Shown here one piece after another: positions 1 to 64,000 of a DNA stretch of 64,000 nt. The stretch lies in contig OZ037768.1 of NCBI GenBank assembly GCA_964035545.1, positions 19,327,700 to 19,391,699 of the forward strand. Reading direction: 5' to 3'. How positions within the stretch are numbered: position 1 is the first letter of the stretch; the number at the start of each line of letters is the position of its first letter. The notes under the pieces are model-generated. The model searched no databases. It worked only from the letters and a program-made list of their open reading frames with translations, and was not told the origin of the DNA. This DNA is from Bugula neritina (taxonomy: Eukaryota > Animalia > Bryozoa). Made by a program: the position numbers and the translations under genes.

Positions 1-816
1 GTTATATTGATTTTTTCAGGTAGAATAATAAAATATAGTTCACACAGTTGTATATAAATTATTAATGCATATGTGCTCTTAATAAAAAACTAACAACTTA
101 TTTGCTAGAAAACATGTTATAATATGTAATATTCAACCTGCAGCAAAAATAAATTTCCTTAGCCCAAAAATGAGATTTTATTCACACAAGTTTTACAGCT
201 ACCAGAATATGTTTGTTCTGTAACACATCCTGTCTGTATATTATATAAATAATATATGAGAAATGGAATTAGTCTCATAAACTATGGTCTATTTGTTAAT
301 CTTAATTAATGTCATTAACTTTTTACCTCATTGGTTATAAATAAATGCAGCTTATAGACGTGTCCTGTTATTAACTGCACTATTTCAGCAAACAAATCTA
401 TTGCAGGCAAATCAATTTAGCTTATATATAAGCTATAAATGCTTGTAAGCTGGACATTGGCCTAACAATATAAATAGTGTGTTATGGTCACTATATAACC
501 AGTAACGTACTATGGGTAGAGCCTTATTTAAGTGATAATTAGTTATAAAATTATCCTTCACAATTTCTTTTATGTTGTAGTATAAAATAAAATCAAAAAT
601 GGTTTGAAGTAATTTTGTAAATTGGTACACATTTTTGAATATTTTTACTAACATATTGTTTGATTCATTATAGTTTTTACATTGCTAGCTATGGCATCAG
701 TCTAGACTTATGGCAATAATAAAGTACCAATAAAATGAAACGTATATGGCTGTGCTACATGAATATTGATCAATTTGAACCGATTAATTTTAATTGTTAA
801 CAAATTATCCCATCAG

Positions 817-1553
817 ATTGTCAAGAAGCATTTGAGTCTGGAGAGAGATGTCCTGGTGTCTACACACTGAGAGATCCAGATACTTCTATGGAGTTTGATG
901 TATACTGTGAGTTTGACAATGAACATGGCTGGACTGTAATACAGAGAAGACTGGATGGTTCTGTTGACTTCTACAGAGGTTGGGATGATTATGTGGCTGG
1001 ATTTGGTTACGTGACAGGAGAACACTGGCTGGGTTAGTACATATAATTTATATGAGAATCACTATATAACCTTGTCTGTCAGTTACAAAAGAAATTAATA
1101 AATAATCTAGTTTTAAGCTCTCAATATGCACTACACACCTATAGGCCTATCTCTGCATTGTCCTGTTCAGATAGCTGGAAGCTCTGAATATGCACTATTA
1201 CAGTTTACAAAACTTTTTTACAATAACTATAAGTTAATTTTTGCTGCCAAACTTAAGGACAAGCATTCACCCATACGTACTATGGTACTAATATTATAAG
1301 CAACAGCTCTATATACAGTAGGTATACTGTGGTCACAAAATTACCACATTTCATTATTCACTGTTATATCAACTTAGGTTTGGAGTACATCAACTACTTG
1401 ACTGCCACCAATAGAAAGTTGAGTATCTATCTGGAAGATCATGTGGGAGAAGTGAGACATGCTAACTATTCCACTTTCTACATTAGTGACAGCTCTACCA
1501 ATTATGCTCTAACTGTGAGAAAACAGATTTTCTATTTTAATAAATATAAACAA

Positions 1554-1586
<33 letters not shown>

Positions 1587-2701
1587 CGCACACACAAGGT
1601 TATATAATATATAATATATAATATATAATATATAACATATTATATATTATAATATATAATATATAATATATATACAACTTTTTTTTAGTTTTCAGTATAC
1701 AGTGGAGATGCAGGAAACTCTTTTGCACTCGTTGGTCAACCGTTCACTACTAAAGACAAGGATAATGATTTAAATGCTAATCAAAACTGTGCTGAGATGA
1801 GTCATGGTGAGAAACATTCATGATATATAAATGTTATGTATAGCTAGCTTAGAAGTTAAACAAATACTTCAAGATTCTTATTAACAAAAATATGATCTAT
1901 ATCATAACTGTTTTTAAAAATCATTCCTTCAAATACAGGTGTCATTTTCTTTTGCTGTAATACTTCAATTTCTTGAATAATTGTTGCTTGAACTTAATTT
2001 TAGGTTTCTGTCACTAAATTTCATACTTATATTTGTTTAGATTTTGTCGACCTAATTTTTGTCTGGGTTTTTAATGTTGCTTTGTGGTTTGTGTATCTCA
2101 ATATTATAATCCAATAAATGATTCACTGGTTGTTGATAGCTTCTACTGTCGCCTATAGCTGCTTAGGTATACGTACTCACATTCAATTGGCAGTTTGCTT
2201 TGTTTTTGCAGCTGATGATTTGGTTTGGTTGCTAGTATAATATGGGGTATTTTTATTGCTTGTTCATTGTCTGCTTTATAATATTAAGAACATGCAACTA
2301 TAATAACTAACTTTTAAATTTTTCTGATGAAGTGTTTTTTAATAAATTATTTATTTATACTTCAAAAGGAAAGTTTTTGTTAGTTATGTAGTTACATGTG
2401 GACTAGAAGGAGGGTATAGTTGTGTTGTATTTATCTGTAGGTTTTTGCAGTTAATATGTAGTCTTCCACGATATATAAGTAAAATAGTTATGCACGTTAG
2501 ATAGGCATAATTTGACAGTTCAATGATATTTCAGGAGCCTGGTGGTATGGAAATTGTCATTCCTCCAACTTGAATGGTGACTGGTACCCAGCGAGTTCAT
2601 TGGATGCGGACAATGCACCAAGTTGTATAGGAGTTGTCTGGAGAGATTGGAGAGGATTTGAATATTCATTGAAAGCAACAACAATGAAAGTTACTAGATA
2701 A
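817..2701 (+). CDS. Fibrinogen-related domain (FReD) gene, copy 1; 5' exons lie before the window
   Basis: GT-AG exons 817-1032, 1378-1514, 1689-1806, 2535-2701 splice in frame: [101 protein letters not shown]. These are standard FBG C-terminal motifs. Confidence 0.92.
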
Positions 2702-4105
2702 TAATTGCACCTTTTTGATAACAGAATGTGCATTAAAATTTGTTCAATGTTTTAGTTTTCAGTTTGAAAATTTCTAACTTTTCTGATAATATATAAGAGA
2801 TGAACATGTGCAGTCAATACAGTAAAATTGCATGCAGAGTTTTATGCATTTTTGAAACTTTTAATGGTCAATTAGCTGTATCTACAATGCAATGTACACA
2901 TAGCATCGGTTTCAGTAGAACAAGCTGCAGTAAGCTTTTTTTTCAAAATACTTTATTTTCATTAATGCTTAGTGCACTCTATTGTAATTTTCTTTGTCCT
3001 ATTTTCAAATAATTGTTAGAAGTTATCTTGTATCATCAATATGTCCTTTCAACTAATTTTTGATAAACATTATGTGATCTCGGTTGTGTAAACTAGATGT
3101 AGTAAACAGTATAAGTCAGTGTGTAGTTTTCTGACCAATAAATGTAGTAATGCAAAAGTAATCAGTTAATGGTCAACTGCATGTGGCTCATCATTTTCTC
3201 TCTGCAAAGCAAATGAAGTAGCATATAAAAACTAGGCAAGCAGTAAAGTTAAATGGAAATATCATTTCATATATACATGTATATAGCTACTAAATTCCTT
3301 GCAGACAAAGCACTGTATATACATATACATGTGTGTGCGTGTGTGCGTGTGTGCGTGTGTGTGTGTGTCCTAGCTCATTACTGCCATCGATTTTAACACA
3401 TTTGGACCCGCAAGCAGAAAATTCGGCCCTACGCTAAAGAAAAGCATAAAACTGATAATCCTTTACAATTACGCGTTACCTAAAATCATACCACGACATA
3501 CAGAGCTTGAGATTTCTGTTTACAAAATACCAGCAGTGAATATTGTTATATAGCTGCTGCAATCTGCACATTGAACCACAGGATGCCAAATCTCCTATAT
3601 TGTAGATAGTTTTTCAAGTGGAAATACTGAGCAGGAGCATTATTGCAATGATTGTGCAATAAAATAATTTTACCCAGATTGACTTTCTCTCGTATTGTTG
3701 AGCCAGAATAGCTCCTTTATACTGTTTTCAAGTCTAGCATGTACTCTCCAGCTGTTAGACTACGTTCTATGTCTGCTTTATGTGTGCTATTCTCACACAA
3801 GTAGCAGAGTATTGATTGTAGTTTGCACTCAAATCTTGGTGCTAAAATTGGAATGAAATAAACAATTTTTAAATTGTGTTAAATTATGTTAAACAAATTT
3901 ATTGAGAGTTTATATAAGTTAATAGACCTTTTTTTTCAATGCTCCTCATTTCCAATAAACAGATATATTCCTTTGAGGAAAAACAATGCTTTTGTCACGT
4001 GTGAAAATCAATAGTGTAACATATTAGCAGTTTTTACGACTGACAATTATTTCACAGTAAGAGACACTGGTGTTTAAACATAATTTGTTTATTCGTTGCC
4101 TTGAA

Positions 4106-7100
4106 ATGATGTACTTTTTCATAATCCATCAAACGTTCTTGGTTATAACGTGTCTACCACTCTTCACCCTTCAGCAAGAATCTGCAGTGTATCTCATTAC
4201 AGCTGGAATAGAAATAAAAAAGAATTCAAACTGGACTTCTTATGAAAAAGTTACAGGTAATCCAAAGAAACCATATTAAATGTCAGCAATAAGTTTAAGA
4301 TTATCTAGATCCAAAAAATGAAATGCTCGCAAACAATTTTTACATATTAGTTTTATCAAAAGTTTTTTATCAACTGAAGGCTTTCAGCATCACATCTACT
4401 GTTTCAAATTTGTTTATTATGATCACATTATATATTGTTAATTATTGTATTTTACCTACTGTATAAGAATTCTTCTATAAATTGTGATAAAATAAAAACG
4501 TTAAGATTGAAAATGTAAAATAATTGCCACCACTGGGAATCGAACCCGAGTCCTCTGGCTTGCAAGCAAGTGTGCTACCATTACACCACGGAGGCTACTG
4601 GGTAATCACAACACTACAGAAAAGGCATTCAAAATTGCATTAAATTTTGTATCTATATAATGATTTGTTTTCATACCATCTAGAAATAAGTTTCCGGTGA
4701 CATATTATCTATGCTTAGCAAATTTTGCAGATCTACAACTTTTTAAATTTGAAACGAAATCTTTATTAATCGGATCATCAAATTTACACACATTTACAGG
4801 TGTATAATTCATTCACAAAAAAGCTTGGCTCTACTGAAGTGTAAAAAATTTCCCCCAAAAACTCTATAAGACCAAAAATATTATTTTGTATGAGCTGTAT
4901 TAACATTTACTAACTAACTGCTGTGTGAATATCATACCATACCTTTGCTCTCACTTCAATTGCTATTTCAAATTGCATGGAAGCCATATAATTTTAAATG
5001 ATTAGTGCAATTACAAAATAATAACAAATGAGAAAACATCAAATGCGATGTTTTTTCTAAGCACACACACATGTACATTTCATTGTTATAAATAAAGGTT
5101 GTGGTGGAACCTAATTTAAACGTATAATTATCTTATCAAGAAGAAATAAAAATTAAATCAAGCGCAAGTTGTTTATAGATTGTCAGTTGTTAGGCTATAT
5201 ATTCATGTATATGTAGTGGTTTGCTGAATTTATTGAGGAAAGCATCATGGCTGCTAATATATTTTTTTATAATTTAAGACAGTCTGCAAAAATTAAGGTT
5301 AGTGTAGTTTTTGCTGCATAATTTATGAACATTATGCTCTTGGATGAATTCTTATAATACAATAAAAATTACCGGGCAGTTGTCTATTCATCCAAAGTAT
5401 AATAAATTGTACAACAGATTTTATAGTATAGTTATATAACTGGACCCTGTAAATTATTTATTAAACTTTTGCCCACCAAGGGATTTTTGTAGTATATTGA
5501 AAGCATCTGTACTCATTCACTTGGCTTTCCTTTTTGATTATGGTGATTATACTTCATGATTTATGCTTTTCAGGAAATTAATTAGTTTTGTTTTATTCAT
5601 AAAAAGCACTTGACAAATGTTGAAAAGTTTAAATTTTGAGTGCAAAAGTTAGGTAAAAATTGGTAAACTGGGTAAAAATTGTGTAAAAGTTTCATCTGAC
5701 GCAACATTTGGTTTAGACTTTAGTTATATCTGCATGCTTATTTACACTTGGGTACTATATCTAATATGCGGTGAATATAGTTTTAAATTTATGAATTTTG
5801 TCTATAAATCTGTACAAAATACAAACCTTATAGCTGCTGAAACTTTGGTATAATTTGCTCACTCACTTGGGTGATATAAATTAATAAAGACTGACTATAT
5901 AACTACAGACAAGAATTCCAAGGCATATATCCAACATTATTGCACTCTTTCTGCTATGGTTGTAATTATCTAATTAATTTTGATAACATCATGGACAATG
6001 ACTTAGCCTAGGCTCATCATGCAGTTAAAGGCTGAACCTTTAGACTGGTACATACTCAAATATCCTGAAGCATCAAATTTATGGGTTTGAGAGTTAATAA
6101 TGAGAGTGTAAGAGCAAATTATAAACTTATGAGAGAGTGTTTTAAGCATTTGAGGAAGAATATAATGACTGTATGCTTCCTTTAGAGCATATTATGAGAT
6201 TTAATTTTTTTTTCGTGAAAGTATAGCCGCATTAATAGCTAAATCAAAACTGTGGGACATATTAATTGTCTTTATTTCTCCAAGAGCATAGAAAACTTTT
6301 AATATTTTGTAAATATGAGTGTTGGAGTATTATTCATTATAGAATTATATTACTTCTTGTCAAAACTTGAAATAGAGCTGCTACCTGTTGTTTTTAGTGA
6401 GTTATGTTTGCCTTCTGCAACATGTTAAAAGACAAACTCTTGATTTAACAACAAGATGCATGCATTAAATCTTTATTTGAAATTTTTAACTTATAATTAC
6501 TTACATTTATACAAATAATGCCTTAAGCTTATAAATAAGTAGCTGTTACCCAACATTTAAAATCAGTAACAATTTATAACTTAAATTAGGCTAATAATAA
6601 GTTAATATTACTTGCTGTCTGTTTTCAGATGTTTCCTCTTTGACTGTATGCTCACACCTATGTCTGGAAGATAAAAAATGTGTTTCAACTCTGTACAATG
6701 TTTCCCTACAAGATTGTCAGCTCTTTTCTTACTGTTTATCAGATGTCACTTCTACACGCAGCAATACTGACTTAGTTTACATGAGAATTTATGGTGGGAC
6801 AAGTAAATACAAAGGTTAGTAAATACAGTTTTGGTACCTTATAACTTTTGTATTCTCAGAATGCTGAGAAGTTACAGCTGTCACTGCTACAAACTCAATT
6901 GCTGACATGATAGCTATGTGAAACAGCTGTATTCAGCAAAAATCATAAACGTATAAGGAATTTTGGTAAAATATAGATGTGCAAATTAAAATAGGATATT
7001 TTATTGAAATGACAGATAGATTTACATATTGATCATGTGACTCACAATGGAACAGCATTTTTTTCTTTTGACTAGCATGAATAGATTACTATAACATATA

Positions 7101-10100
7101 TATAGAATTTGATGTGTGCAGTTAAGAACTTTTGGTAATAATGCAATTAAATGATCAGCTTCGAGAGGACATTTGTGATAAATAATTAATGAAAACTACG
7201 AAATGAGTAAAAATTCTGTCTTTTTTTAGTATAGATGGTACACATTATTTGCCCTTTTTAAACTAAAAAATATTTACTAACCTGAAGCAATTGCTATTGT
7301 TATAAAATAAAATATTAGACTAAATTTATGCAATGGGGCAATTAATCATTTCAAAGTGTATTATTTCTTTACAGACTTAACACCACAATATATATACACA
7401 TTGGTTATTATTGATTTTTCTAGGCAGAATACGTAAAACAGTTCATACAGTTGTATATTCATTATTAATGCATGTGTCCATAACAAAAAAACAACAACCC
7501 TGCTAGGAACCGTCATAATCCTAAATATTAAATATAGGAAGATAAATTTCCTTAGCCCAAAAATGAGATTTTATTTACTCAAGCAGTGTATAGCGATCAG
7601 GATGTTCTTTCTGTAACACATCCTGTTTGTATATATAAATAATAATAATTGAGAACTGGAATTGGATTCATAAACTATCCATAGTTAGTTTGTTAATCTT
7701 GATGTCAATAATTTTTTACCTTATTTGCTAGCAAAAGAATTGGTTTTGGAGATGAGCTGCGCAAATGGGGAAGGGGAGGGGAGGGGAGTAATGTTATGTT
7801 TGCCCAGTAGACCCTGTAATGTGTAATGTGCAATGGTTAGCACACCTACTTGCTAGCCAAGGGGGTCTCGGATTCAAACCCTGGTGGGGACAAACTTATT
7901 TTATAAGTGCTATAGAGCTATAAGTAATGCAGCCACATACATAACAGTATGATGTAGAGCCAATCAATGGTAATACAATATTGAGTTTTCTTCGTAATAT
8001 ATTTTTCATTGTAATATGATTTAAAATCTAAAAATTGTTTAAAAGCAACTTTGTGAATTGGAGGACATTCTTGCATAACTTGATCAACGTTATAGTGTTA
8101 CCACTTATGGCGTCGGTCAAGACTTACTGCTTTAAGCAAGTACCAATACAACTAAACATACAGCAGTGCTAGACAAATATTGATTTCTTTAAATCAATTT
8201 ATTCTAATTATTAAGTTATTAGAACATTCTTTCATCAGATTGTCAAGAAGCATTTGAGTCTGGAGAGAGATGTCCAGGTGTCTACACACTAAGAGATCTG
8301 GCTACTTCTATGGAGTTTGATGTATACTGTGAGTTTGACAGTGAACATGGCTGGACTGTAATACAGAGAAGACTGGATGGTTCTGTTGACTTCTACAGAG
8401 GTTGGGATGATTATGTGGGAGGATTTGGTAACCTGTCAGAAGAACATTGGCTGGGTTAGTCATCATGAAAATCACTATAACCTCGTTCACCAGAACTTTT
8501 AAAATAAAAATTAATAAATAATCTAGTTTAAAGCTGTTAATATACACTAAACAACTACACACTTACACACCTATATCTCCGATCTGTCCTGTTCAGGTAG
8601 CAGAAATTTCTAATTATATGCACTGTTACAGTTAAAAATATTTGTTTATTATTATAACTAAATTAATTTCAGTTGCCAAAACGTGCACAAACATTTGTCA
8701 ATACATACTACTGCTACTATCATAAGCAACAGCTCTACAGTAGGTACTCTGTTTACGAAGATTATTACTTTCTACATAGGTATAGTGTTATATAAACTTA
8801 GGTTTGAAGTACATCAACTACTTGACTGCCACCAATAGACAGCTGAGCATTTGTCTGGAAGATCATGTGGGAGAAGTGAGACATGCTAACTATTCCACTT
8901 TCTTCATTAGTGACAACTCAACCGATTATGTGTTAACTGTAAGAAAACATATTTTCTATTTTAATAAATATAAATGAATATAATTATACTCATATATATA
9001 TATAAATACATATATATACTTATATATATATATATATATAAACATATGTTTTTAGTTTTCAGGATACAGTGGAGATGCAGGAGACTCTTTTGCACGCGTT
9101 GGTCAACCGTTCACTACTAAAGACAAGGATAATGATAGAAAATCTGATCAGAACTGTGCTGAGTTGAATCTTGGTAAGACACATATATGATATATAATGG
9201 TAGCTAGCTGTTAGCTTACACAAACACTTCAAGCTTTTTATCAATCAAAATATGATGTATATTATAACTTTTTGTAAAAATCATTTTTGCAAGTACAGGT
9301 TGCATTTTTGGTATTGGTGTCATATGATTGCGCTTGCTTAAATATTTTTTCGTTTGAGCTAAACTTTAGGTTTCTTTCAGTTAAATTTCATACCTCTTTG
9401 TTTAGTTTTTGTTGATCTAGAGTTTCTCTGTGCTTAAATGATGCTCTGCGGTTTGTGTAGCTCAATATAAACCAATAAATAGTTCAGTATGGTTGTTGAT
9501 AGCGTCTACTGTAGTTATATATAGTATACAATTCCACTAACTTAGCAATTTACTTTCAATTGATGGCTTGCTTTGTTTTTGCAGCTGTCTTTCTGCTGAT
9601 GATGTGGTTTTATTGCTTTCGTTGCTATGGAATTTTTTCATTGCTTCTTTATTGTGTTCCTTATATTAGGCATGTGATTTATATAACCGACTTTTAACCC
9701 CCTAGACACACTTTGCCATACTGTAGGCCGTAATGTAAATTGCCAGCCATTTTTAATGTATCTGGGCAGAAGTTTTCATAGTCCGCTATTGGGTACTATC
9801 TATGGCACCTCATTGGACATTTATACCCAATGAGTTGTTGCGGACGTCTTTTTGTCCAATAGCAAAACGATGCAAATGTTGAATCAAACAGTATTTGTTC
9901 CTGACGTTACCGTCGTAATAATATGTCGACTAACCTTAAGTAGCGCTAAGCATAGACTGCCTCGCAGGTTTCCTCTCCACTCTCGCGTGACCTCGTACAC
10001 CAAATACCGAGTCCACCTCTTACACCTTCTCACCAAGTCACTGTTACCCCTTTTTTTTTTGGGTGCTTCCACACCACTCTACAACAAAACCAGCAGACAA

Positions 10101-13100
10101 GAGAGCAGTATGGCTTCTAGGCTCAGGGGTGTATACATATATATATATTTTTTTTTTCCAAATGTTAATGTAAGTAACGAATAGATATGAACATATAAAG
10201 TGCTCGCCCGGCACCTCGTATGGTCTTCAGAAAGTCACTCTAATTTTCGTTTTGTTTTTTTGTTTTTTTTTTTGTTTAAGCATTTGAACAAACGTTGTGA
10301 AAGAGAAAAAAAATACGACTATCTAATGTGCACGCTCGGCACGTCGTATAACCCTGTGCAGGTTTATCCTCTGTACACGTTTTAACTCTTCTATCCAGTC
10401 CCTCACTATCAAATTATTTGGGTGTAACCCATCTCTGAGAAATCTATCTCTAAACGAGTATGTTCCATGTCGTCTTGTAAAAATTCTTTTATGCATATAT
10501 GGGGTGGCAAACCCCGACGACATGTTAAAACCTACTATCCTTCTATTTTCTGATACCACCATGCTACGTATTCTACAGGTGAAGTCTGCGTTTCTAGAAT
10601 CAAACACGCCATTATACTTTTGAAAATTAAGAGGGTAGATTGTGCAGAGAATAATATGAATATGGTTGTTATAAAATGTTTCAAAGTACGGATTGAAAAA
10701 GCTATCTGGTTCAACATTACTATTTGTCACCAGAGAACACCTTCTAGATGAATTCATTTGTGAAAATCTAACCGGACCTATATGGAAATAGATAATTGAG
10801 TTTGAAAATCTACGTTGATTATTGTTTACGTAACTAAATAGGGTCTCCCAGTTGGCTCCTGAGATTCTGATCGTAGTCCATGAGGGATCTTCCAATCCCC
10901 GAACAATAGAGTTTCCGATGATGTAAGTCCTCATGATCTACAACACAATGTTATTTGATAGAGTCGTCCAACTCTATCACTGCTTAAAGATTAAGTCTCT
11001 TGGGGGGCCTAGAGACCCTCCCCCTGGTTGTTACAAAGGACGGACTCTGGGGTGTTACTGGTATTTGATGGGGGGAATTGTCTTCTCGAAAAGAAGTTGC
11101 AACTTCCGTGGGTCTAACAGGGACATCGGTCTGTCTGATAGGCGAGTGGGGAACACTTGCACCCAACCCCTGTTGAGGAGAATCAGTAAAAGATTCACGA
11201 ACGTCAGTAGATCGGGAGATATGAGCTCGGTTCCTGCGCAACACTACTCCATTATCCCTTGCAGCAAGAACTTCCCTGCCTCTCGCTCCAATTACCGTAG
11301 CATGAACAGTGGGTCTGTTAGGATCCCTAACAACTACAGGCTGGTTTACTTGAAATGGACTCCTGTCCCTCACCGCGTGTCTCCTGTTGTACCACATTGA
11401 CTGCCTCCCACGATAATCAGACTCCAAAACCTTGAGTCGTGAGGCATCTACTCCTTTTTCATTCACAAAGCCCATAGAATTCAATGACCGTCCAAATAAC
11501 AACTGAGAGGGAGAGTAACCGTTGAAAAGTGGGGTATCATTATATATGCATAGAGACTCCTGTAAGCTTATATTTTTCTTCAAAAAGTTTTTCACAGTGC
11601 GAACAGCTCTCTCAGCCTCTCCATTACTCTGTGGATAACGAGGAGAGCTTGTAATGTGTTGAATGTCCCATTTTCTCAAATATTCCTGGAATATCTGTGA
11701 CCGAAATTGTGGCCCGTTGTCACTAACAATAGTGTTTGGAACACCTAGCATACATACCAATTCATTAAGGATCTTTGTTAACACAGTAGATTCTGAGGAG
11801 TCTTCCAACTCCCTTACCACAATATATCTACTATAGTAATCCACCACAACCACAAAATTCTGTTCTTGCCAGTTGAATAAATCCACTGCAAGCCTCCACC
11901 ATGGCCGTTCTGGGAAGACTGTGGTCTGTAAAGGTTCTCTATTTTTAATTCGATGTTCTTCACACTGTGGGCATTGCTGAACTAATTGTTTGATCTGTGC
12001 AGTCATTCCAGGCCACCATATGATCTCAGACGCACGTCTTATACACTTGGTTTCACCTTGATGTCCCTTATGAATGTCTCTAAGCACACGATCTCTCTCT
12101 GGTTCTGGAATGAACACTCTATTCATATAGTAAATCACTCCACCAACTTGAGTCATGAACTCTCTAAAAGTATAAAATGGCTTGATAGCAGCAGGAACCA
12201 ACTTAATATTAGGCCACCCTTCCGTAATATACTGGAGCAACACAACTCCCACCTCATCCTCAAACAGAGCCGCCTTGATTCTCGCCAGCCTGCCAGACGA
12301 AATAGGGAGATCTCCAACAAGAGCGCCGAGAACACTTGAGTCTTCCAACTCATCAACATCTGACGAATTCACACATTCCAACATTTCCACCTCCGTTGGA
12401 CTGCGAGACAACGCGTCCGCCAGAACAAGTCTCTTACCGGGGGTATATACAATCGTATAACTGTACGACATCATCTTAAGCCTAAACCGTTGTACCCTCA
12501 AAGGTAGTTTAGCAAGCTCTTTCTCTCCCAAAACGGATACTAATGGCTTATGATCAGTCTCGATCTGGAATTCCTTACCTGACAAATAATAAAAGAACTT
12601 ACTACATGCCCAACAAATGGCTAGAGCCTCCTTTTCGATTTGTGCATATCTTCTTTCAATCGCTGTAAGAGCTCGAGAGGCGAATGCAACAGGATGCCAA
12701 TTACCATTGACTTTTTGCAAAACTGCTGCTCCCAATCCGTAGGATGAAGAATCCGCACTAACAAGAGTCTCCGCCTCAACACAATACGGAATCAGAACTG
12801 GAGTCTGAACTAACAGAGTTTTTAAACAATTAAATTGTTCAGTATGTGGAGGACCCCATCTCCATTCTACATTATTTCCCAGCAGCTGCCGTAGATGGTG
12901 AGTGTTGCTAGAAATCTGAGGAGAGAACTTGCCTAGATAATTTACTATTCCAAAGAACCGTCTTAGTTCTCTTCTGTTCGATGGTATGGGAAAATCCACA
13001 ATAGCTTTGGTCTTATCCGGATCTGCCCGTATCCCAGACTCATCAATTACATGGCCCAAAAACTTTGTCTTATTTACTCCAAACTCACACTTGTCTACAT

Positions 13101-15849
13101 TCAGTGTGATTCCAGCTATTTGGAGCCTTTGCATGACTGCCACTAATCTCTCGTTGTGTTGCCTCGTGGTTGTACCATGAATCAAAATGTCATCCATATG
13201 ACACACAACTCCTTTGAGGTCAACAAGCGCCTTCTGCATTTCTCTCTGGAAGATCTCAGGAGCTGAGCTGATCCCGAATGGAAGTCTCTTACAGTAATAT
13301 CTGCCGAAAGGCGTTATAAACGTGGTCAACTTTTGACACTGTTGCGCTAACTTCATCTGCCAATAGCCGCAGTTGGCATCAAGTTTCGAAAACACCTTTG
13401 AATGTCCCAGTTCACTCAATGTTTCCTCAGTGGTGGGAAGTGGATGATACTCTCTCCTGACTGCTTTGTTTAGCTGAGTGAAGTCTATACACACTCGAAG
13501 ATTGCCATTCTTCTTGGGAACTACTATACAAGGGGAGCACCACTCCGTCGGTTCCTCAATCTTTGCAATCACTCCCAACTCCTCCATTCTTCGAAGTTCT
13601 TCTTGTAGTGGTTTCTTGCGAGCAGCTGCTACCCTCCTTGGAACACTCTGAATAAATGGTTCAACATTGGTGTTTAGGGAAATAGATACCTCCGAATTCA
13701 TTAAACCCAACCCCTTAAACAAAGAAGGAAACGCCTTTACACACGAAGCCTTGTCTAAACTATGACCAAGATTCAGTTCATTCACAAATTTAATCAGATT
13801 CAATTTAGAAATGGCCGGTTTGCCTAATAATGGCGTAACAAGATTCTCCACAAAATATATTGTCTCGTCAATTGAAACCTCTCCATGAGAAATTGTAGTG
13901 TTCACTTGGCCCGTTACCTTTAATCTGGCATTACCCGCACTTTTTAACACCTTACTTGTAGGTTGTAAACCATTCACAAATTTATTAAAGTGTGCTGGGA
14001 CAGCTGTAACAGCAGCCCCAGTGTCCACTTTAAATGTAACTGGATGGGAATTTAAGCGTACATCAATTAGCCAACCTTTAGGTGTTTCAGTTATGGTATT
14101 AATAAAATCAAAGCCTAGTCAATCTGACTCAGAACCCAAGAACAATCCTTCTAACTCCTGATTAACTTCTTCTACTTTTTTGCCTTGACTTGGTCCCTTG
14201 CAAGCCTTCGACTTACTCCAGTGACCCTTTTCTTTGCACACAAAGCAAAACTTGTCTTTCGCAGGACATCTATCCCTCCTGTGGAACACCTTGTTGCAGA
14301 AATAACATTTTCTAGGTGGAGGCCCAACTCTCTCTGACTCTTGAAACTGCCTCCTCCCCTCAGAGTACCTATTTTTAGCCGAATCACCGAGCACATCCAT
14401 ATTAGCATCGGCAGCATCTGTTGCAATCTGCCTAGCCTGCATGTGATGACTAGTAAACTGTTTAGCTTTACGAATGCATGTGTTTAAATCAAGATTTTCA
14501 ATATCTACCAATTGTTCTCTTAGTTTACTATCATTTACCCCAACCACTATTCTGTCTCTCACTAACTGGTCGCGCATCTCTCCATAATCACAATGATCAG
14601 CCTGCGACTGTACTTGGGTTATAAATTGATGAATGTTGAGGTCGCCCTGCCTAATGTTATTAAACTGCACACGTTCATAGATGATATTTTTAACGGGTTC
14701 AAAATGTTTATCAAACATGCCTATAACATTTTGCAATGTCCGTGTTCTTCCAGCTTCAGTAGCATGAAAAGTAAATTGATTAAATATGGGTACACTATCA
14801 GGGCCCATTAGCAACAACAAATTAGCTATTTGCTCCTCATTGTCCATATCACCATATTTTTTTGCTATCTTAACAATGTCAAATTGTTGTTTAAATAATT
14901 TCCAACTAGTGAGCAAATTCGGGTTGCTAAAGTTCAATTTTGTAACAAAACGCTCGTCTCTCGATTCGGCCATCTTTACTTTTAATTTAATACAAAAATT
15001 CTTACAAACAATACAATAACAATATTCAATGTGATTGCCGGACTTATAATTTAAACAATCAACAATCCTGATTACAGTTACACTTACAGTGAGTCAAAGT
15101 TCAAATAAACTTACTGAAGTGGGTTCTTCCAAACCCTCACACGTCAATCACGGAAGTTTCCAACAGGTTCTATTCAACCTCGCAACTTGGACCAAACTTC
15201 TACCAGACGGCAATAACACAATCAAGTTTACTTCTGACACCACGTAATAATATGTCGACTAACCTTAAGTAGCGCTAAGCATAGACTGCCTCGCAGGTTT
15301 CCTCTCCACTCTCGCGTGACCTCGTACACCAAATACCGAGTCCACCTCTTACAACCGTAATGCCGTACAGTGAACTCCGGACAATTTTAAAAATAGCTGA
15401 CATTTGCTGTTATAGACAATGTTGCGGCAAAGTGTGTCTATATACAGGGTAAATTATTCTGTTGATGACTGTATGAAATGTTTTTTAATAAATTATTTAT
15501 CTATACTTCAAAAAGGAAGTTTTTGCTAGTTATGTAGTCACATGTTGACTGGAAGAAGGGTAGTTGTGTCTCATTTGTCTGCAGGTCTGACAAATATTGC
15601 AGTTAATATGTAGTTTTTCAATATAGGTAAAGTAATCATGCATGATGGACAGGCATAATTTGACAGTTCAATGATGTTTTAGGAGGCTGGTGGTATGCTG
15701 GCTGTCTCATTTCCAACTTGAATGGTTTTTGGTATCCAGCGAACCCAACAGACGAAAAGAATGCACCAAGTGCTAAAGGAGTTGTCTGGACAGCATGGAG
15801 AGGATATCAATATTCATTAAAAGCAACAACTATGAAAGTTACCAGATAA
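4106..15849 (+). CDS. Secreted PAN/apple + FReD gene, copy 2 (6 exons)
   Basis: Exons 4106-4256 (hydrophobic leader MMYFFIIHQTFLVITCLPLFT), 6629-6814 (PAN-like CSHLCLEDKKCVSTLYN..DCQLF), 8239-8454, 8802-8938, 9056-9173, 15683-15849. Phases are compatible and there are no internal stops. The last intron holds a MITE and LTR element 1. Confidence 0.85.
4525..4595 (-). repeat. tRNA(Ala-TGC)-like repeat module
   Basis: Minus strand GCCTCCGTGGTGTAATGGTAGCACACTTGCTTGCAAGCCAGAGGACTCGGGTTCGATTCCCAGTGGTGGCA has A and B boxes and imperfect stems. Related copies at ~7810, ~29714, ~63490. Confidence 0.6.
7810..7892 (+). repeat. Degenerate tRNA-like repeat module
   Basis: ..GTGCAATGGTTAGCACACCTACTTGCTAGCCAAGGGGGTCTCGGATTCAAACCCTGGTGGGGAC, similar to the 4525-4595 copy. 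Confidence 0.45.
9914..10024 (-). repeat. 3' LTR of element 1
   Basis: Identical to 15243-15353; termini TGTAAG...ATTACG. Confidence 0.95.
10323..10934 (-). CDS. SGNH/GDSL hydrolase-like accessory ORF (ORF3) of element 1
   Basis: 203 aa. Block I IIGNSIVRG, block II ISGA, divergent block III HIGPVRF, block V DGLHP. Lies between the pol stop and the 3' LTR on the element strand. Confidence 0.85.
   Translation of the reverse strand: MRTYIIGNSIVRGLEDPSWTTIRISGANWETLFSYVNNNQRRFSNSIIYFHIGPVRFSQMNSSRRCSLVTNSNVEPDSFFNPYFETFYNNHIHIILCTIYPLNFQKYNGVFDSRNADFTCRIRSMVVSENRRIVGFNMSSGFATPYMHKRIFTRRHGTYSFRDRFLRDGLHPNNLIVRDWIEELKRVQRINLHRVIRRAERAH
10984..14118 (-). CDS. pol: Pol polyprotein (protease, RT, RNase H, integrase) of element 1
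   Basis: FKVDTGA protease; LPFGISSAP and HMDD RT; ADSSSYGLGAVL, EKEALA, ETDHKPL RNase H; HKGH..CPQC, AVDLF, SDNGPQF, NGEAER integrase. The frame is open from 14118, immediately after the gag TGA. Confidence 0.95.
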   Translation of the reverse strand, partial: LGFDFINTITETPKGWLIDVRLNSHPVTFKVDTGAAVTAVPAHFNKFVNGLQPTSKVLKSAGNARLKVTGQVNTTISHGEVSIDETIYFVENLVTPLLGKPAISKLNLIKFVNELNLGHSLDKASCVKAFPSLFKGLGLMNSEVSISLNTNVEPFIQSVPRRVAAARKKPLQEELRRMEELGVIAKIEEPTEWCSPCIVVPKKNGNLRVCIDFTQLNKAVRREYHPLPTTEETLSELGHSKVFSKLDANCGYWQMKLAQQCQKLTTFITPFGRYYCKRLPFGISSAPEIFQREMQKALVDLKGVVCHMDDILIHGTTTRQHNERLVAVMQRLQIAGITLNVDKCEFGVNKTKFLGHVIDESGIRADPDKTKAIVDFPIPSNRRELRRFFGIVNYLGKFSPQISSNTHHLRQLLGNNVEWRWGPPHTEQFNCLKTLLVQTPVLIPYCVEAETLVSADSSSYGLGAAVLQKVNGNWHPVAFASRALTAIERRYAQIEKEALAICWACSKFFYYLSGKEFQIETDHKPLVSVLGEKELAKLPLRVQRFRLKMMSYSYTIVYTPGKRLVLADALSRSPTEVEMLECVNSSDVDELEDSSVLGALVGDLPISSGRLARIKAALFEDEVGVVLLQYITEGWPNIKLVPAAIKPFYTFREFMTQVGGVIYYMNRVFIPEPERDRVLRDIHKGHQGETKCIRRASEIIWWPGMTAQIKQLVQQCPQCEEHRIKNREPLQTTVFPERPWWRLAVDLFNWQEQNFVVVVDYYSRYIVVRELEDSSESTVLTKILNELVCMLGVPNTIVSDNGPQFRSQIFQEYLRKWDIQHITSSPRYPQSNGEAERAVRTVKNFLKKNISLQESLCIYNDTPLFNGYSPSQLLFGRSLNSMGFVNEKGVDASRLKVLESDYRGRQSMWYNRRHAVRDRSPFQVNQPVVVRDPNRPTVHATVIGARGREVLAARDNGVVLRRNRAHISRSTDVRESFTDSPQQGLGASVPHSPIRQTDVPVRPTEVATSFREDNSPHQIPVTPQSPSFVTTRGRVSRPPKRLNL
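14119..14973 (-). CDS. gag: Gag of element 1
   Basis: 284 aa with LVRDRIVVGV and two Cys/His knuckles (CYFC..H....C; CFVCKEKGHW....AC). Confidence 0.93.
   Translation of the reverse strand: MAESRDERFVTKLNFSNPNLLTSWKLFKQQFDIVKIAKKYGDMDNEEQIANLLLLMGPDSVPIFNQFTFHATEAGRTRTLQNVIGMFDKHFEPVKNIIYERVQFNNIRQGDLNIHQFITQVQSQADHCDYGEMRDQLVRDRIVVGVNDSKLREQLVDIENLDLNTCIRKAKQFTSHHMQARQIATDAADANMDVLGDSAKNRYSEGRRQFQESERVGPPPRKCYFCNKVFHRRDRCPAKDKFCFVCKEKGHWSKSKACKGPSQGKKVEEVNQELEGLFLGSESD
15230..15242 (-). promoter_or_regulatory. Primer binding site of element 1 (tRNA-Leu type)
   Basis: TGGTGTCAGAAGT abuts the 5' LTR and is complementary to a tRNA 3' end ACUUCUGACACCA. Confidence 0.8.
15243..15353 (-). repeat. 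5' LTR of element 1
   Basis: Identical to 9914-10024. Confidence 0.95.
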
Positions 15850-16329
15850 TGATTGTACCTTTTTTATAAACAAACATGCACTAAAAATTTGTTCAATGCT
15901 TTAGTTTTCAGTTTGAGATTTTGTAATTTTTTCTGATAATGTATAAATAGTGAACAATCAATGCAGTACAATTGTATTCAGAGTTTTATCTTCTTTTGGA
16001 ATCTTCAATGATCAAGCTGTGTCCACAATGCATTACATATAGCATATGCTTCAATAAACTGTTTTAATGCAGTAAAACAAGATAGAAAGCTTATTTCAAA
16101 TTTTTTTTATTAATGCTTAGTGCACTCTATATGGCAATCTGTTTTTTGTGTGATTTTTAAATAATCGTTATAAGTTGTGTATCATGAATACATTCGTTCA
16201 ACTGGTTGTGTTGACAACAATTATATAATTTAAACGTGGAAACTATATGTGTAATTAGCAGTATAAGTCAATACATGTGCAGTTTTCTGACAAATAAATG
16301 TAGTAACACAATATTAAACCAGCTAAGAT

Positions 16330-17700
16330 ATTTGCTAAACCACATATAACAAGCTTGTTATGGTCACTATAAGTGTGATAAATGCTGTAACAAGCGGAAT
16401 TAGCGCCAATTTCTTGTGTACACAATTTTTTGCACTTAGCATATTTTCCCTTTTTTTAATAATAATAAAAGCAGTAGTTAATTGCAATTAATTTAACTCA
16501 ATATGATGGCAGACTGTTTCTATGAATAGTCAACTGTGGTTTGTCTCGATGTGCCATTTGATGAGGCCTGCAGACAGAGTCTACAAAGAACATTGTAAAT
16601 CAATTGTACATGGCACTATAATGCAGCACAAGCAATACGTAAAGTTGCTCATAGGGTTCAGATCAGCACCTATTAAGGAGTTTGCTCATGAGTGGGGAAT
16701 CTCCCTTATATTACGAGACATTTGGATCATTTGGATTGACAATGGGACCATAGAGATGAACCGCCGGACAATCAAGGGAGTTGTGGAAAAAGGGGGAAGT
16801 CACCTCCCCGAACAAGCCACATTTTGGCTCAATGTGACACTTAAAAAAATGCGAATGAAGGTTTATTGCCTTCTAATGCACTCTTCTGATATCCTTGATT
16901 GGCACTCTTTGAGATTTATACGCCAAAGGCTGGTGTCTGTGAAAATGGTGCACGCGCCATTAGCGATGAAGTATGTCTAAAGCCACCAACATTATCATGC
17001 ACTAAGCAGCAGTATCTCAGTGAAGTCATCACATGCAGTTGTGTCAAAACACGCTGTGGGTGTAAATGAGATACCTCGACATGTCAAAGATGTGAGATGG
17101 CGTCACAATAGCAGGAAGCTCATTCAGCAAGGTGGAAAGCACCATCAGGGTAATATGCATGGCCTTTATGCTGGACCTCCAGATAATCTGCCACTTGTGT
17201 CAAGTGAGGAGCATGATGAGGTGGTCTATGTATGTCAGCGTGCAGTTTGAGAAGATCAAGCCCAGTTTGCTGTTGATGCAGTCCTGCGAATCAATGGGGT
17301 ACGTCAAAGGGTGTCCAGCACATTTTAGCTTAAGACAGCTTAGAGTTGACGGAAAAGAGCAGGAATGAAATTTTGTCAGTGGTTCATCACAGACAGGCAG
17401 AGCGTGTGCGGCGGCGACCTGCTTACTCGACTGATTATGTTGATTAGACAGAGTTGGCTGGGTCTATGAAGGAGCTTCATAAGAAGCTAGGGAGACAGAA
17501 GTTATAAGTATGCCAATGCCGATGGTGGCTTAGCAAATCAAGATGGTGCGTGCACAGTGAAGGACTTCTCTTCATTTTCTAGTGCAAAAAGCATTCGTGT
17601 CACATTGTTCAACTGTGAACTTACCGTATTTGCTGTAATAAGTTAAATTTTATTACATTTCTTGTTCCATAGTAATAAGGGTGAATACTGTAGCCAAGGC
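16330..17700 (+). pseudogene. Unidentified, decayed, intronless Cys-rich coding-like insertion
   Basis: More GC-rich block absent from the paralogous interval (~3150-3470). One frame reads VCENG..VCLKPPTLSCTKQQYLSEVITCSCVKTRCGCK*DTSTC. Boundaries are approximate. Confidence 0.3.
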
Positions 17701-19509
17701 TGATAATTTTTTATGGTTATAACTCATTACCTTGAATCATGTAAAAGACGTAGCTTGCGGTCGTTGCTTACAAAATACCAGCAGAGAATATTGTTAGATA
17801 GCTACTGCAATATGCACATTGAACCACAGGATGTCAACTCTCTTATTGTAGATAGTTTTTTACGTGGAACTACTGAGCAGGAGCATTATTGTAATTTGAT
17901 TCTGCAATAAAATAATTCTACCCAAATTGGCTTTCTCTCGTATTGTTGAGCCAGATAGCTCCTCTATAATGTTTTCAAGTCTAGCATATACTCTCCAGCT
18001 GTTAGACTAGGTTTCATGTCTGCTTTATGTGTGCTATTCTTACACAAGTAGCAGAGAATTGATTGTAGAGATATTGTAGTAGTTTGTGGGTTATAGAATG
18101 AAATCAGGCAGATAACATAACTCCTTGTTATAGAAGAGACAAGAGAGAGTAGAATTCGTGTGCGTGCAGTACTTTATTGTAGCAGAGATACATCCAGTGC
18201 GAGCTCCAGTCCTCAAGTGACTGAAGCTCTAAAATGCGTGTCCTTTTATACCAGTAGAACAAAGGACTTCTAGAACCTTCAACCGACAGCGGGCCGATGC
18301 TCGGCAGGGGATGGCGACATTCGTCATGTCGGCAACCGACACTGATCATGTCGGTAACCAACATTCGGTTTGCCAGCATCCACCTGCCGAACTCGGTCCA
18401 ACTGTCGGTTTACATGAATAAGCAAAAATGAACCCAACCAAGTGTATGCACATTGTAACTTATAATTGGGGAAAAGGGATTAACTATTTACTATGCTAAA
18501 AGCTTAAAGTTGCCTTTATACCTTCACGATTTTCGGACAGAATTTCAATTTGGCCGGGTTTAAATTTTACCGAGTTGCATTGCATTGTAAAAGCCACTCG
18601 TAAAAATTTTTGTACTGTGATAACTTAATCTGCTAATTTTAGAATACGAGTAATAACTCCTTGTAAAAATCGTTTAGTTATTACTTTGGCGATCAGACAA
18701 CGTACTTATACGGTTATAATTATATAGCCTACGCTTTCTCAATTATCGCTTTTATGCTGTCCACTTCACTAATTCAAGAAGTTTACAAAGGGCATCAAAT
18801 AGCTATTATGCAAGTCAAATTTCAATTTCAGAAAGTGAGCAATCGCATCAATATGATTTCAACAAGTTTCAGTTTGACTATTGTTGTGAGTTTTAGCACA
18901 ATTATCAAGCGTGGATTGTATGCGTATTTAGTGTCAATTTAACTAGCAATCACTAGTCTGGCTTGCGTACGATAACCTTTATTTAATTCGATAAACATAA
19001 TTATAACACCACATCAAACTATTATACAACACTGATCAATTACAAACACATGTTACTACTACGAGTCTCTGCTCTCAACAACACATGGTTTCTGCTGGCT
19101 AACCTGCGAACAGTCACTTGACCGGAACCTTGCCTTCCGGTCCCTCTGATTGGATAGTAGAACATAGTTATAAGTATTCCCATACAAGAGGGGACGACCC
19201 CATTATTATACTACATAATCCCATTACACCGCCTCCACCAGCAGAAAGCCCTACTTTCTGATAAACAAAAATAGTATAATAATGCAAGAATGACATAAGT
19301 AAGGAAAATCCACAAAGAAAAAGAAAAGAAATATCAAACGTACGACATATTTATAAGTAAGATAAACAGACGGCCAACACACAGCTAGCCAGCTACAGAG
19401 AGAGAGACCTGGATCGTCACACAGATCGGTCGTTAGCAGATCAAGCATTTACACGATCACAATGTAGTACCCCGAGGATATGCGGGGTGGAATTGTCAAC
19501 TTCCAGCTC

Positions 19510-20391
19510 CTAGTTTTGCAGGAACTGGATCCGGTGTCGTGCTTGCCGTGCACGTAATCTACGCTTAAGGCGTCCCACTGAGCCCTTTAGTTCACTAAGG
19601 CTCATTGTAGTGCTGAGTAAGTCGGGGGTCAACTGAGTAAATTCATCCTGCAGTCGTAAGAGTCTTTCCTCGACGGTTGCTAGTCGGTTAGGCCTGGTTG
19701 GAGTTGGCGTCGCTTCTTCTGGAGAATCTGATGCTTCCATGGGGGTGTTGTCTGGCCGGGGTATGGTTGCAGCGACCGTTTTTACCATAGGGGATTTCTG
19801 ACGGGCGGCTGTTAGCAGTGTATAAAACCCGGAGGATAATGCGGCCCAGGTCAAAGCCTTCTTAACCACTGGTCTGACGGCTTCTAGATACTGGTCATAA
19901 TTGTCCGCGTTCACTACATAGCATTTGCCTGTGAAACAGTCCATCATATATGCCACGACGGGGTATGGGTATACGTCGTGAAATTCGCACGGACAGAAGC
20001 GTAGTAGGAAGTGTGCATTCACATGCAGCCGTAGTCCTTGGTGTGAGGGAAGCTCCTCATAACACACGTGGCAGGTTCGTTGTGAGCCACTTGGTCCCCA
20101 GGCTTCTTCAATTTGTCGCTCCGTCCATCGTGACACCCATTTATGTCTTCGACGCAGTGCCGTTTCCGGTCCGTTATCCAAGGAGGAGAGGGGGTGTAGA
20201 TCTTGTGACCCGGAGTTGGTCGGTCGAGTGTGATCTGCAAGAGTATAACAGTGTAAGAGGGTACACTGAGTACAGCCGGCGTATACAGCTTGGTGGGTAC
20301 TTAACTCAATTAGACACTCGTGAGACTCAGCTAATGAATAGTTGATCGAAAACACACACTGCTGTGACGAACTGTTCAGTCTTAGAGTCAA
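19510..20391 (-). CDS. Accessory ORF3 of element 2: C2H2 zinc finger, CPC module, C-terminal coiled coil
   Basis: CHVC-x12-HVNAH, FCPC, RLATVEERLLRLQDEFTQL. Homologous to 47929-48735 from about 20234 onward; the true start is uncertain. Confidence 0.8.
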   Translation of the reverse strand: MTLRLNSSSQQCVFSINYSLAESHECLIELSTHQAVYAGCTQCTLLHCYTLADHTRPTNSGSQDLHPLSSLDNGPETALRRRHKWVSRWTERQIEEAWGPSGSQRTCHVCYEELPSHQGLRLHVNAHFLLRFCPCEFHDVYPYPVVAYMMDCFTGKCYVVNADNYDQYLEAVRPVVKKALTWAALSSGFYTLLTAARQKSPMVKTVAATIPRPDNTPMEASDSPEEATPTPTRPNRLATVEERLLRLQDEFTQLTPDLLSTTMSLSELKGSVGRLKRRLRARQARHRIQFLQN

Positions 20392-20549
20392 TGTGAATTC
20401 CCACCACTAAAAATCATTACCGAGTCTCCAGCTTATTCTGTTACAGTTAAGCTGATTAATACAGTTTAGTCCTCGTACCAAAAACATAACTAACTCACCA
20501 CTCGATTCTTGGCAAGCCATTGTGAATGAGAGTGGTATGTTTATGATTT

Positions 20550-22831
20550 CTACGTACGTCTACTCAAAGCTGTATCAATGTGATGAAAGAGCGAGCAGCG
20601 TGGTTGTGAAACATGGCTAGGACTTATTACTTCCGGCGTATGAATCTCGTTTGAGATTCCGCCGAAGCAAAAGTTGATATTCTCGTGGTGTTCACAACTC
20701 CCACGTCTTGCCCTCTTCCCCGTACGGTACCTCGTGGGACGTTTGACCGCGCCCTGAACGGCACGTGGTAAGTCTTTGAGATACGCGGGGGTTTGTCTAG
20801 AACACCGTTTTCGAGGTGTCGTCACCAATCAAGGCGGTTTACTCACCCGTGGACGGTCACGTCTCACGGGTGGTGCCTCCAGCCAGTTTGTGACAAATGG
20901 AGCTTTCCTAGCATCTCCATACGGAGCCTGGGGAAGTGTCGTCCTCAGCCAGGGCGGTTTACTCACCCGTGGACGGTCACGTCTCACGGGTGGTGCTTCC
21001 AGCCAGTTTGTGACAAATGGAGCTTCCCCGGCATCTCCGTACGGAGCCCCTCCCGTGGGGGGGTTTTGCACTTCCAGGTCGGTTCCTGACCTAGGAAGTG
21101 GTGGCGGCAGCTTGCACGCTGAGGGCGGTGAGCGCACTTCCCTGAACGGGTGTGGCCTTTCCTGCCTCGCCACTGCTTTGGGTTGCATCCTGGGCGGTTT
21201 GTCGACCAGGTCAGCAGTCTCCGTCTGTCCGGGCCCTTCTGCACTTTGCCTTCGCCGTCCCATCTTGTCAGGAGGGCGGCCGTGCTTACTGGCCCGGCAG
21301 ACTCTGCACTGCCTAACTCTGCGCCGCACTTCACGCTCCATGTTAGGCCAATACCATCAGAGTTGTAGTTCGGTGAGCACCTGTTGGGCTCCCGCGTGTG
21401 CCTGTTGGTGTATTTCTTTTATCAACTCCCGGCGGATGGCGGCAGGACAGAGGGTTCTCTCCTGGTCTGGCTGGTTGTGGTTAGTGGCCAAAGATATGGT
21501 CAATAGACCATCCGGCCCGATCCGCAGTGCGTTCCAACGTCGGCAGTACAGCTGCCACTCGGCGCAGCCCTGCTTCCGTTGTTTGTCACTGGGTCGTCGC
21601 CCTTCCCGTTTTATTTGATAGACGTCGGCTACCACCCCCGGAAGATGTTCCTGAAGGTGTCGTAGCTCCTTGACGCTATCGGTTGAGACGGGTTCGGCGT
21701 GGAGGTTCTGTGCCACCTCTGGGGGCATATCAGGGTACCCAAGGTGAGGTGCAGCCTCGGTTTTGTGTAGTAACGTGGCCGTCTCTTGGCGCTTCTCGTT
21801 ATCTACACAACCGTCCGATTCTCCTGCGATGGCCTGCTGTTACCTTCTTGAACAGAAGGAGTACAGCTCAGTGGAGAGGTGGGTGGTAGGTTCACCGTCT
21901 CCGAGAAGGAGTGGAGGCATGGCACCGAGGTCTTTCCTCTCCGTGTCAGCTGGTTAGAGCTGCGGGCAGGTGGGATACTCGGGTGCGCGCTCTCTACAAC
22001 TCCCGTCCTGGAGGTGCGGCCACCGTCCACCTGGCGGTGGACGGCGCCGCGGGAGTGGCCGGGCATAGTACAGGTACGTACTATCGGCTCTTCTCCCGTT
22101 AGAGGATGGCCAAACTTATCGACACAGGTAAGCTCCCGGCCGCCCATAAACATCGCAGATTAACCAAAATCGATGCGACATCCGTGTCGTTGTAAGAATG
22201 GCATCCCAAGGATGGCGTCCTCTTGGAGCTGTCCGACGATGAACCTCTCTTGGATGGTCTAGTCACAGACGCTCCCAGGGAGTTCAATGATACCGTAAAA
22301 GGGGATGCACGACCCGTCTGCCAGGGTGCCATGATCGCCTTCGTACGGTCCCAACCTGCTTCGGATCTGAGCGCTGAGTGTGTTGAAGAATCGACGACCC
22401 AGGAGGTTGGTGGTGCAGCCCGTGTCTAACAGGAATTTGGCAGGCTTGCCGACTATCTGTCCTGGTAGAAACAGGCTGCTCTCGTGGGGATGTAGTGGTA
22501 TCTTTGGTGACCTCATCTCCCTCGCCCTGGTGGAGGGGTTAGGTTTCTGACGACGACTGGGGACCAGCTGTCGAGGGGGTGGCGCCACGCCTTGTGGCGT
22601 TTGGGCCTTTCCCCTCACAGACTCTGCGGTTCGTCGTTTGTCGAACCTGTTGCGGGGTGGCATTGAGAACACCGGCGGCGAGCGGCTTGTACAGCCTGCT
22701 TGCCGTCTTGGTGGCCGTTCCGCGAGGTCTCGGACGGGTGTCCGGCGTGGCGGACGCCACTGTGTCCTCCCTTGGGGTTTTATCGGCGGCCCGCCGGATG
22801 TGGGAGCATCCGCGGGCCGTCGTAGTTTAAC
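20550..22831 (-). pseudogene. pol: Deleted and frameshifted pol of element 2
   Basis: FLLDTGCTTNLL protease, KEDAILG, IHQQAHAG..CRVC (IN zinc finger) and the PAYLKD tail, spread over several frames. Contains a 120-bp-period tandem duplication at ~20833-21050. Confidence 0.85.
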
Positions 22832-23715
22832 CCTGGTTGAAATCGGGGACAGTGTTTCTGGAAGCGTCCTGGTCTTCCGCACTCCCAGCAGGAGGGGTGT
22901 CCTCTACCAGGCAACTGTACCGGTGGCCCGTCAAGCTCACGGGTAGTGTCTAGCTGGCTGAGAGGGGCCAAGGCGGAGACCAGTTCGGCTAGCATGTCGG
23001 TCATTTGTGCGACCTTCGATGCCACCGTCATCTGCGTCACCTTGGCCACCGCTGGAGTTTCCGCGTTAAGAGCGGTAGGAGCAGCGGAGGGCTCCATGTC
23101 TACCTGACAAGAAGTCGCACGGTTCCGGTGCAGTTGACTCGCCAGGAGGTAAGCTTCCCCTTCTGCGAGCGCACCTTTGACCGTGGTGACTCCCCTCGCC
23201 AGGAGTTGGTGATGGAGTCCCAAGTCGTTGATGGATTGCACGAAGGCATCATAAGTGTACCTCTCACGGTTTACTTGAGGCAGATCGCGGAATGCGATCT
23301 GCGCCAGTCTCATGACCGTGGTAGCGTGCTCTTGTAGTGGCATGTGAGGATCACGCCGCAGTCTTTGGAGACGGGCCCGCGCATCTACAGCGGAGATACC
23401 AAAACGGGCCCGCAAGGAAGCAAAGATCCCGTCGATGTCCGGTCCCACTCCGTATGGCTTGGCTTTGTCTGACAGCGCCATCCTGAGCTTGAGCAATGCT
23501 ATTCTGGGTGGCCACTGTGCAACCTCCATTACATCTTGGAATTCCTGAACGAATTGCTCCACCGGCTCCTCACCTGAGAAGGTGGGCACCCTCAGCCGGT
23601 ACTTCTCTTCATAACATTCCCTATGCACTCTCACTTCTGGTTCTATAGGTATAGCAACGTTATCTTCCTCACCTTCATTCCTCCGAATGGATAGCTCTGT
23701 GCCTCTTTCTGTCAT
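22780..23715 (-). CDS. gag: Gag of element 2
   Basis: 311 aa, clearly homologous to 53260-54213 (PTFSGEE.VEQF, AQWPPR.ALLKLR, CWECG knuckle with His replaced by Arg). Confidence 0.9.
   Translation of the reverse strand: MTERGTELSIRRNEGEEDNVAIPIEPEVRVHRECYEEKYRLRVPTFSGEEPVEQFVQEFQDVMEVAQWPPRIALLKLRMALSDKAKPYGVGPDIDGIFASLRARFGISAVDARARLQRLRRDPHMPLQEHATTVMRLAQIAFRDLPQVNRERYTYDAFVQSINDLGLHHQLLARGVTTVKGALAEGEAYLLASQLHRNRATSCQVDMEPSAAPTALNAETPAVAKVTQMTVASKVAQMTDMLAELVSALAPLSQLDTTRELDGPPVQLPGRGHPSCWECGRPGRFQKHCPRFQPGLNYDGPRMLPHPAGRR
22788..22831 (-). promoter_or_regulatory. Putative -1 ribosomal frameshift signal of element 2
   Basis: G TTA AAC, 6-nt spacer, then stem GGCCCGC-GGATG..CATCC-G-GCGGGCC. 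The pro ORF is in the -1 frame. Confidence 0.75.
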
Positions 23716-26699
23716 CTTGATATACGCAAAGATCCCACCGCTGCCACCACTGTTGTGAGTTTTAGCACAATTATCAAGCGTGGATTGTATGCATATTTAG
23801 TGTCAATTTAACTAGCAATCACTAGTCTGGCTTGCGTACGATAACCTTTATTTAATTTGATAAACATAATTATAACACCACATCAAACTATTATACAACA
23901 CTGATCAATTACAAACACATGTTACTACTACGAGTCCCTGCTCTCAACAACACATGGTTTCTGCTGGCTAACCCGCGAACAGTCACTTGACCGGAACCTT
24001 GCCTTCCGGTCCCTCTGATTGGATAGTAGAACATAGTTATAAGTATTCCCATACAAGAGGGGACGACCCCATTATTATACTACGTAATCCTATTACACTA
24101 TAAAGGGGTACCCGGACAAGCATTATTAACTTAAACTCAGTACTTTTTTTAGCAGAGTTATGAACGCAACTTAACAATAGCCATAGATTTTAAGGTATTA
24201 GAAAGTTAGCTATAACTTAGCTATAACTACAGTACTTAGAAAAATAGCCATAAGCGATGTGTCAAGGGAGATAAATCTGATATTTACCACAGTATCCAAG
24301 CTTTCACTCAACACTTGGTGCTAAAAGTATAATAAACAAAGAACTTTAAATCAAGCTTTTTCCAAAAGAAAATGTTGAAATTTTTTATTGTCAGGTTTAA
24401 ATTACAAACATAGATATGAGCTCACAATTGGACATGTTTAAACTAAGCATATTGGGAATTTATTGATAGTTTATATAAATTAATAGACCCTTTTCCAATG
24501 CTCCTTATTGCCAATAAATTTGCAATTAGGAGTTGTGCTCATTTTTAGAAATATAGTACCTATTAGAATCAGTTGGTAGTACTCCTACCAAACTATTATA
24601 AACTTAACTTACTTCCTTTCAATAACTTACTGATAGCTCTATATAATTATGCAAACCCAACGAGGTAAGCCAATATCATATGCATTTTATAGTACCTAAA
24701 TTCCTGCTTTTAGAGTAACTACGCTTCTGGGAAACTGATTTTTGTGATCATATTACTTTTATAATGTTTAGCAAATTTATACAAGCACATTATTTATATA
24801 ACTGACTTTTATATTATTTAGCTTTTACCAGCAGGTGTAAAAATAAAACTGATAGAAAGTACAACTTCTGTGTCTGAAAATTTTGGCTCATACTTTTCGG
24901 GCCAGCTACACTTTTATCAGAGATAAAACTTAAAGCATGACATGTCAAGGGAATTTGTTGTACAAGTACAATAATTGAAATTTAGACATTGCTTGTTAGC
25001 CTCTCAATTTTTTGATAAAAATAAAGAATTGCAGGTTTTGAATCTTAAAATGACACTGTTGGAAAAGACTTTTAAATAAATATTATAAAAGAGACAACAA
25101 AATAGTTTATCAGAACGCTTAGAAGGCAGCCAACAGTATCAACTCAGCCAGTCAATAACCTACTCCAATATTACAAAATGATTTATATCACAATGCCCTT
25201 TACCATACAAGAGTGTCCTTTATAAAGTATATTAGATCTAGTTAGGTTTACACTCAATGATTACAGGTGTTACTTAAAAAACTTCTAAATAAACAAAAAC
25301 AGAAAATAACATAACCCTCACAATTATTTTGTCAATAAAGTGTAAGCTATGTGCAGTTTGGAATATAATGTGGTTCATCTCTATAAAAGGGAGGGCATGG
25401 AACATAATGTGGGTTTATTATAGTATTTATCAGATTATCTACAAGCTAACCTGAGGTGATTGCATGGCTACTGCCCTACAATAGCATTCGGATTTTCTAC
25501 CAGCTTGTACAGCTTGGATATTGGCTATTGGCTTGGTAAAAGTAAAGACTGCATGAGGGACTCTTATTCTGACTGTCAAGTAAGTTGAACGTGATATTAC
25601 ACAGCTAACTTCAAACCAAATGGCAGCTATGAGAAAAATGAGTACAGCCAACTTTCTCTCTTTACTTCTTTATAAGCTGCATGAACTCATGTCATAAAAA
25701 CGCAGTTAATTTAGTCAAAAATCTATTGCCAAACCCATTTCACTAAAATATTTCACAAAAAGATATTGTGGAACGGCTTTCACAAAGACGCTTTCATTTT
25801 AATCATTATAGCAACAAGCTATTGTCAGAGTATTAATCAAGCTATTAACATATTAACAATTACCATTATATTTTAGTTTTGTTTGCAAATTGGTATTTTT
25901 CATAAGGGAGATTGCAATTGGCATCTCTCCTAAGGCAATTTGACGTTATTGCTAGGAGAATTGCCAATTCTTTTAGAACAGTTTCGAATTCTTCTAGGAG
26001 AGATTGCAATTGGCATCTCTGCTAGGAGAGATACTATATACTGTACTCAGCAAATATGTTTTTGTTATTGTAATTATCTTATATTCACTACAGTGATTTA
26101 CGCAATCCAATAAATGAGTGTTTTAGCAACTTTTTTCTACCATGCAGTGTTTTGTTTATATATCAAAGAATAGCAAATTAATGGCAAATAAAGTGTGTTG
26201 TTTTAGTAGAAAGACAATTATTTTATTGTGTTTTAAGTTTATTAGATTTTTTTAGTATAGAAGCACAAAAGTTTCAGTTTGGAGACCAATTTGGAAAATG
26301 ATTTTTTTCCTAACTTAAATTCATAAATTTTGATGATAGTTATTGCATGTAAGCCTGTGCTATATAATTATTTATGTGGTTGTCAATCCTTTTGAGCAGC
26401 TAGAAGAGTAACAGCAATGATTAAGATAAAATTGTTCACTAATGTAGGTGCTTGTTTCAAACAGCACTTTATGCTTTGAGCCAATGAGGTTCATTATTAG
26501 TCAATTAGAGACCGTCTATTTAGAAAAAGAATACTTTGTTTTTGAATGTTCAAACGAGGCCTTGTCAACAGTTATATTTCTTTGGAAAAAACAATGCTTT
26601 TGTCACATGTGAAAATCAACAGTATAACATATCAGCAAGCTTTACAACTCCGATCATTATTTTGCAGTGAGATACACTGGTGTATAATTCCATCGTTTT

Positions 26700-27046
26700 T
26701 TTATTCTTTGTTTTAAAATAAAGTTGTTTTTTTCTCAATCAACCCAATATTATTAGTGACAAATTGTCTATAACCACTATTCACCCTCCAGCAAGAATCT
26801 GCAGTGTATCTTGTCCCAACTGAAATAGAAATAGGAAATAAATTAAACTGGACTTTTTATGAAAGAGTTACCGGTAAATTGATAACATCAAAAAGTCATA
26901 AATACAGTTCCAGCAAAACATTTAAGTTTATTTACAATTAACAATAAGGTGAACTGTTCAAAAAAGAAAGTTTAAAAAAGAAATTCTACATAACTGTTTC
27001 CTTGAAGTTTATTTACTATTATAGCGCAAATGCATGCTTTCAACAT

Positions 27047-27104
<58 letters not shown>

Positions 27105-27820
27105 TATTCTATAACATCTATCAACTCTACACAAAATATATAATTGTATTTTATTTTATACTCCGAAACATTGTTTTACATAAAATTTCAATAGACTACC
27201 CAAGTATTCTTCTAGCTCATGAGTGTCGGCAGGTTAACAGCAGTACTTTTTTTTATCTAAGTACTAAATTTTTGGTAGCACAATACTCGAATAAGCACAC
27301 CAGCACATATATGTATTTTGTATAATCTCGATTCCTTGAACATTTTTTATTTTGCACAGAGTTTAAGGTTCCCGTCAAAATTTTGTTTAGTTCTTGTTCA
27401 TCTACTATGTTACCTCTACGCTGAAATGATGCTTTACTGTTTGTGTATCTCAATTTAAGCCAATAATTCAGTGTTATAGCTGTTGGTAGTTTCTATAACT
27501 GTATAGTATAGCATAGTATAGTTTGCACTGACTTGGCAATTCACTTTCAATGAACAGTTTACCTTAAGCTTCTGCAGTTGCTTTCTTTATTGTTGATTCA
27601 ATTACTTGTTGCTTTTGTACTGGGATGTTTTTATTGTTGTCTTTTATCTGATTTATATTGGGCATGCAACTATACCCTACTTTTAAATTATTTTGTTGAT
27701 GATTTTATGAATTAAGTGTTATTTTATAATTTTTTCATCTATATTTTCAAAAAAATGTTTCAGCTAGTTTTTTAGTTACATGTTGGCTGAAATTGGAGGA
27801 TAGTTTCATTGTATTTGTTT
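26700..27820 (+). pseudogene. Dead FReD remnant: exon-1 copy plus last-intron-like fragment
   Basis: Copy of exon 4106-4256 (..TLQQESAVYL..NWTFYERVT|gtaaat) that lacks the ATG and has an in-frame TAA. No downstream coding exons seen. Confidence 0.65.
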
Positions 27821-28734
27821 GGTATATACATATAAGTATAAGTTTTTAGCTTTTGTGATAAAGCCCATGCTACTATTGTTAAAAAACTGGAAGCTCATAT
27901 TTATGTGTCGGCTTGTTCAAACTGCAATATATAGTCAGAAACAAGACTATATACACTCTATATTAACTGTGCTCTTAGCTGTAAATAGCAAATTCTTTAT
28001 CATTAACATCTATAAGCCATTGCAGTAACCATCTAACTTATTATGCATATTTGAAATTTTTTACACAAAGGCCAAGGTCTAGGCTAGTACAAAAATACTT
28101 ATGATATAGACTGAATACATGCCATACACTGGCTTCACACTCGACTAATAATTAATTGACATACAATTATTAAATTGAAAATTTTAAATTTTTTTAAAAA
28201 AAGAGTTTATTAATTGATAAAGTTGTTGAAAATAGCAATGAGACAATTTGAGACTATCAAAGATTTTAATTGTAGTTCAAGCATGATGTATGCACTTTAG
28301 CCATATGGTTGACTTTAGGCAGTCATTCATAAGCTAAGCTATACATCTTTTTCTATTGGCAGTTTTACTCCCTTATTAACTATAATAAATTTTTAAACAT
28401 TTTATTCTCCATGTAAAAACACAAATTATCATGCAAATAATTATATTGTGTCGGCAATGCTGCTTTAAATATAGCAGAAAGGAAGTTTGTAGATATATAG
28501 ATGCTAATTTGAACTGCACATGGGCTTCACAGCAAAAAGCTCTTCTAATATATAGATGTGTTATAGTAGTTCATAGTAAAACACGGCTATATGCATGATT
28601 GCTTGGAAGATCTGCAGTGGCATTCTACTGAAGTTAACATTCGGTTCATATAGGAGTAGGTGTAAAGTTAACTCTCTGAAAGGAGATTGTCACAACCTGG
28701 GACCAGCACCCGTAAGTGATCAAGTTGTGACAAT

Positions 28735-28900
<166 letters not shown>

Positions 28901-29713
28901 TTTTAAAACAATAAGCAGGAAATTGCTAGATCAAGGTTTTGATTTTCAAAAATTAGTTTTTTACAAGTCATCGTGGTCACTGAGAGCCCCACAATAAATA
29001 GTAACCTTTCACATAGCTGACAAACAACCATCATAAACAAATAGATCTATTGATATTGTAAATAAATATACATATATATTATATATGTATAGTGCATTGA
29101 CTGCAATTGATTGTATGCCAGAACTTCCTTTGATAAATTAAAAATTCTTTCAGAATGTACACTGCACTATAATATGATACACATTATTCAAAATATATAT
29201 ATCAAGCTGGTCTGGCTGCTATAATTTCTAGTAAGTAAAATATGTCAAAAACACTTACAGGACTTATTAGAAAATAATAATAGTCTTTCATCATTTTATT
29301 AAAAATTACCAATAAATGTCTAAACATCCAACCAGGTATTTGGGAGCATAGTTATAGCAACCATATTATCATTATGATAGTATATACACTATTTTATATT
29401 AGTATAATTGTTGTTTACTCAAGTAATATGAAATTGAGATTAATATCTCCCTCAGTTCAATTATATTTAAAAATAGCTGCCACCCTATATATATACTTTA
29501 TTATGTCATACATAGAGTGATAACTTTTGAATTTTTAATCATTCAAATTGTTACTTTAAAAATAAACACAGTGGTGCCCGAATTATAAGTTTGCTTTGTT
29601 TATTAAAGTGATAAATAAAGTTTCTCATATACCTATTCATAATTACATTGCTAGCTCAGAAAGATATATTTCGATCATATACATGTATATTATAATTAGA
29701 ACATGTAAAATAT

Positions 29714-29785
29714 TTGCCCCTAATGAAATTCAAACTGCAGATATCTGGTTTGCAAGCTTGTGTGCTACCATTGCACCAGCATGAC
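29714..29785 (-). repeat. Degenerate tRNA-like repeat module
   Basis: Minus strand TGGTGCAATGGTAGCACACAAGCTTGCAAACCAG..GTTTGAATT. Confidence 0.45.
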
Positions 29786-30511
29786 AGAACTATATAACTA
29801 GAAAATTGATATTGTCAATGAACATTATAGAAGATAAACAAGCTGCACTTCCATATAATTTTATATTAATGTAAAACACTGCTTATAGGTCTCTTGTTAT
29901 GTCATTGCTTTATAATGAGTGTCATATCTATTCTTCCAAGGTGTTAATTGGTCAGTTTTGTAACTTTGACAACTGAACTGCAGCTAATTGTTAGCCTCAT
30001 AATATAACAGAAATTTTCATTCAATAATTTTATTTCAATCAACAAAAAATATATGTTTTAAAAGTTACTTCCGCAATTGTTTTAGAAATATTATTATAAA
30101 TGTTCAGTTTTATTTGTTTTCATGATAACGCCAGGTTCACATATCCAAGACTAAATAACTAAGCTTAGAAGATTACAAACATATTATACTGATGCTCCGC
30201 GCAAAAAAATATAAACTAAAACTACAAACAATAGAAAAGATATCATTAATCTGAGTAAATAATCAAGCGCATGAAACACTAAAAATAAAGGTAAAAAAAT
30301 TTGAAAAAGCTTTCTAGCTTACTTTGCTGTAATACAAGCCAGTTTGATAAATCATTTGCAGTGGCTATAGTTTAGGTACAAGAAAAACCACTTAAGTTTA
30401 AAACTAGCTGGAAAATAGCGCATTAGTTACTGAAAATTTACTGTTTATAAGACTAAAAATTACAACACTGGACAAAATTTTCCTGGTACAATTTTTATCA
30501 GCAAAACACAA

Positions 30512-31345
30512 TTATCTAGTAACTTTCATAGCTGTAGCTTTCAATGAATAACGTTGTCCTCTCCAACCTTTCCATACAACACCCTTACCATGAGGTGCAT
30601 TGTCTACATCCAATGGACTTCCTGGATACCAGACACCATTCAGGTTAGATAAATGACAATCTCCATACCACCAGGCTCCTGAAATATCATTGAACTGTCA
30701 AATTTACTGGCTCTAAACCTCTAGCAAATATGTTATTCAAAAGTCTAATCATGTCTCGCATCACCCATTGTCTACCTATTATTTTTACTTGTAGGCTATC
30801 TATGTCAGTGATAAAAAGGCTATCCAAAAGATGTTCAAAGATTGCTCAAAACTTGGGATTGAGTATTCAAACATTGATTTGCACATTCAGAAATGCACTA
30901 AAACACTTGCCATCAAATATATAATAGACGATGATCATTTTATCAATAACATTCTGAGTCAATGCTTCTCAGGAAGATATCAAACCATCAAATATAGAGG
31001 GGCATGGGGCAGAGATAGCTTTTCGCGACATTTTGTATAAATACTTTAAATGAGCTTCTATTTTAAATAATCCAACAGAGTTTTGACTTTTTTTCTTTTA
31101 TTTCCTTTCATGCCTACTTATTTTATAGCCAGTATTTACACTGAATTTCGCAACGTGTTGTCATGTTTGTGATTATTGCAATAAATAAATAAATCAATCA
31201 ATCAATCTAGCTATTATGTCACGAATTGAAGTTTCGGGACCGTTAACTTAGTGAAATATGAAGGGAGCACTATATATATATACACATATATATGAAAAAT
31301 AATAATAACTAAAAATAATAAAATATATAAAATAATATATATAAA

Positions 31346-31380
<35 letters not shown>

Positions 31381-31396
31381 CATATATATATAGGCC

Positions 31397-31464
<68 letters not shown>

Positions 31465-33721
31465 GTGTGCTACTTGCAGGAGTTAGCTACTCGTTAAAAT
31501 TATATAGCAAATGTCCATCACCTGTATAAGTTTGAGCACAACTACCAGAATTTTTATCATCATTATCCATATCTTTAGTACTAAACTGACGCCCAGAAGA
31601 TGACAAAGATCTTCCTGCATCTCCACTGTATCCTGAGAACTAAAATGTTAAACATTTCATATCTATACTGCTTTACATAAATACAATTATATTTGTGTTT
31701 ATAACTGTGGATGTAAAAGCTGCGAGATATGTTATTCATTATTTGTTACTAGATGCTGAAATATATGAAATCAATAACATTATTTTCATTAATTCAAATT
31801 ACCAATAGCTCACTGATTATTTAACAAATAGAGTTAGCTTAGCTTGTAATGAAGAAATTGCAAAGGTTATGTGACTTTAATTAGAATTTTATGCATAGGA
31901 AGTTTTGTTTTTGTAAGAATCTAAATCTATGTCAAAACATTAAAATTTATTTAAAGATAATTGTAGAACTCAAGCTATTAAATTCACCCCACTACTTCAC
32001 TTAAATTAAAAATGACATAAGGGTTTTCTCATTTATTACAATGGAAAAACGTTCTCTTACAGTCAAGGTATAATTGGTTGAGCTGTCACTAATGTAGAAA
32101 GTGGAATAGTTAGCATGTCTCACTTCTCCCACATGATCTTCCAGATAAATACTCAACTTTCTGTTGGTTTGTGTCAAGTAGTTGATGTACTCCAAACCTT
32201 AATCAAACAACCAGTGTTATTGAACTAATGGCATGTAAAAAAAGCTAAAGTCAGGAGGTACATGAGTTTAGGAGGTTTTAATAAATCAATGGCTATATTG
32301 ATGCGCTTTAATGATTTTTCAGCTCCAGATTTTACTGAAGATGATTATTCTTGCTTTTTTATCAGTCAGCGCTATTAATCTTTCAAGACAATTTAAGATG
32401 AAAAATGTGCGGTATTTCCCAACTTATATTTCTGAAACTAACCCAGCCAGTATTCTCCTGACAAGTTACCAAATCCAGCCACATAATCATCCCAACCTCT
32501 GTAGAAGTCAACAGAACCATCCAGTCTTCTCTGTATTACAGTCCAGCCATGTTCACTGTCAAACTCACAGTATACATCAAACTCCATAGAAGTATCTGGA
32601 TCTCTCAGTGTGTAGATTCCAGTGACTTGAACACCACACTCAAATGCTTCTTGACAATCTGATGAGAAAATGCAAAAATACTTGTAGTTATGTTGTGAGA
32701 AGTCTGTTACGTAACGCTTGTGACAAAGTCATATAACAATACAAATACTCATTAAAATGATAATATTATAGCACAGTATTGTCAATATGCTACTTATGAA
32801 ATATAGGGCAGAACTATGAAAAATGTATTGTGTATATATTATTGTGAACAGTAACCTTTGTATTTGTTGGTGGTTTTATGTTTTTTCATGTAGACTACGT
32901 CTTGTTTATTATTCAGCGTGTTAATTTCAAGAGAACAGCTTGAAAAGAGTTGACATTCTTGCAAAGAAGCATTATACAGAGTAGAAGCACAGTTTCCATC
33001 TTCCAAACAGACGATGGAGCAAACAGGTAAAGAGGAAATGCCCGTAAACAGGCATTTAGCAAAAAATGACTCTTTCTCAAAAAGACTCATTATTGATGTA
33101 ACTAGAAAATTATTGTTCATAAAAGTGAATAATTGCTAGTAAGTTCAAATAAATGGCAATCAATACAAGAAAAAACTAAAATAATAAAAATTAATAATAA
33201 GTTATATTTGTTCAAGTGGTTACAAGAACATATGAAAAAAAAACTTATTTTCCACCGTCTCCTACTTTCAGTATTCTGTAAAAGAGTATTGTAATACTTA
33301 TACTGCTCTATATACAATATTTTAATCTTTCAAATTGTTGCGCTTCATCATATGGGTTGCTCCTACAGTCTACCTAACGCATAGGCAACTATAAAAAGAA
33401 GATATGACGTGTTTTGATACATGTGTGTGTGCGTGTGTGTGCGTATGTGCGTGCGTGGTTGAATATTTCAGACGGTTGCTCAGCTATGTTCAAAGTCATA
33501 ATATTTTTATACATGACCGCTAAAGTATAGTATATAGTATATTTATATATTTATAGTATACTTATATACTTGCTGTTTACATTACCTCTAACCTTTCTGT
33601 AAGGCTCCTCTCTTGTATCTATCCCTCTAGTAAGGTGATAGACACCAAAGTCTTGTTGAATTGTGCCCTGAGATAAACATATCACCAACAAAGCTTGGCT
33701 AACTTTTACCAAAGAATGCAT
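30512..33721 (-). CDS. PAN/apple + FReD gene, copy 4 (PAN-exon acceptor mutated)
   Basis: Exons 33721-33586, 33041-32856 (acceptor reads GG), 32658-32443, 32197-32061, 31639-31522, 30678-30512. All are open and have the same phases as copy 2. Confidence 0.82.
30711..31208 (+). mobile_element. 5'-truncated LINE, 3' end of ORF2 (CR1/L2-group-like)
   Basis: [33 protein letters not shown] across two frames, then a 3' UTR and an (AATA/AATC)n tail. Absent from the copy-5 intron. Confidence 0.65.
31330..31458. repeat. (TA)n microsatellite
   Basis: Imperfect TA array; similar arrays at 27050-27096 and 35982-36128. Confidence 0.95.
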
Positions 33722-34339
33722 AATTAAGAATAACACAGTTTTTTTTAATAATTGAGAATAATACAGTGTTCTTGCTGTGTGTTATTAGGTCCAAATTTTA
33801 CAACCCAACATTATAATTGATTTAAGCTTTTCGCTATTAATGTTGTACAATATAGTTCTTTGCCAGGAAAAGTAACATCGATGAAAGTCAAACATTTCAA
33901 TTTCCTGAAAGGCTTTGCCTGTTACTTAAGCAACACAACAGATCAAAACTTACAAAGTTGCAGAAACATTGAAACTTGGCTATATTTAGATTGAGATATT
34001 GATCATCTGTTTTTATGTATAGGTTTTTGATGCTTTTTGAAATAACATACGTGTTTGTAATTTTACATGAGCTTGGAGATGTTAATGTAAACATAGTACT
34101 ATGAATAATATTTGTTCAATACAACCATACATAATATATGTTACGTCTGCCTAATATTTATATATTATATGTTATATTATTGAGTTTTTTGTTATTGATT
34201 TTGCTGCAATAACATATCTGATATGTCATTTCAATGCTCAAAGCTAATATATTAATTATATTACTGTTTTTCTTATTATTTCAAAATTAAATTTAAATAT
34301 TAGTTATTTGCTGTCTTTTATTTGTTTGTATGAAATCCA

Positions 34340-34470
34340 GCTAGACTCTTGTTCAATGTCTATCCTTCTTGTAAGATGGTAGACACCAGATTATTGTTGA
34401 AATGTGCTCAGAAATAAACATATCACCAACAAAAATTTTTTCATCACCAAAGAATGCATAATTGAAAATG
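34340..34470 (-). pseudogene. Duplicated dead leader exon of FReD copy 4
   Basis: MHSLVMKKFLLVICLFLSTFQQ*SGVYHLTRRID, a copy of 33586-33721 with an in-frame TAA. Confidence 0.65.
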
Positions 34471-35976
34471 ATGAAAGAAGAGATTGTATTTTTAATCCAG
34501 TTTGTTTGCTGTTTGTTTTTTACAATCCAACAAATAACTTTAAATAATTGCAATTATCATTATAATTATTGAAATAGTATTATACAATGTTGCTATTTAC
34601 CATGACCAATAATCCAAATTTAAATTTTCTCTTAGCAGGATATTGCTATTTCCTGGCAGTTGGTTTGTATATTTGCAAGCAGCGCAAGATATCAAACAAT
34701 CACTCTGCTACAGAAATATCTAAACAAAGCTTTATATAAGTTATGATTAACAGAAATGCATAATTTGAAATTATGATAGAATAGTTTGTATTTTTGCCTC
34801 ATTTTACTGCTGCGCAGAATTAAGGCTTAGCTTTCACAATGCAACAGTCATTACTGAATAATGATTTTCTCATCGTGAATATAATGTGCCATATATAGGT
34901 TGCATTGTATTATAGAAGATAATAGCTGAAAAACGATTTAATCATCTGTTTACTTTAGGGCGCTTTCGGAATCCCTAAATGTAGGGGTAAATGTAGGCCC
35001 TACTATATCTTCTTTTACATGCTTTCTATCATTTAACCATGCATTTCTGCAAAAAAATAATGGTCTGTCAGAAAATAAAACCATATCATCCAACAAAGGT
35101 ATGGATGCATGCAGAAATATACAAATATATTACAACTTTTATCCTAATCAGTGCTGAGTTTGAAATGCTGTGAGTTGTTTATAAAAGCTTTCTATTTGAA
35201 ACATCTTTACAATTCGTGCATTGGCTTATTTTAAGTTATTAATAAATTTAAACATAAGATTAAATCATCATTACCCTAGAAATTCACTTTTACATTGAGG
35301 TTTTATTGCTTTGACCATCTAAACCTGTTTGCAATAACAACCTATTCAAATGTAAAAAAAATGTTGCTTATGTTACTCTACATATATTTGAAAAAATCAT
35401 CTCTTTCCCATGCTAGCTGCTCTACAATTGAAGGAGTTGTCCCTCTCGTGTTTTCCCACCTTTTGAAGAGTTGTCTCTCTAATGTTATTATACATTTTAA
35501 AGAGTTGTTTCTCCCATGTTGCTCTACATGTAAAGGAGTTGTCTCTCTCTAAATTTGAAAAAGTAAATATCAAACTTTTTATAAGTAAGTTTACAAAATA
35601 GTTATTTCAATTGTTTGATTTTAGCAAGCATTCATCTACATATAATGCATTTATCTTTTATTCAAAATGAGTGTTTCTAAAAACATTTAATCTTTACTTT
35701 GTTTCTTCTTTGTATAGGCTTTCTAGTTATAAGGAACTTTTATAACTTTGTTAAAACTTGGTTAAAAAGTTTGAATTTTAATTAACCAAGTCAAAAAATT
35801 AAATGTTAATCTTTGAAACATGCAACTGGTAAAATCTAATGAATTTTACATATGAATTTAGTTGTAGCCCGTTTCATAGAGTTATGCAAAACATAGGAAT
35901 CACTCTAAGTTCAAGCAAATCTTTCTTGTCACAACTATATTAGGGTTTCCAGTTGTAGGTATCGCAATATTAAAAC

Positions 35977-36092
<116 letters not shown>

Positions 36093-36319
36093 GTATGTAT
36101 ATATATATGTATATATATATATATATATGCTATAGTCATACCTAATATTATATATTTATATAGATTCAGTTATATTTGCTACATAATCTTAAAGCATCGT
36201 TGATGCTTGCTGGGCTTATATATTTCAATTGTATAACCTATATTATAGTCAATGGTGATATTTGAGCTCAAATGATGAACCACTGTTCAATATTAATCAT
36301 TTCGAAACAGATTAGGCGT

Positions 36320-36835
36320 GGCAGGTTTTTGCTTGATACCAAGTTCTACCAGACTCCTCCATCGAACTCCATCTTCTGCATCTGTACTGCATCTAGATCA
36401 AGCCATCTAAGGTCTGAGTTTATTGTTTCACAAGCTCTTTGCTTTGGTCTACCACTAGGTCGAATTTCCTCAAGTGTCATCCCTGACACTTTTCCCGATG
36501 TCGTCTTCATGACTAATTCTCTTCATCTAACACGCCCATACCACGGCATTTGTTTCCTCCTCATCAGCTCTTTAATCAGCATCACTCTGGCAGCTGCTGT
36601 TATTTTCTCATTTTGCTTATAATTCTTTCAACTGATATTCAAGCAGTATCGCAACATGCGAATCTCACAGGATGACATCTTATCAGCCAGAGATTGTGTG
36701 ATAGGCCGTGTCCTATTTTCATATATAGCAGAGCTGGTTTGATAGATATTTTATAAACCAGTATTTTCAGTTTTGCAGGAGTTTTCTTGTCACAGAGCAC
36801 ACTAGTTAGTTTTCTCTGCTTATTCCAAGCCTTGG
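36320..36835 (-). mobile_element. RTE-clade LINE 3' fragment, decayed
   Basis: KAWNKQRKLTSVLCDKKTPAKLKILVYK..KPALLY, then EIRMLR, WYGRV, RPSGRPK in shifted frames. Confidence 0.75.
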
Positions 36836-37582
36836 AATCAAGAAAATATATACGTTTTAAAATTATTCTCAACTTCCTTTTTAGAAATAATATTATAAAA
36901 AATCTATATGTATAGCAATTTCAATCAGTTTGATTTTTAGTTTAATTTTGCTGCATAAGAAGTCATGAAGTTTATTTTCTATTTATATGCATGTTTTTAT
37001 TATAATTTTCAAGTTATGGGTTTTTTCATAAGCTAAAATCGCTCATCAATAATTGTTTCACATATAATCAATAATTATATTCAAAAGATGACTTATATCA
37101 TAAATTACACCAATGAGAGCCCAGGTTCACACATTCAAAACTAAACAACTATTATAAAAAATTACTAAGATACAGATTATTATAGGCTACTGATGCGCCA
37201 CAAAAAGAGTATGATATATAACTAGTTTCATAGCATACTCTTTTTGTGAAGCATCAGTAGAATAATGTGTATGCATACAAAAGATAACATAACACTGATT
37301 TGTCCAAAAAATTAGGTACACATGCACTGTTAATAAAAGTAAAAAACATAAAATAGCGACTATAGCATTTTAAGCTGCATTGCAAAGCACTTCATTAAAA
37401 CAAAATAAGTTTGTTTAATAGCTGAACCTAAGAACAAGCATATCGGTGGTGTATATAGTAAGCCATGGCTATTGCATTTAGCAGCAAAATGGTACTAAGA
37501 GAAAGTCTACTGTTTACAAGACTGAAAACTATAATAACACTGGACAAAAGTTCTCATACTATTTTCATTGGTTAAAACACAA

Positions 37583-41434
<3,852 letters not shown>

Positions 41435-42966
41435 AATTAAAAATGATGACGAAAGAGACTGTATGTTTAATCCGGTTTGTTTGCTGTGTGTCTTGTACAA
41501 TCTAACAAATATTTCTGATGAACAGTATTATTATAATTATTGAATTACTGCTACCAGAAACCGGACAAAGTGGAGATAGGTGAGAATTATAATTATTGAA
41601 TTTAGTATTATATAGAATATGGTTATTCAGTGTGACCAATAATTCAACTGTGAGTCTACACTCAGCAGGTAATGGCCATTTCCTGGCAGTTTGTTTATAT
41701 ATTCTCAAACATCCCAATAGATCAACACTACCAAGTTATACAGAAGCATCTAAATGAAATTTTATATAGGCTAGGAGTAACAGCAATTGGTTTATCACAA
41801 AGAATGCGTATAATTACGTATAATTAGAGATTATGACAGAATGGATTTTATCTTCACATGTCATTGTGCTGCTGTGTAGTATTAACATTCAGCTAGGTTT
41901 TATAATATAATGCAACAGTTTTCAATGATTATTGAATTTTTCGTTATGAATATATTATATGGTATGGTTATTTGCATTAGATGAAGCTTCATTTTGAATT
42001 GAATAATTTTATTTCTAAAAGATTTTTAGCAGTTTTTTTTACACAACACATCTAACAAGACTAAGGTACAAAAACAACAATAAAATCTAATTAGACAAAA
42101 CTGGTGGTCATTTATTTGTGTGTAATTTACATTATATATAACATATATGCACGTACAAATATTTATTTATTAATTTTAAATTCAAGCTCTATAATATTCC
42201 TGCACGTTATGATATATGATATATACAACAGATTCTTGTTCAAGTGATATGTGAAGACTGTCATTATAGACATATTATATACTGTAACTAATAATACCTA
42301 ACTCTTTAACAAAAATTACATTATTTTCCGTGCAATAATGAATGAACAAACTATATGTTTAAACTTTACTTGTACAAACCAATTAGAATTACTGCATGTC
42401 TCCTTAATTACCAGCTTCAAGCTATCAAGCAGAACTCTTTTGCTTCTTCTTTTTGTACTCCTTTTTTTCCTTATCGTAAGATTTTTTAATTTTTTCTTTT
42501 ACTTTCTACATTTACTATTAGAAGCAATAAATTGAAAACAACAGGTAAAAAAAGTTTGCTTTATTCGCAGAAAAATAATTGCATTATTTGGAATGAAAAT
42601 TAGGCTTTTTGTGTGTTTCTCATTTTTACCAAAAGAATTTGTAATTTAAATTTATTGTATAAACAGCTTCTACATTAGCTACAGAAAACACATGTCTATA
42701 ATGTCTGATACTGCTTATTTATTTTTTGAACCATGAGTTTCAGTAGATAGAAAGTGTCAATTAATGTTGATAGTGAAATAATGTATATTATCTTTTATTC
42801 TTGTAAATTATGTTCAAAAATATACAAAAATATATTTTTGCACAACATCATCAATCAGCTAGATACTTAATATGACTTGTAACTTTTTAGTTTTCAAGTA
42901 TAGGTAAGGCAGTTCAGTTATCTATTATTGTTTTTTTTTATTAAAATCATCAAAGTGTATATTATT

Positions 42967-43026
42967 ACCAAAGCTGTTACACATGGTAATTTTATATATA
43001 AAATCACCATGTGTAACAGCTTTGGT
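42967..43026. repeat. 60-bp near-perfect palindrome
   Basis: ACCAAAGCTGTTACACATGGT-A-ATTTTATA|TATAAAAT-C-ACCATGTGTAACAGCTTTGGT, one mismatch. Confidence 0.9.
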
Positions 43027-46000
43027 TTTACGGAGAAGGATTCTATTTGCAAAAAAGAAATTTAATATTATCATCATTGATATATGCAATACCTGCAGCT
43101 GCTTATGAAATCATATATAAAGCTATCATGCCCTGTAAACATTATATGTATATACATTATATATATGCATGGATGTGCCAGAAATGGTTTAGTGGATTGA
43201 TTAGCAACAAGCATAAAACAATATCCTTAGCTTCTGGATTTATTGCTCTGACTTTGACTTGTACCTTATATAAGAAAATGGTTTCATGCTGTATACAGAA
43301 ACATATACATAGGTAACCTTTAAATATGCAATATCCACAAAAAAAACTTCGAAATTATAACAACACTTACAAATATCAGCTCCTTTAAACCTTTTCCTGG
43401 CGAGTGAAACTACTAACAATCATAATACAAACTAAAGAGAGTCATGTACCAGCTAAAAATAAACAATTAACAAAAAGCCAAAAATTAGCCCACCAAACTG
43501 CAAAAGCTAACAGCATAATTTCAATAGAATATTGGCAATAAGCCAGGATGATCTCTCTGCATGGCACAATATTATATATGGACAAGAATATATTAAGGAA
43601 CAAGCATATTATTGCAACACAGAAGCTCTTATATTATATGATGCTCCAATAATGAGTTTTGGCCTTGACTGATGACGAGTTGAAGAATTTTTCTATCTTC
43701 ATATATGAAAGTATCCAGACACTTGGGTTTATATTTCCAATCAAATCCTTGATATATTATGAAAACCAGCATGTAGCAAAAACCAAAACAAATGACTTTT
43801 GAACCTTATTATACCTAATTGAGACATTAAGTACGGGTAAGACTAAATGAGCAGACAGGATGCATTAGAGTCAGCTTTAGCTAAATCTGCAAACAATTGA
43901 ATTTGTAAACTTGCAAAACCTACAATTTAGAACCTATAAAAAGAAATCAATACATTACTATAATTATTATACGTAATCAAAGCGGTCTTACCTAAATAAG
44001 CATTACTTTTGTATAATTTCTGCTGGATAGAAAGTTTATACAACGATGCTAATAGTTGCTCATCAAATCAAATACGTTTTAGCTCAACTACAACTTTTTT
44101 TGAAAAAATTAATATTTTTATAATCAAGATATTTATTGATCATTAGTAGGTTTCACACTGCAAAAGCTGGTAAACTGACAAAAAGTATTTTTCAGTGACC
44201 ATATGAAAATAAAATTTCATGCTAAGAAAAATCAATTATTATGTTTTTATGATACTTTATTGAAGTATTAAAATTTTTAAACTACGTCAAACATGCTGAA
44301 TGAAAAGCTCTGCTAAATTTCCGTTGCTACTCTCCATTCACGGAAATATAGCTAATCAAATAAAATAAGGGCTTTCATATAGTTAGTAAACAAATCCTCA
44401 CTTATCCATATATTTTCAATAGAGAGCTGCATTCTATGACTACTCTACATTTCTGATAGACTGCCCTCTATATATTTACAATAATAATATATTATAGTTT
44501 ATAGATTAATAGTAAACGTTTATAATGAACTGTCACAAAAGCAGCCCTTCACCATTATGAGAAAGTGCAATATCAAGTTGAGAAAGTAACTCCAAACTGT
44601 GGCAATACTAGCCAGTTCTAATCAAACTAAATAATATAATATGCTGTAACTACACGTGGGTGATGAAATTGCCATATTGAGAATATATTGATCCAAGATA
44701 TGCACTGAGGAGACAACTTCAATATATGGATATATTTTCAACCATGTGATATGTGAGATGAGTGTAAAAGTGAGTATGATGTTAGACAGAGTAAGCAGTG
44801 AGTTTTAGTATAATATATAATATAATACATGAGTATAAGCTATAGTGAGTGTAACCAGCAGAAGGGACAGTCTAGTAAGTAGCTAGTAATGTGACTCACT
44901 ACTTTATATACATGGCAGTGGTGTAGGGGAGCAGTATATAATATATCAGTCCAGTGGGGGGTGTATCCACCCCTGGACATTACACAGACCAGATGATGAT
45001 ACCTGTATTAATATACTGTTGAACCAGTGAATGGTTTACTCTTTAGAATACTGCGGAGAATGACCATGTAACTATAATAGAAGATAACTCTAAGACTAAA
45101 CACTATTTTAAAGATACCATTCATATATTAGAGAACATGTGCCCATAACTCTCAATCAGTAAACAGAAACAGTGAAACACTGAATTTATGTCTCATATAA
45201 GTAAGTCACTAGACTAGTAAAAGGAAAGTGTGGTAATTGCTACACATAATTAGTTTGTTTATGCTAAAAGTAAACAAAGGAATAAAATTATCTAGTTGTA
45301 TCAAATGTTTGAGTGTTTTCGAAGTATTTATGACTTTTCGATGAAATATCAAAATTTTCCCTTCACTTCTGAAACTCTCAATACTTTATAGCACTCAAAG
45401 TCCAACTATTGTATTTATTATATTTACAACTTTATAGAGTTGGTGGCACCACCTGTAGAGCATGGTCACATGACTATACTGCTGCCTTCCAGACAGCATA
45501 ACTCTTGTATGTAGTGACATCATACTTAGTCTAGTTACTCATCAAATACTCTCATAATATTTAGTGTGAATTATTCTATTATAGTATTCCAGAGTAAACT
45601 CTGAATCATAGAGTTGTACTTATAATAGATGAAACTTTACTAAATGACAGAATATGAAGAATCAGGGATGTTATATGATATATTATGTAATAAATTATAC
45701 TATACTAATTTATTCTAATAAATATATCACATATTAGTTGTCTTTAGACATTAAAACAGTCCATAGAGTTGATATAACTTGGTGAAATAGTGCTAAGTAT
45801 ACATTAAGTCACAGTGACTAGTGAGTAACAGTTGTTGTGACATGACTGTGTAAGTCATCTCTCATACATTCATAATAGTAGTGATGTAAACATTCTTAAT
45901 TGTCAAATATAGCTGGTTATTATCTAAAGTAGCAGGCTGGAGTATTGTATAAATTAATATTGCATATATAGTGGGGGTGCCAACATGCAAAAATGGGCGG

Positions 46001-47928
46001 GTGGAGCACATCAATACTAACCTTTGTTGCTATATATCACTGCAAAGCCAACATTCTACTGATCTCAGATCTACAAGTACCTTTTTTGTATCTCTGGGGG
46101 GTTCACTCGTGAGAGGGGTGGATATACAGGGGTTCAGCATTTTTCAAGGGGGGACTATGGAACTCTAAATATTTAATTTTCTGAGTAGTTTAGGTTTGAC
46201 ATTAAAAATATTTTCAAGAAATGTTGTACACATATGAAACTTTCTCTAACAAAAGTTTTGACCAAAAATAAAAAAGTGGGCGGAGCCTATAATATGACAA
46301 ACTACTTTTTTGCATATACCGGATATTTTCTAAACTGCTACTTTTCTGTTCTAGCATTTAGAATGTTGATTTTTGGTATGAAAATACTCTATTGTGTTCT
46401 AATAATGCTCTCTAGTTTTCATCACATTTTGAACTATATAACTTCTTTCCCAACCATGACAAATAAATTATTATTGCATTTCTACCCAAAAATATTGCTC
46501 TTTGTTGATAGGAACAACATCAGCATGATAAAAATCTATTCTTAGTGTATTTATATTAGCTTATTGACTTATTTTGAATAATTGATTACGATCAATACTA
46601 TTAAGTATTAATATTCAATATTTACTGTATAAATTGAGTGTCAGAAATAATTAACAGACCACTAATATTCGATTTTTTTATTCATAAGTATTATAACATA
46701 AAATATGGTTCATTAATGAAAAAGTAATATTATAATTTCAGCATCACAAGCAATTACTATGCTCTTTTATATCAGATATTGGTAGACCTTTTTAATTGTA
46801 TTTATTTATAAATAAGATAGTATTTAAATTTTAGTTCACAATAGATCAAGCTTTGTTACAAAGTTTTGTTATCTCTAGCATTTATATACCAAATTAAATA
46901 GATCATAATTCTTCATCAGAACTGTGCTTGTTGCCATCATCATCATAATCAGGCTTTTTGTTTGAAAAAGAAGACTGGCCACTTTTATTGTTGCAATCGA
47001 AACATTCACATAAACCACAGCATTTCACCATCAGGCGCTTGCATTTGCATGCTTTACTCTTACAGCCGGCTTTTTTGTATTTACATGCTGTTAAAATCAC
47101 ATCTGCGTTGCTCTCAAAATCATATTTTATTGGAGTGAAGTTAGTATCCCAACCATGGTCAAAAATTGGCTGATGAAGTAAAATAGGTGTTAAAGCAAGT
47201 TGCCAAAGTGTAACTTGATAATTAGCTCATTTCACGTGATATTTTAGGGAATTCCTACTAGGTGGTAGCTATGCTTCACTGGAGACATTTTTTAAAGCCA
47301 ATATTTTATATCTTGCTTCAGTGATATTGTTATATTTTTCAGAATTAGGGTTGATATGCAATCCAGAGAGTCTAATTACTTGTTATAGAACTGCACCAGG
47401 ATAAGTCGAGTGAACGAGTATATATTTTAAACACACTGATACATTACAAAAACGATACAAATACATTTGACAATTCACACATCTAGACTATTCAGCACTC
47501 TAACTTCGACTGACTAACAGCGGGAAAACTATTACTGCTACTAACTAATCCGAAGCCGCTAATTGGCTATCCATTGTTCCGGGTCAATTACACGACCCTA
47601 TATACTGTGCTGCTGGTAGCTCCACGAGCCACCACACCGCCCCCACCAGCAGAAAGCCCTCTTTCTGATATAAAAAAAAACATTCATCATTAACCACATA
47701 CATCAGTAGACCAAAAGATAATACATAACACATATAAAGATATCTAATAACAGACAGAGTCATTATAACAGCAAGTTACATACAATTGGCCAGCTATAGA
47801 GGAGGAATACCGGCTAGCTGTAGTATTGGACAAAGAGTCGGCCTGTCGAGCAGTCAAGCATTTACATGATAGTCTTGGGTCTCCCAAGAGGACGAAGTTG
47901 TGGATTATTCCGGGTAGCAGAACCAGAG

Positions 47929-48735
47929 TCAATGTTGGGCACGCCGATGTTTGGCTTGGCATGTACGTAGCTTCTGTTTAATCCGGCCCACTGATCCTTT
48001 CAGTTGGAAGAGCCCCGTCGTGGTATTGAGCAGGTCTGGTGCTAACTGGGTAAATTCCTCTTGCAGTCGGAGGAGACGTTCCTCTACTGTGGCCAGGCGA
48101 GCAGGGTCTGGGGACGGTGTCCGTCTGCGGCGCAGAGGGGGACTGGGAGACCTGGTTCGTCTCTTCGTCGGGGTCGGGGAGACCTCTCCTTCTTCGGGGT
48201 AGGAAAGCTCCTCGGGGGTGTACGCAATCTGAGGGCGGTCAGATACCAATGGGGATTGTTGCCTGGCATAGTCTAATACGCGTTGGAAACCCGAGGTCAG
48301 GACGGCTAACAACATTGCCTTCTTTACTAGAGGTCGTATCAGAGTGAGGAATTCTGGATAGAGCTTGGCATCCACCACGTAATTCTCTCCGGAGAAACAG
48401 CCCGTCGCTCGATGTCTGGTGACGGGGTAGGGGTAGACATCATTGTATCCGCAGGGGCAGAATGTCAGTAAGAGATGGGCATTGACATGTAGCTTCAGGG
48501 AGCGGTGAGAGGCACATTCTTCGCCACAAATCTGGCACCGCGTCCGTCCTCTGGACCCCCAGGCCGTTTCTATCTGCTCCTCTGTTTCTGGAGACACCCA
48601 CCGCCAACGGCGGCGCAGTGGCTCGGGCCGGTCACCATTGGCATACTCCTCAGGATGCGGAGCGGGAAGTGCTCTATCCCGTACCCTGGTTGTAGCGGGT
48701 CGAGTGTAATCCCACGATCTGTTGTCGTAAGACAT
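47929..48735 (-). CDS. Accessory ORF3 of element 3: C2H2 zinc finger, CPC..H..C module, Arg/Ser-Pro tract, coiled coil
   Basis: 268 aa, ATG-initiated: CQIC-x12-HVNAH, FCPCGY..H....C, KRRTRSPSPPLRRRRTPSP, RLATVEERLLRLQEEFTQL. No signal peptide or TM segment evident. Confidence 0.85.
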   Translation of the reverse strand: MSYDNRSWDYTRPATTRVRDRALPAPHPEEYANGDRPEPLRRRWRWVSPETEEQIETAWGSRGRTRCQICGEECASHRSLKLHVNAHLLLTFCPCGYNDVYPYPVTRHRATGCFSGENYVVDAKLYPEFLTLIRPLVKKAMLLAVLTSGFQRVLDYARQQSPLVSDRPQIAYTPEELSYPEEGEVSPTPTKRRTRSPSPPLRRRRTPSPDPARLATVEERLLRLQEEFTQLAPDLLNTTTGLFQLKGSVGRIKQKLRTCQAKHRRAQH

Positions 48736-48758
48736 ACTGAATTGTGAAATGGTTCGAA

Positions 48759-51700
48759 CTACTGCTTAGGAACACGTCTACTCTTGACTGCATCAGCGTA
48801 TGAAAAGATCGAGCAACGTGGTTGGGGTGCGTGAGTAAGACTTTGTGCACCCGGCGGATGAATTTTGTTTCTATTTCCGCCGATACAAAAGTTGATATTT
48901 CCGTGGTGTTGACAACTTCCACATTTGCTCGATACTTTTCTCGTACAGTTTTCCCTTAGACTTTCATACGCGCCGCTTTTAACGCAGTCGCATACGAAGT
49001 CCTTCAAATATGCGGGGGTTGCCTCGTACGCTGTCCCCTTTCTAGGGGGGGTGACACGCTCGCCGGTTCGTTAGCAGGGGCCTCTAATGGCGTCTCTACT
49101 TCACCGTTGGCGGTCACTTCTTCTTGTTCTCCGGATGGAGCCCCTCCCTCCGTGGGGTTTTGCACTTCCGGAACCGGCTCGGTTTCTGGAAGTGATGGAA
49201 TTAGACTTGGCGGCGGCGGACACGCTTCTGTTGGCAAAAGCTGTCGCTCTTCTCTCACCAAGTCTTCCTCCCGCGGTATGACCACTTCATATTCAGGTCC
49301 ATGCCGCCGTCGCCCGCGTGTTGTTGTCTGCCTCCTGGGCTCCAACAACGGGGGGGCTTCTCCCACTGCGTCGGGGCTAGCCCAATACGGCTTCAAGCGA
49401 GACTCATTCTGGATAGACACCTGTCCTGAGCGCTCAATCTTGTACGTATGGTTGGGCATAGCCTCGACGATCACATAGGGTCCCACGAACTTAGGCTGTA
49501 ACTTAGCCGCCTGTCCGCGACGCCTACGGTAATTGACCATCCACACCTTATCCCCTGTTTGGTAGAGGGGTGGTTCCTCGGAATCTTCGTGTCGCACCTT
49601 CCACTGCTGTTCGCGCAGTATATCGTGTGCGGCCTTCATCCGTTCCACTAGCTCACTGGCATACTCGTGAATCGAGTTGTCTAGCTCTGGAACGTGGTAA
49701 GTGAGATGGTCAGGTACCCGGGTCTCTCTCCCGAGCATCAAGAGGTTTGGGGTCTCACCAGTACTGGTGTGTGGGGTGCTACGGTATGCACGCATGACCT
49801 GCGGCAACACCGTGTCCCATTTCTCTTGACTGCGTCCAAGGAGAAGACTCCGGAGCGCATCACCTAGCATCCGGTTGTTGCGCTCCACCACCCCATTACC
49901 TTGGGGGTGATAGGGGGTGGTCCTGCTCTGATTTACTCCCCAGAGGCGGCAAAGGTCGCTCATCAGTTGAGACTGGAATTGAGCGCCTTGATCAGAGTGT
50001 ATCTGTTCGGGAAGACCGAAATAACAGAATACATGTTGGTCTAGTACCCTGGCCACTGTTGGGGCTGATGCATCTGGGATAGCCAGAGCATCCGCCCACC
50101 TAGTAAAGTGGTCGGTTAATACCAAGATCCAACTATTGCCTCTGGGGGTCAGGTCAACAGCTACCACTTGCCACGGCCTGCCAGCATATAGCCTCCGCCG
50201 TCCCGCTTCACCAGGGAGACGGCCATGCTTGCTGGCCTGGCAGATTTCGCACTGCTTTACTCTGAGCCGGACATCCCGCCCCATTTTGGGCCAATACCAC
50301 CGGAGTTGTAATTTGGAGATCACTCTCTTGACCCCTGCATGGGCCTGTTTGTGAGTGTCCCAGATTAACTCACGGCGTATGGCACTGGGGCAGACCACCC
50401 TTTTCCTCTCCGGGTGTCTGCCGTTGGCAGCTAGAGAGATGGTCAATAGACCATCCTGCCCGATCCTCAGCGAGTCCCAACGCTGGCAGAGTAGCCGGAA
50501 CTCGGCGCATCCCTGCCGTATGCGTTCCTCGTTGGGTCGTCGCCCGTCCTTTTTAGCCCGATATATGTCTGCCACTACCCCAGGCAACTCTTCTTGGAGC
50601 TTCTTCAGCTCCTGGACATTATCGGCCAATACAGGATTGGCGCGGAGGTTCTGTACAACCTCCGGGGACTCGTCAACCTCCTGCCTGAGTTGACCCTGGT
50701 CCCAGTCAAACGGTGCTCCGTGGTGAGCCAATGTCTCCAACTCGCATCGCGGGGGACCTCCGTCCCTCCTCTCGATGTTGAGACACTGTTTGCAACCTCT
50801 ATCAGGTCGGCGGCTCAAACCATCCGCATTGCTGTGTCTCTTGCCCGGTCGATGTTCGATCCGGTACGAGAATTCAGCTAGGATTTCGAGCCACCAGGCG
50901 ACCTGACTGGAGGGCTCTGCTCTCCTGCACAACCAGATCAGCGAGGCATGATCCGTACGCAGCCGGAACTTCCTGCCGTATAAGTATGGTCTGAAGTGCT
51001 TTACTGACTTAATTACTGCCAGCAGCTCCTTGCGGGTAGTGCAGTAATTTCGTTCAGCGGGTGAGAGAGACTTACTGTAGTAGGCTACTACTACCTCTCG
51101 GCCTTCCTGCACTTGAGACAGCACAGCGCCAACATTTTGGTCACTGGCGTCAGTGTCGAGGATGTACTCCAGAGTGGGGTCTGGGTAGGCCAAGATGGGC
51201 GCCGTTAGTAGGCAGCCCTTGAGGCGGTCGAACGCTCCTTGTTCGACTGGGGTCCACTGCCACGTCACTCCCTTTGCGGTGAGCCGGTTTAACGGCTGTG
51301 CTATGCCCGCAAAGTCTGGTATGTATTGCCTGTAATACCCTACCAGCCCCAAGAAAGCCCGGAGTCCGGTCAAGTCTTGGGGGGTGACCCAGTCTTCTAT
51401 CGCCCGTACCTTTTCGGGATCCGTTGCCACGCCGTTTCGACCGACAACGTGCCCCAGGTACTTGACCTCCGGCTGCAATAGAGCGCACTTGGAAGGTTTG
51501 AGCTTAAGACCGGCACCTCGGAGTCTCTCGAAGACCTCTTGCAGACGACGGACATGCGTCTCGAAGTCTGGGGAGATCACGATGACATCATCGAGGTAGA
51601 CCAGCAGTGTCTTCCAATGGAGCCCGCTAAGGACTTGTTCCATCAGCCTCTGGAAGGTGGCTGGGGCGGAGGTTAGCCCGAAAGGCAACACCTTCCACTT

Positions 51701-52162
51701 CCACAAACCGTCCCGTGTGATAAACGCCGCTTTCTCCTGGGCGTCGGGACTCAGAGGAACTTGCCAATAGCCACTCAGCAAGTCTAACATACTGAAGTAC
51801 TTGCTGCCGGCTAGGGCGTCCAATGACTCGTCAATACGAGGTAGAGGATAGGCGTCCTGTATGGTTACGCTATTGAGTTTGCGGTAATCCACACAGAACC
51901 GCCAACTGCCGTCTTTCTTCCAGACCAGTACGACCGGCGAGCTCCACGCACTATGGGCGGGCTCTATCAGTCCCCGGTCCAGAAGATCCCGTACTTGTCG
52001 GCTAACCTCCTTCTCTTTTGCCGGCCCCAGCCTACGTGTGGGTTGCCGGACAGGGACTGTCCCTGCAGTCAGCGGTATTTCGTGTCTGACAACTCCAGTC
52101 AGCCCCACGTCCTGATCTCCGCTGCTGAACACATCACCGTAGTCGCGTAGTAACTTCGCCAT
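48759..52162 (-). CDS. pol: RT, RNase H and integrase part of element 3 pol (ORF 49004-52162 plus frameshifted tail to 48759)
   Basis: LPFGLTSAPATFQR and YLDD RT; DTDASD, RTDHASL RNase H; HKQAH..CEIC, HSDQGAQF, GVVER integrase. Restoring 1 bp near 49012 gives RQPPAYLKDFV and extends the frame to 48759. Confidence 0.93.
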
Positions 52163-52165
52163 AGC

Positions 52166-53311
52166 TTAGCGTTCTTTGTTACTCGCGCAGCCGCCACAGG
52201 CTGTATCATACAACTCCCGGAGATGTGCTGGGACTGTTCCTCGCCCTTGAGTAGGGCACCGAGGGAATGCCTCCGTCGCATCACCCAGCGACGGGCCCAC
52301 GTCCCCCTCCTGAACAGAGTGAAAACGGCCCAGCATAGCCCCAGCCGGAAGCTTGACAGACTCGGTAAAGGGGTTGACGCACTGCACTAAGTTCTCCCCT
52401 TGCTCAGTCAGCTGATTCAGACTGCTGGCAAGTTGGATCTTTTCGTGCGCGCCTTCAACTACCCTGAGTCCAGAGATCCGGCTATTGTTCACCCTGCAGT
52501 GAATGGTAGCCCGGGAGCGGCCTGGTATGGTACGGTTGCGTACCACCTGCACACCTCCCACCGAAGAGCGGCCGAACTTGTCGACGCAGGCGAGTTCTCG
52601 CCCGGACATCATCATCGCAGATTTACTAAAATCGATGTGACATCCGTGCCGTTTTAGGAATGGCATCCCGAGGATGGCGTCCTCCTTGAGCTGACTGACG
52701 ATGAACGTCTCTTGGATCGTTTGATCACGGACTCGTCCCGCCAGCTCATTTATACCATAGAAGGGAAAGCACGACCCGTCAGCTAGGGTGCCATACTCCC
52801 CCTCGTATGGTTCCATCTCGCCCCTGACCCTAGCACTGAGGGTGTCGAAGAGTTGGCGGCTTAAGAGGTTCGTGGTACAGCCTGAATCAATGAGGAAAGT
52901 AACAGCTTTGCCTTCCAGTTTACTGGGCAAGAAATAGCTGTTCCCATGGGGCTGCACCTGAACTCTCTCTTCAGGCCTTACTCTCGCAGGGAGTACCTCC
53001 CTCGCTTTGGGTCGCGAAGGAGGTCTCTTGGGATGGTGGTAGGTGGGCCTCGGAGTTGCCGAGGCTAGATTTCCGGCTACTTTTGTTGGCTCCCATCCAG
53101 ATTCTTGGGCCGGTAGCCCTTCGAATCGATTGTGGAGGGGCATGGAAAAGGTAGCGGCGGGGCGGAGCCCCTTGCTGGTCCGTCGTGGCTGTTGCCACTG
53201 TTGGTTACCAGTACGCGGTGCCCGTCTGGGTGATCTGCGTTTCTTCTTCCCTGGAGGTTTCATCGTCGGCCCGCAGGAGGTGGGAACATCTGCGGGCCGC
53301 GGTAGTTTAAC
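52166..53311 (-). CDS. Transframe peptide and aspartic protease of element 3
   Basis: FLIDSGCTTNLL and EDAILGMPFL. In the -1 frame relative to gag and in frame with RT, separated from it by one TAA (52166-52168). Confidence 0.88.
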   Translation of the reverse strand, partial: VKLPRPADVPTSCGPTMKPPGKKKRRSPRRAPRTGNQQWQQPRRTSKGLRPAATFSMPLHNRFEGLPAQESGWEPTKVAGNLASATPRPTYHHPKRPPSRPKAREVLPARVRPEERVQVQPHGNSYFLPSKLEGKAVTFLIDSGCTTNLLSRQLFDTLSARVRGEMEPYEGEYGTLADGSCFPFYGINELAGRVRDQTIQETFIVSQLKEDAILGMPFLKRHGCHIDFSKSAMMMSGRELACVDKFGRSSVGGVQVVRNRTIPGRSRATIHCRVNNSRISGLRVVEGAHEKIQLASSLNQLTEQGENLVQCVNPFTESVKLPAGAMLGRFHSVQEGDVGPSLGDATEAFPRCPTQGRGTVPAHLRELYDTACGGCASNKER

Positions 53312-54213
53312 CCCGGAGTTAGGAAGGGACAGTACTTGCGGAAATGTCCTTGATTTCCGCATTCCCAGCAAAAACTGACCGTTTCCCCCTGTGGCGGCGC
53401 CGGTGGCCGTACGGGCTCAGTGGCGGTACCTACTGGGGTTTGGGGTGTCAGTGTTGCTATCAGTTTGGCCAGCATGTCTGTCAGTTGAGTGACTTTCGAT
53501 GCTGTCGCCACTTGAGCCACGGCAGCCGTGGCGGAGGTTTCCTCCTCTCGTCCCGCTGCCGTGTCCGTGCGGTCTACCTCCACTTGACGGGAGCTCCCGC
53601 GACTTTTATGCATTTGACTTGCTAGGAGGTAAGCTTCCCTCTCAGTCAGAGCATCTTCAACGGTGGTGACTCCCCTAGCTAGAAACTGGTGATGGAGACC
53701 CAAATCGTCGACAGATGCTATGAAAGCGTCGAGGGTATACCTCTCGCGGTTGACTGGGGGCAAGTCGCTGTATGCGATCTGTGCCAGCTTCATGACCGCG
53801 GCGGCATGCTCCCGCAGCGGGGTGCGGGGATTACGCCGCAACCTCTGCAATCGGGCCCTGGCATCTGTAGCAGAGAGGCCGAAGCGGGCCCGCAGAGAAG
53901 CAAAGATACTATCGATGTCTACGCCCAGCCCATAAGGCTTGGCTTTGTCCATCAATGCCATTCTAAGCTTCAGCAGGGCCACCCTAGGGGGCCACTGGGC
54001 GACGTCCATTACGTCGCTAAACTCTTGGATGAATTGTTCCACCTCCTCTTCGCCCGTGAAGGTGGGCGCCTTTAACCGGTAGCGGTCTTCAGCTAGTTCT
54101 CGCGGAACCCTTCGCTCTTCTACTACATGGTTAACAGGCATTGTCTCTACAGCATTGTCTCTACGCTCACCTTCTACTGCCGGTGGTTGCGTTCCAGCAT
54201 TTTCAGTCTCCAT
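53260..54213 (-). CDS. gag: Gag of element 3
   Basis: 317 aa with the CCHC knuckle CWECGNQGHFRKYC. Confidence 0.92.
   Translation of the reverse strand: METENAGTQPPAVEGERRDNAVETMPVNHVVEERRVPRELAEDRYRLKAPTFTGEEEVEQFIQEFSDVMDVAQWPPRVALLKLRMALMDKAKPYGLGVDIDSIFASLRARFGLSATDARARLQRLRRNPRTPLREHAAAVMKLAQIAYSDLPPVNRERYTLDAFIASVDDLGLHHQFLARGVTTVEDALTEREAYLLASQMHKSRGSSRQVEVDRTDTAAGREEETSATAAVAQVATASKVTQLTDMLAKLIATLTPQTPVGTATEPVRPPAPPQGETVSFCWECGNQGHFRKYCPFLTPGLNYRGPQMFPPPAGRR
53268..53311 (-). promoter_or_regulatory. Putative -1 ribosomal frameshift signal of element 3
   Basis: G TTA AAC, 6-nt spacer, 9-bp stem GGCCCGCAG/CTGCGGGCC. Confidence 0.78.
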
Positions 54214-57200
54214 CTTGGATGCACTATCCCACTGCTGCCACCACTGTTATATTTTTCAGAATTAGGGTTGATATGCAATCCAGAGAGTCTAATTACTTGT
54301 TATAGAACTGCACCAGGATAAGTCGAGTGAACGAGTATATATTTTAAACACACTGATACATTACAAAAACGATACAAATACATTTGACAATTCACACATC
54401 TAGACTATTCAGCACTCTAACTTCGACTGACTAACAGCGGGAAAACTATTACTGCTACTAACTAATCCGAAGCCGCTAATTGGCTATCCATTGTTCCGGG
54501 TCAATTACACGACCCTATATACTGTGCTGCTGGTAGCTCCACGAGCCACCACAATATCATCATAGGCACTGTATAAGTTGGAGACAAATCATTCACACTC
54601 TAAGTATGTTTCATCTGATAATGGGGACCAATCATCAGAACCTAAAGACAGATTATAGCTGCCCTTTTCAAGTACCTCCAAAGCACGCTTTTTAGATATT
54701 CGGAAAACAGAACTTACTGAGTCACAACCTGTAAGTGCATGGAGTGATAACATATTCTTGAGAACTTTTTGTGGAATTTTTTTAGCCAATTCTGAAAGAG
54801 ATATATATCTTTTGTGACTCCCCATTCCAACAAAGATTACTACATCTTTATTAGCCTGCTCAGGTAAAACATTACTAAGATGATGTTAAGCGCAATAATA
54901 GCAACACCGGTATCTACTGATCTTATTACTACCAAATCGTAATCACTCAGTGCATCAGCTGCGTGAAGGATTAATCTCGTGTCTGCTTCATCATGATTGG
55001 ATTTCAATTTGTTACAATTGTAACGATAATGGTTTTGCAGAACACAGACTTCTTTGATGCTGCACACTAAAAATGTACCAGCTGGAATTTTCTCAATATG
55101 TCTACTCCATGCACCTTCACTATGTAATCTACCAACTCATTTTTGTTGTGAATATTGCTCAGAAAAGCACCCCAGTTTTTAGGAACAGGCACGTTGTTAT
55201 GAATAATGGAAATAGAGCACATCTATTGGGCACCCTGTCTAATACGCTCTTGTGCTTTAATTGATGTTTCAGAATACACGTCAAACACCACATCAACCTT
55301 GTATATCCTTTGCCACATTCAAGAAATATTTCCAGCATCTTCAGAGCATAGTTATAAAAAGTGCCTGATGCTTTTGTCGAGTGAAGTATGCACATATCAT
55401 CAATAATGATCGATTTGTTGGTGGACAGTTGACTATCATCATTGGAGACCCTGTTTCCAAGATATTTCTGTTCCAAAATATGCATTAGTTGCGATTTGCA
55501 TGTTTTTCTCATCTGTCCGTTTTCAGTAAATAGAGCAAGAGGAATGGGACCAATTTCTTTCTCTAGAACTGTTTGAAAATCTACTTCTCGGCTTTTGGCA
55601 CTTGTGAGAAGTTTAGCAAATGATATTTTAGGAACATTTGGTTTAATGGCCGGTTGAAGTGATTGAGCCATAAAGTCAAAGGAAGGGATTTGAAGCCGGT
55701 GAAAAGCAGTATAAAATGCTTTTATTGCATTCAAAAGTCTATCTTGGATAAACTTTTGAGCCGTTTCTGCTCCCTGAGCCATAGCAGTCACTATTGACAA
55801 GGAGGTCTCCGCATCGGGACTTACTCCAGTAGCAATATTAAGAAGTTCAGGTGAATTATTGCTAAACAACTTATCAAACTGCTGTAATGTAAAAAGAATT
55901 GCTTGTATATCAATCTCATCCTTCATAGTTGTAATGATTGTGTCTTCCTTGTGTAGTGTTGATGACTGTGAGGCTATTTGGCAAAAATCCTTTTGCAAAG
56001 AAAGCAGTTGGGCTCTGATATGACTAGTTAAGAACCATTTTGTCCGAGCTTTTTCGTGGTTGCTAATGCCAATAATACCTCCAGATGTTTTACTGTCTCG
56101 GTTCAAAGTTTGCTCCAAGACCTGATCTGGAGCCATACCTGCAATTCTTTTTCCTGTCCTGTTTACGGTGAATGAACCCTTTGCAAACATTCCATAAACT
56201 TCTGGAGCAGATTCAGAGAAATTTAGCATATCAATAAGGTATATAGGCAGCAACCTCGAGTAGTTTGTGCGATCATACGCAAAAAATACTGGTAGCATTG
56301 CCTGCATACTGTCCAAATATAACTGCCAGTTGCCACTACGCTCAGCTCAAATAAATCCCCACATGGCTTCTACTGCAGGAAGGTAGGAATTCCAGAACAG
56401 TGAAAGGTTAGATTTTAATTTAGTATCAGAATCAAACTTTTTTATAGCAGTAGCAACCTTATCTGCGACAGTGGTCCATTCACGTAAGTTATCATCAATA
56501 GAAATATTATGAGAATCTGATCGGTCAAACTGATCATTTTCTTGAAGCCATTCCGAAAGAGATTTTAGTTTCTGCCTTGATATTGCATCATATACAAAAT
56601 CTTGTGTGCCCGTACACCTCTGTTATAATGCTTACCATATAGCACCTGTTTTACTGTAACTTCAGAATATATATCACTGTGCACAAGAACTTGGGCGAGG
56701 CCGCTTGATTTTACCATTTTGCCAAGTGCTGCCATGTAATTCATCAAGATATGAAAACCGCCCATTCGAATTATTGTGTTTGAAAATTCAGTTGGTTTGT
56801 TCTATTGACTCTCTTTGGCAATCTTGTAGATAGTTTAGTCAAATGTAATTAATGAATGTTTCTTTAGCTGCAGAAGGATTGTATAAATTGTTGATGGATC
56901 TGTTGATGGTGCATTAATCATTGGGCAATTTACCCAATGACTGATCTTTTATTATCTTCTGCGGCAACCAAATTTCTTACATTAAAGCTACTCCAGCGGG
57001 GCAGTTATGTGTAGAAGGATTTATATCCAATTGAAATAGTTTGATTGGGGCAAGTCTTGCCAATAGCCATGCTGTATTTAGATTACATGAATCCTCAAGT
57101 GACTTTTTCATATTCAGCAATGTCTCTTGACTAAGTTTTGTGATAAAATATGATTTTGAGAGCAACGCAGATGTGATTTTAACAGCATGTAAATTCAAAA

Positions 57201-59102
57201 AAGCAGGCTGTAAGAGTAAAGCATGCAAATGCTTTGGTTTATGTGAATGTTTCGATTGCAACAATAAAAGTGGCCAGTCTTCTTTTTCAAACAAAGAGCC
57301 TGATTATGATGATGATGGCAACAAACACAGTTCTGATGAAGAATTATGATCTATTTAATTTGGTATATAAACGCTAGAGATAATAAAACTTTGTAATAAA
57401 GCTTGATCTATTGTGAATTAAAATTTAAATACTATCTTATTTATAAATAAATACAATTAAAATGTCTACCAATATCTAATATAAAAGAGCATAGTAATTG
57501 CCTGTGATGGTGAAATCATAATATTACTTTTTTATGAACCATATTTTATATTACTATACTTATGGATAAAAAAAATCGAATATTAGTGGTCTGTTAATTA
57601 TTTCTGACACTCAATTTATACAGTAAATATTTAATATTAATACTTAATAGTATTGATCGTAATCAATTATTCGAAATAAGTCAATAAGCTTATATAAATA
57701 CACTAAGAATAGATTTTTATCATGCTGATGTTGTTCCTATCAACAAAGAGCAATATTATTGGGTAGAAATGCAATAATAATTTATTTGTCATGGTTGGGA
57801 AAAAAGTTATATAGTTCAGAATGTGATGAAAACTAGAGAGCATTATCAGAACACAATAGAGTATTTTCATACCAAAAATCAATATTCTAAATGCTAGAAC
57901 AGAAAAGTAGCAGTTTAGAGAATATCTGGTATATGCAAAAAAGTAGTTTGTCATATTATAGGCTCCGCCCACTTTTTTATTTTTGGTCAAAACTTTTGTT
58001 AGAGAAAGTTTCATATGTGTACAACATTTCTTGAAAATATTTTTAATGTCAAACCTATAAAACTACTCAGAAAATTAAATATTTAGAGTTCCATAGTCCC
58101 CCTTTGAAAAATGCTGAACCCCTGTATATCCACCCCTCTCACGAGTGAACCCTCCAGAGATACAAAAAAGGTACTCGTAGATCTGAGATCAGTAGAATGT
58201 TGGCTTTGCAGTGATATATAGCAGCAAAGGTTAGTATTGATGTGCTCCACCCGCCCATTTGTGCATGTTGGCACCCCCACTATTAGCTGATAAATGTATT
58301 AGATGAAGGTTAAAGTTCCAATTGGTGAAGGGGTGTGTTATATAAACTGTGTTACTATGTTACTAAGTTGGGATATTTCTGTGCTGTTATAAATGTATTG
58401 AGTCATGTCTGTCACTTGTTTATTATAAATATAATACTTGAGATAAAACAGTCTCATGCTACATGTATTATAAATTTAGATTTATGCTTTATGCAGCATG
58501 TGAACTGTGGAATGCATCATATAATTAATACAATACATGTAATTTGAGATAAACATTATCATGTGATAGAATGTAGTCTAGAGTTATATTGGCTATTTCT
58601 CAATACTCAGGGTGGGTCACCTGACAGCCCACTAAGCTATGTTATGCAGCTGTCTCCCTGACACAGTATAGAATACATTATATGGCTGTGTAGAAAATGT
58701 GTAGCTTCCCCCTATTAAAGCTGTCTTTTCATTGTTTTTGAAACTCCACATATGACAGGTTTTAGAAGAGATGAAACATTGAGGCTTATATAACGGGGTA
58801 GATATTTTCTATAATAAAACATTTTTAAACCAGCCCACTACGCTGTGCTATGCACTATGGGTTTAGACTTTAGATGGAGGCAGTGATTAGACAGCTCACA
58901 AGTTACAACGCATGTGATATTATTGTGATTGGTCAACTAATGTTATAATTCAACAAATCAGTGATTAGTCAACAACACGTGACACAATAAACGCATGCTC
59001 CATCGTCTGAGGTCAATTCCGCTTCCATAGTTCCTGCTTTCTACAGCTAGTAGCCTCGTAAAAACTGAAAGCAAAAGTGTTTCTAGATTTCTTCAACTCA
59101 CA

Positions 59103-62100
59103 ATGGCTGACTCTAGAGTTGTAAAAAAAAGAGTAAATGACTCATACAGATGTGGATACTGCAACCAGCAGTTTAACAATTTAGAAGATCCCAGGACCCT
59201 CCCCTGTCTACATGTCTACTGTATGAGGTGTTTAAAGACGGATATCGGCTACAGGAAGACTCATATCAAATGTGCATATTGTGGGTGAGTTACAGTAAGG
59301 GACAGTATTAATATTTTTCTCGGACCCTCATAGTGATTGTATTTATTTTAAATTTGTCATCTGTGTTTATGTAATTTTGATAGTTTATTATTGCTGACGA
59401 TCTCATTATATGTAGCACACTGACTAATACTATACTTTAGAGAAAAATTCTATGACATCACAGATCCCACAACTCTACCTATAGCCAAGTTTGGTGATCC
59501 AATAGAATACAGATCTCCACCATGTGATGTCTGTGAAGATGGAACAGAAGCTGTAGTGTTCTGTGTGAATAGTGAGAAGAAGTTGTGTGAACAGCATCAG
59601 CAGGTGAGTTGTTATGTGTTGACTGTAACCTCTAGTCTGGGACATACTGATGAGTTGTCCTGTAGAATTCTCCTCCATATCTGTAATAATTGTTTGCACT
59701 TCTGTTGTTTACTTGCTGTGATTCATGAGTCAGTTGGATTTTCTCTTGTCAGAAACACGATGAGGCAATGAATACTTACCTGAACACTAGACATCAGTTT
59801 ATCCCAATTGATGTCTACACAGCATCTCCACAACGCTATACTACTACTAACTGTGAACATCATGAACATCATCAGCTGATAGAGGCGTGTTCTGAGTGTC
59901 ACCAGAGATTCTGTATTCGGTGTGACTCTAAGAGTGGATGTGGAAAAGTGGCAGGTGATTTCTTTCTTTCACTTTTCTAACTTTGGCTGTTTATAACATC
60001 AACCAAGTTTGAGAAAGCATATCATAGTTTAAATGATAATAGCATGTGTTCCTGTGTGACCACATGAATAGAACTCAGTCTAAGGTAACCGATACACTGA
60101 ATGTCTTGAGGTAAATACTTGAATATTATTTCAGAGAAAAAAGCAGCTTCTCACAACGTAACATCGTTGAATCATTTATCCCGTGAGCTGAGAGACAAAC
60201 TGACTGAGAAAATGAAGATTCTGTCTGAGAAGATTTCAGAGTTGGATGACATATCAAAGGATGCCTGGAGACAGATGAGTGAAATAGAAGATGAAGTGAA
60301 GAAAATGTTTGCCAGAGTATATGCTACAGTTAATGCAAAGGTTGGCAGACATGTTTGTAGAGAATATAGACAACTAATATGTAGAGTCACAGCATAATGA
60401 TGTCTACTCAGTGGGTGGTCTGTCAGCTGTCACTCTCATGTCGAGTGTAGAGGTTGTGAGGTGCAGATGTGGTTATAATGTGTTACTATTTATTAGATAG
60501 AAGAGATTAGAAAGAGAGGTGAGAAGCTTAAGGATGAATTATCAGAATATCTGAGAAGCAGCACAGAGATGGTGGTTAATTATAGATATGACCTGGCAGT
60601 GAAACATGCTGTTGATAAGTTGTCTCTGGTGGACAGAGTACAACATGCGGTTGATAAATTCAATGATGCAGGCATTGTGAGAGACTACAAAGAGATAAGT
60701 GAGAAGATGGAAAAGGCTTTAGACATCAGCATGATAGAGAAATGTTCTGTTCCTCCCAAACTCCTGGCACCTGAAAGTATGTATAATTATTAAACAGAAC
60801 CCAGAATTCAAAAGTGAGCTGCTAAACTGTGTTATGCTGACTACATGCTGTCAGTATTAACAAAACACCCTCCACCTGTGCAGGTGATGAGATTCTCAAG
60901 TTATATAATTATTATGTTGTTGTTGCAGACAGTAAAGACAGTCTGGGACTGAAGTTGGTGAGAGTTGGTACAGCACCAGCTTCTCTACAGTCTGATGGAT
61001 TTTCTGTACGTGGCTGGTGTGGAACAGTAAACATCTCAGCTAATGGACATCTGATGTGTCGGACACAAGAAGGTGTAGAAGGAATAAATAGACACACTTT
61101 GGATACTATCAGCTTAATGAAGGACACCGACACTACATGGTGGGGGAAGATAATTCAACTTGAAGGGGTGATGGTTGGCAGCTGTTATAACAAGAAAGAG
61201 AAAACAACTGAAGTGACACTTTTTGATCCGAACTCTCTGAAGAAAACCCACTCTCTATATAAACAGTCAGTAGATAAACCAACCTGCTATAGAATAGCTC
61301 AACACCTCTCTTTAGTCTGTATTGTAGACAGGAGAGAGAAACAGCTGGTAGTCTGTAATCTAGTTGACAATAAAATACAGAAGTTCCCAATCGTTGGGAT
61401 GAAGATCCCTCGACCTGTATGTTTCCTCCCAGACTCAACTCTCCTCATAGGAGACTGGAATAAACATAGTAGAGTGAGAAGATATAAAGTGGAGAACACA
61501 ACTCTCACTCTAATGTGGGAATTCCTTCGCATCTCAGAACCAACTGGTATTTCCTTTGATCCAACATCTGAACTGATTCACATTTGTACAAGGAGAGGAC
61601 CTCTCCTTATCCTCTCACTTGAAGGTAAATAATGTGTTTATTACAGTAATTTTAGTTAAATTCAATATATCATGAACAGTAATTAATTTTAATAATTATC
61701 TTGCACTCACAGGCTATATTGTGATTTTGTTAGTAAATAAATAACGTGTCTATTAGTATAATATTATAATGGTAAACAATTCATTTCAACTTGTTAGTAA
61801 TTACTTGGCTCTGAGGCTAATTTACAATAATCAGTATTTCATGGAAGTTTTTTACAGTAATTTTAGAGGTGCTCAGTCTAACAACTGTACACGCTGCCAG
61901 CTACACATGAGTTATGAGTTGTAGTTTGACGTCAGTCTAGTGCTGCTATAGCTATTGTTTTGGTCATCAGATAATTTAAAGATAAATAATTTGATACTTT
62001 TTGACTGCCATTATTGAGACTATTGTAATTTGATGATGGCTAGTAGAGCAGTGTTTGCTGGTAGACTCAGGTGGCTGTGGTTGGTTCTTGTCAAGTATTT

Positions 62101-62635
62101 AATATGTGATAATGTTGGAGTACATCTTATATTATGTAATTATTTATAATTATATTAGCTGAGCACTAAGTTTGTATGTTGAGTTTTTTCTCTCCATGTT
62201 GTCATTTATTATGAAGTAAACAGTAGAGCAGCTCAATGAATTATTCAATACTGACTCGTAGAACTTTATTATCTTCAACATAATCTGCTTAGTTCCATGT
62301 TTAAAGCAAGTCTTTCTGTGTGAGAAATATGTTTGATATTTGTTATAGTGCAGCTGCAGGTATATTATTGGACATATCTCCGTTACTGTATTATACTAGA
62401 AAGTAGAAACTGTATGTAGTTGTGTCAGCTGTTGTGATGTCACTGTAGTCTGTCTGTGTGTCTCAAACTGATACAATCTGGTGTTATTTTATTTACAGGG
62501 AAACTCTTGCAGACATTTCCAAGAGAAAGTCTTGATGTGAGTGATGTTGTGCATGACATTGCTGTGTATAACGGAGACAAGGTGTTTCTAGCATGTGGAG
62601 AGGATGGACTGAGGAGATACACAATAAAATACTAA
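59103..62635 (+). CDS. TRIM-type E3 ligase (RING, two B-boxes, coiled coil, NHL-like beta-propeller), 7 exons
   Basis: Exons 59103-59284, 59441-59603, 59753-59954, 60135-60340, 60497-60776, 60929-61624, 62499-62635 splice in frame. RING CGYC..PRTLPCLHVYCMRC..CAYC; B-boxes CDVC..C..LCEQH and CEHH..CSEC..CIRC; AATAAA near 62667. Confidence 0.88.
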
Positions 62636-63489
62636 ACTTATCAGCTATATTTTACTAATTTACTAAATAAAGTTTATTTATAAAAACATTTTCTGACTAG
62701 TTGTATGAATCAGTCGCATATGTTCCTACTTGTAGTCACAAGAAATTAAAATGCATTAGCGCAGCTGTTATACTTGAGAGGTAAATAAAAGCTGAGCCTC
62801 AGGTTAACCTGCAGGTCTACAAATACTAAGAAATAAACCTCACACACTGAAAGTAATAAATAACTTGAGTGTATATGACAGACATGCAGGTGCAGAGTAA
62901 CTCAAACATAACTGTAGACAACATATTTCTAACATTACATAATCATGTCTCATGTCCAGTTCAGAAATTAGCAATCACATGTTAGCATAAGTGGCACTGA
63001 AGCTTATTTCCTGATCAATAGCAGAATAATTATAATAAATCATTTCTAAATTTAAACTGTTTTGCAGATTAGACTTTGATATCAGGAAGTTTTGTTGAAT
63101 ATGTTTGACTTTGCAATGCATACTTTTTGGATAACTATATTATCCTTAATCATGTTCACATGTCAAGAAGAAAATGCAGATTTCAAGGTCACCAGAGGAA
63201 TAGAGATGAAAGAGAACTCTGAGTGGATGTCTTACAGATTTATTCCAGATAAATAAGAATAAAGTTTCCCAGAAGTTGCATGAAGTATCAAAATATTTTA
63301 TATGCTGAAATGTAAAAAAGGCTACAATGTATCTATATGTTATTATAAAAATTAAAATTGTACTCACTACATTACATTATCTCATACCTCTGTTCTCGCT
63401 GCAGCAATTGTTGTAAGTGTTCCATGTAGTTGAATAGGCTGTGTATCTTCCCACAGTTTGCACTGCTAGCTGCTAGTTGTAAAATATTT

Positions 63490-63584
63490 GTGCCTACTGG
63501 GATTCGAACCACAGACCAATGGCTTGCAAGCTGCAGTGCCAACTGTTACATTACAGGGGCTAGTGGGTAATTTCAACACTACAG
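63490..63584 (-). repeat. tRNA-like repeat module with shared upstream flank
   Basis: Minus strand ..GCTTGCAAGCC..GGTTCGAATCCCAGT. Flank tagtgggtaatttcaacactacag matches 4596-4619. Confidence 0.55.
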
Positions 63585-64000
63585 TCTACAGTCTACAGTC
63601 TACACCAATGCTTTTCTGTGCAATGTCGCAGCTATGAAGATTTTATCTCCTATAGACAATGAGAATGCATTTAGCATTTTCTGCTTTTCTTGGGATAATA
63701 ATTGGTTGAAATTACTAAAATAATTTATTTACCTTCATTAATACAGTTTATGACCTTAACCTTAACCTTTGTACTAAAAAATTAGCACGTAGAGTTCTTC
63801 ATCTCACCATTCAAATGCTTCAAGATGTCTATTTCGGCATGTTTATCAGAAAAACGTCTGCATGCATGCAAGGTGTACCCTCACAACAAACATTAAAGTA
63901 GTTCTCATTCCAATTTAATGTTGGTCACAAGAAATAAACAAAAAGTAGTAACTATAATTTACACATTTTACTCTGCTAATGCAAAGTTTATTAATTTGTT

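What the first reader, a model, noticed from the sequence alone, without database searches (positions are those of the whole stretch)
10323..10934. Young, intact Gypsy element with an SGNH/GDSL esterase-like gene in the env position
Seen: an intact 203-aa ORF inside identical LTRs with Ser in G-N-S (block I), Gly (block II) and D-G-L-H (block V). The Ser-Asp-His triad appears retained, while block III GxND is replaced by GPVR. There is no signal peptide or TM segment, so it is not Env. Known: SGNH domains occur in ORF1p of CR1/L2/RTEX LINEs (lipid and membrane binding), in the RNA-binding OSK domain of Oskar, and as extra ORFs in bdelloid rotifer LTR elements. Inference: a Mag-like lineage using a stand-alone esterase-fold protein for membrane interaction, particle trafficking or cell-to-cell spread without an envelope, or for RNA binding. 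I cannot confirm from here that this family is undescribed.
Basis: partly seen in the sequence, partly recalled or inferred. Interest (0 to 1): 0.85.

Follow-up and report, generated by a model that had tools for sequence, protein, structure and literature searches.

The report
Gypsy retrotransposon with spliced esterase gene
A recently inserted jumping gene carries, where retroviruses keep their envelope gene, a conserved and separately spliced gene for a protein predicted to fold like a fat-splitting enzyme, which likely helps the element's particles stick to membranes inside the cell; similar extras are known from rotifer elements, so this is a new variant, not a new kind.

Summary
Observation confirmed. 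A 5,440-bp Gypsy element (identical 111-bp LTRs, 5-bp target duplication, open gag and pol frames) carries a stand-alone 203-aa ORF3 after pol. Its model (pLDDT 96) matches SGNH hydrolases (Z 15.1). Ser9, Asp168 and His171 are all kept in 52 of 56 aligned relatives down to about 16% identity. The oxyanion Asn is replaced (Asn in 3 of 56). There is no signal peptide or membrane helix. New here: contigs from probable RNA runs of a ~97% sister family join one GT donor in the leader to an AG 3 nt before the ORF3 start (1 of 6 runs) or to an AG near the 3' LTR (1 of 6). ORF3 thus appears to use an env-like spliced mRNA. The protein is very arginine-rich. Distant relatives follow pol, and even an F-type env, in mussel gene models, so it looks like an accessory, not an envelope substitute. 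Best reading: a slow esterase that tethers particles to anionic membranes, as proposed for zebrafish ZfL2-1; untested. Precedent: bdelloid Vesta GDSL ORF3. This scan noted other Gypsy+SGNH arrangements on other DNA. Mag assignment fits five features but has no tree.

The parts
15243..15353 (-). 5' LTR, 111 bp, begins TGTAA, ends TTACG (non-canonical CG end)
15354..15358 (-). target-site duplication ACGGT, upstream copy
15231..15242 (-). primer-binding site TGGTGTCAGAAG, same 12-mer as the tRNA-Leu PBS of Steamer elements
15109..15114 (-). splice donor (CA|GTAAGT) in the leader, used by both observed joints
14119..14973 (-). gag, 284 aa, two adjacent Zn knuckles, ends TGA followed by CTAG
10984..14118 (-). 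pol, 1044 codons, PR-RT-RNase H-integrase, same frame as gag, likely reached by stop-codon readthrough (inferred)
10938..10950 (-). splice acceptor (..TGTGTTGTAG|ATC ATG) 3 nt before the ORF3 start
10323..10934 (-). ORF3: 203-aa SGNH-fold protein, Ser9/Gly26/Asp168/His171, Val55 at the oxyanion Asn position, pI 10.5, 26 Arg and 3 Lys
10079..10095 (-). second splice acceptor (..TTTTGTTGTAG|) 54 nt before the 3' LTR
10025..10034 (-). short polypurine tract-like stretch (GGTGAGAAGG) abutting the 3' LTR
9914..10024 (-). 3' LTR, identical to the 5' LTR
9909..9913 (-). target-site duplication ACGGT, downstream copy

Best explanation
ORF3 is a conserved third gene of a recently inserted Gypsy retrotransposon, likely made from its own spliced mRNA, whose soluble, strongly basic product is predicted to fold as an SGNH esterase and likely works inside the cell as a slow esterase that tethers the element's particles to negatively charged membranes. 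Shown: element anatomy, conservation of the triad residues, absence of signal and membrane segments. Seen once in a sister family: the splice joint. Predicted: the fold. Inferred from the ZfL2-1 esterase: the arginine-rich surface binds anionic phospholipid, Ser9 engages an acyl ester, and the weakened oxyanion hole (no Asn) makes turnover slow or single-round, so the protein acts as a releasable anchor for particle assembly or transport. A separate mRNA would let its dose be set apart from Gag and Pol.
For: Fold: pLDDT 96.1, pTM 0.91; the 31 Foldseek PDB rows shown are SGNH/GDSL-type proteins or three designed scaffolds, best E 6e-8; best VIA Z 15.1, rmsd 2.7, 157 aligned. Triad: S, D, H all present in 52 of 56 rows, D168 and G169 in 56 of 56. 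Best natural PDB match of the family profile is the ZfL2-1 retrotransposon esterase, E 4e-5, with H51 on its transposon-specific H191 (H in 29 of 33 close relatives). That esterase is slow, pI 10.8, and binds anionic lipids and liposomes by surface charge (PMC3905857). pI here 10.5; family median 10.3, minimum 9.6 of 33. SGNH-fold acyl enzymes without the block III Asn exist (AlgJ, AlgX; PMC10792757 Table 2). Splicing: joint 15115-10937 with GT..AG ends and no ambiguous letters in run X10, same donor in X6 from another study, neither joint in X1 or X2. Selection: 7 synonymous, 8 non-synonymous differences, pN/pS 0.32, p 0.03. Linkage elsewhere: P0089 (Watersipora subatra) has an integrase 49% identical to this one followed by an ORF3 relative.
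Against: No activity, lipid binding or particle association was tested; triad geometry could not be measured because coordinates are not returned. The Asn of the oxyanion hole is absent in 53 of 56 rows. Arg makes up 86% of Arg+Lys in the close family against 41% in 21 distant relatives and 47-58% in the element's own Gag and Pol, which fits RNA binding at least as well as lipid binding. There is no coiled coil or fusion to Gag, so how it would reach the particle is unexplained. The ORF3 joint was seen in 1 of 6 probable RNA runs, in one 60-nt contig with 28 letters on the short side, RNA status is the tool's guess, and the RNA is from a sister family, not this copy. pN/pS rests on 15 listed differences from cut tables, without correction for transition bias.
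Confidence: 0.45

Rival explanations
1. ORF3 is mainly an RNA-binding regulator (Rev/CERV-like export or packaging factor) built on the SGNH fold, like the OSK domain; the triad is secondary.
For: The element splices, so its unspliced genome must escape nuclear retention; CERV of Cer1 is made from a spliced mRNA and does this job (PMC10309623 abstract). Strong Arg bias, conserved TRR motif (R154 in 32 of 33, R155 in 31 of 33). OSK is among the fold matches (Z 12.1).
Against: OSK has lost the whole triad (PMC10792757) while this family keeps it in 52 of 56. The ZfL2-1 esterase, despite pI 10.8, did not bind oligo-A RNA stably.
Confidence: 0.2
2. ORF3 is a free enzyme that removes or transfers an acyl group on a specific partner: a host defence protein or lipid, or the aminoacyl ester on the primer tRNA-Leu, whose 3' end must be free for reverse transcription.
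For: Deep conservation of the triad implies chemistry. Top VIA rows are O-acetyltransferase and O-acetylesterase domains. A basic surface suits an anionic substrate such as tRNA. A separate mRNA suits action in trans. The tRNA idea is my inference and rests on no call.
Against: No substrate evidence; fold neighbours differ by under 1-2 Z and show no function. Esterases also occur in non-LTR elements that use no tRNA primer. ZfL2-1 esterase did not deacetylate histone peptides.
Confidence: 0.17
3. ORF3 replaces an envelope: it breaches or remodels membranes, or strips cell-surface acetyl groups, so that particles pass between cells or hosts.
For: Env position and env-like splicing. Proposed for bdelloid GDSL ORF3s (PMC6431247 passage). 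Env-independent cell-to-cell spread exists in Drosophila (bioRxiv 2025.03.14.642691 passages).
Against: No signal peptide or membrane helix, whereas the Drosophila factor is transmembrane. Wider-clade relatives follow an F-type env in Mytilus gene models P0202 and P0159. The bdelloid paper itself favours auxiliary roles.
Confidence: 0.12
4. ORF3 is a captured host-gene fragment riding along without function.
For: A Bugula neritina gene model (P0234, cluster of P0182) carries a related domain before an RS-rich tail, so a cellular source may exist.
Against: Open frame in this copy and in the sister family (P0001), pN/pS 0.32, 33 diverged family members at 37-54% identity to it, dedicated splice acceptor, linkage to a homologous integrase in another species.
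Confidence: 0.04

Closest known systems
GDSL esterase/lipase ORF3 of Vesta LTR retrotransposons in bdelloid rotifers (Rodriguez, Kenefick, Arkhipova 2017, PMC5408684)
   Same: Stand-alone SGNH ORF after pol in a Gypsy-type element; no coiled coil or membrane segment; function untested.
   Different: Vesta ORFs are about 1.3 kb with the invariant S, G, N, H residues reported intact, in a lineage with dUTPase. This ORF is 0.6 kb, lacks the Asn, is Arg-rich, and sits in a Mag-like element without dUTPase. That paper assumes spliced ORF3 messages; here a joint is seen. No direct sequence comparison was possible.
ORF1p esterase of ZfL2-1 and other CR1/L2/RTEX/Penelope elements (Schneider et al. 2013, PMC3905857; PDB 4c1b)
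   Same: SGNH fold, Ser-Asp-His triad, His before block III, high pI; best natural PDB match of the family profile.
   Different: There it follows a coiled coil in the gag-like ORF1 and keeps Asn195. Here it stands alone after pol in an LTR element, has Val at that place and carries insertions after block III and before block V.
Steamer and other C-clade (Mag lineage) Gypsy elements of marine invertebrates (PMC8905726)
   Same: Identical 12-nt PBS, short LTRs starting TGTAA, gag and pol in one frame.
   Different: Steamer has one uninterrupted gag-pol ORF, LTRs ending in CA, and no third ORF in the passages read. This element has an in-frame TGA-CTAG between gag and pol, and ORF3.
OSK domain of Oskar (PDB 5a4a)
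   Same: SGNH fold (Z 12.1); a precedent for RNA binding by this fold.
   Different: OSK lacks the catalytic triad; this family keeps it.
env of errantiviruses and retroviruses
   Same: Position after pol; expression from a spliced subgenomic RNA with a donor in the leader (env splicing is recalled knowledge).
   Different: No signal peptide, fusion peptide, cleavage site or membrane anchor; unrelated fold.

Membership tests
SGNH hydrolase superfamily | flavodoxin-like SGNH fold | tested here: met
   model pLDDT 96.1; Foldseek E 6e-8; VIA Z 15.1, rmsd 2.7, 157 aligned
SGNH hydrolase superfamily | block I nucleophile Ser | tested here: met
   S9 in 53 of 56; aligned to GDS of 4c1b
SGNH hydrolase superfamily | block II Gly | tested here: met
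   G26 in 55 of 56; aligned to FPG of 4c1b
SGNH hydrolase superfamily | block III oxyanion Asn | tested here: not met
   V55 here; Asn in 3 of 56. Accepted superfamily members also lack it (AlgJ, AlgX), so it is SGNH-like, not canonical
SGNH hydrolase superfamily | block V D-x-x-H | tested here: met
   D168 in 56 of 56, H171 in 55 of 56
SGNH hydrolase superfamily | triad geometry and ester hydrolysis | not testable with these tools
   no coordinates returned, no assay
Ty3/Gypsy LTR retrotransposons | LTRs, target duplication, PBS, PPT | tested here: met
Ty3/Gypsy LTR retrotransposons | pol order PR-RT-RH-IN | tested here: met
Ty3/Gypsy LTR retrotransposons | usual TG..CA termini | tested here: not met
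   both LTRs end in CG; a departure, not a bar to membership
Mag lineage / C-clade | placement in an RT/RNase H tree | not testable with these tools
   no named Mag reference sequences were on hand; PMC8905726 says only a tree separates the branches
Mag lineage / C-clade | tRNA-Leu PBS TGGTGTCAGAAG | tested here: met
Mag lineage / C-clade | two adjacent Zn knuckles; no gag-pol frameshift; no GPY/F; no dUTPase (features of the bdelloid Mag family, PMC5408684) | tested here: met
   read from the translations and Pfam; the second knuckle is CX2CX4HX6C
Steamer family | single uninterrupted gag-pol ORF | tested here: not met
   TGA at 14121-14119, also in the main contig of X1
Envelope glycoprotein | signal peptide and membrane anchor | tested here: not met
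   max hydropathy 0.64; N-terminus is a core strand
Envelope glycoprotein | spliced subgenomic mRNA | tested here: inconclusive
   joint in 1 of 6 probable RNA runs, sister family; strong sequence context but one contig
Vesta GDSL ORF3 | S, G, N, H all intact; about 1.3 kb; dUTPase lineage | tested here: not met
Vesta GDSL ORF3 | common ancestry of the esterase | not tested
   no Vesta sequence was available
Non-LTR ORF1p esterases (ZfL2-1 type) | transposon-specific His191 | tested here: met
   H51 aligned; H in 29 of 33 close rows but only 20 of 56 wider rows
Non-LTR ORF1p esterases (ZfL2-1 type) | transposon-specific Ser228 | tested here: inconclusive
   invariant C97 is a candidate, but that region was not in the printed alignment
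Non-LTR ORF1p esterases (ZfL2-1 type) | N-terminal coiled coil, ORF1 position | tested here: not met
   protein starts at the first core strand and lies after pol
OSK domain | loss of the catalytic triad | tested here: not met
   triad kept; OSK lacks it

The most novel reading that the evidence does not exclude
An Asn-less, arginine-rich SGNH clade is a swappable accessory cassette of marine-invertebrate Gypsy elements, expressed by env-like splicing and found with or without env. It supplies a missing step of the replication cycle, either a releasable membrane anchor that loads particles into vesicles for envelope-free passage between cells and hosts, or a deacylase for the primer tRNA.
Probability: 0.17. 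Interest if true: 0.8.

Novelty: new variant of a known kind. Interest (0 to 1): 0.5.

Why it matters
Esterase-fold genes have been picked up repeatedly by unrelated retroelements, and their role is an open question. This family is a small, single-domain, well-modelled example with an apparently dedicated spliced mRNA, a living sister family in public RNA data and a natural loss of one active-site residue. That makes lipid anchor, RNA binder and deacylase directly testable on one purified protein. It also extends enzyme-type ORF3s from bdelloid-specific lineages to Mag-like elements, the commonest Gypsy group of marine invertebrates.

Tried and rejected
No host genome was held, so copy number and sister copies could not be surveyed. 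Single-sequence Pfam and PDB searches gave nothing; Pfam on the 22 members of A1 gave only weak single hits. Searches for DNA loci found none: viral contigs (one search found no usable pattern), metagenome contigs, prokaryote genomes. Linkage in other families therefore rests on gene models and contig lengths. No stable stem-loop after the gag stop (z -0.25). No usable tRNA gene in the window. The viral structure library gave phage esterases and tail proteins at TM 0.3-0.6, uninformative on origin. The tree cannot place the RS-tailed cellular-looking relatives (long branches meet). X5, X21, X8 and X14 showed no splice joint; X21 and X14 each had one joint dropped at repeats. Contig depths were not used to rank genes. 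PMC5939071 was not held. No complex prediction was sent, as no binding partner is claimed. Rejected: Env, neutral passenger, membership of Vesta ORF3 or OSK.

Full report
1. Observation. The ORF is as described: 10934-10323, minus strand, 203 aa. It lies in a 5,440-bp element bounded by identical 111-bp LTRs (15353-15243, 10024-9914) with ACGGT duplicated on both sides. Order on the minus strand: LTR, PBS TGGTGTCAGAAG, gag (284 aa, two Zn knuckles), TGA-CTAG, pol in the same frame (1044 codons; protease, RT, RNase H, integrase), 49 nt, ORF3, 298 nt, 3' LTR. Identical LTRs and open frames mean a recent insertion. In run X1 near-identical contigs (0-4 differences in the pieces shown) cover the element more deeply than its flanks, a hint of several young copies, though the tool warns that depth is no copy number.

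2. The protein. Pfam and PDB sequence searches with the single protein find nothing. Homologue searches give 23 proteins, 36 with a profile, and 445 representatives at E<=0.001, 146 at 1e-10, among 1.84 billion. Of 62 of these scanned, 10 had a GDSL, OSK or AlgX hit at E<=0.01. AlphaFold2 on 33 sequences gives pLDDT 96.1; Foldseek and VIA return SGNH proteins throughout their top rows. The Atlas feature search agrees (0.95, GDSL cluster). A profile of 56 sequences, which I picked from the hits as mostly full-length single-domain rows, finds a designed GDSL-like scaffold first and the ZfL2-1 retrotransposon esterase as best natural chain (E 4e-5); it aligns GDS to G7-N8-S9, FPG to G26 and HVGTND to H51-IGPVR. 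Ser, Asp and His are all present in 52 of 56 rows; Asn occupies the block III site in 3 of 56. Loss of the Asn is thus a clade trait, not decay of this copy. AlgJ and AlgX show that SGNH-fold acyl enzymes can lack it, whereas OSK has lost the whole triad. The protein has no membrane helix (3 of 33 relatives exceed a 19-residue hydropathy of 1.6), pI 10.5, 26 Arg and 3 Lys. The Arg share of basic residues is 0.86 in the close family, 0.41 in 21 distant rows, and 0.47 and 0.58 in the element's Gag and Pol.

3. Expression. 24 public runs hold the element or part of it; 8 were laid. Six are RNA or guessed RNA. They carry a sister family about 97% identical; one contig runs 5,280 nt from LTR to LTR (X8) and one covers 10411-14956 without a gap (X6). 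X10 shows a joint 15115-10937 and X6, from another study, a joint 15115-10078; both read GT..AG on the coding strand with no ambiguous letters. The donor is CA|GTAAGT; the first acceptor is 3 nt before the ORF3 ATG, and the only ATG upstream of the donor is at 15282 inside the LTR. Neither joint appears in X1 or X2. Against: each joint is in 1 of 6 runs, in one short contig with 25-28 letters on the short side, laid at 90% likeness, and concerns the sister family. I still take splicing as likely, because chance or DNA deletion would hardly give one canonical donor with two canonical acceptors, one of them at the start codon.

4. Selection and linkage. Fifteen differences to the sister family listed within ORF3 (tables were cut; X10 has 17 over 10306-10937) split 7 synonymous to 8 non-synonymous, pN/pS 0.32, p 0.03 uncorrected; none touches S9, G26, D168 or H171. 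P0089 from the bryozoan Watersipora subatra holds an integrase 49% identical to this one followed by an ORF3 relative. Nine of the 36 profile hits have a longest contig of 5.2-5.9 kb, the size of one element; this is indirect. Four of the five longer relatives, all Mytilus gene models, were read: in two the esterase follows a Gypsy protease, in two an integrase end, a chromodomain and a region that resembles F-type fusion proteins; the fifth (P0201) had no Pfam hit and was not read. These fall in a separate, well-supported branch from the present family. No DNA loci could be fetched.

5. Mechanism. Shown: anatomy, conservation, no export signal. Likely: own spliced mRNA. Predicted: fold. Inferred: function. 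The ZfL2-1 esterase is a slow enzyme that binds anionic lipids by charge, and its authors propose single-round hydrolysis as a release step. A basic protein with a triad but a two-point oxyanion hole fits that model, so I commit to an intracellular, releasable membrane anchor for particles (0.45). RNA export or packaging (0.2), a deacylase for a host partner or the primer tRNA (0.17), a true envelope substitute (0.12) and a neutral passenger (0.04) follow. The envelope reading loses ground because the protein cannot enter the secretory route and wider relatives sit beside an env.

6. Comparison and novelty. GDSL ORF3s after pol are published for bdelloid Vesta elements (PMC5408684; parts 1-3 of 5 of the text and passages read). 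Those keep all four signature residues, are about twice as long and lie in another lineage. Five features fit the Mag lineage (PBS, twin knuckles, no frameshift, no GPY/F, no dUTPase), but no tree with named references was possible. Three searches aimed at this arrangement listed only the bdelloid paper as a match by title and abstract, and term look-ups found no SGNH, esterase or hydrolase in PMC13524379 or PMC12440569 and no esterase or hydrolase in PMC8556966. Repbase, GyDB, subscription journals and supplements were not seen and may hold such elements. Other papers used: PMC3905857 (parts 2-4 of 6), PMC10792757 (passages, section 8, part of section 7), PMC8905726, PMC8220671, PMC9841425, PMC6431247 and bioRxiv 2025.03.14.642691 (passages), PMC10309623 (abstract). 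Earlier notes of this scan report other Gypsy or copia elements with SGNH domains in other genomes, unchecked here; no look-alike by sequence. Verdict: real, probably functional, a new variant of a known kind; interest 0.5.

Noticed in passing
window 14121-14115 (-): gag ends in TGA followed by CTAG, in frame with pol. UGA_CUAG is a known readthrough-prone signal in mammals (PMC9841425 passages). The stop is shared by the main X1 contig; no downstream stem-loop.
   Followed up: partly
window 15115 joined to 10078: Second spliced RNA (run X6) removes gag, pol and ORF3 but keeps PBS and PPT; a roughly 0.3-0.4 kb RNA without a long ORF that could act as a non-autonomous mini-element or a regulator.
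   Followed up: no
window 9914-9915 and 15243-15244: Both LTRs end in CG instead of CA, yet the copy has a clean 5-bp target duplication.
   Followed up: no
window about 9700-9913 and 15354-15440: The element sits inside a short repeat with terminal inverted repeats (arms 9703-9756 and 15387-15440) that many contigs match in X1 and X2: probably a MITE.
   Followed up: partly
window 18877-24045 and 47328-54544: Two further Gypsy elements with 300-bp LTRs (98% and 100% identical) carry a different ORF3 after pol (20406-19510; 48765-47929), 49% identical to each other, with a C2H2-like finger and a coiled-coil-like tail, and no Pfam match above cut-off.
   Followed up: partly
proteins P0202, P0159, P0199, P0200 (Mytilus gene models): Wider-clade SGNH domains follow Gypsy integrase/chromodomain plus an F-type env-like region, or a Gypsy protease. 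The models are probably mis-spliced broken elements, so they show adjacency only.
   Followed up: partly
proteins P0182/P0234 (Bugula neritina), P0133, P0197, P0145, P0148: Related SGNH domain at the N-terminus of 435-779-aa proteins with low-complexity tails, RS-rich in the three longest; possibly a domesticated or donor host gene.
   Followed up: partly
window 55159-56346 (-) and 60841-61632 (+): Open frames of 395 and 263 codons without Pfam match.
   Followed up: no

Follow-up and report, generated by a model that had tools for sequence, protein, structure and literature searches.

LTR retrotransposons are for the most part regarded as simple gag-pol(-env) elements whose regulators are those of the host. 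A locus in the bryozoan Bugula neritina raises the question of whether an animal Gypsy element can encode a regulator of its own and, if so, at what level such a regulator would act. The window examined here, a stretch of 64,000 nucleotides of contig OZ037768.1, is AT-rich animal DNA that contains three LTR elements, all on the minus strand. In two of these, elements 2 and 3, a preliminary description had noted an additional open reading frame (ORF3) and had presented its product as a candidate for a new system.

Two related Gypsy families with a gene behind pol

Elements 2 and 3 are Ty3/Gypsy retrotransposons by their LTRs, PBS, PPT and target-site duplications and, in element 3, by the PR-RT-RNase H-IN order; Ty3 is the nearest PDB match to the RT-RNase H of element 3. 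The PBS is one that we take to be of the tRNA-Leu type. The principal features are:

47328..54553, minus strand: element 3, a Ty3/Gypsy LTR retrotransposon (LTRs, target-site duplication, Pfam domains)
53260..54213, minus strand: gag of element 3, of which the initial 43 nt form first exon A (predicted)
49004..53416, minus strand: protease, RT, RNase H and integrase frames of element 3 (Pfam; best PDB match Ty3 Gag-Pol)
47929..48735, minus strand: ORF3 of element 3, 268 aa, between pol and the PPT
47929..48710, minus strand: main exon of this ORF3
47637..47678, minus strand: PPT-side segment of element 3, ~42 nt, conserved with element 2
18882..24097, minus strand: element 2, a related Gypsy family, internally deleted
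19510..20234, minus strand: main exon of ORF3 in element 2, between pol and the PPT

The two 309-nt LTRs of element 3 (47328-47636 and 54245-54553) are identical, and the insertion is flanked by a 4-bp target-site duplication (ATAT). Its pol carries an in-frame stop at 52166-52168; therefore, element 3 was probably mobilized in trans, as a young copy. Element 2 has lost RT, RNase H and much of its integrase, and retains gag with its splice donor, the end of pol, a spacer with a conserved block, and ORF3; its LTRs differ at 6 of 347 positions and its target-site duplication is ATAG. That the LTRs of the two elements cannot be aligned, as was originally remarked, is borne out by blastn, which gives no match at E 1e-10; they have in common one AT-rich patch of 31 nt (score 30 against a maximum of 28 in 300 shuffles). 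The family that bears ORF3 is present in high copy number, with thousands of contig pieces in the sequencing run X2, and its identical LTRs show that it was recently mobile.

Two minor features of these elements may be recorded here. In the pol tail of element 2 (20813-21048), beside the internal deletion, there is a tandem duplication of ~120 nt whose copies are 90% identical. Within the gag/pro overlap of both elements (~53300-53315 and 22820-22835, minus strand) GGGTTAAAC is followed by a GC-rich stretch, an arrangement which, by its general pattern, we take to be a likely -1 frameshift signal.

ORF3 is a gene under purifying selection

The extra ORF between pol and the PPT is indeed common to both elements, and every motif listed for it at the outset was found. 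The uninterrupted ORF3 of element 3 is the processed form; an intron divides the gene in element 2 as well as in sister copies of element 3. Over 234 aligned codons the two proteins are 55% identical, with 90, 65 and 143 differences at the first, second and third codon positions. The segment RLATVEERLLRLQ is the same in both and the count of 8 silently different codons among its 13 is exact; in the gene as a whole, 77 of the 129 identical residues differ silently in their codon. Synonymous sites are saturated (pS 0.79; dS is not estimable) and pN is 0.31, which gives a pN/pS of 0.39 with a bootstrap 95% range of 0.32-0.47. By region, the ratio is lowest in the coil (0.24), followed by the zinc region (0.33), and reaches 0.82 (0.50-1.34) over the first 30 codons. 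Six of the nine sister-copy variants within ORF3, among the variants listed, are silent. The purifying selection suggested earlier is upheld, and ORF3 is a real, selected gene.

Nor is this gene an env, as had also been recognized: its product has no strong hydrophobic stretch, signal peptide or transmembrane anchor, and no Env match in Pfam or BFVD. Averaged over 19 residues, Kyte-Doolittle hydropathy peaks at 1.51 in element 3 and at 0.97 in element 2, and the sole apolar helix of the protein sits within its folded domain.

Two alternative first exons

The signals from which the splicing of ORF3 was deduced are the following:

54165..54173, minus strand: splice donor A of element 3, AAG/GTGAG, first intron base 54170, phase 1
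23667..23715, minus strand: gag leader exon A of element 2 (ATG at 23715) with donor A (first intron base 23672)
48711..48735, minus strand: mini-exon B of element 3, ATG at 48735, 25 nt, phase 1
20499..20520, minus strand: mini-exon B of element 2, ATG at 20520, 22 nt, phase 1
20235..20498, minus strand: intron of element 2, 264 nt, GTGAGT...TTGCAG
48710..48711, minus strand: intron-loss junction of element 3 (sister-copy contig ends, run X2)

Despite the dissimilarity of the two gag leaders, AAG/GTGAG lies exactly 43 nt after the gag ATG, in phase 1, in both elements. The acceptor in element 2 is a pyrimidine-rich sequence with a CAG ending at 20235, in phase 1, and conservation across the family starts there. 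In the homologue P0024 the first 14 residues match the start of the element 2 Gag at 10 of 14 positions and are followed directly by the main exon; this is the best of ~128,000 six-frame positions in the window, the next best reaching 6. P0024 shows the gag-donor junction, on a contig that may be RNA or a retro-copy. Among 16 close homologues that reach upstream of the main exon (the unrelated pattern matches P0092 and P0123 were left out of this count), 15 have Ser or Leu before it, the residues that a YAG acceptor in phase 1 would yield; the sixteenth is P0024.

A second donor, GTGAGT at 20498, follows mini-exon B in element 2, and both mini-exons are in frame with the main exon. Element 3 can be aligned to element 2 as far as this second donor and then jumps to the main exon. 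The contigs of run X2 that diverge from element 3 exactly at 48710/48711 include, among the 7 loose-end rows listed of 42, two that enter a GTGAG donor after 48711 and five in which a TTTCAG acceptor precedes 48710. A GT-AG intron still present in sister copies has been removed precisely from element 3, and from these contig ends and the alignment with element 2 it follows that element 3 is a genomic copy of a spliced RNA. It is in addition a clean natural example of an intron lost through reverse transcription of spliced RNA. The sister copies have 1-nt indels just upstream of the mini-exon ATG, and none is listed within 48560-48740; this confinement therefore marks the ATG as a start. The possibility that the ATG of element 3 is a deletion artefact was considered and rejected in view of the element 2 alignment, the sister-copy contigs and the in-frame mini-exons.

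Both X1 and X2 consist of contigs. The RNA run X1 provided 21 low-depth contig pieces with no splice joint, and the gag-donor joint is not among the joints listed (15 of 143). The comparisons above show that ORF3 has two first exons as alternatives, each of them spliced to the same acceptor.

A compact double-zinc-finger domain and a coiled coil

The 268 residues of the protein consist of one two-finger domain, a linker and one long helix:

48256..48630, minus strand: compact double-zinc-finger domain, aa 36-160 (AlphaFold, family alignment)
48106..48240, minus strand: variable Pro/Ser/Arg linker with basic clusters and SP/TP sites
47935..48105, minus strand: C-terminal coiled coil, aa 211-267, with an RhxxhE motif at its start

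With 99 diverse alignment rows, AlphaFold predicts aa 36-160 as one compact domain (pLDDT 95.2, pTM 0.86); these diverse rows were needed, since with 41 close homologues the zinc region was poor (mean pLDDT 57.6). The domain comprises a helix with Trp46, finger 1 (ligands C67 C70 H83 H87), finger 2 (C93 C95 H108 C113), a YxVD strand and three helices. Of the motifs first described, the C2H2 finger stands, and the FCPC...H...C sequence that had been listed separately proves to be the second zinc finger. The element 2 copy has a Tyr at the conserved His of this second finger. Finger 1 has the C-x2-C-x12-H-x3-H spacing and the beta-beta-alpha form of the C2H2 class; canonical TGEKP-linked finger repeats were not found, the two fingers being joined by a five-residue apolar link and the second having a CxC knuckle. 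The finger-1 helix is basic: of 131 domains, 102 have R or K at +2 and 107 have one of the two at +5. At +6 the residue is L, V or I, and thus hydrophobic, in 107 of these domains. The net charge of the domain is +5 to +6.

Foldseek gave no match to the domain in the PDB and BFVD at E <= 0.001, VIA-align found no Z >= 5 among 48,161 chains, and Pfam gave sub-threshold matches at most for the two ORF3 proteins of the window. Such an absence is not proof of a new fold. The finger pair alone weakly matches solved structures, superposing best on the DNA-binding tandem C2H2 pairs of Kaiso, SALL4 and ZBTB proteins (Z 3.3-3.8, rmsd 2.7-4.3 A over 50-57 residues; the best is Kaiso, with Z 3.8 and rmsd 3.0 A over 57 residues). 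An RRM-like fold was not found in the structure comparisons of the protein.

The C-terminal tail is less uniform than the domain. Of 52 near and 40 distant proteins with tails of at least 60 aa, 49 and 26, respectively, have a coil there by a home-made score (p < 0.05 against shuffles). Arg-rich patches are present in 41 of the near and 23 of the distant tails, and the RhxxhE motif in 33 and 3. Leucine-rich export signals of class 1a, 1b, 1d or 2 have no match in the protein; matches to classes 1c and 3 all lie inside the folded domain or the heptads (the class patterns were taken from general knowledge).

A deeply diverged family, in part fused to integrase

A word-seeded search recovered 72 family members among 3261 candidates, and a profile search of 1.84 billion representatives recovered 122 at E <= 0.001. 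The family is deep, with identities down to ~20%. In 195 proteins there are 176 domain hits, 131 of which cover >65% of the domain, and 70 of these 131 are <45% identical to element 3 (the distant set). Even in this set the ligands C67, C70, H83 and H87 are retained in 93, 99, 99 and 96%, and C93, C95, H108 and C113 in 99, 100, 93 and 79%; W46, T51, I55 and the V121-D122 strand are kept as well. The Pfam C2H2 cut-off is reached by 1 of 71 distant homologues. In the ESM Atlas, generic C2H2 leads stay at <0.9 and clusters at 0.94-0.95. On metagenome contigs around relatives, 150 pattern matches of an alignment scan yielded none that was confirmed and a degenerate pattern yielded 0; on viral contigs around relatives there were 57 matches, none confirmed.

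Organism names were available for 4 of the 30 clusters looked up, and all are bryozoan (Watersipora subatra and Bugula neritina). The annotated gene models are XP_067940964 and XP_067944745 in W. subatra and KAF6040922 and KAF6040923 in B. neritina. Some homologues (P0094/P0194, P0142, P0224, P0225) carry two tandem copies of the domain. Both Bugula models have consecutive locus tags on one scaffold, and those of Watersipora are RefSeq models with isoforms. It is possible that the tandem-domain homologues of bryozoans are domesticated genes, and the bryozoan homologues may be host genes rather than ORFs of elements.

Two homologues unite the domain with Pol. In P0195 a single ORF contains RNase H, integrase, a linker of ~380 aa, the domain and the coil, and its Pol is 55% identical to that of element 3 over 593 aa; in P0228 a single ORF contains the C-terminal part of integrase (53% identical over 137 aa), a linker, the domain and the coil. 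The domain is in frame with integrase in these two proteins and out of frame in elements 2 and 3. Pol sequence was seen in 2 of 157 domain-bearing proteins, most of which come from short contigs. No long fused form occurs among 7982 candidates of 971-2770 aa, a negative of little weight because P0195 itself is a cluster member and not a representative; fused forms of ~470-970 aa are covered solely by the profile search of 1.84 billion representatives. The link of ORF3 to this Gypsy lineage is seen in the two elements of the window and in two distant families, and may be less than strict. A tree of 78 rows and 118 columns, built by a quick method, is too weak to say whether fusion or split came first. 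The Pfam search of the window elements and the fused proteins gave no chromodomain match.

The N-terminal arms of distant homologues frequently contain a tile of acidic residues with W/F/Y/L. Such tiles occur in 18 of 39 distant arms versus 3 of 34 C-terminal tails, and pooled shuffles of the arms give a mean of 6.4 and a maximum of 11, but shuffles that preserve each arm's own composition reach 18 (mean 11.8), and the rule, with thresholds from general knowledge, is a loose one that fires on three of four control Gag and Pol proteins. The window's own subfamily has no long acidic arm, and a tile anywhere in 11 of 63 members. The arms of the distant homologues P0116, P0123, P0125, P0156 and P0195 have in common a short R-x-P-Y-K motif, which resembles a PY-type nuclear import signal. 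The linker of the fused forms resembles the arm of the free proteins, with an RxPYK-like motif in P0195 and an acidic tile in P0228.

A conserved block before mini-exon B

Between the end of pol and mini-exon B there is a second conserved feature:

48774..48922, minus strand: conserved block of element 3, with ~75% nucleotide identity to element 2
20556..20704, minus strand: its copy in element 2

These 149 nt are ~75% identical while the synonymous sites of ORF3 are saturated. An open frame that continues behind the end motif of pol overlaps the block; in each element its stop lies 23-29 nt upstream of the mini-exon ATG. Conservation of the block as protein was rejected: its mismatches are distributed 13/13/13 over the codon positions, and 4 of 27 identical residues differ silently as against 77 of 129 in ORF3. 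Given this even distribution, the constraint must therefore lie at the nucleotide level. The block has been kept both in the deleted element 2 and in the intron-less element 3.

As RNA, the block is more stable than all 200 shuffles in both elements (z -4.9 and -4.2, for windows chosen by eye; the mean z across windows of these elements is -1.3). It ranks first of 73 windows in the fold scan of element 2; in element 3 four windows outside the block have z <= -4.1, and the block window lies outside the top 8 of 102. In a consensus fold of the two sequences, 3 of 30 pairs are changed on both sides. Rfam gives 0 matches to the block. A TATA or CCAAT box was not found in it, and it shares 8-9-mers at most with the LTRs. 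Its role may be that of an internal promoter, of an RNA response element or of a signal for translation to re-initiate. It contains in both elements an inverted repeat, CGGCG...CGCCG (48852-48882 and ~20622-20652); sister-copy variants are listed in the loop and the flanks of this repeat and none in its arms. The repeat could be an RNA stem or a site for an oligomeric DNA binder.

What does the ORF3 protein do?

The original proposal, an oligomeric nucleic-acid-binding regulator encoded by the element, is supported in part: the protein is selected, non-Env and element-encoded, with zinc fingers and a heptad region, while its binding and oligomerization are predictions. All of the readings that we consider start from a basic zinc-finger protein with a coil, presumably nuclear and presumably oligomeric. 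Our preferred one, held tentatively and at somewhat below an even chance, is that by analogy with the foamy-virus Tas the protein is a DNA- or chromatin-binding regulator that switches on transcription of its own element. The block would act as an internal promoter that gives an early ORF3 RNA; the protein, oligomerized through its predicted coil, would bind element DNA with its basic first finger; an acidic N-terminal arm of the kind seen in distant homologues would activate transcription; and more LTR-driven gag-pol RNA would result, from which the gag-leader splice would provide a second, LTR-driven supply of ORF3. We favor action on DNA because the finger pair resembles DNA-binding pairs, because distant homologues have an acidic-hydrophobic arm, because an exon with its own ATG behind a conserved block recalls the internal promoter and Tas of foamy viruses, and because DNA binding fits the free as well as the integrase-fused forms. 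However, the structural matches are weak (Z < 4), DNA-bound fingers abound in the PDB, and RNA is likewise a ligand of C2H2 fingers; the apolar +6 of finger 1, moreover, is unlike that of typical base-reading fingers. The window's subfamily is missing the long acidic arm and the tile rule is loose; the block has neither TATA nor CCAAT and only 8-9-mers in common with the LTRs, and it folds well as RNA inside the gag-leader intron, a property that suits control of RNA export.

The latter is the essence of a rival reading that we judge rather unlikely: the spliced protein would bind the structured block, oligomerize and, in the manner of Rev or CERV, let genomic RNA exit the nucleus. The block's location in the gag-leader intron would restrict it to unspliced or partly spliced RNA, and the logic of expression is that of Cer1 CERV (PMC10309623). 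Its retention in both the deleted and the intron-less element, its fold (z -4.9/-4.2; first of 73 windows in element 2), the 3 of 30 pairs changed on both sides and the Arg-rich patches of the tails all agree with such a role. However, other windows of the elements fold equally well, two sequences cannot establish covariation, Rfam has no match, and the protein has no export signal of class 1a, 1b, 1d or 2; the acidic arms and the integrase fusion would also be left unexplained. The fusions are accommodated if the domain began as a C-terminal extension of integrase, a tether for integration targeting or the pre-integration complex comparable to the chromodomain that forms the integrase C-terminal module of chromoviruses, and was later split off and supplied from spliced RNA. 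P0195 and P0228 have this very organization, and the pol tail frame of both window elements stops only 23-29 nt before the mini-exon ATG. We nonetheless consider it improbable that tethering is the present function: a stop, a frame change and an intron part ORF3 from pol in elements 2 and 3, Pol sequence is seen in 2 of 157 domain-bearing proteins (though most are from short contigs), the arm-like linker makes separate expression likely even in the fused forms, and the splice design is not accounted for.

The remaining explanations require less space. A trimeric nucleic-acid binder comparable to LINE-1 ORF1p, serving as RNP chaperone, or a sequence-specific anti-silencing protein, would be in keeping with the RhxxhE motif of 33 of 52 near tails (a motif described as a trimerization motif in L1 ORF1p; PMC5940361) and with a high-copy, recently mobile family; with the motif in just 3 of 40 distant tails, no RRM-like fold and nothing positive on silencing, this is a quite improbable role. 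Finally, ORF3 could be a host zinc-finger gene recently captured as a passenger with no role for the element, as the annotated bryozoan gene models, some with two tandem domains, might suggest. Against this stand selection over a distance at which synonymous sites are saturated, splice signals that belong to the element and are connected with gag, and the recurrence of one Pol lineage in families whose domains are only 20-30% identical; we regard it as extremely improbable, and the recent capture that would have contradicted the initial interpretation is largely dismissed on the same grounds.

To return to the transcriptional reading, it can be extended into a broader scenario in which an env-less Gypsy lineage evolved its own version of a complex-retrovirus circuit: an internal promoter and a gag-leader splice would feed a self-encoded transcription factor with an undescribed double-zinc-finger fold, whose domain would have begun as an integrase tail, been split into a spliced gene and been domesticated in bryozoans. 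As a whole, this scenario is speculative and rather unlikely to hold in every part.

Relation to known systems

No match of the ORF3 protein to a described family was found in Pfam, PDB, BFVD or the literature searched, in agreement with the initial impression. Among the titles and abstracts listed, none describes a C2H2-plus-coil ORF3 in an animal Gypsy element; an unnamed earlier annotation may exist in Repbase, Dfam, GyDB, supplements or subscription journals. The available parts of PMC13524379 do not mention zinc finger, C2H2, accessory, splicing or coiled, and those of PMC8556966 do not mention additional ORF, ORF3 or zinc. To speak of a new system is nevertheless too strong, as spliced accessory ORFs behind pol (Env, Cer1 CERV, the ORF3s of bdelloids) are of a known kind. 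What is new is the protein family and the design with two first exons.

The closest parallel is CERV. Its RNA is spliced, it has an N-terminus in common with Gag and a leucine zipper together with a Cys-rich loop, and gRNA export requires it; of 517 aa, it has H, M and G-protein-like domains besides a putative C4 loop, is encoded over the gag region and is reported from nematodes only (PMC10309623). Like CERV, the ORF3 protein is a non-Env accessory protein of an animal Gypsy element, with a spliced RNA, a Gag-common N-terminus, a zipper, a putative zinc site and a predicted oligomeric state. Unlike CERV, it has ~250 aa, two C2H2/C2HC fingers and a terminal coil, is encoded behind pol and has a second first exon; judged by description and not by sequence comparison, it also differs in having no H, M and G-protein-like domain set. 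With foamy viruses, whose internal promoter drives Tas (PMC3185757), there is a likeness in the accessory ORF before the 3′ LTR, the internal start within the upstream coding region and the proposed self-activation, whereas Tas (Bel1) belongs to env-containing Retroviridae and an internal promoter for ORF3 is only presumed. No sequence or fold match to Tas is among those listed from the Pfam and structure searches.

The pair HIV Rev/RRE resembles ORF3 in combining a spliced, small, basic, oligomeric (here predicted) protein with a structured and conserved RNA segment located in an intron, but the ORF3 protein has no clear export signal and the block is a candidate element only. HIV Rev is not known to contain a zinc-finger domain. 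Among metazoan Gypsy elements, spliced ORF3s include the Env-F of errantiviruses (PMC12992720) and, in bdelloids, GDSL, DEDDy, CC and TM types (PMC5408684); the accessible text of these two papers does not mention zinc-finger ORF3s. These genes occupy the same genomic slot and are spliced from a short upstream exon or within gag, whereas ORF3 encodes no signal peptide, transmembrane anchor or enzyme domain. Finally, although finger 1 is of the beta-beta-alpha C2H2 type and the pair superposes over ~50 residues on the Kruppel-type arrays of Kaiso, SALL4 and ZBTB proteins, there is no TGEKP linker, finger 2 has a CxC knuckle and a mostly Cys end, and both fingers are part of one compact domain with additional helices and a YxVD strand that have no PDB match.

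In the parts of the literature searched, CERV is the one self-encoded regulator found among animal Gypsy elements. If our interpretation is true, ORF3 would represent another such family, unrelated to CERV and deeply diversified, which has alternative first exons and a cis-block under conservation; this would suggest that control in the style of complex retroviruses arose more than once among the Metaviridae. The analysis provides a new zinc-finger domain, modelled with high confidence, and names the 149-nt block as its candidate target, by which the choice between control of DNA and of RNA becomes directly testable.

Other features of the window

Element 1 (9914-15353) is a third, unrelated Gypsy element with identical 111-nt LTRs and an apparent 5-bp target-site duplication. 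Behind its pol there is also an extra ORF (10323-10937, minus strand), with GNS...DGLHP motifs that to us recall SGNH/GDSL esterases; it has no match in Pfam or the PDB. GDSL-type ORF3s have been described in bdelloids (PMC5408684). Inverted repeats of 1.17 kb that are 94.5% identical (45968-47130 and 57143-58283) flank element 3 together with an ORF at 55159-56346 (minus strand) that has no Pfam match, and element 3 seems to have inserted into a DNA-transposon-like unit of ~12 kb. Duplications at spacings of ~7 kb, 80-95% identical, were seen at 30500-34540/37570-41510 and 790-1830/8210-9200, and the host DNA contains long (TA)n and (CA)n microsatellites. An open frame of 263 aa at 60841-61632 (plus strand) has a weak NHL-repeat match (E 0.17) and is probably a beta-propeller exon, either of the host or borne by a repeat.
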